Assembly (NCBI GenBank): GCA_040437565.1
Contig: JBDOQK010000035.1
Location: 62,001-126,000, forward strand
Source: Albugo candida
Lineage: Eukaryota
Length of the DNA stretch: 64,000 nucleotides
Direction: 5' to 3'
The first letter of the stretch is position 1; every line of letters begins with the position of its first letter. Below the pieces are notes generated by a model. The model saw only the letters and a list, made by a program, of their open reading frames with translations. It had not been told where the DNA came from and searched no databases. A program made the position numbers and the translations under genes. This document shows positions 1-64,000 of this stretch, piece by piece.

Positions 1-400
1 CCGAAAAACTCGTCTCCACGCAGTCGATACGTTTTCCCAATGCGTTTGTACAGCTGTTCCACAGCATGTTGCGCGGAAAACGCCTCGATACGACAGGTGG
101 GATCATCGGATGGTACCATTACAAACAGCGGTCGGAGGAGTGCCTGAGGCTCTTTATCGGCGTGTGGACGGATCGTGCATTCATACAGACATCGCTTGTA
201 CGGCGTACTGCTCCAAAAGATGCGCGTGCTTCGAAATCCAAGCGGGAAAATGGATGTTTCCGAGTGGAAATTCGGATTTCCAATGACAATGTTTCCGAGT
301 NNNNNNNNNNNNNNNNNNNNNNNNNNNNNNNNNNNNNNNNNNNNNNNNNNNNNNNNNNNNNNNNNNNNNNNNNNNNNNNNNNNNNNNNNNNNNNNNNNNN

Positions 401-3400
401 TTTGGAATTTACTTTGGGTGCCCAAAATCGATGACTTGGAATCGCAGTTGTCGCTGCGGATGGAAGCATTTCAATCTCACGGGCGATTTCACGTCGTCCA
501 AATCCGAAAAACTCGTCTCCACGCAGTCGATACGTTTTCCCAATGCGTTTGTACAGCTGTTCCACAGCATGTTGCGCGGAAAACGCCTCGATACGACAGG
601 TGGGATCATCGGATGGTACCATTACAAACAGCGGTCGGAGGAGTGCCTGAGGCTCTTTATCGGCGTGTGGACGGATCGTGCATTCATACAGACATCGCTT
701 GTACGGCGTACTGCTCCAAAAGATGCGCGTGCTTCGAAATCCAAGCGGGAAAATGGATGTTTCCGAGTGGAAATTCGGATTTCCAATGACAATGTTTCCG
801 AGTGAGTGAACAGTAAGTGTTCCAATGCGATAACAAATCGTTTGCGTGGTGTAAAGCGTTTGTAGAATCTGTTTGGAATCGATGGTCGTCGGGTACACTG
901 CCGAATCCATTCGCACTTTACCGATCTCCGCATTTGGATCCACGCGATTGCCAACGCACGCTTCCGCATGCGTCGATTCCGGGCACCATACATTCCACGC
1001 GGAAGAGAAGACACAGCCGGCGCGTACAGCACATGGAAAATGGTACTGACGAGGACATCGGGTCGCTGCACAGACAATAGAGGCGCCAGTGTGTCCACAG
1101 ACTTGACATCGATTGTGTCGACTTTTACTTCGCGCGTGGGCACACTTTACAATGAGTCTCAGAATCGGATCGTACGAAGTTCCATGGGCCCATAACGCGC
1201 AAAACAAATGCGTCCAAAGCTCCACATCCGCGAGGTACAAAAGCCTTCCACAAGTCGATTCATCGCCGATACGCGCACACAACGCACAAGCGCGTGTTTC
1301 CACACACGACAGCGGAGCAATATGTCGTTCAGGCTCTTTGGGTACGTTTTTACGAGCAGATCGACGTGCATACTGACTTTTGATCATTTGGATATCATTT
1401 TCAAGTGATAGAGCGATTTCTTTGGAACGTAATGCGTCGAGAACGTCCGAGGAGAGGTTCCGATTCGTAGGCTTTCGATCGACTGGAATTCCGAGCACAT
1501 GTAACACCACAGGTGTGAGCGGTGGATGGCCGTACAAAAGACGCGCACACGCAATCAATGCCGCACAACTGGCAGCTTGTGAGACGATTGTGGCCATCGC
1601 ATCGGGCGGATGTGCTTGTAATCCATGCAACGAGTACACTTGCTCGTGTTTCCGCGTCTTTCGACGTTCGGAAGCACGAGGACCACGTGCGTATCGTTTG
1701 AATCGAATGTATCGACTCGCTTTGGCGTAAAGCCATTGCGGTACCCGATGAATCGCGCGTTGCGTGGTGTTCTCCAATGCGAGTTTTGTGAGACATTGCT
1801 CGCCGAGACGAAGAATGTACAGGTAGATCGCGATATGAGCCTGACAGTGTTTCCATCGACGCATACGAGCGACCTGTTCTCTGGCGTGTTTCCATTGCGT
1901 GTGGCAGGATCGACGGATTGCTTGGGTGTCTGCGACAGCAACAGAGAGTTTCCAACGCTTTCTCTGTTCCTCCAGCGAGCCATTGGGTGCATTTAAATGC
2001 GATCGATTCTTTTTCCGGCAGTGGGGACACACGTACAACGCATTCCGATCGCATGTGAGGGACGGATACGTCTCTGTGACGAGAGGATCGCATGTCGGAT
2101 GCATCCATCGATCACATACGTCACATTGAATCAACGCATCGTTGTGATCCCATTTCTCCATACAAATTGGACATTTGTCAGTCGTACGCTTTTTCTTTGT
2201 GAATTGTCGCGTACTTTGTTGTATCCATTGCTGCTGACGTTCACAACACTGCAGGCAGAGATCAGAGACGAAGCTGTACGTGTTGGAAGCCCCGGGCGTT
2301 TGGCATTGTTTGCATTCGACGCATTGACCGCAATACACAGTTGTGACCGTGTCGAGACGTAAGAAAGCGTGGGCTTTTCGAGCTTGTTCCGAGTTGATTG
2401 GAGGGTCCATACACGTTTTATGAGCGCCTTTGCCGCATTTTGGACACGTGAGAACGCCTTCTCTCTTGTGACACACGCGACATTCGATACAATTGGGGCA
2501 ATAGAACGCATTCGATCGATTCCAAGCGCAAGCATCCGATATGACGCAAAATGTATGGACGGCCTGAGCGCAATCCGCACAGAAAACAAGCGTACCGTTT
2601 GGATCGGAGCTCGCACAAACCACACAGAGATCCAGCCACGCATACGTGTGTGCAAACGATCGCGTCCATCGCATGACAATGAGATTCTCTTCCGTTTCCC
2701 ACAGAGAAATACGCACAGGTCGTAAGTCTGTCTGAAGAGTCCATTTCCTCGCCAAAGTCGACGTCGAATCGCTACGATCGTGTTGGATTGTTTCTTGTGG
2801 TTTTTGTGTCGGTGTGTGTTGGACAATTTGACTTTCGTGGCGGTGGAGAAGCGCTCTTTTGATTGCGGAATTTGGCGGTAATTGACGTTGTGCTGCCTGT
2901 AGCATCACTGTCAGATATTTATCGCCATAGGAATGTTCCGTGCCAAAACATCGACGTGCGAGCTTCAATCCTTTGCCGTAAAAGCGCCAGGCTTCCCGCC
3001 AAATCCAGAAATCATTCTCCTTGGAATTGAATGTCACTGCATTGAAGCAAATGAGCTCAAAGTCGTCTTGAAGCGCTCGGAATTGGGTGTCGACATATCG
3101 TTCTGCGGTCAGTACTTTGTGTTGCATTGTCGCCACATCCATCGGCTCTTTGATGATCTCAAAATAAGACGCTGGTGCGATTTCGCGTGTCACGGGACTG
3201 GAAAACACTTGGAGTTTGTCTTGTTGTGCGAGCTTTTTGATAAAGCCCAATGCGATCACTTGGCGGCATCGGAGGCATTGGAAATGTTGCCAGTCCGTTG
3301 GTGAGGTGTCAAATGTCAATTCACTTGCGATCTCTTCCGATAGTTTCGCATCGGGCGCGTTGGAAGCCCACAGATCGATTGTTGGGATTGGGATTCCATT

Positions 3401-6400
3401 CACGGGGAAGGAGAATGCTTTTTCCATTGCTTCTTTCAACGCAAATTGAGCTTCTGCATGCGCATCACACTGTCTGAATGGAAGAAGCGATGTCTCTGTA
3501 TGTTGCCTCCCTTCGCATTCGGGATGAATGTATCGTCGACACGTCGAGCAGGAGAGTAAGGAGAGCTCTTTTCGTGGTGTGAGAGCGTTGAGAATGCGAT
3601 AACAAACGCTGCAGAATTGATCCGTGCGGTACAAAGGCTCACAAGCGGCACAGAGAGATACGATTGCGAGTGGAAGTCGCCAACGAATCCATATTTCCTC
3701 GTCACGGCTTTGATTGCATCCAGCACAAACATCACATTCCGCGCAGATAAATGGCAATGAGACGCTCTCCAACTCGCTGTGGTCGTAAGGATCTCGGATT
3801 ACGATGGAATTCACGTATGGAGGATCCGTACAAGTCGCATGGAAGTTGTGTTTGCATCGCTGACACGAAACAAGCGATTCATTCGGGTTCATGGATGGAA
3901 GTCGACAGCTCGCACAAAGCTTTTGATCGCTCTCTGCCAGTGAATGAGGATCCACCGCTACCAATTGTGCGCTCAATTGCGTGTGGGCGATACGCGCACA
4001 CGTTCGCTCACTTGAAAGTGTGAATTCACGTGAAGAAGCGTCGTATTCCGTCACTTGAGACCAATGCATTGCGTCCTGAGAGAGCCTCACTTTTGCGTGA
4101 AGAAGCATTTCGGGGAAGCGAATCGCAGTCTTTCGACAGGCAATCAGTGCGTGTTGTTGTGTACGCAATTGTTCCTTCTGAACGAATGCATCAAACGGAG
4201 AAGATGGAAGCGAGTTGTACGGCCGACAGACGGCTTTGGGGACGTAATGTACCGCTCCACGAGGACGTGCATCTTCACCACAGAGCAATTGGACGAGAAA
4301 GAACGCTTCGGCTTTACTGAATTCATCGGAAAGGATATGTTGCGCCCATTTGTTGGCGTGCAACAAACGAGCAAGGAAACGATCAGAATCTCTGTCAATT
4401 TCGATCAGAGGATCCTTTCGAGGATACAGCACAGGAAGGGAGTCCAAAGGCAGTGATTGACGTACGCCGTCCGCGAACACAACCTCAAACATCTTTGATT
4501 CCGTGCAGGATGCCACGTATCCTTGGAGCCACACGCGATCGATCGGAGAGAATATCAACACAATGCTTCCCAAAAAGCGATTTCCAGTGAGTTGCACGCT
4601 TGCAGGACGTTCCATTGGGTATGGCACTTGCGTGTGGGTGTGTGTCTCTAACCGCTTTCCAAATATTTCCATTGCTAACAACATTTGTTTCGAGTAGCGA
4701 AAACGTTTGCGCTTCCGACTTCGTTTCATTCGTTTGAGACACGTGAGACAAAACCACGGCGAGCAAGGTGGAGTAGTAGCATTTGTATCGAGCGCTCGAG
4801 CGAGCATCACGCCACATGCAGCTTCTGTTTGGCGATCCGAGTATTCCTTATCGTCAACATGGAGCGAGGTATCCGTCCAGGAACCCTTTCCAACGATCAA
4901 ATGATACGTTTGCTGGCAATCATCACACGTTATAGGAACATGACTGCGCTCTTCCAATGTGTGAGGCTCTCGGGAAGGTCGGAATGCCGATGTGAGACTC
5001 GTTGCGATTGATTTCTCAGTGCACTCATTTGGAGTCATATGAATGGCTTCATGATCGCCGACAAGTCCGTGCGTGAGGTTGAGAGAGCTATTGTTCAGCG
5101 ACACGAAGCGCTCGTTTGTCGGGTCAGCGGGGAGACTTTCGCGTACGACAACCGGTTGTGGCCACTGAATGGGTGTTTCGACTTTGACGACGTGGCGTTT
5201 ACTGTTTGGTTTCTTTGCGATGCGTTTGACGGATTCCGTGCGAGCTTTCCGCTGTTTGAGATGAAATACTGATTTCCGAAGTCGTTTCAGGTCGCTTGGT
5301 GTCTCTATGAACGGTGTTTTCATGCAATGGATACATTCCCAGCGTCCTGCTTCATCGTGGCTCAGTGCTTGTGGAGAGATACAAAAAGACCCGCGACATC
5401 GACTGCAGTTTTGGAGCGTTTGTTTCGAATCTTTCAGCTTGAGAGTTACTGGAACAACTTGGCCGATGATCTGTTGAGCGATAAAGCCTTCTTTCTGATT
5501 GCTGGACGCAAGTTGACGGTACACGCAGTCTGCGCAAAAAATCAATGTTTTCGTTGCATGTTGGAGCCATTCTCTCCATTGCATTTCATTTTTGGAGCTA
5601 TTGGAGCGCTCTGATGTTCGGTATTTGACCTTTTTACGATGCGACGGAGTGGTGACATTGCGCTGTTTTTGTTCCAAAAGTTGAGCGTGCGCTTTCCATT
5701 GAGGCCCAATCTGATTCATGATCTGATTCGGCCATAGTTGACTTCTTTCATGAAACCAGCGGTGGAAACAACGGGTGTGGACGATTTCAGCTTCACAATG
5801 GATACATAGTGTTTGCTGGTCGCTGCTGAGTCGAAATTGGTGGCAGCAAGAGCACTTTTGGATGAATTGCTGGATTTCGGAGTCCGAGTGCGGAGAATGT
5901 AATAGAGTATCTGATTCTTTTTCTGATTCTTTTTCTGATTCCAGGGAAAAATTGGCTTTTTTTACGAGGTTGTCTGTCTCCTTGACGCCCCATGGCTCCT
6001 TTGATTGAATTGATACGTTTTCGACGGTCTCCATTTTTGTAAAAGCCGCAGATTGTCCGTTTGCTTCTGATTCTGCACCTGCATGTGAATCTGAGTCTGA
6101 TACTTCCTGAGTTTGTTCATTGGCGATGTAAGCAGCGAGAGGTATTACAAGGGAATCCCCCAAATCATTGTTTGAAGGACTGCAATTGTAGCAGGTGAAT
6201 GTTTTCGTTTCGAATTTGTCGCCGAATGAGTTCTTTAAGCCAGCCAAACGCTCATCACATTGCGTGTGATAATATCCATTGCATTTGCTGCATCTGCTGA
6301 CAGCCAAAGGAGATGAGAATGAGTAGGGTAGCGCATTGCTATTCGAGGAAGTATCTTCATCGGCTGCAAATAGAAATGTGTCTTTACATCGGACGCAAAT

Positions 6401-6409
6401 GAAGCGCAT
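401..6409 (-). CDS. Trithorax/KMT2(MLL)-like chromatin protein: multiple PHD fingers, Tudor-like segment, bromodomain, extended PHD, FYRN/FYRC; 3' end lost at gap (no SET domain visible)
   Basis: ORF of ~2000 codons. PHD motifs (CASCRL..CQRCKHNFHATC, CVVCAS..CADCAQAVHTFC, CPICME..CDVCDRWMHPTC), bromodomain (YFEIIKEPMDVATM..NAVTFN), ePHD (CALCAR..GRLL..WTHLFCALW..CQVCGHTGASIVC..YHFPCA) and FYRN (IFPLGFRSTRIFWS..RCLYECTI). First ATG at 6409; frame runs into the N gap at 301-400. Confidence 0.85.
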
Positions 6410-7602
6410 CACACTCGATCATATCCCGAAAAAATGTGTTGGAGCGTTTTGAATGGTTTGGTTGTTAGGACGTTAAAGTAGGCGCAAGTCCCCAAGTTTA
6501 GGCCAACCTTTTTCGGACTCGGAGACAAAGTGTCAAAAGTAAAGNNNNNNNNNNNNNNNNNNNNNNNNNNNNNNNNNNNNNNNNNNNNNNNNNNNNNNNN
6601 NNNNNNNNNNNNNNNNNNNNNNNNNNNNNNNNNNNNNNNNNNNNCTTTTTCGGACTCGGAGACAAAGTGTCAAAAGTAAAGACTGGATGGATACTGGATA
6701 GCATCCTTTTCTATATTTGCGTAACGACGTTAGTGAGTCTAGGGTGTTGTGTGCGCACGAAGTAGTAGAGTTAGGAAAGGCGGTTCTGTTAAGCTAATAG
6801 TGCGTATAGAGACGCGAGGAAAGCCTCGTGAATGGCTCTGAACTTTATTATCGTACGATTGTTATGAAGCAGCTGTAAGTGCTATGATGAATTGTATCTA
6901 TCCTACTTTGGATGCAGGGCATTTCGCGTCGATTTTGTGTGTGTACGGGTAGGGATAGAAAGATGGTAAATTGATATACGACAACTTTACTACCAGGCAC
7001 TTTCTTTGTGTCACACCTTGCTTCCAAGCGTTGTGGTAGCAATATAAACAAGACTCAGAAACTTTGATCCGACGAATTCACAAAAGGCGTCGGTTTCCGA
7101 GAGACGTATTCCAATTTAAGTCTCTTTGTACCAAATTAACTTCTTAATCGAACATTCTTGAAACACAATTATTTCCGTTCCTCGGCCGTTGTGTTGAACT
7201 GCTCAAAGATTCATCTTTACTGCTTCAAGCCGTATTGTACTATAGAATGTTAGAAGTCGCTATCTTTCTAAATTCTGTGAAAAAGACACGAAGAAAGCAA
7301 AGGAGATGCTCCTTCTTCGATTTTATTCACTTCATCCATAATTAGAAAAACTTGTCGAAAAAAATACTGCGTGATGAGACACCGTGAACGAATCCTTTCC
7401 AAAGAGATATGATGCGATCAGTTGTCACACGAAATATTCCAATTATCGCTGAGACGAAAGTAACTGTTCAGGTAACCAACATTCCGCATCTCGGTACGAA
7501 TGCGATAGAAATTGACTCTTTTCGGTTCTCTGAACTGTTAATCATCAAGTCGTAACGAGCAGAACAAAGATATAATTTGAACTAGCACACACAATTGCTT
7601 GC

Positions 7603-10113
7603 ATGATTTGGACTCCTATTGCAACAATATGCATGGGTTTATCATCCATAGCAAGCTTCCTTGTTTTGCTAACAATATGCCCGTTTGAATCGCTTGGATT
7701 GCGTAAGATGGGATCGACACAAGTGACAAGAAAGTGTGCGTCATCTGCGTGCTGTGATCGCTCCTGTAGACGCCACAGGAGTGGCTTACGTTCCATACCT
7801 CGGGACGCCAGCGTCACACCAAAGTATCACATGCCCTACAAGTCTCACATGACGCCAAAGTCTCACATTACACCAAAGTCTCACGTTACACCAAAGTCTC
7901 ACATTACACCAAAGTCGCACGTGGTATATAAAGATTTTCTTGTGACACCAAAGTCTCAAATGACACAGGAAGATATGTTTATGACACCAACGTCGCATCA
8001 CAAGGGCAGAGAATCAAATGAAGCCGCGATGTATACATCTCCTTCTTACAACTACAGAGTCCCGCATCTTGGTACAACATCCGATTCTTCACTTCCTGGG
8101 AGCACTCTGCCGTCCACAATACCAATCAACGACTCAACCGGTTCTACGAAGCGTGTCTCCTGTGTCCATTGGCTATTCACCATCCTAATTTTCTACACTT
8201 TTGTTTGGTGTGCTTCCCGCTTCACGTATTTTGTCTGGATGTGGTACAACTTGTCGCGTAATCGTTATCGACTTCGATCCGGCAGCAATTTGACGATGGA
8301 GGATCTGGACAAATTAGGGACAGCTGGTTTTTTGCAACTTGAAGGAGTGCAGAAGACATGGATTCTTCCTCTTCTAATACTCGGAGACGCCTTCCTTTTT
8401 GGTCTCGCACTGAGCATGTTTTCACTGACCTATGAGATATCTCGCCTCGTACGCAAGGGAATGGATCGTGGCATTCGACAGGAACGACATCAGCTCAAAT
8501 GCTATGTTGTTGGTATACATATTGTGCTGATTCCGTTTGTGACGACGGAATTATCTATTGCAATATATTATCACCGGTACACAAAAGGACTTCAATTGAG
8601 TTTATCGGTGATTTACGTATTAGAATGCTTTGTTGTTCTCTATATGCTTTGCATGCTTGCATTTCTCAGCTGGAATGGAAGAAAGTATGAAAATGTGCAT
8701 GGGCGATTTATTGCATCCCCGTTGTATTCCCGCCTCAAACGTCTCATGTACGCACGAAGTCATCGCATGATGAATCCTGGCTGCGATCTTATGTCTTTGT
8801 ATCGTAGGATTGTATACATGGTGTGCATGACGATCTTCCAGGTCACTGTGCTCATCTTCAAGATCAAACCTCACTCACGTGAGATTTTATTCCATTACAT
8901 GGGCATCTCATTGATTCTAGGAACGCTTACGGGTTTCCTACTAGCGATCACAATTGGATGCAGTCAGCTCTGCGTACTTCGTCTTTGCTGGTACTTTCTA
9001 TCTCCTGCTCTTCGTGCAGAGTATCTTGCACGAACAACCTCTGCACAGGCGAGGCGACAACCACTTTCATCAGAGGCAGTCGCACCCATTCCAGTGGCTA
9101 CCACCGCAATCACACAATCCACCGTCTATCAGGAGCTGGGAAGAGCGCTCGCATGTCCTAGCGAATTTCGTGATTTTTCAACACTTCCTCCGCAGAATCC
9201 AGTTTTCGTCTACACTGATATCGAGTCATCCAGCGCTTTATGGGCTGTGGAAAATGGAAGAATTATGCATCAGGCCACGGAGCTACATGACGGTATCTTG
9301 CGCACACTAGCGAGTTGTCATCGCGGATATGAGGTAGCTACCGTCGGGGATTCATTTCAAATCGCATTCCACACTATTCAAGATGCGGTCGAGTATTGTC
9401 TGTCCGTGCAATTGGGGCTCCTCGACACAGAATGGCCACGTGAATTACATGATTTGATTCCAGCAACTAAACGAGAACGCGCCTGCTCAAAGTTATTTAT
9501 CAGAGGCACACGTATTTTCTCAGGTCTTCGTGTTCGGATGGCCATCCACGACGCCAATCTCTGTGAGGGAGTCTTAATACGAGATGTACATGCAATCACG
9601 GGCAAGATTATGTACACGGGTATGTCGGAGCTTATTGCTAAAGAAATGTCAGAATTGGGCTCTGGAGGTCAGATATTAGTGTCTCATCGTATTTACGAGT
9701 GGTTGATTGCACATCGAGCGTGTTTGAGTCATCGGATTGTAATGGAGCCAATTCAAGATCTCTCGAATGCTCAACTTGCGTCTGGCACGGGCGAAGTATT
9801 ACTGCAACTGTACCAAGTTGTACCTGCAGTATTGAAAGCTCGTATTCAGCGTTTTCAGTCTCTTTCGTGTCCTTCAATTCTGCAGTTACCGTCACAAAGA
9901 CAATTAGGAAGAGTATCTCAAGAAGAGCAAGAAGGATTAGTTATGCATCGATTCAAAAGAGCCTGTCTCGATGCAATACAGAAACGAAATTCGAAGGCGT
10001 CGTACACTCGAAGAAGCGTAGGCGTTGAAGACTATGTCAATTTGCAAACTACTCGAGCAAGCGAACCGGAAAGCAAAGCGGTTACCGTCCGATCCGCTGA
10101 GACGGTACGCTAG
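7603..10113 (+). CDS. Multi-pass membrane protein fused to C-terminal class III adenylyl/guanylyl cyclase-like domain (GPCR-like/AC fusion), probable 60-nt intron 8748-8807
   Basis: About 6-7 hydrophobic segments followed by PVFVYTDIESSSALW, GYEVATVGDSFQIAF, FSGLRVRMAIH and GGQILVS. Homologous to 29418-31187. Confidence 0.85.
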   Translation: MIWTPIATICMGLSSIASFLVLLTICPFESLGLRKMGSTQVTRKCASSACCDRSCRRHRSGLRSIPRDASVTPKYHMPYKSHMTPKSHITPKSHVTPKSHITPKSHVVYKDFLVTPKSQMTQEDMFMTPTSHHKGRESNEAAMYTSPSYNYRVPHLGTTSDSSLPGSTLPSTIPINDSTGSTKRVSCVHWLFTILIFYTFVWCASRFTYFVWMWYNLSRNRYRLRSGSNLTMEDLDKLGTAGFLQLEGVQKTWILPLLILGDAFLFGLALSMFSLTYEISRLVRKGMDRGIRQERHQLKCYVVGIHIVLIPFVTTELSIAIYYHRYTKGLQLSLSVIYVLECFVVLYMLCMLAFLSWNGRKYENVHGRFIASPLYSRLKRLMYARSHRMMNPGCDLMSLYRRIVYMVCMTIFQVTVLIFKIKPHSREILFHYMGISLILGTLTGFLLAITIGCSQLCVLRLCWYFLSPALRAEYLARTTSAQARRQPLSSEAVAPIPVATTAITQSTVYQELGRALACPSEFRDFSTLPPQNPVFVYTDIESSSALWAVENGRIMHQATELHDGILRTLASCHRGYEVATVGDSFQIAFHTIQDAVEYCLSVQLGLLDTEWPRELHDLIPATKRERACSKLFIRGTRIFSGLRVRMAIHDANLCEGVLIRDVHAITGKIMYTGMSELIAKEMSELGSGGQILVSHRIYEWLIAHRACLSHRIVMEPIQDLSNAQLASGTGEVLLQLYQVVPAVLKARIQRFQSLSCPSILQLPSQRQLGRVSQEEQEGLVMHRFKRACLDAIQKRNSKASYTRRSVGVEDYVNLQTTRASEPESKAVTVRSAETVR
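7813..7995 (+). repeat. Coding 18-bp minisatellite encoding (T-P-K-S-H-I/V/M)n
   Basis: Repeated ACACCAAAGTCTCACATT-like units; peptide VTPKYHMPYKSHMTPKSHITPKSHVTPKSHITPKSHV...VTPKSQM...MTPTSH. Confidence 0.9.
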
Positions 10114-10213
10114 TCCCCGGCTCAGGTTACCTTTTGGTATTCGGACATTTGCAACGAAGCGAAATAGAGAACGAACTTTTCATCAGACTGAAAGGCAAAT
10201 TGCATTCATTAAA

Positions 10214-11239
10214 TCAAAATTGGGATATGAGAGTTGGATCGGCGTGCTGGAAAGCGATCATGTATATTTTCGTAAATAGTGGAAATTGATCGGCACACGC
10301 ATGTTTTTGTAATATTTGGTATACTTCTTGAGCCGCAAGAGTTCCTTGCAATTTTTGACCATTTAAAATGTCTTGTTCAAGTTTCTCCCATGTGATTGGT
10401 TGTTGCCGAACAAAAGCTTCCGCGCATTTTCGATTGCGTCCACCGAAACACGTTGTTATCAAGTCGGCAATACCACAGCTTTGGAAAAAGGTATCTTCTT
10501 TGATTCCGTCAAAGAATTTGAAACAGAAATGTTTCATTTCCATGAGGCCGATGCGAATAACAGCCGCTTTTGTGTTACCGCCGTATCCTAAGCCGTCACA
10601 GAATCCAGCGCCCAATGCAACGATGTTTTTGATTGCTCCACATAATTCTACTCCATGTGGATCGAGGACGACATCGACGCGAAAAGTACGTGCATTGAAT
10701 AACTCTTTCAGTAACGCTCCATGGCACAGATCCGAGCAGCCAAGCGTAGACTCACAAAAGTCGCCTGCAGCAACTTCATTTGCAACATTTGCGCCCATCA
10801 AAACACTGCAATCGATGTTGAGCGTGTCACGTATCATATTTGAAATTAAAACGATTCCATGCTCGTTAAAATCAATACCTTTGATTAGTGATACTGCAAT
10901 AGCTGACGATGTTAATCCTTGTGACTTGATACGAGGTAGCATTGCCCCCAAGAACTGATGTGGAACACAGAAAATTAAAATATCAGCCCCTTTCACGGCT
11001 TCTATCAAGTCTGGAATCGCAACGACATTTTCTGGTAATTTATATCCAGGTAAATACTTGACATTCTCATGTTCGGTATTGATTATTTCCGTCAGGTTTC
11101 TTCCTTTCACCTGTTCTTCAAATACCCACATGTTCACTTGCGAGTCGAATTTCGGATTGTGAGCTGCATTGTCTCCAATGATCCGTGCAATCGCAGAGCC
11201 CCAATTTCCCGATCCGATCAAACAAACTTTTCTGGCCAT
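10214..11239 (-). CDS. GPD1: NAD-dependent glycerol-3-phosphate dehydrogenase
   Basis: [65 protein letters not shown]. Likely start at MARKV (11239); an upstream in-frame ATG lies at 11287. Confidence 0.96.
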
Positions 11240-11431
11240 GAGTCTATGAAACTGGATTGTGTGGCCACAAGCAGAATTACTACACATATAATTACATAAT
11301 AATAGGATCTACCTACTCGAATGTGGAAAACAAACCCAAACTAAACGCAAAATTTGTATTATCGTATCCTATAAAATCTAAGACAGAGCTCAATTGCACG
11401 CACGCATTTATGTATACATTGAATTGACCAG

Positions 11432-12286
11432 TTAAGGCACAGTGCACACGGGGCATTTATCCGTCCCGTTAAGATATTGCAACCCAAAGCTATTTTCAGC
11501 TTCTGTTGATTTGTAATCGACGTCTTTGAACATAAAGTAAACGTACGGTGCTTGACCGGGATTCTCTGCAGCAAGTTGCTTATAATATGTAAACAGCTTA
11601 CACATCATATCCAATGACGGTGGGTTCTTGACTGCCGGTTGTCCACTGGTAGTATACCCTGTTTCGGAAAGGCCTACTTGTAACGCGCCATACTTGTTGT
11701 GCACAGAGTCGAGTTCCAATTTTAAATCAGCAGCTGCGCTCGTCAACACCTCTGAAGAGAAAAAAGGATGAATGGATGCAAGCATGTAATCAACCTTGGG
11801 CTGGAGTGGAGATAGATCTATTTGGATAAACTCGGTCATTCGTTCACACAATGCGAGCTTGAGGTATTTCATATTTTGATTGAGGCACTTTTTGACAGCG
11901 TCGATGTGACTTCCCATTATTGGAATTGTTAAACTTCGATCTTGCATGTTTTCATTTCCCATACAAATTGTGTTGAAGGCGGCCCCTTTTGAGTTCACAA
12001 TTGCACATCCTTGTTCGATATTCTGCAAGTTTATAGAGAATATTATTTGCAAGCCATTCTTCAGCGCAAGGTCGGCCAAGCTCACATGGTCTTTCCACTC
12101 ATACAATCGTACAAGGTCAAATCCATACTGTTTCATCGCCTTGAAATCTCTATCGACCATTTCATCATTTTTGACTTTGCTGATATCATATGAAACGCCT
12201 TTCAATCGCGCGACTGCTGACTCAATTTCTCTGGTAAAAAATGCGACCAAAACGATTATGAGGCTGAGAATACACTGCTTGAGCAT
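11432..12286 (-). CDS. Secreted glycoside hydrolase family 17-like (beta-1,3-glucanase/transglucosylase)
   Basis: N-terminal signal peptide, then GVSY, VRLY, ICMGNE (acid/base), IHPFF, LSETGY (nucleophile) and ENSFGL. Confidence 0.85.
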   Translation of the reverse strand: MLKQCILSLIIVLVAFFTREIESAVARLKGVSYDISKVKNDEMVDRDFKAMKQYGFDLVRLYEWKDHVSLADLALKNGLQIIFSINLQNIEQGCAIVNSKGAAFNTICMGNENMQDRSLTIPIMGSHIDAVKKCLNQNMKYLKLALCERMTEFIQIDLSPLQPKVDYMLASIHPFFSSEVLTSAAADLKLELDSVHNKYGALQVGLSETGYTTSGQPAVKNPPSLDMMCKLFTYYKQLAAENPGQAPYVYFMFKDVDYKSTEAENSFGLQYLNGTDKCPVCTVP

Positions 12287-12597
12287 TTTTAGAGAGATGG
12301 TAAATTGGATTATGGATAGTATACTCAGACAATTCGATCAGTTCACTGGAAAATTTGCCAAGCTGAACTGTATTCTCACATTATCAGCAGATGTCTGATA
12401 TTCTTTTATGTCGTCAGTGTTGCCTATGCAAATCAAATAGAAACACTATACGATCTTTTCATATACTTAACACATGGTTTACTCTATGGCAAATCGCGTG
12501 TGTTGCTCGATCAGTTGACTATATTAAAAAATTCAGTCCACCAATGTGTGGAAACATTACTTATACGAATACATTCAAAATTACAGTTATACACATG

Positions 12598-14102
12598 TCA
12601 GAATCGCGATACATCTCGTCCCACAATCATGGCTTTGAGCCAGTCTAGAGGCACCTGCATTCGTAAGCGCCAGCTTCCAAGTTGTGTGAGGTATGCGCTA
12701 CGCCAGATGAACCAGGCTTTCCATCCACTAGCTCGAGCCAATACTCCATCAGGATGCTTTCGACTTTTCAGTTCGAATAATCCTTCATAAGAGCCTAAGT
12801 ACGCCATCATACCTCTGCTTTGAAAGTGATAAGGAGCGACATGACCATCTTTCCCGCTTGATAGGGACTGACGTAATAATTGACTCAAATAAATCGCCTG
12901 ACCTTGAGCCTTTTGCGCTGTTGCAGGCAAGGGAGAGTCTACAATTTCTGCACAATCGCCAATGGAAAAGACATTCGACTTCATAGCGAGTCCGAAAATG
13001 GATTCTTTCTCAACTTGAGGTACTCCGAGCACTTGGCAGTATTCATTGGTCAAAATATTTCCACGTGAGCTTTTATCGCAAATATTGAGTGATTTCGTCA
13101 GTTCGTTCGGACCAACACCCGCTGTCCATACAACCAAACCACATGGAATTCGTGTTCCGCTTTTCAGGATAACGCCGTCTTCCAATACTTCTTTACAATT
13201 ATCTTTGACAAGGCGTAAGGTCGCACGCGAAGACAGCTTTCGCAGGGCGAAATCACGCAGATGCTGATCGAAACCCGTGAGAATCTCTCCTGAATCCACC
13301 AAGCTAATGACGACATACTTGGACGCCAAAGGATACAATCGAGCTAAATCCTGAACGAGGAAATCATTAAGTTCGCCACAGAATTCAACACCTGTTGGAC
13401 CACCGCCCACAACCACAAAGTGTAATAATCGACTTTTCTCTTCTTCGGTGATGCCTGGCTGTGTGCTCAGCTCAAAATTCTCCAAGATACGCATGCGTAT
13501 GGCACGAGCGTGATGTAATTCTTTTAAAAAGAAGGCGTGACGCTCTACGCCTGGAAGACCAAAGGTTACAGGTTGCGCACCGCATGCGATCACGAGTGTA
13601 TCGTAATGGATGTTATAAGTATGATTGTTTAGTTCGCTCTGAACACCGACTTTTTTCTGAATTGGGTCAATGGACCGAACATTTGCAACAAGAAAATCTT
13701 CTTCATGGCGCAAATGGTTATCGCGTATCGGCTCTACGATAGAGCGAAATTCCAGTGTGCCGACAGTAGTGCTCGCAAGAAGTGGTGTGTAGAGAAAGTG
13801 CTAGAAAGAATTTTCTCGTCACAACCCAATTTGAGATGCATAGCACGTACGTTACGCTTAGATATGATAACAACATCCACAGCATTTTTGACAGATTTCT
13901 CAATCTCACGACGATGTTTCCTGCATTCGTGAAAAAATTTGTATCCAGCCCATCCCGAGCCGATAATAACGAGTTTATAGTTGCTTGAATGATTGTTCAA
14001 TGCTTCGTCGCCCATAATGGATGACAATTCAGTCGATAACGCGCGCCATCGCTGCAACCTGCTCGATCTCGCGACCAATTTCTGAAAGATCATTGCATTC
14101 AT
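12598..14102 (-). CDS. Type II (alternative) NADH:ubiquinone oxidoreductase, mitochondrial; exons 14102-13851 and 13800-12598
   Basis: KLVIIGSGWAG. A 50-nt GT..AG intron (13850-13801) joins ISKRN to HFLYTPLLASTTVGTLEFRSIVEP. Also VVVGGGPTGVEFCGE, LVVWTAGV, PATAQKA, WRSAYL and GRDVSRF. Confidence 0.93.
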
Positions 14103-15039
14103 TCGTTGCACTGCAAAGAATCCAACTGTACGTATACTTGATCCACTATACACGTATATCCATCAACAACAGTTCAGCGGTCTGGCTCGTGCCGAGCCAT
14201 CCCCCAAATGATTGGCGCACAACTCTCCACTTGAAATGAAGCAACCAGTTCCATTCTTCAGTCTTCAATCTTCTTTGAATAGTGTACATCCAATTCAATA
14301 CCATCGATATGATAAGAAAAACTTCTTTCCCCATACGATCGACGCTGAGCAGATCTGAAAGAGCCAACGTTCTTGCCAGTGCGTTTGGTTAAAGTTTGAT
14401 CGATTTTTCGGATCATGAGGACAAATTACTTAGGACACCTTCCGAAGGATTCTTAGGACTTCACTGTGGACTCTATATGTATTCATACTGTCTGAATCCA
14501 ATTAGTGCGCGTATCTGACTTTCGTGTAGTTGCGTTGATGAATGAAAGCATGATGTGTATTTGATTTCAGTACAAATGTACAGAGATATGAAAACACAAC
14601 GATTTTCTGCTGCCTTCCAACTGAGCTCCTTTGTGATTTGAGAATGTGATGATATGGATCAAGTGCATAGTTCAACAGAATTTTTCATGTTGAGGAATTC
14701 CATCGAATGTCTTTCGCTCCTATCTGATTCTTCCAAATGTTTTGGTAGCACGAGAATGAGGACAAAAGATTGGGAATCTCTCTGATTCAGACGCAAAAGT
14801 GTTCTGTTTGAAGAAAAACCGTCATCCTTGTACTGACTCGAATTCTTATATACCACTTGACCGATCTTGGAACAAGATGAATCAATAATAATCCAACTCT
14901 GAAGCCTATGTGTTGAGTAAACAGAGCTTTTTAACACTGATTCCAAATTGATCGGTCCGTGTAACGGCATGATTCTTCAGATGTTTGCTGTGGTCTTCCG
15001 CGTAGCATATCTTCTTCTCAAAGTGCCTATAATGATCTC

Positions 15040-17476
15040 TCAGATAGATACTTGTCGCACTTGTGTAAGTGTTGACACAATCGTCTATGAGACAGCCAAT
15101 ATATAATAAATCTGCGTCCATTTGAACGCATTAAGATCGACATACTTGACATTTGTGTACTTCATACATTAGCATCATCGTCGAGTACTTTGCACGACGA
15201 AACGTATCGAATTGATAATGAGCCTGTTCGCTATTTCGAAGCATATCGGTTCTGTAGTCTAAAAAAGTACACGATATGTCTGGGATCTCGACTTGATCGA
15301 GATATGAGTCCTCCACGCGTTTCCTCACAAGTGATATCACGAATAGGGAATCTCGACAAGCTTGCACGGAGTCCACAACACGCGATCGAATCGTATCTCG
15401 ATGCATTTGGACTTCCAATGATGCGGATGATCCTCTGCCTCGTTTTCCTGGATACTTTAGTAATAGTTCGACTTGAGCAGGCCAGAAATCGCCATCAAAT
15501 AAAGGAGGTAACTTCACTTCGTTACGCAGAGTCTCTTCCAATGTCTCGAATTCAGTGCCATATAAATCATCACAGGATGCAATCACACCAACCTGTTGTC
15601 CTCGTTCGACCATTTGAAGATACCACTTCTGTAAACGCTCTTTTGCAGGATTCTTTTGGGACGTTGGATGACACCAATATATGAAATCACCCCCGCGGGT
15701 CGTTGGACACGCCCAAATATGAATCCACATATATCCTCTTTCCTTGCAAAATGCAAAGTACGAAAGAAGAATTTCTTGGTACAATGCCGTCCGTATCCTT
15801 CGTGGACGCATGTAGATCAGACTATCTATGTAGGCGAGGTAGACTCGATTTCGATTGAAGACCAAGGAGCATTGATGATCGTATTCTTGCACATACATGA
15901 AGAAGATGCAGACTTCGATCTTGTTGATGCGTTGAAACACACAAATCGCCTTTGATGTGTATTCGACTTGATCAGGGTACTTGAGGTTCTTGGTCCCGAA
16001 ATGCAGTCTTACCGCTTCAGGGATCTTGTGATTGGTCTTGATAGATGAAACCACACGTACAGTGATGGATTCTGCTAGCTCTGATTCACCCATTCGACTA
16101 AACCGATCCATAATCCAAGTCTCCATGAATTTTGACAACGAGGTCTCTTTCAAGCAATTGCTGCATGCGAATCCATTCAGAAGACCCGTCTCATGCTCCA
16201 TAATATCACTTCCACAAAAGTCTGTTTGCTCCGGATTACAGCCGTGTTTAAAAATCTCACTTGTTTCCACTGAAGATTCATCCACAGACATCGAATCAAT
16301 GCCGTATTCTTCGATTCCCATTTCATCTCCACCATTGACTTTTTCCAACCGCTTTTGTCGACACAGCGGGCAAACATACGGAGTCAACTTTTGGCGGTTG
16401 TCATTATTCACGGCTGCATTGAATAAAGAACACACCTGATGAGCCCATCCGTTGCATTCATCACACTGGACCCAAGGCTCTGTCACCTTATCGGTGAATT
16501 TATCCTTGATGAGCTCACATTTAGCAATCGAACGGTCTTGTGTATTGTCCACCTCGATCCATTTCGGTAGCGTCGTAAAGCACTTGGCACACCAATGATG
16601 TTTGGAATCTAAAGTTCTGTAATAAATAGCATAGCGTCTGATACGTTGTCGACAGGGTCCGATACAGATGAGAAGAGGAGGCTCGAAATGGATGCATTTC
16701 TCTAAACATATGCCACATACATTCGACAAACAAGACGAGCATGAGTGTTGATCTCTCTGTTTCGTCTTTAGTCTTTGTTTGAGTTGATAGCGAGCATAAT
16801 CTGCTTCAAAGTCAGTGAGAATACGTTTAGCAGCTTCATGTACCATGTGCCCAGTTGGATTGAACAGGCAAGCATTCGAAAAGACCAAACGGATATCCGT
16901 AGCGCATTCTTCTGGTGTGGCGTACTCCAATTGTATACATTTGGTTTTCACGGTACTTAAATCCATAGGATGTTGGATAATCGCAAAATAGTGTGGTATT
17001 TGTAACTTTTCAGGATCCACAGGAGCATTGAAGAAATTACGGTTGCTGCGATGCGCCATAAGACGATTTACGATGCTTAGTAACGGATGAAGAAAACTTT
17101 CACATCGTGTATCGCGAATGTGTTTCTGAATAACAGCAGCGGAGCAACGATCGAGCGGGGAATACAAAATAGAGCTTTCCTTTGCGGACGGAAAGTGGAG
17201 TGTTGGTCGATCTTTCCCTTCAGAATTAGTTTCCTTCCATTTTTTATTGCATGGAAATTCACAAGATGAGCAGTTATCTTGACATAAAAGTGGTCGTGTA
17301 CGTTTCCTGACTGCGATTTCGGGTGAATTCTTTGGATTGTTTGTTGGCGATATTGTACGATGAGGCTGCATGAACTCCAACGGATTGTGTGGCACATTCG
17401 TGGCACACGCAGCCGACTTTACATGTTGATGGTACGTTTCGTTTTGACTTTTTTGTACCGAGGCTGTAAAAACCAT
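15040..17476 (-). CDS. p300/CBP-type histone acetyltransferase (bromodomain, RING/PHD, KAT11 HAT domain); probable 3' intron 15145-15085
   Basis: Bromodomain (FNAPVDP..PHYFAIIQHPMDL..FSNACLFN), EPWVQCDECNGWAHQVC, RVYLAYIDS, HIWACP, GDFIYWCHP, RLQKWY, FDGDFWP and RRAKYSTMML. The unspliced ORF ends at 15131; a GTATGT..CATAG intron would give a stop at 15040. Confidence 0.92.
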
Positions 17477-17869
17477 TAGGTTTTTTTGCCCTGAATGTTT
17501 GTTTATATCGTTTTTATCAATAAAGGTCGGATGACAGTCAACTTTGAANNNNNNNNNNNNNNNNNNNNNNNNNNNNNNNNNNNNNNNNNNNNNNNNNNNN
17601 NNNNNNNNNNNNNNNNNNNNNNNNNNNNNNNNNNNNNNNNNNNNNNNNTATCAATAAAGGTCGGATGACAGTCAACTTTGAAAAAAAAGAAAGACTTGAG
17701 ATTGATAGAGTTTGTAAACAGGCATGACGTGGGAGATTGCCATTGGCCAAAAAAGTTCACCAGTCATGACACCCGAAGAGATGCGTCATCGTGGCCATTG
17801 GCAGATCGCTATCCTTTGCGCCAAACGTATCAGATGGTTCAACAACCGTCGATTATATACTCTTTGATT

Positions 17870-19816
17870 TCATGCATGTCTTCTCATCTCCTCCAGCTTC
17901 GCTAGCAACTCCTCATGTTTCTCACATTCCTTCTGAAATTCTCTGATCGCTGCAACATAAGCGTGCTCCTTTTGTTGTAGGATCTGGAATCGATGCTCCA
18001 GTGTGTCAATTTCTGCTTGACGCAGCGCCAACACTGTTTGATGCCTTTGTATTGTTTCATGTATATTGTGCGCAACGACATCCAATTGTTCCAACAAGCT
18101 GATTTGTGCCGACTTTGATGCAGCGACCTCGTCAACTTGCACCGATACACTCCCAATTAGTGTGGTTTCCTTGACAAGAAACTCCAATTTCTTCTTTAGT
18201 GTGTTGTACGTTGCATAATACTTTCGGGTTTCCTCTAAATGAAGGGCGACCTCATCCGATAGTTCGGAATAGCGCTTCTCATACTGCAAGACTTCCAACT
18301 GGCACGGCACTTGATCGATACGTTGTTGTAATATATGAATACTGCGAGTTTTGTCGCCGATACGGCACGCCAACTCGCCCAAGCGATCCTCCATCCGTGC
18401 GTATGTAATCTTGAGATCGTCGCACTTGGCAGCAGATAGCTGATTGCGGATACGTGCCATTCTTGCTTCCCTTTCTTGCGCTTCCCTGCGGCACTTTGCT
18501 CTAAACTCACTTTTTCGGTGCTTGAGCTCATCGTTTTCGATAATAAGATCTTTCAGGTCGCGAACAAGCGAAGTTCTTTCCATTGCGCTCTTTTCTACTT
18601 CAATTAGCCGCGCTTTTTCGTCTCCAAGCTGTTCCATTGCCTCGATATATATGTTCTTCTGAGCTTCCAGTTCGATTCGCCTATCTTGCACTGATTTAAG
18701 CTTTTCCTTTAAATCAACCTCAAGAGAGCGTTTATCAAAATGCTTCTTTTGGGGCAGATGCTCGTCTTTTTCCTCGATCTTTGTCACCTGATTCAGAATC
18801 TCTACTTCTTGCATCTTTTGGAGCTCTAAACGTTTCATTTGGTCTGATAAAGCTTGACTCTCGGCTTGCTCATACATCTTTTCGAAAAAATCTTCAGCTT
18901 TTGATTTCTTGTGCTTTGATTGGAGTTGACGATCACTTTTAGCATTGTTGGCCAATTCTCCCATTTTAAGTAAATCATCATCATCTTCATTCGACTCAAG
19001 CTGAGAGGGATGTATCACTTTGTAGTGAGCCTCATGATTGAATGTAATTCGTTCGCCGTACTCCAACAAGCAACTCTGAATTCTGGCTTGTTCTGTAGCG
19101 TTTTTCTTCCATTCCAAAAACTCTTCTCCTGTACGATACTTCCATCTCCTTTGTGGGTGGAAATGCTGTTCGATCGCTCCAAGCATTTCATTGTGTATCT
19201 TTGGCAAAACTTCTTCCTTTTTACTAGTGTGTCTGTTTCTGTACTTTTCCACAGCATAACGAGTTTCATCAGAAGAAAAGCGATGCGAATCGAGCGAGCG
19301 CTTTAGCTTTTCCGCCGACTTTATCCTATCATCTTCGAGAACCGCAAGCAGCCACTCGATGACATTCTTGACAGTAGAGATATCTCCATAATCTTGTAGT
19401 AACAGCTGATGCGGCTGGATCGGATAAGGACACGTCATTGAGCCTTCGGTGATATTTTTTGTGTGTAAAGAGCTCAAACTCACAAGTCGTAAAATGATCT
19501 CTTGCGCAACGACCAGACGGGATTTTAGACTATCATGCTTCTGAAAGAGGAAATCGCACTGGATTCGCCCAACTTGTGCTTGTTCCCGCGGTATCAGCTG
19601 CTGAAGAATCCAAGCGATTCCTCCGATGATGCGTTCATACACAGAGAGATTTTGAGACCGCGCACGGTGATAATTGGCGGACGATAACATTTGAAGAATA
19701 CAGGTGATCCGATCGTATGCATCGCTGTGGTCTCCATATTCGGCAAACACGTGAAATGTGTCATTTGCTTTATGCGCAACGGATTCTGCCAAAGATTTCG
19801 TGTCGCGTGCAAACAT
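17870..19816 (-). CDS. CCDC93: Coiled-coil domain-containing protein 93 (CCC/Commander complex)
   Basis: ANYHRAR..ERIIGGIAW, CPYPIQPHQL and VPCQLEVLQYEKRYSEL..ETRKYYATYNTL match CCDC93 motifs. First ATG at 19816. Confidence 0.85.
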   Translation of the reverse strand: MFARDTKSLAESVAHKANDTFHVFAEYGDHSDAYDRITCILQMLSSANYHRARSQNLSVYERIIGGIAWILQQLIPREQAQVGRIQCDFLFQKHDSLKSRLVVAQEIILRLVSLSSLHTKNITEGSMTCPYPIQPHQLLLQDYGDISTVKNVIEWLLAVLEDDRIKSAEKLKRSLDSHRFSSDETRYAVEKYRNRHTSKKEEVLPKIHNEMLGAIEQHFHPQRRWKYRTGEEFLEWKKNATEQARIQSCLLEYGERITFNHEAHYKVIHPSQLESNEDDDDLLKMGELANNAKSDRQLQSKHKKSKAEDFFEKMYEQAESQALSDQMKRLELQKMQEVEILNQVTKIEEKDEHLPQKKHFDKRSLEVDLKEKLKSVQDRRIELEAQKNIYIEAMEQLGDEKARLIEVEKSAMERTSLVRDLKDLIIENDELKHRKSEFRAKCRREAQEREARMARIRNQLSAAKCDDLKITYARMEDRLGELACRIGDKTRSIHILQQRIDQVPCQLEVLQYEKRYSELSDEVALHLEETRKYYATYNTLKKKLEFLVKETTLIGSVSVQVDEVAASKSAQISLLEQLDVVAHNIHETIQRHQTVLALRQAEIDTLEHRFQILQQKEHAYVAAIREFQKECEKHEELLAKLEEMRRHA

Positions 19817-21114
19817 CTTGAATTGTTGCACGAAGGTGACGGAAGTACCGTTACATGCGGCCTTCTCGTGATGTAAAAGCGCTTGTCTTTCCCAAAAAAA
19901 AAGCAGACTCGAGCGCAAACTGATTACGGTAGGTAGCACTTAGCTAGTCTGACTTTAGTGGAATGCTTCAACAAGTTTGCGTGATTGTATTCTGATTAAC
20001 GCCCCAGAAGCCGTTAAGGTTAGCTGTAAAAGCCGCTTACCAAAATTCCAAGGTCATTGATATTAGCGAATGGTTACATTTCAAAGAACAAAAGGATCAC
20101 ACTGTCGTAATTGAGGTACTTGTTGCCGTTAGCACATTTTGCGCATTATTATTGACGAAGTTTCAAAATTCAATATAAATCCGTTACAAAGATCAGTCGA
20201 TCATTTCACATAACAGCAACCAAACTGTAACTTGCGACACTCAGTGAAAACGACACACACAGCTCTTAAGAAAATCAAGCCACTAGTATTTTATTTTCGT
20301 TACGAAAACGCTTATCCGCGACAGCCCTTTCGTGGTCGACGGATTCGCCAAGGGAGACTTCGAATATGTGATATTTCTAGCTTACACAATAAGTCCTTTG
20401 AGCTTTTGAGCTGCATCAGAAGCATGTTCTAAACCACCTGTGGTGTCAAGATCATCATTGTAGTGTTGAAGCTCCTAGCATTTGTAAAGCAAGAAAAAAT
20501 AGCACGGCACTGTTAATTACATCGGCAGCCGTAGAGGTCAACAGAGGTACCTTATCAAAAATGTGTGCACTCCAATCAGCACCTGTTATAAACAGCATGA
20601 GTCAAGAGAAGACATCAGATAAAGACACGGTGCCACTCTTGAATGTTTCATTACTCGTAATGACAATCGTACAATTACAAGAATCAGCTTATTTCTTAAA
20701 TTAATTATAAAAAACAAAACACAAAAATTGGAGGATAAGACGATACAGGTAAGTAAGGTGTAACAAAGCGTGGTGATGATTGCGTGGCCTGCTTTCCGCC
20801 GCATCTCGCAACTGCACAAAATCTCTTAGATGTGTTATTCTGACAACGTGATGTAGACTAGTCTATACTCTAGATATGCAAAAACTATACCCATATTCGT
20901 ACCCATACATAATCCACTTAATTACATCCCAATATGCTTTCGCTACGCAAACAGTCGTAACACACAAACGATCGACAGTCTAATGAAATTTTCATGAGCG
21001 TTATTTATTGCACTTGTTTCATCCAGTCAAATTCGCTATGAATATTAGTCAATAGGATTCGACGGCAGCTAAACGTCACGAAAAAGGTTTCTAACCAAAC
21101 GCGCAGCGATCATT

Positions 21115-21801
21115 ATGACGTCTCAATGCACTTTGGTAGCCGATAACACAGACGATGCGGTGCAGTTACTTCTCGGCTGTATCGCACTCACGACTTTGTA
21201 TATAAAATGGTACCTGGAGAGTCCTCGTCGATCGCTACAAGTATGGTTTTTTGACGCAATGAAGCAAGGTACTTGTGCCGCAATGATTCACATTCTGAAT
21301 ATATTGGTCGCAATAAGAACGGCTGAAGCTACTGATGAAGCAAAAGTTGCCGATCAATGCGCCTTTTATTTTCTCAATTTCGTTATCGATACAACCGTCG
21401 GAGTCTATGTAGCCTATCATTTGCTGCAATTTGTGACGTCTCTAGCTGTAAGCGAATTATGTTCCCTGAAGGTACCCATGACACTGAGTACTCGCATGTT
21501 GTAAGGTTCGTTGGAGCTGGACAGCACTCAAGAATCCTGGACGATATGGCGATCCTCCGTCCTTAAGAGTATGGTGGGCGCAGCTATGGGAATGGTTTGC
21601 TGTTCTGTTTCTCATGAAATCTATCGTTGCCGCATTTATATTCATCTTTCGCATTCCGTTGGCTTGGATGGGATCGATTATTTTCTATCCATTTCGTGCC
21701 CATCCAAAAGTCGAATTGATTATTGTTATGATTGGATGTCCTCTGATTATGAATATGATACAATTTTGGATACAAGACAGCTTTTTGAAGGATCAAACTA
21801 A
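21115..21801 (+). other. Partial duplicate copy of the STIMATE gene (assembly overlap 19948-21801 = 21902-23755)
   Basis: Apparently identical to the sequence after the 100-N gap at 21802-21901; truncated at the gap. Confidence 0.85.
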
Positions 21802-23069
21802 NNNNNNNNNNNNNNNNNNNNNNNNNNNNNNNNNNNNNNNNNNNNNNNNNNNNNNNNNNNNNNNNNNNNNNNNNNNNNNNNNNNNNNNNNNNNNNNNNNN
21901 NGTCTGACTTTAGTGGAATGCTTCAACAAGTTTGCGTGATTGTATTCTGATTAACGCCCCAGAAGCCGTTAAGGTTAGCTGTAAAAGCCGCTTACCAAAA
22001 TTCCAAGGTCATTGATATTAGCGAATGGTTACATTTCAAAGAACAAAAGGATCACACTGTCGTAATTGAGGTACTTGTTGCCGTTAGCACATTTTGCGCA
22101 TTATTATTGACGAAGTTTCAAAATTCAATATAAATCCGTTACAAAGATCAGTCGATCATTTCACATAACAGCAACCAAACTGTAACTTGCGACACTCAGT
22201 GAAAACGACACACACAGCTCTTAAGAAAATCAAGCCACTAGTATTTTATTTTCGTTACGAAAACGCTTATCCGCGACAGCCCTTTCGTGGTCGACGGATT
22301 CGCCAAGGGAGACTTCGAATATGTGATATTTCTAGCTTACACAATAAGTCCTTTGAGCTTTTGAGCTGCATCAGAAGCATGTTCTAAACCACCTGTGGTG
22401 TCAAGATCATCATTGTAGTGTTGAAGCTCCTAGCATTTGTAAAGCAAGAAAAAATAGCACGGCACTGTTAATTACATCGGCAGCCGTAGAGGTCAACAGA
22501 GGTACCTTATCAAAAATGTGTGCACTCCAATCAGCACCTGTTATAAACAGCATGAGTCAAGAGAAGACATCAGATAAAGACACGGTGCCACTCTTGAATG
22601 TTTCATTACTCGTAATGACAATCGTACAATTACAAGAATCAGCTTATTTCTTAAATTAATTATAAAAAACAAAACACAAAAATTGGAGGATAAGACGATA
22701 CAGGTAAGTAAGGTGTAACAAAGCGTGGTGATGATTGCGTGGCCTGCTTTCCGCCGCATCTCGCAACTGCACAAAATCTCTTAGATGTGTTATTCTGACA
22801 ACGTGATGTAGACTAGTCTATACTCTAGATATGCAAAAACTATACCCATATTCGTACCCATACATAATCCACTTAATTACATCCCAATATGCTTTCGCTA
22901 CGCAAACAGTCGTAACACACAAACGATCGACAGTCTAATGAAATTTTCATGAGCGTTATTTATTGCACTTGTTTCATCCAGTCAAATTCGCTATGAATAT
23001 TAGTCAATAGGATTCGACGGCAGCTAAACGTCACGAAAAAGGTTTCTAACCAAACGCGCAGCGATCATT

Positions 23070-23892
23070 ATGACGTCTCAATGCACTTTGGTAGCCGATA
23101 ACACAGACGATGCGGTGCAGTTACTTCTCGGCTGTATCGCACTCACGACTTTGTATATAAAATGGTACCTGGAGAGTCCTCGTCGATCGCTACAAGTATG
23201 GTTTTTTGACGCAATGAAGCAAGGTACTTGTGCCGCAATGATTCACATTCTGAATATATTGGTCGCAATAAGAACGGCTGAAGCTACTGATGAAGCAAAA
23301 GTTGCCGATCAATGCGCCTTTTATTTTCTCAATTTCGTTATCGATACAACCGTCGGAGTCTATGTAGCCTATCATTTGCTGCAATTTGTGACGTCTCTAG
23401 CTGTAAGCGAATTATGTTCCCTGAAGGTACCCATGACACTGAGTACTCGCATGTTGTAAGGTTCGTTGGAGCTGGACAGCACTCAAGAATCCTGGACGAT
23501 ATGGCGATCCTCCGTCCTTAAGAGTATGGTGGGCGCAGCTATGGGAATGGTTTGCTGTTCTGTTTCTCATGAAATCTATCGTTGCCGCATTTATATTCAT
23601 CTTTCGCATTCCGTTGGCTTGGATGGGATCGATTATTTTCTATCCATTTCGTGCCCATCCAAAAGTCGAATTGATTATTGTTATGATTGGATGTCCTCTG
23701 ATTATGAATATGATACAATTTTGGATACAAGACAGCTTTTTGAAGGATCAAACTAATGGCGAAATCATGCCTTTAGTCCGCAAGGATGAGTCGTGTTGTA
23801 CGTTTGTACCGTTGGGAGAGTATCCTTTGAAAGAAGATGCTATGCGAACATCCACAACCACCAATGTGATGGACATGTACGAAGAGCTCTAG
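23070..23892 (+). CDS. STIMATE/TMEM110-family membrane protein; exons 23070-23402 and 23461-23892
   Basis: ESPRRSLQVWFFDAMKQG and DQCAFYFLNFVIDTTVG. A 58-nt intron links to GRYGDPPSLRVWWAQL and ELIIVMIGCPLIMNMIQFWIQDSFLK. Confidence 0.88.
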
Positions 23893-24724
23893 CTCGCGTA
23901 AACACATCTCGAATGACACACCTGTGATTATTTAATGAATACGATACCGTGTACACAAGGTAGCGTGGCATATTCTAAACTAGGATATCCATCAAATGTA
24001 TACTGTATACCTCGTCAATGTATTCGAATCTGATTCTACTCATTTCTCCGTACGTAACGCTTTGTTCCCTCTTTTCCAAGAAAACCGGTATCACCGACCT
24101 CACCGTTGCAACTCGAATTATTTCCAAGAGTCAGACAAAGTATGACAATGGACGATTTCGTGCAACGAATACGCTGTTTTCTGCAGGAAAAACAGGTATC
24201 AGAAGCTCGTGAGACCTTCCGTCAACTCGTGCAGTTACATGCGCAAGCTCCCATTCTACAACACTTGACATCAATTCTTCGTGATTTTTACTTGGCCGGA
24301 CTTTTTGACTTGGATATTGTATTGGAATTCATCGAATCCCTACCTTGCTGGCAATGGACATTGGATGGATGCGTCATTCTCCACCAAGTCAACACAATTT
24401 TCCGTACGGCTTCCAATCGCTCGTTTTCAGCTGTCCTGACGCTCCCTTTGGCGTACTTTATCCATTCCTTATTACATCGTCTCGAAGACGCCGCTAAAAT
24501 CCGTGCAGATGCGTACTGGTTTGAATGGTTCCCATCGTCTATCCGAGCCATTGTGATGGGCCATCCAGTCACGATACAATCGCCACTTCGAGAGCAAGTG
24601 TTAATCGCTCCCGACTCCCNNNNNNNNNNNNNNNNNNNNNNNNNNNNNNNNNNNNNNNNNNNNNNNNNNNNNNNNNNNNNNNNNNNNNNNNNNNNNNNNN
24701 NNNNNNNNNNNNNNNNNNNTGACA

Positions 24725-26833
24725 ATGGACGATTTCGTGCAACGAATACGCTGTTTTCTGCAGGAAAAACAGGTATCAGAAGCTCGTGAGACCTTCCGTC
24801 AACTCGTGCAGTTACATGCGCAAGCTCCCATTCTACAACACTTGACATCAATTCTTCGTGATTTTTACTTGGCCGGACTTTTTGACTTGGATATTGTATT
24901 GGAATTCATCGAATCCCTACCTTGCTGGCAATGGACATTGGATGGATGCGTCATTCTCCACCAAGTCAACACAATTTTCCGTACGGCTTCCAATCGCTCG
25001 TTTTCAGCTGTCCTGACGCTCCCTTTGGCGTACTTTATCCATTCCTTATTACATCGTCTCGAAGACGCCGCTAAAATCCGTGCAGATGCGTACTGGTTTG
25101 AATGGTTCCCATCGTCTATCCGAGCCATTGTGATGGGCCATCCAGTCACGATACAATCGCCACTTCGAGAGCAAGTGTTAATCGCTCCCGACTCCCAATT
25201 TGCGTTCGATAGTGAGCGTCGAAATGTATTTCTATGGTCTCGTGAAAATGTCGCCAACAGCTCGAAACAGTATCAATGGATTTTCACACCGGCAAATGGA
25301 GCGAAAGATCGATTTTATATACAAAGCTGTGCGTTCAAAGAGTATTTATACGCTGCAAATTATGCGAAATTCCGTAAAGATGCAAGCGGAGACTTTCGAA
25401 GTCGAGTGTTTACATGGAGAAAAACGCGTGAAAGTCCAGGCGAAATGGAACAATGGCAGCTAATTCCGATCGTGGAAGCAGGTCGAGATACTTTTGCGAT
25501 CTATAATCCGTATCAGCACGAGTTTCTATACGCTCCCGAAGACATGTACGATGAAGAGAGGCGATACGCATTGTCCATTAAAAGCAGATCGAAAGACGCT
25601 CAGTGGATGAAGGCGAGGCAATGGGACATCATTTCCACCAAACTGTCGTCTCTGGACCGTGGGATCGAAGCTTTTTTTCTCAGAGAGTATGCTGCTGCTG
25701 TCGATCTTCTCACAAAAGCCTTACTGGAACTACCGGATCATACCGAACATGTCAAATGCTTTGCGTATCGAATGGCAGCGAATCTGAAAATGCAGCAATT
25801 TGAAGCGATTCCAGAAGATATTCAAGCAATAGAAAAACTTGGTGGAGAAAAAGCGACCATTTTCCACGGATTGTATCATTTGTGGCAAGAAAGCCTCAGC
25901 TTTTTAGAGAAAACATCAATGTCCAAATATTGCCAGCTGCATCAATTGGCGCAAGCCGATGCGCATTGGACTCAGAAAAAGTATGTGGAAGCATTGGAGC
26001 TCTATCAGATCGCCTGTGGGTCCGCAGAGATACGCGAGGAGCCATTAACTCTCCAACAGTATCAAATCCATTCCGCAGCTCAATTCGGTGTCGTTCGATG
26101 TCTTTGGATCCTTAGACGCTCCAATGCGGCTCAAAAAATGCTGGAAGAAATGCTGATCGAACGAAAGGCTCAAGAAGCGACACAGACTGCATTCCAGAAC
26201 AATACGATGATCGCATACATTCATTTGTGGAGGGCGAAATGTCATCGACAGGAACGTGAGTACGGGAAGGCAGCATTGGAGTTGGAACAAGCAAACGATC
26301 AGTGTTCGCTGTCATTGACACAGACGTCTCTGTCGAGCACACAGTCTTCCAATGTGGTTGGACTCTTGTCCATGCACACTTCCTTCGCATTGCCAGCTTC
26401 AGTCCTCCTTCTTTCATGCTCGGTAGCGCTCTCACAATTGCGACAATGGATCAAGTCGGAAATGCGTCTTGTTCGTCTTTTAGAGCGTGATTCATTGTCA
26501 TCGCTATTGAGTCGATCGTGTGAATTGAAAAAGCATACCGACATCAAAGACGGTGAGGCTGTATTAGAACGCATGCTGGATGTATTCATGTGTCCACTGA
26601 GCCTGGAAATCATGGAAGATCCAGTGATGACTCCAAATGGCGACTCCTTTGAGCGTGAAATGATCGAAAGGCATTTGGAATGCAATGGGAACTTTGATCC
26701 ATTGACTCGAGGTCCTCTGACAAAAGAAGCTTTATATCCGAATCGAGCGTTGAAGAGCCTGATGCAGATTCTCGTCGAACAGGATCACCAATTAGCATCA
26801 CTTTTAGCCTCTGCGGCCGAAGAGCATATTTGA
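24725..26833 (+). CDS. U-box E3 ubiquitin ligase with TPR region and N-terminal beta-trefoil (ricin-B-like) domain
   Basis: C-terminal FMCPLSLEIMEDPVMTPNGDSFEREMIERHL..DPLTRGPL..LYPNRALK (U-box), TPR-like helices and three QxW-type repeats. The 5' part is duplicated at 24143-24619 across a gap. Confidence 0.88.
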   Translation: MDDFVQRIRCFLQEKQVSEARETFRQLVQLHAQAPILQHLTSILRDFYLAGLFDLDIVLEFIESLPCWQWTLDGCVILHQVNTIFRTASNRSFSAVLTLPLAYFIHSLLHRLEDAAKIRADAYWFEWFPSSIRAIVMGHPVTIQSPLREQVLIAPDSQFAFDSERRNVFLWSRENVANSSKQYQWIFTPANGAKDRFYIQSCAFKEYLYAANYAKFRKDASGDFRSRVFTWRKTRESPGEMEQWQLIPIVEAGRDTFAIYNPYQHEFLYAPEDMYDEERRYALSIKSRSKDAQWMKARQWDIISTKLSSLDRGIEAFFLREYAAAVDLLTKALLELPDHTEHVKCFAYRMAANLKMQQFEAIPEDIQAIEKLGGEKATIFHGLYHLWQESLSFLEKTSMSKYCQLHQLAQADAHWTQKKYVEALELYQIACGSAEIREEPLTLQQYQIHSAAQFGVVRCLWILRRSNAAQKMLEEMLIERKAQEATQTAFQNNTMIAYIHLWRAKCHRQEREYGKAALELEQANDQCSLSLTQTSLSSTQSSNVVGLLSMHTSFALPASVLLLSCSVALSQLRQWIKSEMRLVRLLERDSLSSLLSRSCELKKHTDIKDGEAVLERMLDVFMCPLSLEIMEDPVMTPNGDSFEREMIERHLECNGNFDPLTRGPLTKEALYPNRALKSLMQILVEQDHQLASLLASAAEEHI

Positions 26834-26963
26834 CCTCTTCCAACACGTTCTCGATCGTCATGGATCCTGTGTATAATTCCCTTAAAATACAAGATTTGCA
26901 CGTTGACACTATCCAGCTTTCCACCGCGACAACAGCTCAGGACATGAGGTCCAAGGCTCCATC

Positions 26964-27917
26964 TCAAATCGCCTTTCTTCTGACACGTCCTACGATGATC
27001 GTGATGTCATCTGGCATCCCACCACTCCACAGCAAATCGCTTTCCTTTGCGAGTCGTGCAAAAGGCGAGTCATGCATTCGATCCAATGACTTTTCATACG
27101 CACACTGAACGAGTTTTCGCGTCATTGCTTCCACTTCAGGCTCCAAATTGACCACAGACAATAGCGTTTCTTCGTCCACATTATCAAAGAGACCATCGGT
27201 TGCGATGATAATCAAATCTCCTTCGACTACAGGCACACGAAGACGGAGACCATCTTTCGGAGTCTCAAACAGAGGCTTCTGCACTTTAGTGACGGCACTG
27301 TCGTCCTGATACGTTGGACCAATGTATCCCAATTGAAAGGGACAATTGAAATAATGAAGCTGTTGTGGCGAACGATACGAAATATGAGCTCCTTTACGTC
27401 GTCCGGCGGGTGTGAGATCTCGATCTCGATCGACAATTTTACGTGATAACGATCCATCCAAAGTCCCACGCTGCGTCGCTGTCTCCAAATCCGATTGCTT
27501 GTCACGAACAATCAGAAATCCCGAGTCGCCGAGGTTTACAGCATGTAATTCCGCGGTTTGTGGATCCAGTGATAAGACACACGCAGTGGAGCTTCCGACA
27601 ATTCCTTTGTGCAAAACAGAGTTCCAAGCTGCGTCAAGTATCTCTGATGGATCACAAAAATCTCGTTTGGAGAACGAAGCCTCAGCAGCTTGATGAGCTG
27701 CATGCATCAATCCTTGCGAATACTCTTTGGCACTGATTCCTCGCTCAAACCAGGATCCAACGCCATCTGCGACTCCAACACAAAATGCGTCCAGAGGACC
27801 TAAAGGCCTAACGTCTTCCTGGCTCGATAATGCAGCGATATAATACGCGTCTTCGCCTCCAGTTTGCTTCTTTTCTGGGTGAGGGATCGACATAGCAAAG
27901 CAGTGAAGATAGTACAT
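26964..27917 (-). CDS. Protein phosphatase 2C, PTC7/PPTC7 family
   Basis: GGEDAY, VGVADGVGSW, GSSTACV, NLGDSGF, HYFNCPFQL, IATDGLFDN and GGMPDDIT. Confidence 0.95.
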   Translation of the reverse strand: MYYLHCFAMSIPHPEKKQTGGEDAYYIAALSSQEDVRPLGPLDAFCVGVADGVGSWFERGISAKEYSQGLMHAAHQAAEASFSKRDFCDPSEILDAAWNSVLHKGIVGSSTACVLSLDPQTAELHAVNLGDSGFLIVRDKQSDLETATQRGTLDGSLSRKIVDRDRDLTPAGRRKGAHISYRSPQQLHYFNCPFQLGYIGPTYQDDSAVTKVQKPLFETPKDGLRLRVPVVEGDLIIIATDGLFDNVDEETLLSVVNLEPEVEAMTRKLVQCAYEKSLDRMHDSPFARLAKESDLLWSGGMPDDITIIVGRVRRKAI

Positions 27918-27970
27918 CTCCTTGTCTTTAGATCTGCATCAAGAACGCTGAGGTATCATCGAGTCAAGAA

Positions 27971-28884
27971 TCAGGATGAAACGTACTCAATAGTAGCCTC
28001 TGTATAGCTGATGTTGGACGGGAGACCTTTTCTTGGTAAAATCACATTTATAAAGTCTGATTTCGCGCTTGTTTTTTGACGTTGTGTATCGTATCGATGT
28101 AAGAGTCCCGCAATGTCCGTTAACGAGACCATTCCAAGGAGTTTTCCGTCTTTTACAACTGGTAATTCACCGTGTCCGGATAATGTCATAACAGCTCGAC
28201 ACTATACATAAAAAGATAGTATAGTATACATCCATAAAGTGGAAAGATTGGCTACGTCTTCAAGCGAGTCGACGGGCGATACGTGTAAGATTTCATGCGC
28301 AGGAATGGCACATTCGGTGACCTAGCAATGCGAGTGTATCAGTGATGGATCGAGAAGCGATTTAGGAGCAATGGTAGCGTCACCGGGATGTCCCAATCGC
28401 TGTACCCAGCGATGACGGCGTTCAACTTGGACATGACATTCTCTTTCGTGAGCTTTCCGGAATTATTGTTACGTGAGGTCGTACTTGCGATTGCGTTCCT
28501 AAATCGGAGGGAAATAGATTCCATGGTTGCGATTCTGTTGAGAATGGTCGTGTTGGTAACAAGACCGACGATATGACGCGAGGTTTCGTCCACAACGACT
28601 AATGTGTTTGATTTCTCATTACGTGCCAGCGATTGAATGGCGTCATATAAGCGCTTTGTATGATCGATGAAATTGATTTGCGAAGCACGGTACTGTTTTG
28701 CTTCACGTAATAAATCGGCGACGCAAAGTGAGTGGTGCGAGCTTTTGTTTGATACGTTCTTTCGAAGATCTCGTGCGTATCCAATGATATTGTAGTAGGA
28801 AGAGCAGTGTGTGATTCGTGCGTGTGTGCATGGAGGCGTCGATCTGTAGGAAAACGCCCGCAAGCGTCGAATATTACGTCGCAT
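27971..28884 (-). CDS. CBS-domain-pair protein with Arg-rich mitochondrial-type presequence (about 3 exons)
   Basis: LYDAIQSL..LVVVD..IVGLVT and HGELPVVKDGKLLGMVSLTDI are CBS motifs. GT..AG introns near 28384-28322 and 28256-28202; boundaries approximate. Confidence 0.75.
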
Positions 28885-29417
28885 CGAGATTTCGAAAAGA
28901 GGTGTATACTATTTTCTACCAATCAAATGCTACTTACTTTTGTATTGTATTTCCAAGAGCCAATAATACGCCTACTTTCGTGTGCAAAGTCGGTCGATTG
29001 ATGTAATCGCACGGACAGTACAACCACGCACGCACACACCGGTTAATAATGTCACAAATCTTTGTACCCACCGTCGACTCTTATTTATTCAAATGTGCGT
29101 TATAACGGACACAATGTTATGATAAAACAAGTCAACGCATCGTACAACGTGACAGACAAGCAGAGTGTGTGTAGACTCTCCCACATGGTTTCTCATCGTA
29201 CCTTTCTAAAACGCAGGTGCGCACCCACTCGTTTCGTTATTTCCCCCAAAAATGCTGCTATTCCTTTACATTACTGGTAGAAAACCCCATGATGGGGTGT
29301 TGACTAAGTCTATGTGGTCTGATGTAAAGGAGATCGAAGCATTCCAGCTGGCAGCACAATCTCAGTATTGTCGGCGTACACTTAGTCGGTCGCTATCAGT
29401 GTCTCACAAACAATTGC

Positions 29418-31187
29418 ATGCTACAATTTATCGATACCCGCGCTAAAGATGCAATTTACGAACAAAATGAGTGGTTTTATGCGTTTTTAGTCAGCTCCTT
29501 TTTGTCCGCAATTAGTACTCTGTCTGCTTTCTGTCACATGCGGCAATTAAAAGGCGACATACTACGATCCAGCGTTCGATTCGTCATGTTGTGCTCCTTG
29601 AGCGCATCGGCTTTATCCTCTACAGCTGCTTTTCTATTTTACGTGAGAATCATCATAAAAACAAGGGAATCCAACACACAATCAAACGAGACCTCCACAA
29701 TCGAGCTAATAATCCTGCAAGAGCGTGGAGGCTGTAATCTACTCTCCACCTTCTTTTTGGTCTTTTACAATATCTCATACATTCTGACAACATATTGGAT
29801 TCTGGTGGTTGCACGAGAATTATTCAAATTGGCATCGGTGACGATCGATCGAGGCAGAAAATCAGAACGTAATGCAATCAAAATCTACTCTGGTCTTGCT
29901 CTGCTTCTGCTTGGCGTAGTCTCAGCAGCTTCCTGCACATCCATCTTACTGGAGAAAAAAACACATTCGTATATGAGACTGATGATCGCCGAGCAAGTGT
30001 GTACTATACTCGCCATCCTGTCGTTGACCGTATTGTTGATAGATCTCAAACGGAGAGGTCGTCAATTCGAGCATCTGCATGGAGTGGCCACAGCGTCGCC
30101 ATTGTATCATCGTCTGAAGCTCATTTTGTTGGTGTATATCATCTTTACATTACCATTTTGTACCATTCAAATTCAGCTTCTTCTCTTGGACCAAGTGAAG
30201 ACTTTTACAGTCCCGAATACGCTTTCTCACATCGCGATGATTCTGCACTATTTTTTTGGTGCTGCGTTAGCGTTTGTGATGAGTGCGAGTCAAGAATGCT
30301 GCTTTATAGCCATACGACCCATTCTTCCAGCTCGAGTCAAAGCTTCGGCGAGGTTTCAGTATGTAGTGGATAGTGTACTCAGCGGGCAGAGCGGAATCAT
30401 CTTTCAAAATGGCGAACATACTCCGATCGATCCGCCAACGCAGCCGGTCTTTGTTTTCACTGATATCGAGGGCTCTAGCGAGCTGTGGTCCATGGCTCCC
30501 GAAGGTGTTATCGATCAGGCTCAGCAGATCCACGATGATATATTACGTGGTAATTTGCTGTTATACAAGGGATATGAGATCACGACAGCAGGGGATGCTT
30601 TCTACCTGGCTTTCCATACAATCGATGATGCTATCAATTACTGCTTTGCAGTGCAATTTGAGTTGTTGAAAGCAAAGTGGCCAAAAAGCCTTCAGAATAG
30701 CACCACTTCAACCCGAACGATACGAAAAGCTTCATTAAAACAGACTCTTTTATTCCGTGGGCTTCGCGTGCGCATGGGAGTACATGATGCGAACGAAAAA
30801 GTCGAGGGTAAAGTGGTCATTCATCAGCATCCTGTCACGGGAAAAACAAACTATATGGGTTTTTCGGAGATGATTGCTCAAGAAGTCGGTGATACTGGTT
30901 ATGGTGGTCAGATTGTCGTATCAAAACGAGTAGCGGTATGGCTGGGAGCGAATCCCCTCACAATCAAAAATCCTTTCAAATGCGAGTTTCTCAGCATACG
31001 GACAGTATCGCATTTGGATCTATCATTGGAATTGTACGAGTTGGTCCCCAAGGTGCTGGAAGCGCGTCAAGCTTTTTTTGCCCAGTGTGCATCTCAAAAA
31101 CGTTTGGCGGAGAATGGAGACTCTCACGATTACTTTACGATCAGCCTTACTGATCGTATGACTTCCTCTGATCCCCAAGTAGGATGA
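29418..31187 (+). CDS. Second multi-pass membrane class III nucleotidyl cyclase-like protein (paralog of 7603-10113)
   Basis: About 7 hydrophobic segments; PVFVFTDIEGSSELW, GYEITTAGDAFYLAF, FRGLRVRMGVH and GGQIVVS. Shares DRG..ER, GR..E..HG...SPLY.RLK and SQ.C motifs with the first copy. Confidence 0.87.
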   Translation: MLQFIDTRAKDAIYEQNEWFYAFLVSSFLSAISTLSAFCHMRQLKGDILRSSVRFVMLCSLSASALSSTAAFLFYVRIIIKTRESNTQSNETSTIELIILQERGGCNLLSTFFLVFYNISYILTTYWILVVARELFKLASVTIDRGRKSERNAIKIYSGLALLLLGVVSAASCTSILLEKKTHSYMRLMIAEQVCTILAILSLTVLLIDLKRRGRQFEHLHGVATASPLYHRLKLILLVYIIFTLPFCTIQIQLLLLDQVKTFTVPNTLSHIAMILHYFFGAALAFVMSASQECCFIAIRPILPARVKASARFQYVVDSVLSGQSGIIFQNGEHTPIDPPTQPVFVFTDIEGSSELWSMAPEGVIDQAQQIHDDILRGNLLLYKGYEITTAGDAFYLAFHTIDDAINYCFAVQFELLKAKWPKSLQNSTTSTRTIRKASLKQTLLFRGLRVRMGVHDANEKVEGKVVIHQHPVTGKTNYMGFSEMIAQEVGDTGYGGQIVVSKRVAVWLGANPLTIKNPFKCEFLSIRTVSHLDLSLELYELVPKVLEARQAFFAQCASQKRLAENGDSHDYFTISLTDRMTSSDPQVG

Positions 31188-31305
31188 CATGACGTCACAT
31201 ACCGGAATCGAATCTCAGCATACGATTGGCAATACGACGAGATACAAAGACCATACAAACTCGGCATGTCGCATTATGTTACAAGAAAACAAATGCTGTT
31301 GGAGT

Positions 31306-31811
31306 TATGCAGTCGTGATGTCTATTTCGGTAGAGCCATTCTCTGTGGTGGTTGCATCTTGTTTGTCTTCTGACTCGGGAACGACTTGTGCTTGTGCTTC
31401 AGTTTTGGTCGAATTCTCAGTCGTCGATTCGGGATCTACCGTGAGTCACAATATTAGTACCACTTGATACGAAGGCCAAAATACTGTTAATATACCTTTA
31501 TGCTTCCAGTACTCATCCATGTCTCCATCTAAGCGCTTGTTAGCATGCTCTTCAGATTTCCCCCAGTATTTATCCATTTCACGGTCTAAATCCTCGGCAG
31601 AACGCGATTGTCTTCCTCCACGTCCACGTCCACGCCCCCTTCCACCTCGTCCACCATTGGATCCTGCTCTTCCAGGCCTGCGATCACGCCCTCTACTTGC
31701 ATCGTCTTGATTATCGCGTTGTATTTTGCGGGATTGATACGGACCGCTCGATTGATTTCGATTAGAGCGTTTATTACTACCTCCTCGTATCGAACGACCG
31801 CCTCTTGCCAT
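31306..31811 (-). CDS. CHTOP/FoP-like RGG protein with C-terminal UAP56-binding-type motifs; probable intron 31495-31438
   Basis: RG/RGG-rich N-terminus, then duplicated SAEDLDREMDKYW / RLDGDMDEYW. A GT..TAG intron leads to a short acidic last exon ending at 31306. Confidence 0.75.
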
Positions 31812-32035
31812 GATGCGGATTGATATATGCGATCTTAAGTACGTGTTAAATTCCTTAAATTCGCAAACTTTGGATCTAGTTTCCGAGCTATTTGCAGTCT
31901 AGATCTTGTGATTCTTTCAGATGCCGTTATGCAGCGCAGATAGGACGAAATCATCGATTTACATTGTATAAGAGCGCCGCCAGGTCCATTTTCCCCATTG
32001 CAACGTTAGTAATGCTGATAACGAGTGTACAAAGA

Positions 32036-34054
32036 TCATTTGGCGCTCTCTTGCACTCCTTTTTTCTGTTGATGAACTGCGTATTGGTACAACATCAGTA
32101 AGGTCGACGAGCGAACTCCTGATATCCGACTTGCGGCATAAATCGTACGCGGTTTCGCTTCCTGTAATTTCTCGCGCTCTTCATTTGTAATCATACTAAA
32201 TTTCGAGTAATCGATCCAATTTGGTAACTCGATATGCTGTTTGTCTCGATACATAACAATTTCGTGTCGTTGTGAGCGTAATTGAGCTGCATACAAACTC
32301 TCAGTGGAAAGAAGCTCTACCACCTTATTTCGTGTAGACACATCATCAGGAAGTGAAATGTTGCTCCAAATCGCATCTACGGTCGACGACGATACGTGCG
32401 GGAACGAGAGGATCTGATAGGCACTTCGCGCAACACCATCCCGAGATATTTTCACACCTAAACGAGCCCATTCGTGAGGATCTTGAACAAAGGACAGCAA
32501 GGCATCTCGACTCTTATGCATGAGTTGATGCTTGTGCTCCAGCAGCTTCATACGCTTACTGCTCACAAGGGTCGAGTGATGGTCATACGCACGACGTGTA
32601 AGCCGTAGATCGGCATTATCCTGACGAAGAAGTAAGCGGTATTCGGATCGTGACGTGAACATTCGATATGGTTCCTTGGTCCCAAGAGATGTCAAATCAT
32701 CGATCAGAACACCGATGAACGCATCTGCTCGATCTAATGTGAATGGAGGCAAGTCTTTGGATGTAAGGCCAGCATTCAATCCAGCGATAATGCCTTGTGC
32801 TGCAGCTTCTTCGTACCCTGTAGTACCGTTGATTTGACCGGCTAGATAAAGTCCTTGAATTTTCTTCGTCTCCAAAGTCGCATGCAAAGAACGAGGATCA
32901 ATGTAGTCATATTCTACAGAGTAGCCGGGACGTACGATATCAGCCTTTTCCAAGCCTTTGATCGTTCGAACAAGTTCAAGTTGCAGCTTCTCAGGGAAAG
33001 CCGTGCTGATTCCATTTGGATACACAATCGAAGTTTGCAGTCCTTCAGGCTCGAGCCAAATCTGATGTCGATTACGATCAGGAAATCGAATCACCTTTGT
33101 ATCAATTGATGGACAGTAACGTGGACCAACTCCCTTCCCATTTCCGCTGCTGAATTCGGGTAAGGCGTGCAAATTGTTTCGAACTAGCTCATGTGTAAGC
33201 TCATTTGTGTATGTCACGTGGCACGCAACCAGTTTGTTATGTGGAATCGGTGGATCCAAATCATTCAAATACGAGAAGAATTGAGGAACAGGGTCACTAC
33301 ATTGCATTTCTAATTCATTTGTATCGATCGTATTTCCGTCCAGACGAGGTGGTGTTCCTGTTTTTAACCTTCCGATTGGAAACTCAAAATCCTCCAAAGT
33401 TTTTGCCAAGCCCAGAGAAGGTGGTTCTACATCCCGACAGTCTCTACGATGTCGTCCAGCTGGTATACGAATATCTCGACCAAGATAAATCATCCCGCGA
33501 AGAAATGTGCCTGTGGTGATGACCACGGCCCGGCTGTAAATGCACCGTCCCGAGCTTGTAATGATGCCAAGCGCTTGATTCTCATGTTTTGAAAGTATCA
33601 GATCATCCACAGCCTCTTCTTCTAGAGTGAGCCCATCGATCGATCTGAGCAATCGCTGCATTGTTTTCTGGTACAAATCACGGTCCATTTGAGCTCGAGG
33701 ACCACGAACCGCTGGACCTTTTGATGCATTCAGCATATGGAATTGTATTCCTGCTTGGTCAGCTACCCGTCCCATCAGACCATCCAACGCATCGATTTCA
33801 CGCACGAGTGTTCCTTTTCCGACACCTCCAATGGATGGATTGCATGACATCTCACCAATTGTATGTAAACTTTGTGTTACCAGAGCTGTTTGGGCTCCAG
33901 CACGTACAGCTGCTGCAGCTGCCTCGCATCCAGCATGTCCTCCACCAACTACGATAACGTCATAATCTGTCTTTCCAACTCTAGGACGACATTGGTGACT
34001 GCGTATCGCTGTCGTCCATCGAGTGCGGTGACTTTGAAAAAGCCTCGTGCACAT
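32036..34054 (-). CDS. MTO1: Mitochondrial tRNA uridine 5-carboxymethylaminomethyl modification enzyme MnmG/GidA/MTO1
   Basis: [71 protein letters not shown] and [14 protein letters not shown]. First ATG at ~34054. Confidence 0.97.
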
Positions 34055-34546
34055 TTTGTACAATCATGACAAAGTCGACGTATTTGACATACTGAGGCAA
34101 ACTAGTGTGTAAGTACTAATATAGGTATCGATGTTGGTGTTGCCACATTGCCCTAGCTGGTCCATGAGAATCAGCATGTGCACCAATGCACCACTACAGC
34201 TGCTTGTTATCGTCTACTTCATCAGTTATGAGGCGACGCACAATCTTATCAATAAGCAGCATATGTTGGAATAGCATGAAAAATTTGGGGCCAGAACAAG
34301 CGTACGGCTGCAATACAGCTCCTGGACTGTACACAGTCGCAAAGGCTTCTAAACAGATGGTTTATATGCAACAAGAGCAAGCTTATCTCGTCAACTGGAA
34401 AAGTATCAAGACTTGGGATCGATCGATGACTTGGGATCGATCGATGNNNNNNNNNNNNNNNNNNNNNNNNNNNNNNNNNNNNNNNNNNNNNNNNNNNNNN
34501 NNNNNNNNNNNNNNNNNNNNNNNNNNNNNNNNNNNNNNNNNNNNNN

Positions 34547-35260
34547 GCATATGGAATTGTATTCCTGCTTGGTCAGCTACCCGTCCCATCAGACCATCCA
34601 ACGCATCGATTTCACGCACGAGTGTTCCTTTTCCGACACCTCCAATGGATGGATTGCATGACATCTCACCAATTGTATGTAAACTTTGTGTTACCAGAGC
34701 TGTTTGGGCTCCAGCACGTACAGCTGCTGCAGCTGCCTCGCATCCAGCATGTCCTCCACCAACTACGATAACGTCATAATCTGTCTTTCCAACTCTAGGA
34801 CGACATTGGTGACTGCGTATCGCTGTCGTCCATCGAGTGCGGTGACTTTGAAAAAGCCTCGTGCACATTTTGTACAATCATGACAAAGTCGACGTATTTG
34901 ACATACTGAGGCAAACTAGTGTGTAAGTACTAATATAGGTATCGATGTTGGTGTTGCCACATTGCCCTAGCTGGTCCATGAGAATCAGCATGTGCACCAA
35001 TGCACCACTACAGCTGCTTGTTATCGTCTACTTCATCAGTTATGAGGCGACGCACAATCTTATCAATAAGCAGCATATGTTGGAATAGCATGAAAAATTT
35101 GGGGCCAGAACAAGCGTACGGCTGCAATACAGCTCCTGGACTGTACACAGTCGCAAAGGCTTCTAAACAGATGGTTTATATGCAACAAGAGCAAGCTTAT
35201 CTCGTCAACTGGAAAAGTATCAAGACTTGGGATCGATCGATGACTTGGGATCGATCGATG
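34547..35260. other. Assembly overlap duplicate of 33733-34446 (5' part of MTO1 and its upstream region)
   Basis: Apparently identical sequence on both sides of the 100-N gap at 34447-34546. Confidence 0.85.
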
Positions 35261-38200
35261 CCGCATGAGCCTCAGTTTCACAATTTGGTTCTCTTTGACC
35301 TGTTTATTATGATATTGGTAGTGATGACTACCATCGTTCTCAATGCAACTAAATAGAGAACTGTCATCAATCGCTGTATGTGATAATATAGCTCTGAAAG
35401 TAAGCTAGAAGATGCAACAATGAAGTCGATTATCACGCGCGGTCGGCGCTTCATGGAAATCACTAAACATTTTTTTCGACGAAATGTAATGGGATAGTTG
35501 CAAAATACGAGAGCTTTTACAACAAGTGGAGAGATTCATGATCGACCCCTTGGCGATTAAAAATAGATTTTGAACACGCCACACGAATACAAACACACGG
35601 AATTTGCACGGTGACACCAAGAGAATGAAGATCGATTTTGATGAGGCTTTGAACTCAGCCGACGTCTTGTAATCATTTACAATGTTTGGCTTGAAGATAC
35701 AATCTACAGCATGTAAGATATGCACACCAGCACTTTTACAGAAGAGAATAGATGACATATTGGATGCACTTGTATACTCTAGCAACCAACATGATGACAG
35801 CAGTGGTTACTTACAATTGAATTCCGTGAGCTGTATGTCATTTGCCACCTCATGCAAGCTGCATTCATTCCGAGAACCTTACTGTAAATGAGTTGAACAT
35901 GTTTTCATCTGTGGCACTGATACTATATCTTCCGCAAAGTCGACTTTTCTACAATTCTCATCAAGTCGTGAGAGGATGACGTCTGAACTGGAGGCTTTGT
36001 ATCTTTCAAGACTACCAAATCGAGTCACTTAGAAGCACCTGATATACGCGTGATCGATGAAGGAAGACCGAACCGATCGTGAGACAACACACGCCTGTTG
36101 GTATTGCATAAACGGTGGTGGTGAAAAATCAATCAGCTTCATGACAATGACTACCGTAATGACCGAATCGCATGTAAACGTATCAAATCTCTTGATGGGC
36201 TAACAATCGATGTGCGCCGGCTGCGGCTGAAAGAGGACGCTTGCGGATCGAATGAGGTTTCTAGCACATGCTCAGGAACACTTTGGTCAATCAAATCGTC
36301 TCTTCGCCAGACGTTGTGCTCATGCTCGAGTTGCGACGCTGTTAGCTTCCAGAATCGATTTATCTGAAGCCATTATGTCGATTTGACAAGTTAGAGTTGA
36401 GCTTTTTAAAAAAGCACGTGCTTTAGCAGCGGAAGAATTTGCGCGCTTAATCGCCAAGTCATTTCCAGCATGCAAAAACACGATAATCAGCTGATTCGAG
36501 ACGACAACAACAGAGGAAATGTTCGACAGTCGCAGGAAAGTTTCACTAAGCGGAGAATTCGCAGAGAACATAAATACAGTATTGCTTCAAGAATGCTTGT
36601 ATTAACTCTAAGCACTAAATGGAAAAATGGTACATTGATGTCACCGGTTCGAAAATGTCGCTGATATGGCATTTGTTAGTGCTAAAGCAATTACCGAAGC
36701 ATCGGGTTGGGAGTTTCCGAATGTCCTTTAGGGAAACGAGGGAGACGAGGTGGACCAGTACCAAAAGAAGCTTGTGGTTCAGGGATAACCTTGGAACAAG
36801 TATGACCGTCATCAGGGTTACAATTAACCGGAGGACTTTCAGGATCAGCTGCTACGCCATTCAGCTTAATTGCGCTCATACGGGTAATGAGGATGATTAC
36901 GCCGAAGAGATAGACAGAAACCATAGTGGATGACTTGGACTTGACTGAACTTCCTACTCAAGCTGATAAGAAGAGTTTTGAGGATTCTGGTCTAGTATAA
37001 TGCTTGTCAGATGGTGATTACCAGTTGCTCTATAACACCGCATACAAAACTTCGCATGATCGAATAAATCTGTATACAGTTTACTGAGGCCCCCGACCAA
37101 TCTCATCTCTTTCCCTGGCGTGCCTGCTACTTCTTGTCGCTTTTCTTTCCCGGCGCAAAAAAGCCACAATCACTCGCCAATTCCATCTCCAATGCTACAG
37201 CCGGATGGAGAATTATGTGGCTTTAAAGTAGCCTCACCAAGTAATGGTTGCAAAAGCGATATCCCTACGGCCAATGAAGGAAGCGTTTTGTTGCATGCTA
37301 GCGAGAGTCTATGCATATGAACGTTGTTCCACTCGAGTAAAGCCTTTTCGCTCGCCGTCCCGAGCTCTGTATAAGCGGGTCATACACCCTTTTTAGATCA
37401 TGAATTTGGAATACGAGAACGATATTTAATAATAGAGATAATGCAAGCGTTTGTAGGCTCTATACCACTGCAACAAAGATCATCCGAAATATTGACCACG
37501 TGCCTATGCGAACTTGAAATCTTGGAATTTCTCACTTCTCGTCCTTCCAAATTCTGTAAATGATTGACAGCAATGCCTTGACAGGCTGCTTCATCCGTCT
37601 TAATACGTAGCTACTCGTAAGACGGAGAAAAGCACACATATACGAGATGGACGAAAGGTTGCGGTATTCGCTATAGCGACGGCAAGCAAAGTCGGAGTAG
37701 TTCTCAATGCATAGGATAGACGTGGTTAGTGTGGCTTGCGTGAAGAGTTGTCGTCGAAGCTCGTGATTTCATAGAATATGATGACCTCGGCGATCAGGAC
37801 GATGAATGCATCATTCCATCTCCGCCAGCTCGATTGCTGATAAGTGTGGCCCTGAAGTAGTCGTCTTTCCTGATCATATAGCACATTCATCGGTAGCTTT
37901 CCTGTAACGTATCGAGCAGCGCTGTCCTGAGAGCTCCGTATTATGTCAGTTGCACTAGATACTACAACCCAACCTAAGAAAGAAAATCAGCCATAGAAGT
38001 GAATATATTAGTAATTCAAAAGAGGTAGCACTAAGTGACTGTAGCCGCTCTTGCAACATGTACTTTGCAGTTTCCAACTTTTAGAGTTTTGCATGCCTTA
38101 TTATCGTTTCATTGTTTTATTACCTTCCTTCTTTGCATTCAATGTACTTTACTGTAGCTTTTCATCAGTAACATAGCCATTCAGCCTATGCTACAATACT

Positions 38201-39149
38201 GACTTGCAAGCTAATAACACCTTTGTCAAATCGACCATCGCTTACAGCATCAGTTTCGATAGTAATGTGGTGGCGTCACTTGTGCTAATCACTCAATAGG
38301 CTCGTTACTGTGCGTGGGCTATTGCGAGCTTCCTGCCANNNNNNNNNNNNNNNNNNNNNNNNNNNNNNNNNNNNNNNNNNNNNNNNNNNNNNNNNNNNNN
38401 NNNNNNNNNNNNNNNNNNNNNNNNNNNNNNNNNNNNNNTGAAACGATAATAAGGCATGCAAAACTCTAAAAGTTGGAAACTGCAAAGTACATGTTGCAAG
38501 AGCGGCTACATGTACTTTGCAGTTTCCAACTTTTAGAGTTTTGCATGCCTTATTATCGTTTCATTGTTTTATTACCTTCCTTCTTTGCATTCAATGTACT
38601 TTACTGTAGCTTTTCATCAGTAACATAGCCATTCAGCCTATGCTACAATACTGACTTGCAAGCTAATAACACCTTTGTCAAATCGACCATCGCTTACAGC
38701 ATCAGTTTCGATAGTAATGTGGTGGCGTCACTTGTGCTAATCACTCAATAGGCTCGTTACTGTGCGTGGGCTATTGCGAGCTTCCTGCCACACGACTCAA
38801 CGACACGAAGAAAAGGACTTGATCGATTTCATACAATAGTGATAGTTCGTTTATAGCACTGCGCCATCACTGGACGACTAAATCTGACATACTTCAATTC
38901 GAATCATCAGATACTCAATTATGTTCAGCATGAAAACAAAAACAGAATCCTCCACTTTCACGAATATTCTTTTCCGTCATGAACTCCACCTTGTTTCACT
39001 GTCACCGCATGTCCGTAGAAGAAACCCTTTCGTGACCTGCACACACACCGAGTCGACACCACATCAAAATCAGTTGGCAGATAAAAATACTGGCACAGGA
39101 AGCGAGATCGGCAACGCAGTTGGAGAAAGAGAATCGAACGAGACTCCAT

Positions 39150-41520
39150 ACAGACAATGAAGTACAGCTACAGAAACGCTGATATCGTTCCTCATTGAAC
39201 AAGTATTTTTTGGAAACATCCTCTATCATCTTTGAATGGATTAATGCCGATACATATGGCCGAACAACCTTCTACAAACAGAAGTGAAATCGAGGATCTA
39301 CTCTAAGAAAGCAAGTCAACTTGCTCCAGTTATTCGCTGTGGCAGCAACTGGTAACACTGCATTATTGCAGGCTCACGGATTCATGCCGTTTTTCTATAT
39401 CGCCTATCCCGACAAGTTCGATACCAGCATTGTGGTCAAGCGCATCAAGTACTTGACAAAGCACTGAATTTGACTCTGAAGTCTGGCTCGCCTTCAATGA
39501 TTGGGCCTATTTGCAAGCTGACATCCATGTGTGGCTTCCTTTTCACGTCATAATGACCCTACGAGAGCTTTTATTTCAGTGTGGCATTATCCGCTTTGAC
39601 GTACCAAGTTTACTTGAAAATGGTTTCTTTCCTCGGTTTGATTTATTGGGCAATTGCATGTAAGATTGGCTACTATTGTGTCTATCACATGTACGCTTCG
39701 TCCCATCAGATATATGAAAGAAACATGCTAGTATCGCGCATCAAAGTGGTCTTAAGGCAGACACGCTGTTCCGGTGTATGGGAAGAAGAGGTCATATTTC
39801 AGTAGAGCACTTAAGTCTGAAGTGGAAGATATGCGAACTGATGCTTAGGTTTTGTCCGGAATCCAATCATTCAGATTGCATATATAATGCGCGAGGAGGG
39901 GTCCTCGACGCCTCTTTTACACAATGGGTATGTACTGTACTCGGGACTTGCCAGGCTATCATCGGTACCACTATCTTGGCATTTTTCCGAGAGAAGCACA
40001 GGCTGGAAGGCTGGGTAGCTTTTCTTCGATTGGTATAGCCAGCCAGATAACATCACAGAATAGAACGTCGACAATCTCGACAGTCCAATAAATTTAAAGT
40101 GAAGGAAAACATTGAACAAGAGAGAACTCGATTGCCCTGGACGTCAGCTTTGCAAGTAAGTACCGGTATAATAAATATTTATGGATGCTCTTCGCGTCAC
40201 AGACCAAGCAAGATGAGCGTATATGGAAAGATGACCTATAGCTCGACGCAGACAGAAGGTCTTCCACCGCTTGTTCAGCGGTAAAATCGAAATCGTAAAA
40301 TTCCCAATGCACGGCCAATGTGCATTCGATCTTTATGCTATCATGCGACGCTTTTTCAGATGAGTTCATACTCAGTGACTATGGAAAATACCTATTGAAA
40401 GATTCTACTCTTCCTCTACAGCTTTTGCATCGTTGGTCACTATTGGTCAATTATATTGCAATGGCTCGTAATTTTTGGTGTTTTAGTTGCTAAGACGCAG
40501 ACAGCTGATCAAAGTATACTTAATGCTAATACGGAAGTGTAAAAATGGCCAATTTTGTGGTTCCAATGTTACAAACTCAAATCTCATTATCGATGATGCT
40601 GACTACGAAGGTGGACCGTGATCGAATTCATCGAAGCGTGATGTCTAATACTCGACTATCGTTTAACTTCGATAAGCTGGATCATCTACATTATCAAAGG
40701 TCTCCTTCTGGAGATGTGTTTGTAAATGCGAAAATTCGAAAAGAGATACTTCCAATGATAGTGGAAGAACTTTCGGCTGCTCGAAAGCAAGCCAAATACG
40801 TCACGAGTCGAGCAGCAGATCCGATGATAAAAGCAGTGCAAGACGGTCGACAATTAGCTCTTGAAATCAGCGTGAATTCTGTTATGGATTTACTGGATCG
40901 TTGCTGTTCAGCTTCCTTGCATTCGAATTGCTTCCAGCTGAACAGTTTATGAACGTCAGTCTCGTGCAACACGTGAAGATGTGTTTAAGTTTGAGTCGCT
41001 AAGAAGATAACTCAGGGATTTCTTCTATCTTCCATCGACTAAGTGTGGGAAAGGTTTTTTCCGATACTGCCTGACGAAGAAAAGCGATACGCAACTTTAC
41101 ACGAATGCATGCAACTNNNNNNNNNNNNNNNNNNNNNNNNNNNNNNNNNNNNNNNNNNNNNNNNNNNNNNNNNNNNNNNNNNNNNNNNNNNNNNNNNNNN
41201 NNNNNNNNNNNNNNNNCAGCTGAACAGTTTATGAACGTCAGTCTCGTGCAACACGTGAAGATGTGTTTAAGTTTGAGTCGCTAAGAAGATAACTCAGGGA
41301 TTTCTTCTATCTTCCATCGACTAAGTGTGGGAAAGGTTTTTTCCGATACTGCCTGACGAAGAAAAGCGATACGCAACTTTACACGAATGCATGCAACTAT
41401 GACAAAGTTGACTCCAAAGACCAGGAGACTTCACGTCGCGACGATACGTGGAAACATTGGAATAGTCGCAGCTTCTTCATCGGCTAGTCTCGAATATTAC
41501 TGAATCGTTTCGTGTTGACA
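39150..41520 (+). pseudogene. POLD1: Degraded DNA polymerase delta catalytic subunit pseudogene
   Basis: Collinear frameshifted remnants: GNTALLQAHGFMPFFY (~39350), LKDSTLPLQLL..NYIAMAR (~40395), DYEGG/VIE (~40600), SPSGDVFVNAKIRKEILPMIVEELSAARKQAK..QDGRQLALEISVNSV (region III), EKRYATL (cf. KKRYAGL) and YDKVDSKDQETSRRDD (cf. DKMDxKGLETVRRDN). Confidence 0.85.
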
Positions 41521-42339
41521 AAGTATTTCGCTGAATCTTTCAGCGCCACCTTTGGGATGTAGACTGGAGTCTTTATTTTATTTTATTCTATCGATGTTCG
41601 AAATGATCAACACAACTGTCGTATTTATTTGGTGCTTTTCTGAGAACGGTGAGGAACGTCTAAAAGCAGTTGCGCCCATCAAGTCAAGTCGCATACGCCG
41701 TTCAATCGACGCTGCTAATGCATTTGGGGACGCCCAAGTTTCGTTCAGCTATTGGATCACTCACTCAGTTGTCCCATTCCTTCTTTGGCAAGCTCCAAGC
41801 TCGAATCGAATTAGCCGCTCCTTCAAGTATCGAGTTTCTCATGATGTGTATTTGTGTGCGTTAAGATGGAAACGCTATAACATAGCCTCATTTGGATTTG
41901 TCTATCGAGTGCTGCATACGGTACTTTGTTAGCTCTCGGCAGTATTTCCGAAAAGAAGCATTATGTATAGCAGCTATCCAAGTGTCGGAGTAGTTCCATT
42001 CGGCCAGAGTGATCAGAGCTAATTCTCACTGCACCGCTTGTTTTCTGGTGGTTTGATGGCTTGCTCGCGTATGCTTTTTTACCTTCGGCGAATCTGGTGC
42101 TATATGGGGCGCTAGCCCGTATTGGCCATACCTTTCTGTTTCTGTTCAAGCTTATTGTTTGTGTCACAACTTGTTTGGCCTTTCAGCTGTATCTTGATAC
42201 AACTGGATCGATCTCGCACGACTCGGCTGATACTTTGTGTTCGTAGGACAAGTCACTTATTCTACCTTTGGCTGTTACCATTATTTTCTCAGTCAGCAGT
42301 CTCAATTAGAAGGATGACCCGATACATGTTGATCCCTTG

Positions 42340-43637
42340 ACTAATTCTTCCTTGCAGATGAGATGAACGACAAGATGTTCTTGGGTGATGTTGATGGTGT
42401 GGAAAAAGACGCATAGCAAAGTGAAAAGATCACGACGACATGCCAGATCGATAACCGGCTGAATAAACGTGTGATTGAGGAACTCCGCAAGGTGTGTACG
42501 GTAAGCATATCAAAGACAAAATAACAGCAAGCGACAGAGAATATCGCGCTGATTGCTGTATGATCAATTCCGCCATCATAATGCCTCAAACTAGTGCCTT
42601 TACAACGTTCGGCGAAAAGTGTCATCATAAGGCCTTCTCCGAACCATATATCACAATGATTGGCCCAAGAAACCGTTCTTGCACTGCATTCTGCCCGTAG
42701 TGTCTCTTCTTCTTCGCATTCTTTTCTTCCTTATCTAAATATGCGACAGCGCTTAATACTTTCCTGCTTAGTATAGGCGCTGTTCAGGTTCCGTATTCTG
42801 GTCCTCTTTGATAGTCTTGCCTTCGATAAAGCGAAATGGACTGTCCTTGCTGTGGAGAAATCGTAACAAGCAGGCGATTTAGCTCGCACCTTCTTCTTCC
42901 ACCTCTAAGTGATTGAGATATTTCTCACAATGCGAAATAGATTCATGTTTGATAGTTATCGATAGAATTGTTGTATCTTGAGAATCGGTCGTGCTTTCCT
43001 GAGAAATCCAAATATGTCTGGCAGATCGGAAGTATCTCAGCCGAACCAGTGAAATATCTTTAACTCCCTGCGCCTCTAAGTCACCTCATTTTATAAGTGG
43101 ATCACATGGATTGATCAAAGCTACACGTGATCACAGCTCGACGATAGGCATGTAGTTTATACAAAAAGTCGATTTGAACTATTTTGTTCGAAACGGAAGC
43201 GTTTCTAGGACTTTTCTGTAAGAATGATAAAGAATTGTGATGACAAGTATTTCTCATGCTGCAATCACCCATTCCATGCAGGATAGTGTTTTCACATAGG
43301 CTGTCTGTGAACATATCCCAATAGAACGTATCTCCAGGTAACATATGAAAAGATTCGAAAGGCCTCAACAATTAAAAGTGACGTGGATTAGAATAGTAAT
43401 GAGGGTGACGATTGCTTAATTCGGAGAAAGGTCGTGATATTGACCAACAGGGCTAAACTCGCATGAATGCTGCATAAAATGTAGCTCAAAAGTAGAATTA
43501 TGGTCAAGTGCAACCACATCACTACATCCCCACCTTCTTGTGATAGCATACAGGCACAAAGAGCTGCAAGCTAAAGGCACGGCAACGAGAAACAGAAGGA
43601 TTGCAGAAAGTGACACTCGGAAGCTGTGTGAATGCAT
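42340..43637 (-). pseudogene. Degenerate secreted-protein (effector-like) gene, copy A
   Basis: Signal-peptide-like MHSHSFRVSLSAILLFLVAVPLA followed by stops and frameshifts; homologous to 48665-49126, 49570-49915 and 56360-58021. The 3' end is approximate. Confidence 0.55.
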
Positions 43638-44514
43638 TCTCTTCAGCTTAAGTGCTCATACTTGCTCCTATTTTCACTTCAAATCAATTAGCATACAAAT
43701 CAAGATTGGTACGAATTTACCGCTGTGGTTTTGTGGAAGAAGCTAATAGTTTTGAATGGATGGAACAAAGGCTTTGAGTCTAGTCAGAAGCTTAGACGAC
43801 AATATAACCTTGGACACTGTCCCAGCTGTGAGGATGCAATAAGATGACTCTTATGATTTTGAACGCCGCCTAAGTTTACAATGGATTGCGTACGCTAAAA
43901 AGCCACAATATTGTGCACGAATAATCCGATCATTTCATCGAAAATGTACCATAATAAGGCCCGTTCCAAAAAGGTAGCGGGAAGGTCTGCGTTCAACTAG
44001 GGGCGGATCGACGCAACTTTTGTGGTTTACATATATTAAAAATACAACTGGGATTTAGAAGGCTCACTATGTCCCACTTCGGGAAAATCGCACTATTCTC
44101 CCATTACACAGAAGTAATATCTGCTTTTGTATGTAGAACATTCTAGAAGTAGTTTAGTGCCACATTAGCTACCCTTCGATATTACTCAGAGCTCCAATGG
44201 TGGTCTCCACTACGGTGATTTCGATATGCAATAGCTGACGACTTAAACAGTCGGCAACGATGCCACGAGCTGATGCACACGCTATCGCGCATCTTGCTAT
44301 TCCCCATCATGCATACGGAACGATCGCGACTGAGTTTCTGCAAATCAACGTTCTCCGTGTGTATCCCTTGCCCTTGATATACTGCTCTTACGCTTGGCAG
44401 ATAACTTCACGGATTTTTAAAAAGTCAGCTGCCAAAAAGCTGATATCCCACTTTCCAGATGAGACATTTGAAGCATGATCACACCGTACACTTTCTGAAG
44501 CAACCAAATTTGTG

Positions 44515-44532
44515 GTCACTTGCAAACTTACC
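44515..44532 (+). promoter_or_regulatory. Oomycete INR+FPR-like core promoter
   Basis: GTCACTTGCAAACTTACC lies 9 nt upstream of ATG 44542, and the identical 18-mer occurs at 62759-62776 upstream of the paralog ATG 62782. Confidence 0.6.
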
Positions 44533-44541
44533 AACCAAATC

Positions 44542-45721
44542 ATGAAGACCGCTATTATGCCCTTTTGCGCATTATCTTTTTCGCAGATACTCCAGCATTC
44601 ATGCGCCCAGATGGAAACCTTCATTACGCGTGTAATTGAAAACGAATCTAGTTTTGGAAATAGCGTGGTTGCAGTTTTTGCTCAAGAAAAAGACGGGAGA
44701 AATACATGGAAATTCGAGCTATCTCCTGCAACCACGCTATTTCTATAACTAGATTCGTTTTCAATTATACGCGTAATGAAGGTTTCCATCTGGGCGCATG
44801 AATACTGGAGTATCTGCGAAAAAGATAATGCGCAAAAGGGCATAACAGAAATTCGAGCTATCTCGGATTGTGGATTCGACAACAGAAAATCACGATTTTG
44901 ATATCAAAGCTCTAGAGCGCGATCCGGATGGTGGACCCAATTTGAGCTCGTTTTCGTTAGATGATTTACTTTGCTGCATCGACTACATTGCATCCATATT
45001 CCATAAGTCATACGATACACAATCAGAGTGTATCCACCCCTCGTCTTCTTTAAATGATTGCCACAAGTTGGTGCTTTCTGCTCCTCTCATCAATGGAATT
45101 TTGGATTCAAAACGTCATCCGAATCTGATAGTCTCCTTGATGCCCCGTATCAGCATGTGTACGAGATGTCACAAAAAAGAGTGGAATTCAGCAGTTCCGG
45201 ATACTGCGGAACTCTTCCATCCGGATAGTGTTTTGATTGGGCCCTTTACTGCTGATATCTCGCTAGGGAACAGCGAACTTGATGTTCAAATGTTTCTCAC
45301 GAGTGAAGAGAAGGTATCTTTTGATTTTGGACTCTTGATAAGTGAGGTTCCGCGTTCTGTATATGATCAAATCAGCAATGTGCAACTCATCCTGGATAAC
45401 AGCGGTGACCCATTCAATTGCGAACTAAGTGAAGATGATAAATGGCCAACCATATCGATCAACTTTCTTCCATCTAAGAAGAAACCTAAGCAGATCTTTT
45501 TATTTACAAAGGAGGAATATATTGTAAGAATACCCAGACGCAAAAATGCGAAACAAATGTGCACCTTGGCCTTGAAAAGCAGCTTGGTAGAGCATTCCTG
45601 GGTCATAGGTGCGACATTTGCCAAGCGTTATAAAGTCGATTTCATGGAAGTAGCCGGTGAGTACGGAGCCGGTCAGTATAGGCTCCAACTCACCGAAGCC
45701 AATCCTCCATCGAATAGGTGA
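44542..45721 (+). pseudogene. Secreted pepsin-fold (aspartic protease-like, non-catalytic) gene interrupted by an inverted self-duplication
   Basis: Signal peptide MKTAIMPFCALSFSQILQHSCA; C-lobe motifs FDFGLL..VP, FNCE..WPTISINF, FTKEEYI, CTLAL and WVIGATFAKRYKVDF. Removing 44726-44864 fuses 44542-44725 in frame to 44865-45721 (346 aa). Confidence 0.75.
44555..44845. repeat. 120-bp inverted repeat (arms 44555-44674 and 44726-44845, 51-nt loop, ~4 mismatches) with 17-bp direct repeat GAAATTCGAGCTATCTC at 44709-44725 and 44848-44864
   Basis: Read directly from the sequence. The ORF track shows the same peptide (MPFCALSFSQILQ..ENESS) on both strands. Confidence 0.95.
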
Positions 45722-45849
45722 AACAGGTACTTTTTTGTTGCAAAAAGGTTAAATAAGTAATTCTTTTTTATACATTTGTTTTCTTTGATGCCTTCTTCTA
45801 CTGTTACTGTATAATACTCGTACGGATATGATAAACCACCTAGTATCCT

Positions 45850-46487
45850 TCAAAGTCTAGTAATGATAGCCAAGGTGCGCCCAACATTTTTCTCGATTCC
45901 TGGTAGCTTGGGTGAAATTTCCTTTCGAAAATGAAGTGAATGGTACCCACTTGCCAATCCAATTGAGCAGTCTGCTATTTTGCAAGATGATTGAAGGCAA
46001 GAGCCGGAGTTTCTTCGTAATGACTTGGCGATACTCGGTCCGACCAAAGACGATAGATATCATGATCATTATGCAATTGGACAAAAACCAGAACTGTGTT
46101 CAACATACCAGCTTTGTCAAAAACTTTGCCGCACTGGTCTCTGTATGTGATTCATGTAGTACAGCAAGTTGTACTTGTTACAATGCCATCAACTACTACA
46201 TCCGATTTCTAGGTCTATATGGGAGTAACATTCGGAAGATCTTGGTCAAAGTAGTAGTTTCATTCTGGTGCTTTGGCTTCAATAGATCGGTAAAAACTAC
46301 TGCAACATCCCATTTTTTTATGATACCATTGGTCTGAGAGCTTTTTGACTCTACATTTTCCATTCTAGCTCAGCGGACCACTGTATCTGCGTCTAAGGCA
46401 GTAATTAAGGCTCCTACGTACACACGACACCAACCTTGTCATTGACACAGACGCTAGTATCACTACCACAGTGATGATGAGATGCAT
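45850..46487 (-). pseudogene. Possible degraded secreted-protein gene convergent with the pepsin-like gene
   Basis: Signal-peptide-like MHLIITVVVILASVSMT followed by early stops; its 3' part resembles 63925-64000. Confidence 0.35.
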
Positions 46488-47599
46488 ATTAACTTCCTGC
46501 TTTACCAATTTCACTCCACTCCTTTCCTTCAGTACCATGGTCTGAACGAACTCGTTATGCAATCGCGCTCGAAAACGCGAAATGATTCGCTATTTTTCTT
46601 CTCCTTGTCTCTATGCTTTTGTTCTTCGTCAATTACGTCACAAATACGTGCCGATTCGGATGTAATTACATTGGCAAACTCGAATCATAAATGCTAGATT
46701 TTGAGAGTACAGCAATCAATGTAATGGTCAGTTATTGGACACGTCGCATGACAAGTGAAGGTTCGGGAAAATTTTGAGGAAATATCTGAAGCTGCAACAT
46801 TTAGTACCGACAGGAGTTTAACTAAGTAAGTGTTCCAAAATGAGGATAAAACCGCTTCACGGTTTAAGGCTGATTACAATCAGTGTGCAAGGATATTTGC
46901 AGATAAATTGATCTGTGCACATGTTCTCATAGGTAGAAGATGACGTACACAGACTATAATTCGGAGCTATAAGATTCAAGCTTTATAAGGGATAGAAAAG
47001 AAACTTGAAGCGAGCTCTTTGTAGTCTATAGTGCATTTGTGGAATGCATTCTTCAAACGGAGATTATAAAACAATGTTGATAGAGAAGTCTTGCCATTTC
47101 GAAGGTTTTTCTAGCTTTATCGATATAGCACTCGTTTCATCTCTGATGTCTGTAGGAAGTATTAGGACACGGCCAACTTCAAAGAACATGCCAAAGCATA
47201 TTTTTACACAAATCCTATCCATGCTCTTGATTCCCTCATTATGTAAACCCATTTTAAAAACACCGTAGTCTTCTGTGTATGGCCAGTGTGCCGAATCGCA
47301 CGAAACGATGATAATGTTTCAAATATCCTCTGGATGTCATCGGAGGACGCTTCGAAGCTGGGTTCTGCGTGTACGACATGACTGCGTTATCTACTAAGAA
47401 CATGTGAGATATTATAATACCAAATCTCTTCGCGAAAAATGGTACATGCGAACAGTATTTTAGAGGCCACATGAAATGGATGGACTTAACAGTGCATCTC
47501 AACGGTCCATGGAAGAAGGTGAATAATCCATCAGACAACACAAGCATTTAGTCGATAGAAACTATCATAGTTTCTAAAGAGGAAGAAGCATCATGATTA

Positions 47600-48664
47600 T
47601 GATGACCAAAATAACCGAAACTCACGTGAAAGGCTTAAGCTCTCTTCATGAGATAGTATTCGATTTGTAGGTAGACGGTGATTCCTTTGAATACAACTCA
47701 GCATCCTGGTATCAAGTGCGCCACGGTGCACACTTCTGCTTCCCAGCCAGCCTTCACTTTCTCGAAGTATTCACTGGCTATCCAGGTACCGGTTTAATGT
47801 CATCAACTTGAATTCTTCCGGCCAATCGCCCCCACAGAAAACTTGTGCCGCAGCCAGTTCATCCAGAATCTGCAAACCCAATCCTTGATGCCCGATAGTA
47901 GCCCCCGATACTCTTCCTTGACCGTAAAACGCTCAATTGGTAGCATCATGTCCTTAGTGCTTGGGATCTTGTGTCCGTAATTCTATGGTAGACGAAATTC
48001 TTCCTCAACCGCCGGACCTGCATTGGTGAAAAGAATTGTTCCGAGGCTCACCATTGCAGTGACGGTGCCAACAACGGTGATGAGTAGTTCTCCGGTGCGA
48101 TCCCTAGCTCTCCAACCGAGCCAGCTCATTCTCTACTTTCACTCGCCGCCAAGAACTGATCTAAAAACGCTTTCTCCAGTTGTCATGTGGACGTTGGAGT
48201 CAGCGATAGGCTGCTTGGTATGATCATTTCGTTCCTGCCCCAGGTCGCGAATCAAACTTCCAATGAGTACTTAGAATATGTACAATCGGTCTCTCTCGTG
48301 TTCAGAGGTACCACTCTCTCTCTTTCGAAGCTAATCCCGCCTTCGCTCGCTCCTGCGCTGAACTGAGCTATAGTCAGCAGAATTAGTAGCGTCTGCGGCA
48401 TCGTGGGTATTTTTGTGGAGTCGCTGGGATCATAAGCTTTTAGCTTGTAGTGCGCCGGAAAAGGTAGATGTAGAACTAAGAGTTTTATTGAATGATGTTA
48501 CCCTGTCCGATCATACTCGGACGTTACCTACGACGCTCTTATGCACGAAGCCAGCAGTCATTGCACTCCAGCATTAACAGTGTCCCAAGAGTTGGGTCGT
48601 CTCTTCAACAATTATAACTCGACGCTAAGCTTGCTATTTCTATACGGGACGTCACGTTAAAACA
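47600..48664 (-). mobile_element. Truncated LTR retrotransposon (putative 5' LTR plus gag remnant)
   Basis: Minus-strand remnant MLPIERFTVKEEYRGLLSGIKDW..WPEEFKLMTLNRYL resembles oomycete LTR gag. The element appears to begin with TG at 48664, right where effector-like copy B is cut. Confidence 0.55.
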
Positions 48665-49126
48665 TTTGTCCCAAAGGGAAGCGTTTCTAGGCTTCTTCGT
48701 AGCAAGCATAAAGAATTGTAATAACAAGTAACTTTTATGCATCAATCAACCATCTTAACCAGGATAGTGCTTACAGATAGCCTTTGATGAATATACCACG
48801 ATAGAACGTCTCTTCGGGTAAGCTATAGAAAGTTTCCATAAGCATGAACAGCTAACAGTGACGTGGAATAATAGGTGGGAACAATAATGAGGATGATCAT
48901 TGCTTAATCGGTACAAAGGTCCTGAATTGGAAAAAAATAGCAAAACTCGCGCGAATGCTGAACAAACATAACGCAGAGATAAAAGTATGACCAAGTGAAA
49001 CCACTTCGCTACATACCCAACTGTGATATCTAAGCAGTATTCAGGAGCAGAGAAGCTAAAGGTCAAGGCACGGCAACGGAAGTCAGAAGGAGCGAAGAGT
49101 GCTACTCGGAAGCTGTTGGAATGCAT
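48665..49126 (-). pseudogene. Secreted-protein pseudogene, copy B (5' half)
   Basis: MHSNSFRVALFA..; nucleotide similarity to 43185-43637. Confidence 0.55.
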
Positions 49127-49164
49127 CCCTCATAATTTCTCAGACTTTAGCTGTTTCAATGAAT

Positions 49165-49567
49165 ATTGAAAAACTCTAGTCTTCCTTTACAGCTTTTGCA
49201 TAGTTTGGTGCACTTTAGTCAATTAATTTGAGATGGCTCGTGGTTTTTGGTGCTCCACTTGCTAGAGCGCGGATACATGATGAAAGTATACTTAATGATG
49301 CTACGGAAGGGTAAGAATGGCAATATAGTGGTTCCAACGTTACAAAGCTTTCAAATCTAAGCAGCTGTTATGCTGGCAAGGAAGATGAATCGCGATCAAA
49401 TCCATCGAAATATTGTACACCGTTTCAAATTGCCAGACTCGAATTAGCCTTCTTATACCCTAAATCCTGCAAATACATGATGTGTGATACTTGCCTCCGG
49501 TCACGCTCAATGAAGTCGATAAGCTGATCATCTAAATTACCAAAGACTTCCTTCTGGAGATGTATTT
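49165..49567 (+). pseudogene. POLD1: Second POLD1 pseudogene fragment
   Basis: Aligns with 40393-40720 and retains a degenerate region II (IARLELAFLYP, cf. IATLDFASLYPS). Confidence 0.75.
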
Positions 49568-49569
49568 GA

Positions 49570-49915
49570 CAGAGAGGAAAAAACGTTTCGCTTATAGATT
49601 CTTCCTTCTCATCTCGTTTATTGCGACACTTCTCATAACAGGAATAGAACGAACGCTCGATGGATATGGTAAACGTTTCTAACTTGATATGTCTAGCGGC
49701 TCGAAGTATCTCAGCTGAACCACTGTTCCTTCTCTTCACCCGTTCCGCCTTTAAGTCACCTCATTTCATAACTGATGACAAATTAACGACCATACAATAA
49801 TCTCAAGATTGCGTGATTGATTAGAGCTATTACGTGGCCACATTGGACTCCAGGACGTCAATTATTCGAAAATGTCGATGTCAAGCCCTTGTCCGAGAGG
49901 AAACGTCTCTAGGAC
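49570..49915 (-). pseudogene. Internal fragment of the secreted-protein family (copy D); duplicated at ~50166-50511 by assembly overlap
   Basis: Similar to 42880-43210 and 57200-57580. Confidence 0.55.
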
Positions 49916-50510
49916 TTAAGATGGGATTAACTTCATCGCAGCATTATCCTTAGTCTTCTCGAGAAACACTCGGNNNNNNNNNNNNNNNNNNNNNNNNNNN
50001 NNNNNNNNNNNNNNNNNNNNNNNNNNNNNNNNNNNNNNNNNNNNNNNNNNNNNNNNNNNNNNNNNNNNNNNNNGATGTGTGATACTTGCCTCCGGTCACG
50101 CTCAATGAAGTCGATAAGCTGATCATCTAAATTACCAAAGACTTCCTTCTGGAGATGTATTTGACAGAGAGGAAAAAACGTTTCGCTTATAGATTCTTCC
50201 TTCTCATCTCGTTTATTGCGACACTTCTCATAACAGGAATAGAACGAACGCTCGATGGATATGGTAAACGTTTCTAACTTGATATGTCTAGCGGCTCGAA
50301 GTATCTCAGCTGAACCACTGTTCCTTCTCTTCACCCGTTCCGCCTTTAAGTCACCTCATTTCATAACTGATGACAAATTAACGACCATACAATAATCTCA
50401 AGATTGCGTGATTGATTAGAGCTATTACGTGGCCACATTGGACTCCAGGACGTCAATTATTCGAAAATGTCGATGTCAAGCCCTTGTCCGAGAGGAAACG
50501 TCTCTAGGAC

Positions 50511-52400
50511 TTAAGATGGGATTAACTTCATCGCAGCATTATCCTTAGTCTTCTCGAGAAACACTCGGCAATATTTTGACCGATGATCAATAAATTTGAT
50601 CAAATACTTATTTCCTAGTCGATCATGTGAATTCATGGGGTCTTTAGGGTCGAAGAGGACGCAATCGATCACATCGATGGTCGAATTCAAGCTGCTGTTC
50701 TTTAGTGAATGTACGTTTATCGTCTGCTTGCCTTTTGCACGTAGCAAGCAGTTAATTCGCCTAAAAGCAGTCAGTCTAACACCAGAGGCAGAAAGCCGGG
50801 CCATCTTGATGATTGTGTCATTACACATATGACCCATACGTTGTTGGAACGGTAATAAGATCCCATGATGAACACCCAAGTTATGTCCATGTTCATTACC
50901 ATTTACGATTGTCACAATCACCGCCTTTTGTGAGCCAAATCCGCGAAAATCGTCAGTCAAAATACCATCGTGAACTGAAATAATTAACACCTTGTTGATA
51001 CGGTCAACTTCCATGATGGGTGCACCGTCAGGATTAATGATGTGCTCCCCAAATTGAATGCGTAATGAACATCGAGAAGTCGGATGATCTTTACAATACC
51101 ATGTGCTTTACCCGGATCATCACACTTACTGGTTTGGAGATCTTTAAGGGTCGTCCATAAGAGGCTGCGGTGAAACATTTTACATGTAATGCGACCGTAC
51201 CGTAGAGAAGATTCAAGTCATTGACCAAATGTTGTCCTAAGACGCTGCCCAAAACCCATTTGCTGGTTGAGCCGGACCGACCATCGCTCACAGAGATAAT
51301 GAAATCTTAATCTTGTCGTTTCTTGCCTTTTTTCTGGCAAACTGCCTTGAGGTGGGATATTTTTCCACATTTATAGCACCTTTTCAAAACGGAATTATCA
51401 GGACGTTTCTTGACCTTTTCGAACTAACTTCTTTCCTTCTTTGGCTCGACGAGGTTTACTATGTCTATACAGAAATATTTGAATCGAATGTCGAGCTACG
51501 TCGATTGTGGAAATTGAACAAGCTCTTCAGCCGGTCGTAGGTAGAAGACCCTATGCACGTCCGGACAGAACAACATCGTCGTGCGGATGGCTGTATCAGC
51601 ACAGCGGACAATGTTGTCTAAGACAAGACTTTCGGTGCCTCTGCACGCGTCACTTCCAGCTTTAATATACAAGAAATGGTCCGCCCTGCTACGCTGCGAT
51701 GATTTGAGCGCAATAACCAGCTTTATGCTCTGGGCAGGTGTTGTCTTGGTACTGGAAATCAGGAGAAACCTTTCATAGCATGCTTCAAGGTTTGATTCTC
51801 ATACTACTACGCTTCCACCTGCCGATGATAATAATTCTGTGCAATGCCTGCAAGGTGCTGACCAACAACACCAGCTTTTACGTATTCAGGCCAGATAAAA
51901 CCAAAGGCACGCTCGGAGAAGACAAACTCTTTTTCCCATTTAAAGAGCTCACTAACAGGTCCATGGTAGAGTGGTAGAGTTCCTTTCCGTCGAAAGGTAT
52001 AAGCGCAATTTTCGTTCGCGAACATTTGGTACATCTCCGGATATCTGAGCAGGTTGTTAATGATCAGAATCTGGTACACGCACATCTGGGTACACTCCTG
52101 CAGGTGCAGCCTGGCAGTGAAATCCAGGGCCAGGTCTCTGACCCGTCCTATGGCTCCCATTCCCCTGAGCCGGTGGGGCAACTAGATACCCAGATTAGGC
52201 TAATCGTCGTGCACCAAAGAAGATGCCCGGCGAGACATTTATCGAATGCTTGGGAGGAGAGTAATGCTCCAAGCTCCGAAGGTTCATACCTGCCCCTGTT
52301 TCTAAAACCAAACTAAACGGTTCTTGAATCCACAAATTTCTTGCTGTGTCGGTTGACTTGTCTAGTCTGTGAGAATTTCATTCTACACATCTGCTCCGAG
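50511..52400 (-). mobile_element. Degenerate Ty1/Copia retrotransposon (gag, zinc knuckle, protease, GAG-pre-integrase, integrase start)
   Basis: Order on the minus strand: FDGKELY..WPEYVKAGVVGQHLAG, CYKCGK..HLKAVC, WVLGSVLGQHLVND, FQQRMGHMCNDTIIKMA and DRLGNKYLIKFIDHRSKYCRVF. Confidence 0.85.
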
Positions 52401-53349
52401 AAGTCACCAAGCATAACGAGCACCTTGCCAAGTGCCGCCACGGGCACTGCCGACTTTTCTTCCAGTTATTGGTCGTTTCCGGACCATCGACCACCAAAGC
52501 GAGTGTAGCTTGTTGAGCTGCGCCGCCAAAAGGTCTTTTTGGGATCATAACGTATTGAATCTGTAAAATTTGAACTTGTTGCAATAGAGGTAGAAGTGAA
52601 AGTAAAATATATTTATCATCAAACTTGCTTATCAACACTACAACATGCATGTGCAACGGCACTTCAATCTTGAATATGTCACATTTCACATGACGTCCGT
52701 CTGGTCCCACGTGGTGACCGTCTTTGTTCGTCTCATATGTCATGTTACCACCATACAGCTGTTCAGGTGAGGTCGGACATTACCTGTAATGGGTCTTGTA
52801 GTTGAGATTCAAGCCCCTGACAACCTGTACACTTGGTCTCACATTTACACTATTCCACGAATGGATGGATTCCTACTGAAGTTAGCATGCGGCATTAGAT
52901 GTAGGGTGTATGTAAAGTGTACAGCTTGTTATTGGGGCTACAATTCGAATGGATCAAAACCGGCCTTCTGAAATATTCCAATTATATGAAGAACTCGTTA
53001 TGGTCACTTGCTGTCCATCCAGGTGTTTCATGGAGTAGAAAATTCGTAATCATTTCAGCAATTCACAGGAAAAATACATCCTAATTGGCATGTATTTATC
53101 ACGCAATTAATATTTAATGCCAGATTGGAGAGTACAGGTAAAGGTGTCTGTATTACTAGAGTTAGCCTGCCTTCTCTGGTTGCCTAGGCTATCTTGAAAA
53201 AACAAATATACATGGAAAAATGTTTCGTGCTGAGAGATAATACTATGTCTTCTCATTGTTACTCTTGCACTGCTGTAGCCTCAGCACCTTAATACGAGAC
53301 TGTGCCCAGCTGTAAATGCTGTAGAGCTGTAAAGATGTAAAGTTGCAAA

Positions 53350-54350
53350 TTGCCCAAAAGTACCGTTTTCAAATTTGTGCTCGCCACACTAGCTTTAACG
53401 TAGCCATCCAACTAGGACTAGGATCCGAGTTGCACATTTTTACCTGCCCGTAGCCTACCCGTTGTAAAAACGCAATGATCCTTGTGTTGGAGTTGATCCA
53501 GCACCTTTGCAAGCCGAATGCGACTGTCTTGGTCGTAATACTGTCTTCGATTGTACCGAACGTGCACACTAGACGTGGTTTAGATCACGGAAAGTGCTGA
53601 AATTGGTGGAATTGCTAATTGCTGATCAAAAAGACGAGGATTCCGATCGGTCCAGACGATGGGCCACGTCACCGCTTGCAATGCAAGCCATAAATCTGAT
53701 ATAACTTACTGATAGTCCTTCCATGTCGGCCGTACTGTTGGCACAATTGCACATGCAATATGCGGCCAACATGGTTGAGAGGAGAAATACTGATCCCAAC
53801 TAAGGAGTAGCTCCCTCCATAATTGTGCCGTGTGATCGCACTTTAGAAAGAGATGCTACTCGGATTCCACTGCCCCACACGAAGGCTGCGTGCACAATAT
53901 AATGTCGGGTTGAATATCCTTCGAGAATCAGAAATGAGATCGAAATGGAAACACCCTAAAGGCCAGACGAAACTGTATATCTTTGAAAATGGGTAATACA
54001 AGTTTCCGATCATGCCGTGATGTAGCGATTAATGTGCCAACTCGTTCTGAATCCAGTGAATCTGATCGCTACCGTGATGACCAATATGTCAATATCAGAT
54101 GACTTTAGCTCGTTTCGGGAGATTTCTAGACGATTCTCGAGAGTTGACCGAGTGGAACATAAAATAATGCGTTCTCTCCTTACTTTACTCTTATATAAAA
54201 CGATCTGCGACATGTTTTTGGTTGGATCCAAGTGATGAGACCAATTGCCGAGTGTATACGCTGTAATAACATTCTTTGCTGAGTAAGTGGACGTGTTTCG
54301 AATCTTTTTTTGTATTTTGCGAACAAGCCCAAATCTATTTAACATCGATT
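53350..54350 (-). mobile_element. LINE (non-LTR) ORF2 C-terminal remnant
   Basis: The minus strand near 53810-53900 reads LCTQPSCGAVESE*HLFLKCDHTAQLWREL, a zf-RVT-like CCHC motif. Boundaries approximate. Confidence 0.6.
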
Positions 54351-54389
54351 GCCACTGTCGAATAGTCTCTGCCGGTATGTACACGTGCA

Positions 54390-54618
54390 TTGTGTAATAC
54401 CACAGACCTGATTGAATCATCGTCTGCGCGACCAGTGGTCGAGCACGTAAAACGCTTGTTGGAATTCAAGAAAATACTCGCTTGGGTCGATGTCTGGGCA
54501 AACGGAATAACCCAATACTTAACCAAGTCCTTGAGCCCCATTATGGTCAAATTGGGAGTACGTGGATGCGGCATGGACCGATTCAACGAGAGCAAAGATG
54601 ATTTGTTCGAGCTGGGTT
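54390..54618 (+). mobile_element. Possible Ty3/Gypsy RT-connection fragment
   Basis: VKRLLEFKKILAWVDVWANG..YLTKSLSPIMVKL..RFNESKDDL weakly resembles the RT thumb/connection region. Confidence 0.3.
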
Positions 54619-54799
54619 NNNNNNNNNNNNNNNNNNNNNNNNNNNNNNNNNNNNNNNNNNNNNNNNNNNNNNNNNNNNNNNNNNNNNNNNNNNNNNNNNN
54701 NNNNNNNNNNNNNNNNNNGCAATAAGGATCACGTTGACCGAAACGATGTCCTTCCGTTGAAATGATAGCATTTTATCACCTTACTGCGTAGAGCCGTTT

Positions 54800-55750
54800 G
54801 TCATAAACGGTTGTTTAATTACTTAATCAACTCGAAACAAGCTGAGGTCATGTCGAAGAACCAAAATAGACTCTCCAAGTAGACATCACTACTTATTTAG
54901 TTGCAACCGTCTAACGAAATGTGTCATACACCACCTGCAACACTAGTTTGTGAGGCGAGCGGAGGTTGTTCCGTTCTTTCTCGTCGACTACCCCAGAGAG
55001 ATCGAGGAAGTATTTTGTTTCAAGAGTATCCAACTTCCGAAAAAAATGCTTGTCCGCAAGGACAGTCACTGGATGGCATTCCAGCTGTTGAAGGGCTTCT
55101 GTCGTGGTGAGCTTTACCCTGATGCTCCCATCGTAGGCATTTTGGACACCTGAGCTTTTCATCTACTCTCCAGTAAGCTTTCAGAAATCGGATTGCCAAG
55201 GTCTCTCATTAGGGAAGTCAGCATTTTCCCATTTGGAGTACGTGTCAAGGACTGGCCCGTCTTCACTTCCATTAGGAAGGTGGCTCTCCGGGTTTGAAAA
55301 GGTCTTGCTGCTTCCAATTTGGCAGCTAAGAACGACCACTCTGGATGCTCTCCATTGGCATTCCATTTCATTATAGCCTTGATATGGGAGTCTTTCGGCC
55401 TTGAAAGCTCCACGCAAAATTGCGCTCGATTTCTACCAGTGTCCTTACGCTAGGACTCTTCCTGTGACTAAGTAAGCTCAGCAAAGAGGGACGTGTCTTG
55501 TCGTCCGCACTTGCCTTTTCTCTGGGTCTCCCTGTGGCAGGCAGTGATGGTACCACATGTACCCCCGATATTACGCTGTACCGTCACACTGGGGGTGGAG
55601 GCACATTCACAGTTATCACAGAGGGGTGATCTCTCATCAACAATCATACAATAACTAAAAACCAGGTGACTCACGAGGGTTGCCACGTCACTACAAGTGA
55701 ACGGTAACAGTCTGGGTTGTGCTGATATGTCGATTTGAGTCATTGTTTTG
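54800..55750 (-). mobile_element. Possible LINE ORF1 remnant
   Basis: Fragmented minus-strand ORFs (GSIRVKLTT..KYFLDLSGV) upstream of, and co-oriented with, the LINE ORF2 remnant. Confidence 0.3.
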
Positions 55751-55837
55751 AAGAGGAAAAAGTTGTTTTTCGAGTTGTTTGTACTAAATTGGCGGGTTAC
55801 GTAGTAGAGGGTAAATTGAGAGGTCTCTCACGTTTAC

Positions 55838-58295
55838 TTCAGCTATTGGATCACTCACTCAGTTATCCCTTCCGACTCCAAGCTTGAATCGATTTAGGCT
55901 CTTCTTTAAGTATTGCGTTTCTCAAGATATTTGTATGTACGAGTTAGGGAGGAAAAGCTACAATATAGCCTTATTCTAATTTGTATATCCAGTTCTATTC
56001 TTGCTGGCAGTATCTTCAAAAAGAAGCATTGTGTATAGAAGCTTTCCAAGTGTCCGGATAGTACCATTCGGCCAAATTAACCAGAGCTAATTTTCACTGC
56101 ACCGCTTGTTTCTGGTGGTTTGATGTCTTGATCGTGTATGATTCTATGCTTCAGGCGACTATGGTGCAATATGGGGAGCAATACCGTATCGGCCATGCCT
56201 TTCTGTGAAGACATTTTTTTGTGTCACAACATGTTTAGCCTCTCAGTTTTATCTTGATAGAGACTGGATCACTCTCTCACAACTCGGCTGATAGTTTGTG
56301 TCGGTAAGTAATGTCACCTATTTGCCTTTGGCTGTTACCAAAGTTCTCTCATTCAGCAATCTCAATTAGGATGAATACCAGACCAAAGTTGATTCCTTGA
56401 AAGATTCTTCATTGCCGACGAGATACACGACAAGATGGTCTTGGATGATGTTGATGATGTGTAAAATGACGCAAAATAAAGAAAGGACCACGGCGACGAC
56501 ATGCAAGATCGATAACCGTCTGGATTCTTCGGCAACAGATGAGCCTGAGACGTTGGAGTAAACAAGGCCTGTGCTTGAGTAGATCGCAAGGTAAGTATGC
56601 GCAAGAATTATTTGAAGACAAAATAAACAGGAAGCGAATGTGAGAATGGGCTGATTCCTTTACGATCAATAACAACAGGCCTCGAATGGGTTCCCCCAAA
56701 TGGTTGACGAAAAGGCGTCGTTAAGCAGCGTGCTCCGGACCATATACCAAACTGATTGGCTCAAGCAACTGTGCTTACACATCCTTGTGTCCTTTGAGTC
56801 TATACTTTCCACATTTTTTACGTCTTTATTTATAAATTCGACATAGCAAAAAGCTTTCCTGCTGAAATCCAGAATTCACCTGTACACACTTATTCTAACA
56901 TTGCACTAATGTAATGGCGTAAGAATCACCGAAGAAAACTGAACTATCGTCGTATAAGCGGCTTAACAATTACATAGCGAGAAGCGTGTCATTCACAAAA
57001 TCGCGTGCAACGGTTTTGGCATTTTCAAGTCCTCTTTGAAAGTCTTGATTTCGATAAAGCGGCATTGACTGTCCTTGTTGTGACCTTCTCCGAGCAATGA
57101 TTGTTGTAGTAGCTTTTGGTTGATCGAGTATTCCTTCCTTTGTCTCGTGGCGCACATGACGATGAACGATCGCATTTTTGTAGCTCAAATTGTTTCGACT
57201 ACGGAGAGGAGATAACGTTTATCTTGTACTTCTTCCTCCTCATCTCATTGACTGCGACATTTCTCATAATGCGATATAGAACAGACGCGTAATAGATACG
57301 GTAAACTTTTGTTTCTTGTTCATTCGTCATGTTTTGGGCACTGGGAGGCAAAAATGTCAAGCGGCTAGGAAAGTACCTCAGCTCAACTATTGGATTTTAC
57401 TCACTAGCTGCACCTCTAAGTCCCCTCATTTTAGAAGAGATGACACACAAACGACCATGCAATAATCTCAAATCTGCATGATTGATTAGATCAATATCGT
57501 GGTCGCGGTGCGGCTATAGGACGTCATCTATTCGAAAATGTCGATATAAAGCGTTTGTCCGAAAGAAACGTCTCTAGGAATTTTCAATGAGACAGATGAA
57601 GATTTGCGATATGAAGTAAGTGGTATGCCGCCTCAGGCACCTATTCTTCATTATGAGAGTTTCGCGGTGGCATCACGTCCGTATTATTGGACTGAGGTAT
57701 CCATGAATATGTGACAGCACATGGTATGTTTAGGTAATAAATAAAAGTTTTCGAAGCTTGAACAACTAGAAGCTTTATGTGCTAAGAAGTGAGGACAGTA
57801 ACGATATACAAAGGTCGTGATATTATCGAGAATGAATAAAATTTGGTTGAATGCTGTCTTAAATGTAGCACAAATGTAGACATATGACCATTTGCAACCA
57901 CATCCTCACCTTTTTGTGATACTATGGAAGCATTCAGACACAAATGCGCGGCAAGCTAAAAGGCACGGCAACGAAAGACAGAAGTATCGAAAAGATCATT
58001 ACCCGTGTTTGAATGCACCATCTCCCCGCTACAGTTCTTAAACATTCTACTGTTTCCCTCACACAAGTTTGACGTCTACAATGGAAATATGAAGGCCATA
58101 TCAATTCAAAGAGGTGTAGTAAAAAATTGGTGTGATTTTGCCCATGTGGTCTTGTGACAGAAACTGATAGATTTGAATTGATAGATACAGAGGTTTTGAG
58201 TCTAGTCAGAAGATTAAATGACAAATTGAATCTTGTTTTCTGGCCCAGTTGTAAGGATCTGGAATGAAATAAGTTTTGTGATCTCAAGAGCTGTC
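55838..58295. repeat. Diverged duplicate of 41744-43870, containing secreted-protein pseudogene copy C (56360-58021, minus)
   Basis: Shared anchors TTCAGCTATTGGATCACTCACTCAGTT, CACTGCACCGCTTGTT, GCTAAA(A)GGCACGGCAACGA and TTTGAGTCTAGTCAGAAG. Confidence 0.9.
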
Positions 58296-59545
58296 CTCTG
58301 CGCCAAACATTTTCCGACCAGGATCGAATTCAATACTAACAATGATGACACAGCATAATATGGACTTAATGTGGCATAGGCATTACTATCTTCATCATGT
58401 CCCTAGTGCAATCAAAACATACCTTACTTGCGTCCGTGTGGTTTCTGAATTACGAAGTATGTTATGCGATTCACTTGAATTAGTATGTGTTTGGATTAAG
58501 ATCTTGTAATTGTGCTACGAAAAAGACAGACAATTTGCTTTCGTATAGATGCGCAACAAAACCTCTATTATTCTCACCAACATAACTTTGTGCATAGTAT
58601 TGCACTGACTAAACTTCCAGAGATCGCAGGATAGTAAACATCCTATGGGGTCCGCTCTACTAAATTCACTATGCTTCTAGGCTCAGATTTAATTTGAACA
58701 AGTATCTACAGGATTTCAAAATCTGAGCGTACAAGATATCTCATCTATGAGATGTGCAGCAAGCCAAATGAGCCATTCTATGAATCCCTTTCTTATATTC
58801 CTTACAGAAGACGTTAAAAATGTTGAGCTAGAAGATCACTTCCACTTCACTCCCCTTCCATATCTCATTTCTTTGAAAATTGCACTGGGCTTCGGTACTG
58901 ATCAGAAAGAATCGATTGTTGTCAACCTATTATGCACTGATTCGCTGTAAGGACGTGTCACCATTCGGCTATCAGATATGATCATCATTCGATTTCTATT
59001 CACAAAGACTTGCACAAAGCACAAAAAAGTGATCGGCTTCTTGTCGCGGAGAAGATAAGAAGAGGAATTTGATTTTAAGTATATTCAATGTTTCGCATTT
59101 TTGCCATGACGGTCGAACACCATGATTGAACCATCTGGACTCTTGGACCCAGGTTTTGAGAATGCTTTCATATTATGAAGTCGCGCAATCATAAAACTCC
59201 AATTTTTCCGACGTTGACGACAATTCACTTCCTCTCAATGAAAAAAGTTCTGCATTCTAGATACCTATACTTCGCTCACACATCCTTACCGCACAGAGCC
59301 TTCCGCATATTTTTGAGCTCAACCAAATCATTATACATTAAATTTTTAATAACATCAAACACCGTCATCAGAGATCATAATACCAAGGTCTCACGAAATT
59401 TTGGCTCGTTCTTCGCTGTAACCGGCAGAACCGCAGAGCAAGAAGTTAACATGAGGCGTCCTATAATTCTTGCGGAGTACGCGATCAGTCATATTCTGCA
59501 CGTGTTTGAGTGAGAATCACGCTACTAATATTGATAGGATGGTGA

Positions 59546-59674
59546 TTAAGTAATAAAATTTGATATTACATTTATTTTTTTTGTATAAATTGCATATCCG
59601 AAAATAAAAACCATAGATCTAATATCTTTATTATATTTTATATTTCTTTTTAATAAATATAAAATTTTTTTTTT
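59546..59674 (-). other. AT-rich mitochondrial-like fragment (possibly rps3)
   Basis: Abrupt switch to very high AT content; open frame KKILYLLKRNIKYNKDIRSMVFIFGYAIYTKKINVISNFI. Confidence 0.45.
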
Positions 59675-60372
59675 NNNNNNNNNNNNNNNNNNNNNNNNNN
59701 NNNNNNNNNNNNNNNNNNNNNNNNNNNNNNNNNNNNNNNNNNNNNNNNNNNNNNNNNNNNNNNNNNNNNNNNNNAACGACGTCATCTCAGTGCTGACATT
59801 ATCAAGGAAGCGTGCTGCTTTTCGTACTACAATGTCTCTTCTGCATGTTTGGAGTATGAATAAGCTATAATTTTCAAAGCAGAAAAATGAGCATAGATGG
59901 CATCGTTCGTTTAAATTTGTATTAATATGTTTGCGTTCGAATCATCTCTTCTTCGTTGGTGCGTACCCGAAAATCAAGGAAGACTGTATTGTACGATCTG
60001 ATTTGTATCATTGTGATTAAAGAGCATATCGTCGACTTGCTACTGTTTGATGAGTCCAACGCAAGACGGTCTTACAGCTTGTAGAAAAGATTTTTCCATT
60101 ATGCTGAGGAAGCTNNNNNNNNNNNNNNNNNNNNNNNNNNNNNNNNNNNNNNNNNNNNNNNNNNNNNNNNNNNNNNNNNNNNNNNNNNNNNNNNNNNNNN
60201 NNNNNNNNNNNNNNGATGAGTCCAACGCAAGACGGTCTTACAGCTTGTAGAAAAGATTTTTCCATTATGCTGAGGAAGCTTTAAAAACTAAGGAGCCTGA
60301 ACTACTCCATATTTATAACTAAACGCATCCAAACGATCGTATTTTACATGAGCAAAGACAACCATACACAAG

Positions 60373-60490
60373 TCCCTCACGCTACTTGTTCGCTATCGGT
60401 CTCGCACTTATATTTAGCTTTAGATGGAATTTACCACCTACTTTGCGCTGCATTCCCAAACAACGCGACTCAAAGAAAACGTGTCGTACA
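60373..60490 (-). rRNA. Isolated fragment of nuclear 28S (LSU) rRNA, D1/D2 region
   Basis: The reverse complement contains GAGTCGCGTTGTTTGGGAATGCAGCGCAAAGTAGGTGGTAAATTCCATCTAAAGCTAAATAT..GAGACCGATAGCGAACAAGTAGCGTGAGGGA. Confidence 0.9.
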
Positions 60491-60817
60491 ATAGATTCAC
60501 AAGATCGACAATAGCGGAAAAATAGCAAGCTAACATTAGTTCCAAGCTGAGCAGAAGTTTGGCGGAAAAATACGTGTCCATAATATTCCTGATTTTTTTA
60601 TTTTTTTTAAAATTATTTTTTTTGCAGCTTCGATTTGAAAATTATTTACTAGTAAAAATTGATTCGGCATACAACAGAAAGTGAATAATTGCATACTTCT
60701 AATACAGCTTCATTCATTCTCAAGCATGTCTTCAGTAATTTCAAATGGAACCGACGGCGTTGAAATCTACTTTGATTCTCCAAAAGTATTTTAGTAAATA
60801 CTTTGTGGTTTGACTAA

Positions 60818-61020
<203 letters not shown>

Positions 61021-61212
61021 TTTTTAGAAAAAATAATATTNNNNNNNNNNNNNNNNNNNNNNNNNNNNNNNNNNNNNNNNNNNNNNNNNNNNNNNNNNNN
61101 NNNNNNNNNNNNNNNNNNNNNNNNNNNNNNNNNNNNNNNNAATACAAACTAATAGTAAAAATAATTCTCATTTATTTTTATTATTAAATTCTTTTTTTTT
61201 TTTTTTAATTAA

Positions 61213-61284
61213 GCGAAAGTAACTTAATGGTAGAGTATAATCTTGCCAAGATTAATGTTGAGGGTTCAAATCCCTTCTTTCGCT
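61213..61284 (+). tRNA. trnG: tRNA-Gly(GCC), mitochondrial type (NUMT)
   Basis: Acceptor stem GCGAAAG/CTTTCGC, anticodon arm TAATC-TTGCCAA-GATTA and T-arm GAGGG-TTCAAAT-CCCTT, in an AT-rich flank. Confidence 0.88.
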
Positions 61285-62781
61285 TTTTACGGACCCAAGG
61301 TGCCAGATGGAGGGAAATGTCCATACGCAAAGCATTGCGTCGAGTGACGACTATATCTACATCGTCCTACATGTCACTGCCTCTCTTATCCTTTGATATG
61401 GTTTGCAAGACATACCAGCAACAGATGAGTCGTACGAATCTATTTGAGTGTTGAAATTGAGCAGCATGAGCATCTCAACCANNNNNNNNNNNNNNNNNNN
61501 NNNNNNNNNNNNNNNNNNNNNNNNNNNNNNNNNNNNNNNNNNNNNNNNNNNNNNNNNNNNNNNNNNNNNNNNNNNNNNNNNGTTTGCAAGACATACCAGC
61601 AACAGATGAGTCGTACGAATCTATTTGAGTGTTGAAATTGAGCAGCATGAGCATCTCAACCAGCACAAAGGACAAGCTCGGTCTATTTTGCTCGAATTCT
61701 TGTGTTCAGATGATACCGTCACTGCCAGTAATACCTCTCATCGAGGTAGACGTGAAGATGGCGCAAAAATCATCCAGTGATTCGTGGTAGCTTAAGCACT
61801 GAGAGACAGCGCTCCATAGTCGGATGGGTCAACTTTTTACTTACAGGTGGAGGCAAATGGAATTTCTAGAGAAATACTCTACATCTGACGAGATTTATCA
61901 CGGGGATAAGGTCAGATAAACCGTTGACATTCTGCTATAATCCTTTATTCAATGAGCTTAGCACTGAATCATCGTGGAAGTCTAATAGCTGAATTTAATG
62001 ATATATTCTAGATAATATTCAGCTTCAACAATACCAAAACTGCTTGCAACAATAGTCAGTATCGCAACGGTCGAATAAGTATTCGTTCGGCAATACGGAC
62101 GTCGAGGGAATGATCTGCTGGAGCTTCGATTTGATTGCACGCTAAGAATCAACAGAAGAGTGGGCAAATAGACACATCGTCTCATGATAAATGTTAGCTG
62201 AGAAGCGAACCATTCCCGTATTGAACGAACGCGGCGCCGTTTGGAGTTCAAGCAACTTTTGTCGTTTACATGTATTAAGATTTAGAAGGCTTGGTATGTC
62301 CCGCTTTGATAAAAGGCGCTCTTCTCTGTTGAAAATATAACCAATCATCAGACACAAAAGCGAAATCTACTTAAGCTTTTGGATTTAGAACATTCGAGAA
62401 GCAATATAGTGTCACAATAACCATCTATCTATCTTAGTCAGTGCGTCAATGGTGGTCTTGGTTACGGCGATTTTGATATGCAGTTGTCGACAACTAAAAT
62501 AGTCGGCAACGATGCTATGCGCTAATCCATACGCTATCATGCATCTTGCTAAAAATATGATGGATACGGAACGATCGCGACCGAGTTTCCGCGATTCAAT
62601 GTAAAAAAAACCGGAGCCCTGAGAGTACTTGCTCATTTGATTGCTAGATAAGTTTCCCGATTTTGATAAGTCAGCTGCCAGAAAGCTGATATCCTACTAT
62701 TCTGGATGAGACATTAGAAGCTCGATTTAAAGCTCACAGTTTGGAAAGCAACGTTGTAGTCACTTGCAAACTTACCGAACC

Positions 62782-63814
62782 ATGAAGGCCGCTAATTTGC
62801 ACTTATTCGTCCTTTATCTTGCACAGGTAACTCTTTCTTCATGTGGCGTGCATATCCTCCGTCCAGAACTTGTAAAATTGACTGAATTGGATGCTGCCAT
62901 GTTTGTACTTGATGCTAAAAACGCAGGTGAGAATAAATGGGAACTTCAATCAACTGCAAGAGATGCTAAATGGATGTTCACTATCGAAGCTGAAAGATGC
63001 ACATCGTATTTCAACAAAAGAAAACAACCCTTTGAGATGCTGCTTTCCTGTTTATTCGCTATTTCAGATTTGGACGCATCTAATGAGCATCAGCAACTGC
63101 CAAAGTCAAGCTAAACATCGTATCATTCAACAAAAACGAGCCCTGATGTTCGTTCTGGGTAAAAGTTAAGGCTCTCTGCTTCTCTCCTCGATCAAATAAT
63201 TCGCTTAGTACGGCATACGACAATGACCGTTGCCTTGTATTGGGACACACCATTTACGCTTTGTCTCGGTGTCTACCCGACACGTCGCGAAGACGGTTGG
63301 GAAACAATTCCATATTTTTCTTCTCATTTATACCTTGATGAACTTGCAATCGGATACTTTTGTGCGATGATCACGGTGGGGTATGCTTCAACCTATATAT
63401 ATCGGAATGAAGGAAGAGATATTTTGTCCTTTGATTTTGGGCGCTTGAGAAGTGTGATTCCGACTAATATTTATTCGATAATCGTTAATAGCTCGGTAAA
63501 AACACACCAATTCTGATACATTCGACTGCGACTCAGTCCGTCAACTTGATCTGTCTGATACACGGTTCAAAGTCGACAATTTAGAAGAGGATTTGAAGCT
63601 CACAAGTAAAGAATACGTTCAGGAGGTACTCGACAGAAAAGATGATACAAGCCAAGAAAAGTACATTACGGCTTTGGAAGCAATGCCTTCTGTAAAATGG
63701 AGAATGGGCGCGCCGACTCTCAAGCGTCATCCTATGCTACTTTGTGATAATGGCACGGCCATCAACCTGGAAATTCTCTCTTCGCCAAAGAAAAAAGAGC
63801 CACAGGATTTCTGA
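62782..63814 (+). pseudogene. Paralog of the secreted pepsin-fold gene, broken by stops and a frameshift
   Basis: Signal peptide MKAANLHLFVLYLAQVTLSSC; ILSFDFGRLRSVIP, LTSKEYV and WRMGAPTLKRH align with the 44542 copy. The upstream region (~62200-62781 vs ~43950-44541) and downstream TAATACTCGTACGGATATG are conserved. Confidence 0.7.
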
Positions 63815-64000
63815 TATTCTTTGTTAATAAAACACGAATATTTTTTTTCTTTGACCCCTTCTTCTACTGATGTAATACTCGTACGGATATGCTTTAAAAA
63901 TCGACGCTACTCCGATCTCGAACATTGTCATCGAGATGCGCCCAGCATTTGACTTGATAGTTTGTAGCTCTGATACACTTGCGTCCTGACCAATCAAGTA

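Follow-up and report, generated by a model that had tools for sequence, protein, structure and literature searches.

Hairpin-forming inverted repeats have been described in several settings that bear on the locus considered here. One of these is the short-range, orientation-reversing template switch, for which Loytynoja and Goldman reportedly put forward a model with four named switch points. Inverted duplication of a target gene gives rise to Drosophila hpRNAs and to young plant MIRNA genes. In systems that show precise excision, direct repeats flank the whole of a palindrome, with the hairpin bringing the repeats together. As excerpted, PMC8794818 documents template switching as a source of new hairpins by way of long reverse-complement insertions, and an excerpt of PMC3804510 describes a 714-nt inverted repeat of Phytophthora that gives heterogeneous 21-nt siRNAs.

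The locus described here is from Albugo candida, and lies in a 64,000-nucleotide stretch of DNA (positions 62,001 to 126,000 of contig JBDOQK010000035.1, assembly GCA_040437565.1) that we refer to as the window, and whose coordinates are used throughout. An earlier interpretation of the letters, here called the sequence-only reading, saw a secreted-protein gene switched off by an inverted copy of its own 5' end, where loss of the copy might restore the gene, and where the transcript might silence the locus, other alleles or close paralogs. Of that interpretation, a real and derived insert, the anatomy of a template switch and a stem in the predicted transcript have stood up, whereas the reversible switch and the silencing of alleles or paralogs have not. 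We consider it likely that the gene is a unitary pseudogene created by one templated inverted insertion, and that the hairpin is a by-product of this event and not a device. No new mechanism is needed for any of the findings reported below.

Anatomy of the inverted repeat

A repeat search recovered the inverted repeat as it had been described, with two arms of 123 nucleotides that are 96% complementary and lie 51 nucleotides apart (Table 1). Within the 120-nt core (44555-44674 and 44726-44845) there are exactly four mismatches, at 44596, 44632, 44654 and 44656, and a fifth is encountered at 44554 once the arms are extended past the core. The 17-nt direct repeat that had been noted, GAAATTCGAGCTATCTC, is exact in its two copies, and the G at 44848 is common to the right arm and to the second copy. 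No more than three inverted pairs with at least 30 nucleotides and a separation within 2 kb occur across the 64-kb window; the hairpin is the longest of these, and far exceeds what is expected by chance. The ~120-bp stem that had been anticipated for the transcript is borne out by RNA folding, with a predicted energy of -227 kcal/mol versus -79.3 +/- 6.0 kcal/mol in 100 shuffled sequences (z = -24.7), none of which was as stable. A search of Rfam (E-values up to 1) returned a nematode snoRNA model as a mirror-image pair on both arms; at 19.4 bits against a gathering threshold of 52, we take the two matches as noise.

Table 1. Features of the interrupted gene and of its paralog, in window coordinates
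Feature	Coordinates	Strand	Description
INR+FPR-like core-promoter element, TCACTTGCAAACTTAC	44516..44531	+	11-26 nt upstream of the ATG
Truncated frame	44542..44748	+	61 original codons (signal-peptide-like N-terminus), 7 insert codons, TAA
Left arm	44552..44674	+	Original sequence, codons 5-45; putative template of the inverted copy
Hairpin loop	44675..44725	+	51 nt of original coding sequence; copy 1 of the direct repeat occupies its final 17 nt (44709-44725)
Right arm	44726..44848	+	Inverted copy of 44552-44674; 4 core mismatches and 1 at the edge
Direct repeat copy 2	44848..44864	+	Putatively re-copied 17 nt; closes the 139-nt insertion 44726-44864
Downstream frame	44864..45721	+	285 codons and stop, starts RIVDSTTENH, out of frame with the ATG
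188-aa remnant	45155..45721	+	Gene call of the public annotation; P0005 is identical in sequence
Degraded paralog	62782..63775	+	Same family; disrupted by one or more stop codons and by a change of frame

Presence of the insert in independent isolates

The window was compared with public assemblies of three DNA runs, X1 (2015), X4 (2021) and X8 (2024), and with that of a fourth run, X20, which we guess to be RNA. The DNA runs are three of the 19 that contain half or more of the locus words, and were compared as contigs, from which rare variants are dropped. The first junction (44725|44726) is spanned with no differences by a 197-nt contig, 44602-44798, in both X1 and X4, and contigs starting at 44816 span the second junction in X1, X4 and X8. 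X1 and X4 are uncovered at 44585-44601, and X8, which covers the second junction only, is uncovered at 44708-44809; a 10-nt loose end of X8 at 44700 is presumably sequencing adapter. Such holes in coverage, like the uncovered parts of X20, carry no weight as evidence. Because the depth of the junction contigs equals that of the flanks (110.7 versus 124-134 in X1, and 57.4 versus 57 in X4), the insert is homozygous. At the level of contigs, a joint that skips the 139 nucleotides is present in none of the four runs, and the insert-free form in none of the three DNA runs. Haplotypes differ among the runs (X1, X8 and X20 have 45174 A>G, whereas X4 has both 44916 A>T and 44934 G>T), and thus the insert is common to at least three haplotypes, counting that of the window.

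A full-length protein was found in none of the four members of the 90% protein cluster, nor in the two database searches that were able to show one. The database variants P0002, P0006 and P0007 all start at a GTG that follows the in-frame TAA of the insert at 44843, which is where they would be expected to start if they too carry the insert. In the case of X20, which could equally be low-coverage DNA, contigs of low depth cover 44435-44718 (depth 2.4) and 45105-45300+, and no RNA run was identified among the listed runs containing locus words. Scans of metagenomes for relatives or alleles gave 63 matches to a protein-guided pattern, none of which was confirmed, and no matches to an exact 33-nt pattern.

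There is next to no chance that the hairpin is a chimera of assembly or library preparation. The assembly does have artefacts, in that the sequence following a gap repeats the sequence preceding it at 99.7-100% identity at 10 of the 14 gaps, and one gap edge bears a perfect fold-back of 72 nucleotides. However, the nearest gaps (41117-41216 and 49974-50073) are over 3 kb away from the hairpin, the two arms differ at four to five sites, unlike what a chimera would give, and both junctions recur across independent runs from other years, studies and haplotypes. The chimera explanation is already refuted, and the differing SNPs argue against a single contaminated template behind all of the runs. 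The inverted self-copy is confirmed as genuine, and not an artefact of assembly, by X1 and X4 at both junctions and by X8 at the second.

Ancestral state and age of the insertion

The insert is derived, since the protein of a relative and the paralog in the window both read straight through the site. The relative's protein, P0004, runs through the insertion site as ...WKFELSRIVDST..., such that the junction WKFELS|RIVD is present without the insert, and the paralog reads ..NKWELQSTARD.. across the equivalent site, in a diverged form. This evidence for the ancestral state is all at the protein level, at which the inverted copy and the 17-nt re-copy account for the entire 139-nt difference. In addition, the full-length members of the family, which range from 324 to 378 aa, share their N-terminal layout.

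When the differences between the arms are polarised against P0004, also at the protein level, the left arm retains the older state at 44554 and 44596 and the right arm at 44632 and 44654, with 44656 being ambiguous. Every change in the coding left arm alters a residue, which gives no hint that the N-terminus is constrained. Wherever the contigs of X1, X4 and X8 cover the arms, the arm sequences are the same in the three runs, so the differences between the two arms are older than those isolates. Four to five fixed differences, with changes in both arms, imply that the event is old or that the copy was made from a divergent allele.

Origin of the insertion

An inverted copy followed by 17 re-copied nucleotides is the anatomy of a single event, in agreement with the earlier proposal that an inverted insertion with a duplicated junction reflects template switching. 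During replication or the repair of a break, the growing strand would have proceeded along the gene as far as 44725, changed over to the complementary strand, and copied from 44674 back to ~44552/44555 as the reverse complement. The strand would then have returned to the original template at 44709, 17 nucleotides behind its point of exit, and continued synthesis. One event of this type would add 139 nucleotides (~122 inverted and 17 re-copied), and would explain the hairpin and the direct repeat that appears to 'bracket' the inverted copy without a transposon. The insertion would have occurred after the split from the insert-free relative and become fixed, or nearly so, in this Albugo species, whereafter both arms may have gathered substitutions as neutral sequence; alternatively, the copy may have been made from a divergent allele in the first place.

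The same product could arise from a double-strand break near 44725 that was repaired by end joining with templated (snap-back) synthesis, as opposed to a switch at the fork, and we regard this route as unlikely. As read from the sequence, microhomology amounts to 0 nucleotides at 44725|44726 and to 1 nucleotide (G 44848) at the return point, which fits a replicative switch and end joining with templated synthesis equally well, and polymerase-theta-type end joining is known to leave templated reverse-complement insertions behind. However, ~122 nucleotides, copied from 51 nucleotides away from the break, is a long tract for end joining of this type, and the re-copied 17 nucleotides are accounted for more simply if the strand rejoined its template behind the point of exit. 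Under the template-switch origin that we prefer, the locus would be a clean natural example from an oomycete, recurring in several isolates, of a template-switch insertion of considerable length (~120 nt), where one error of replication or repair both kills a gene and makes a hairpin. Such hairpins are thought to be the raw material of hairpin-RNA genes.

The interrupted gene

The ORF that begins with the ATG at 44542 stops, as had been claimed, at 44746-44748, where the codon is TAA, and is 68 aa long. At its N-terminus it can be aligned with full-length members of the family, with 93% identity to P0004, and no candidate for the 68-aa ORF was found among database proteins of similar length, its exact sequence being absent from the collection. 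With the insert removed, the upstream ...WKFELS joins RIVD... to give the 61 + 285 = 346 residues that had been proposed, and the 139-nt length of the insert explains the +1 offset in frame between the two pieces. The insert is also the sole lesion of this allele, as the sequence-only reading had it. Because the insert shifts the frame and introduces a stop at 44746, the predicted 346-residue secreted pepsin-like protein cannot now be made from its ATG. The public annotation can be corrected, since its 188-aa model represents the tail end of a gene of 346 codons that is interrupted near codon 62.

The downstream frame contains DST at its residues 4-6, FDFGLLISEVP as the motif of the family, and a C-terminal lobe of pepsin type. 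That the frame is still open might count against a pseudogene, but its openness as a sign of constraint was rejected on the basis of simulation: the frame stays free of stops in 55% of trials when substitutions are at 2% and in 30% when they are at 4%, so that an open frame of 285 codons says little either way. Three SNPs are seen in the downstream frame, all of them non-synonymous by codon reading, in keeping with a pseudogene.

The protein family and its decay

The interrupted gene is a member of an Albugo-type family whose secreted proteins have a C-terminal lobe of pepsin type and lack the D-T/S-G motif, where the signal peptide is judged from hydrophobicity alone. In P0001, the window's own protein, the C-lobe (residues ~125-280) is modelled at a pLDDT of 70-90, with the N-terminal half below 50, and the top Foldseek matches of the C-lobe are all to the pepsin family (for instance, plasmepsin X 7tbd, E = 2.6e-6). 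A profile of the family matches renin (E = 9.3e-10). P0001 itself has no Pfam match to PF00026, and a weak match is found in nine of twelve relatives, reaching 19.9 bits or more in three of them (P0008, 23.2; P0010, 19.9; P0019, 22.4) and falling below the gathering cut-off of 19.9 bits in six; the other three relatives have no match. A regular-expression search found no catalytic D[TS]G in either piece, and DST (residues 4-6) and DFG (154-156) are present instead, probably at the catalytic positions. The encoded protein is probably not an active protease. A Pfam match of NAD_binding_8 to the window's own pieces (E = 0.17, 12.6 bits versus a cut-off of 21.9) is taken as noise, and neither piece contains an RxLR(-dEER), LxLFLAK or CHxC motif.

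Decay is also seen among the gene's relatives, and is more in keeping with loss than with regulation. P0004 is frameshifted near the position equivalent to 44999, P0007 departs from frame near its end, and the public models in two species span only the C-terminal 188-198 aa. The insert at this locus, the frameshift in a relative and the broken paralog 18 kb away point to repeated independent decay of the family in this lineage, a birth-and-death pattern that is common for host-interaction genes.

Reversion and splicing

The sequence-only reading envisaged a possible reversible off-switch, whereby slippage between the 17-nt repeats could restore the gene. In a fuller version, slippage or single-strand annealing would remove the insert and both states would exist in the population. 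The repeats are exact, removal of one repeat along with the inverted arm would bring back the original frame, and long palindromes are fragile in many organisms. However, the shorter form is missing from all three DNA runs, whose junction contigs are at full depth and unbranched through 44602-44798, and the full-length form is missing from the protein cluster and from both database searches mentioned above. Moreover, the ~4% divergence of the arms indicates that the insert has persisted for a long time, and the forward event is not repeatable, so that reversion would be one-way at most and would not constitute a switch. In the hairpin, the second 17-nt repeat adjoins 44535-44551 and not the first repeat, and thus the fold does not promote deletion in the manner of repeats that flank a whole palindrome. 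A revertible off-state can therefore hardly be the true description of this locus.

A slightly shortened but functional secreted protein would still be made if the insert were spliced out as an intron, which we consider very improbable. Frame-restoring GT...AG pairs do exist, such as 44674..44848 (175 nt) and 44632..44848 (217 nt), and the G at 44632 that creates one of the GT dinucleotides is a change specific to the left arm. However, the frame is restored by 20 of the 66 GT-AG pairs, which is the one third expected by chance, and none of the donors resembles a strong splice site by the oomycete consensus. The X20 contig is unspliced through all six donors to 44718, an observation that counts only if X20 is RNA. 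The lesions by which the gene's relatives are broken are of other types, which also speaks against an intron.

Promoter region and silencing

The core promoter had been described as intact, which holds in part, in that TCACTTGCAAACTTAC has two mismatches to the INR+FPR definition published for Phytophthora, YCAYTYYNNMWTTTNC (as excerpted from PMC3599244), and is identical in the paralog at 62760-62775. The motif is weak, however, because 53 matches with two or fewer mismatches occur on the + strand of the 64-kb window. The promoter region of the paralog is ~80% identical to 44250-44541, and the conservation of this promoter-like block between paralogs suggests that the locus may still be transcribed. 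Both this conservation and the low-depth contig of X20, the presumed RNA run, over 44435-44718 count against the pseudogene reading.

A distinctly unlikely reading is that the locus is a young hairpin-RNA (hpRNA or proto-miRNA-like) locus, where the conserved promoter would still drive a transcript and the ~120-bp stem would be diced into siRNAs that act on the locus, on an intact allele or on a copy elsewhere that is nearly identical. The great stability of the stem and the conserved promoter-like element favour this reading, and by an excerpt of PMC4791657 oomycetes have Dicer-like and RDR genes, with homologues of both DCL and RDR in Albugo. Inverted repeats of P. infestans outrank other sources of 21-nt small RNAs per Mb according to the excerpt of PMC3804510, and excerpts of PMC10292708 and PMC10317233 on Drosophila hpRNAs indicate that hairpin loci can gain silencing roles. 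Against this reading, and against the earlier suggestion that alleles or paralogs are silenced, the whole-assembly contigs of X1, X4 and X8 hold no further copy of the arms that is at least 90% alike. The paralog in the window is only ~55-70% alike to the arms, and is matched only by short promoter and start pieces, and no intact allele that could be silenced was found in the DNA runs or the database searches. Of the four to five mismatches between the arms, only two form G:U wobbles in the sense RNA, with no compensating change at any of the sites, and the DCL2 of A. laibachii has variant RNase III motifs in the excerpted portion of PMC4791657. We rate as a long shot the further idea of a newborn hairpin-RNA gene, in which an infection-type promoter would drive siRNAs against the 5' ends of its own family, silencing or loss of a host-recognised protein would have been selected to fixation in the species, and loss at the 17-nt repeats would serve as a rare escape.

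Comparison with known systems

The encoded protein resembles the A1 aspartic proteases (PF00026) in the predicted pepsin-like fold of its C-terminal lobe, but differs from them in having no D-T/S-G motif and an N-terminal half that is modelled at low confidence. The arrangement of short direct repeats by an inverted repeat, where deletion would restore the original sequence, is reminiscent of the precise excision of transposons and of quasipalindrome deletions in bacteria. Unlike in precise-excision systems, the repeats in Albugo flank one arm only, and one of the repeats lies inside the loop.

As with Drosophila hpRNA and plant MIRNA loci, an inverted copy of a coding gene gives a long and near-perfect fold-back. 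In those systems the hairpin is a separate locus, the intact parent is silenced in trans and small RNAs have been shown, whereas the Albugo hairpin sits inside the sole copy of its gene and destroys it. The likeness to pin-IR2758 of Phytophthora, as presented in an excerpt of Fahlgren et al. 2013 (PMC3804510), is that of an oomycete inverted repeat with a predicted hairpin RNA; the Phytophthora loci are, in the same excerpt, defined by sequenced small RNAs, while the Albugo hairpin RNA is predicted from sequence. The locus also resembles template-switch mutations (Monttinen and Loytynoja 2022, PMC8794818; Walker et al. 2021, PMC7954356), where the reverse complement of a nearby sequence replaces or extends a stretch in one event and a perfect stem is created. 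Unlike the template-switch mutations that yield a structured RNA, in Albugo a ~120-nt copy and a 17-nt re-copy inside a coding gene have resulted in the death of that gene.

The inverted copy and the interrupted frame

The predicted secreted-protein gene at 44542..45721 (+) is interrupted by a 139-nt insertion that carries an inverted copy of its own 5' end. A repeat search and a base-by-base comparison of the arms agree exactly with the sequence-only reading, which had described an inverted copy with about four mismatches, a 51-nt loop and a bracketing 17-bp direct repeat. The inverted repeat is far beyond chance: the arm pair is the longest of only three inverted pairs of at least 30 nt within 2 kb in the whole window, and the proposed stem of about 120 bp is borne out by an RNA fold of 44515-44870 at -227 kcal/mol, as compared with -79.3 +/- 6.0 kcal/mol in shuffled sequences (z = -24.7; 0 of 100 shuffles as stable). 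As that reading had also noted, the ORF enters the inverted copy and stops prematurely there, and removal of the insert yields a 346-residue protein (61 + 285), the downstream frame being offset because the insert is 139 nt, or 3 x 46 + 1. Judged from its frame, the secreted protein can no longer be made from its ATG.

Features of the interrupted gene and of the surrounding window
Feature	Position	Remarks
Insertion	44726-44864	139 nt
Left arm	44552-44674	123 nt; 96% complementary to right arm, inverted, 51 nt apart
Right arm	44726-44848	inverted copy
Direct repeat, copy 1	44709-44725	17 nt, exact
Direct repeat, copy 2	44848-44864	17 nt, exact
Mismatches, 120-nt core	44596, 44632, 44654, 44656	n = 4
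Fifth mismatch	44554	arms lengthened by three bases
ATG	44542	ORF of 68 aa
TAA	44746-44748	within inverted copy
Downstream frame	44864-45721	285 open codons, begins RIVDSTTENH, +1 relative to ATG frame
Paralog	62782-63775 (+)	degraded
ORF, gene-poor stretch	40545-40952	
ORF, gene-poor stretch	50511-51014	
Gap, repeated flank	301-400	99.7-100% identity
Gap, repeated flank	6545-6644	99.7-100% identity
Gap, repeated flank	17549-17648	99.7-100% identity
Gap, repeated flank	24620-24719	99.7-100% identity
Gap, repeated flank	34447-34546	99.7-100% identity
Gap, repeated flank	38339-38438	99.7-100% identity
Gap, repeated flank	41117-41216	99.7-100% identity
Gap, repeated flank	49974-50073	99.7-100% identity
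Gap, repeated flank	60115-60214	99.7-100% identity
Gap, repeated flank	61482-61581	99.7-100% identity
Fold-back after gap	38439-38510	72 nt, perfect reverse complement of 38040-38111 (region 38033-38111 / 38439-38563)

The insertion in independent sequencing data

The window contains 14 gaps of 100 N, and at ten of them the post-gap sequence duplicates 34-714 nt of the pre-gap sequence. These repeated flanks look like unmerged contig overlaps, that is, artificial tandem duplications in the assembly, and gap-adjoining 'duplications' anywhere in this genome deserve distrust. Beyond the 72-nt fold-back that follows the gap at 38339-38438, the contig repeats 38053-38338. This fold-back is probably an artefact of a palindromic contig end. 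The hairpin at 44.6 kb differs from it, in that the nearest gaps are more than 3 kb away and the arms differ at four to five sites.

Logan contigs of four public runs (X1 from 2015, X4 from 2021, X8 from 2024, and X20, which may be RNA) were aligned to 44300-45300; none of the runs listed for the locus is given as RNA. Junction 1 (44725|44726) is spanned without differences by a 197-nt contig, 44602-44798, in X1 and X4, the two runs on which this crossing rests, as X8 has no coverage at 44708-44809. Junction 2, with the second repeat copy, is spanned in X1, X4 and X8 by a contig that starts at 44816 and so has a left-hand margin of 32 nt. The junction contig is unbranched and its depth is close to that of its flanks (110.7 versus 124-134 in X1; 57.4 versus about 57 in X4), as expected for a homozygous insertion, and k-mers common to both arms are about twice as deep. 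More than one strain is represented: 45174 A>G is found in X1, X8 and X20, and 44916 A>T with 44934 G>T in X4. Thus, both junctions recur in independent data, the insertion is real DNA, and a library chimera is not borne out. The upstream contig (44300-44584) has one differing letter in each of X1, X4 and X8, near the contig end; this may reflect a base peculiar to the reference, or a tip in the assembly graph.

The ancestral protein

The closest named protein is the uncharacterised Albugo candida CCI41575.1 (79-83% identity over the C-terminal 183-198 residues), and a public 188-aa model, P0005, is identical in sequence to the C-terminal remnant. At its C-terminus, CCI41575.1 has a stretch of about ten residues, EQYRLQLTEA, twice in tandem, a duplication that the window's protein lacks. 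The gene's own protein has no Pfam match. An exhaustive search gave 19 relatives. Of the 12 scanned, nine show a weak match to PF00026 (eukaryotic aspartyl protease), confined to its C-terminal part, and three of these reach the cut-off; the family profile matches renin (E = 9.3e-10), chymosin and cathepsin D. An AlphaFold model has a mean pLDDT of 58.9, with C-terminal residues about 125-280 at 70-90 and the N-terminal half below 50, and the top 46 Foldseek matches shown are pepsin-family chains only (best plasmepsin X, 7tbd; E = 2.6e-6, probability 1.00).

Full-length relatives (324-378 aa) share the gene's hydrophobic N-terminus, and at the site equivalent to the insert they have a '..G.N.W.L..' segment, a layout from which the ancestral product is predicted to be a secreted pepsin-like protein of about 346 residues. 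This protein was probably non-catalytic: the gene's pieces contain no D-T/S-G motif, and in its place are DST and DFG, the latter inside the family motif FDFGxLxSEVP. The label 'effector-like' is no more than possible. RxLR, CRN and CHxC motifs, as generally defined, are missing from the gene's pieces.

Age of the insertion and decay of the locus

Two comparisons across the insertion site show that the insertion is derived, and it is not recent. P0004, an insert-free relative among database proteins (148 aa), shares 93% identity with the gene's 61 N-terminal residues and runs uninterrupted as ...WKFELSRIVDST..., and the paralog reads ..NKWELQSTARD.. at the equivalent site. When the arm differences are polarised against P0004 at the protein level, the older state lies in the left arm at 44554 and 44596 and in the inverted copy at 44632 and 44654, with 44656 ambiguous. 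The inverted copy encodes a P0004-like RIIENESSY.., as against RVIENESSF.. in the present gene. Older states are split between the arms, and therefore both copies would have changed after the event. All changes in the coding left arm alter the residue, and the arm changes fit the expectation for a dead gene under neutral drift. Alternatively, a divergent allele served as template for the inverted copy; haplotypes with differences at about 3% of residues do exist (P0007, a database variant). The arm differences are identical in the 2015, 2021 and 2024 runs where covered, and hence predate those isolates.

Decay extends to the relatives. P0004 has a frame change near 44999 followed by a stop, P0007 goes out of frame near its end (read as a deletion of a length not a multiple of three), and the paralog 18 kb downstream (62500-63775), a second member of the pepsin-like family, has one or more stops, which leave pieces of 110 aa and 97 aa, and a frame change at about 63500. 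In two species, public models cover only the C-terminal 188-198 aa, and all three SNPs in the downstream frame are non-synonymous. The locus is most likely a fixed pseudogene. The open 285-codon frame was rejected as a sign of constraint, because in simulations no stop appears in it in 55% of trials at 2% random substitution, or in 30% at 4%. The surrounding 38000-52000 is gene-poor, with only four ATG-initiated ORFs of at least 120 aa in 14 kb, one being the studied remnant.

Reversion, splicing and small RNAs

The sequence-only reading had proposed that loss of the insert between the 17-nt repeats could restore the gene, as a possible reversible off-switch; this is unlikely and finds no support. 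The repeats flank one arm only, and in the fold the second repeat adjoins 44535-44551 and not the first repeat, so the hairpin gives no help to deletion. A joint skipping the 139 nt, as an allele 139 bp shorter would have, is absent from the contigs of all four runs over 44300-45300, and no intact allele was found. Moreover, the insertion cannot recur, and it is therefore at most a one-way revertible lesion. Splicing of the insert as an intron is formally possible, but GT-AG pairs that restore the frame (20 of 66) are no commoner than chance would give.

That reading also held that the transcript hairpin could yield siRNAs silencing the locus, its alleles or close paralogs. The very stable fold is in keeping with this, as are the Dicer-type pathway it had invoked, for which passages of PMC4791657 describe DCL and RDR genes in Albugo, and the statement in PMC3804510 that, per Mb, no class of small-RNA source in Phytophthora is stronger than inverted repeats. 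The upstream 290 nt, a promoter-like block, has about 80% identity with the paralog, exceeding the coding part; the conserved block agrees with the claim of an intact core promoter, but the motif itself, TCACTTGCAAACTTAC, with two mismatches to the P. infestans INR+FPR definition, is common (53 such matches in the window). However, there is nothing to silence, as no further arm copy at least 90% alike occurs in the contigs of three whole runs and no intact allele appears in database protein searches or the aligned runs; nor are the stem mismatches compensated. The silencing proposal is thus unlikely and without support. In the same passages of PMC4791657, A. laibachii DCL2 carries variant RNase III motifs, and part of PMC7297541 describes A. 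laibachii infection as unchanged on an Arabidopsis ago1 mutant, which bears only on cross-kingdom RNAi.

Origin of the insertion

An origin by templated inverted insertion is well supported, and a single orientation-reversing template switch would account for the entire structure. Synthesis would proceed to 44725, shift to the complementary strand, copy 44674 back to about 44552-44555, and rejoin the original template at 44709, 17 nt before the point of exit, to move onward from there. The 17-bp 'bracket' would accordingly be a re-copied segment and not a target-site duplication. The proposed template-switching origin with junction duplication stands in that one event yields all parts, but with only 0 and 1 nt of microhomology at its two switch points, break repair with templated synthesis is indistinguishable from a switch at a replication fork. 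The locus is a neat case of an already known mutation type. As described in PMC8794818, template switching can create a new stem through a long insertion, one example being the stem of a microRNA; the insertion studied here is the same kind of event, and differs in that it sits inside a coding region.
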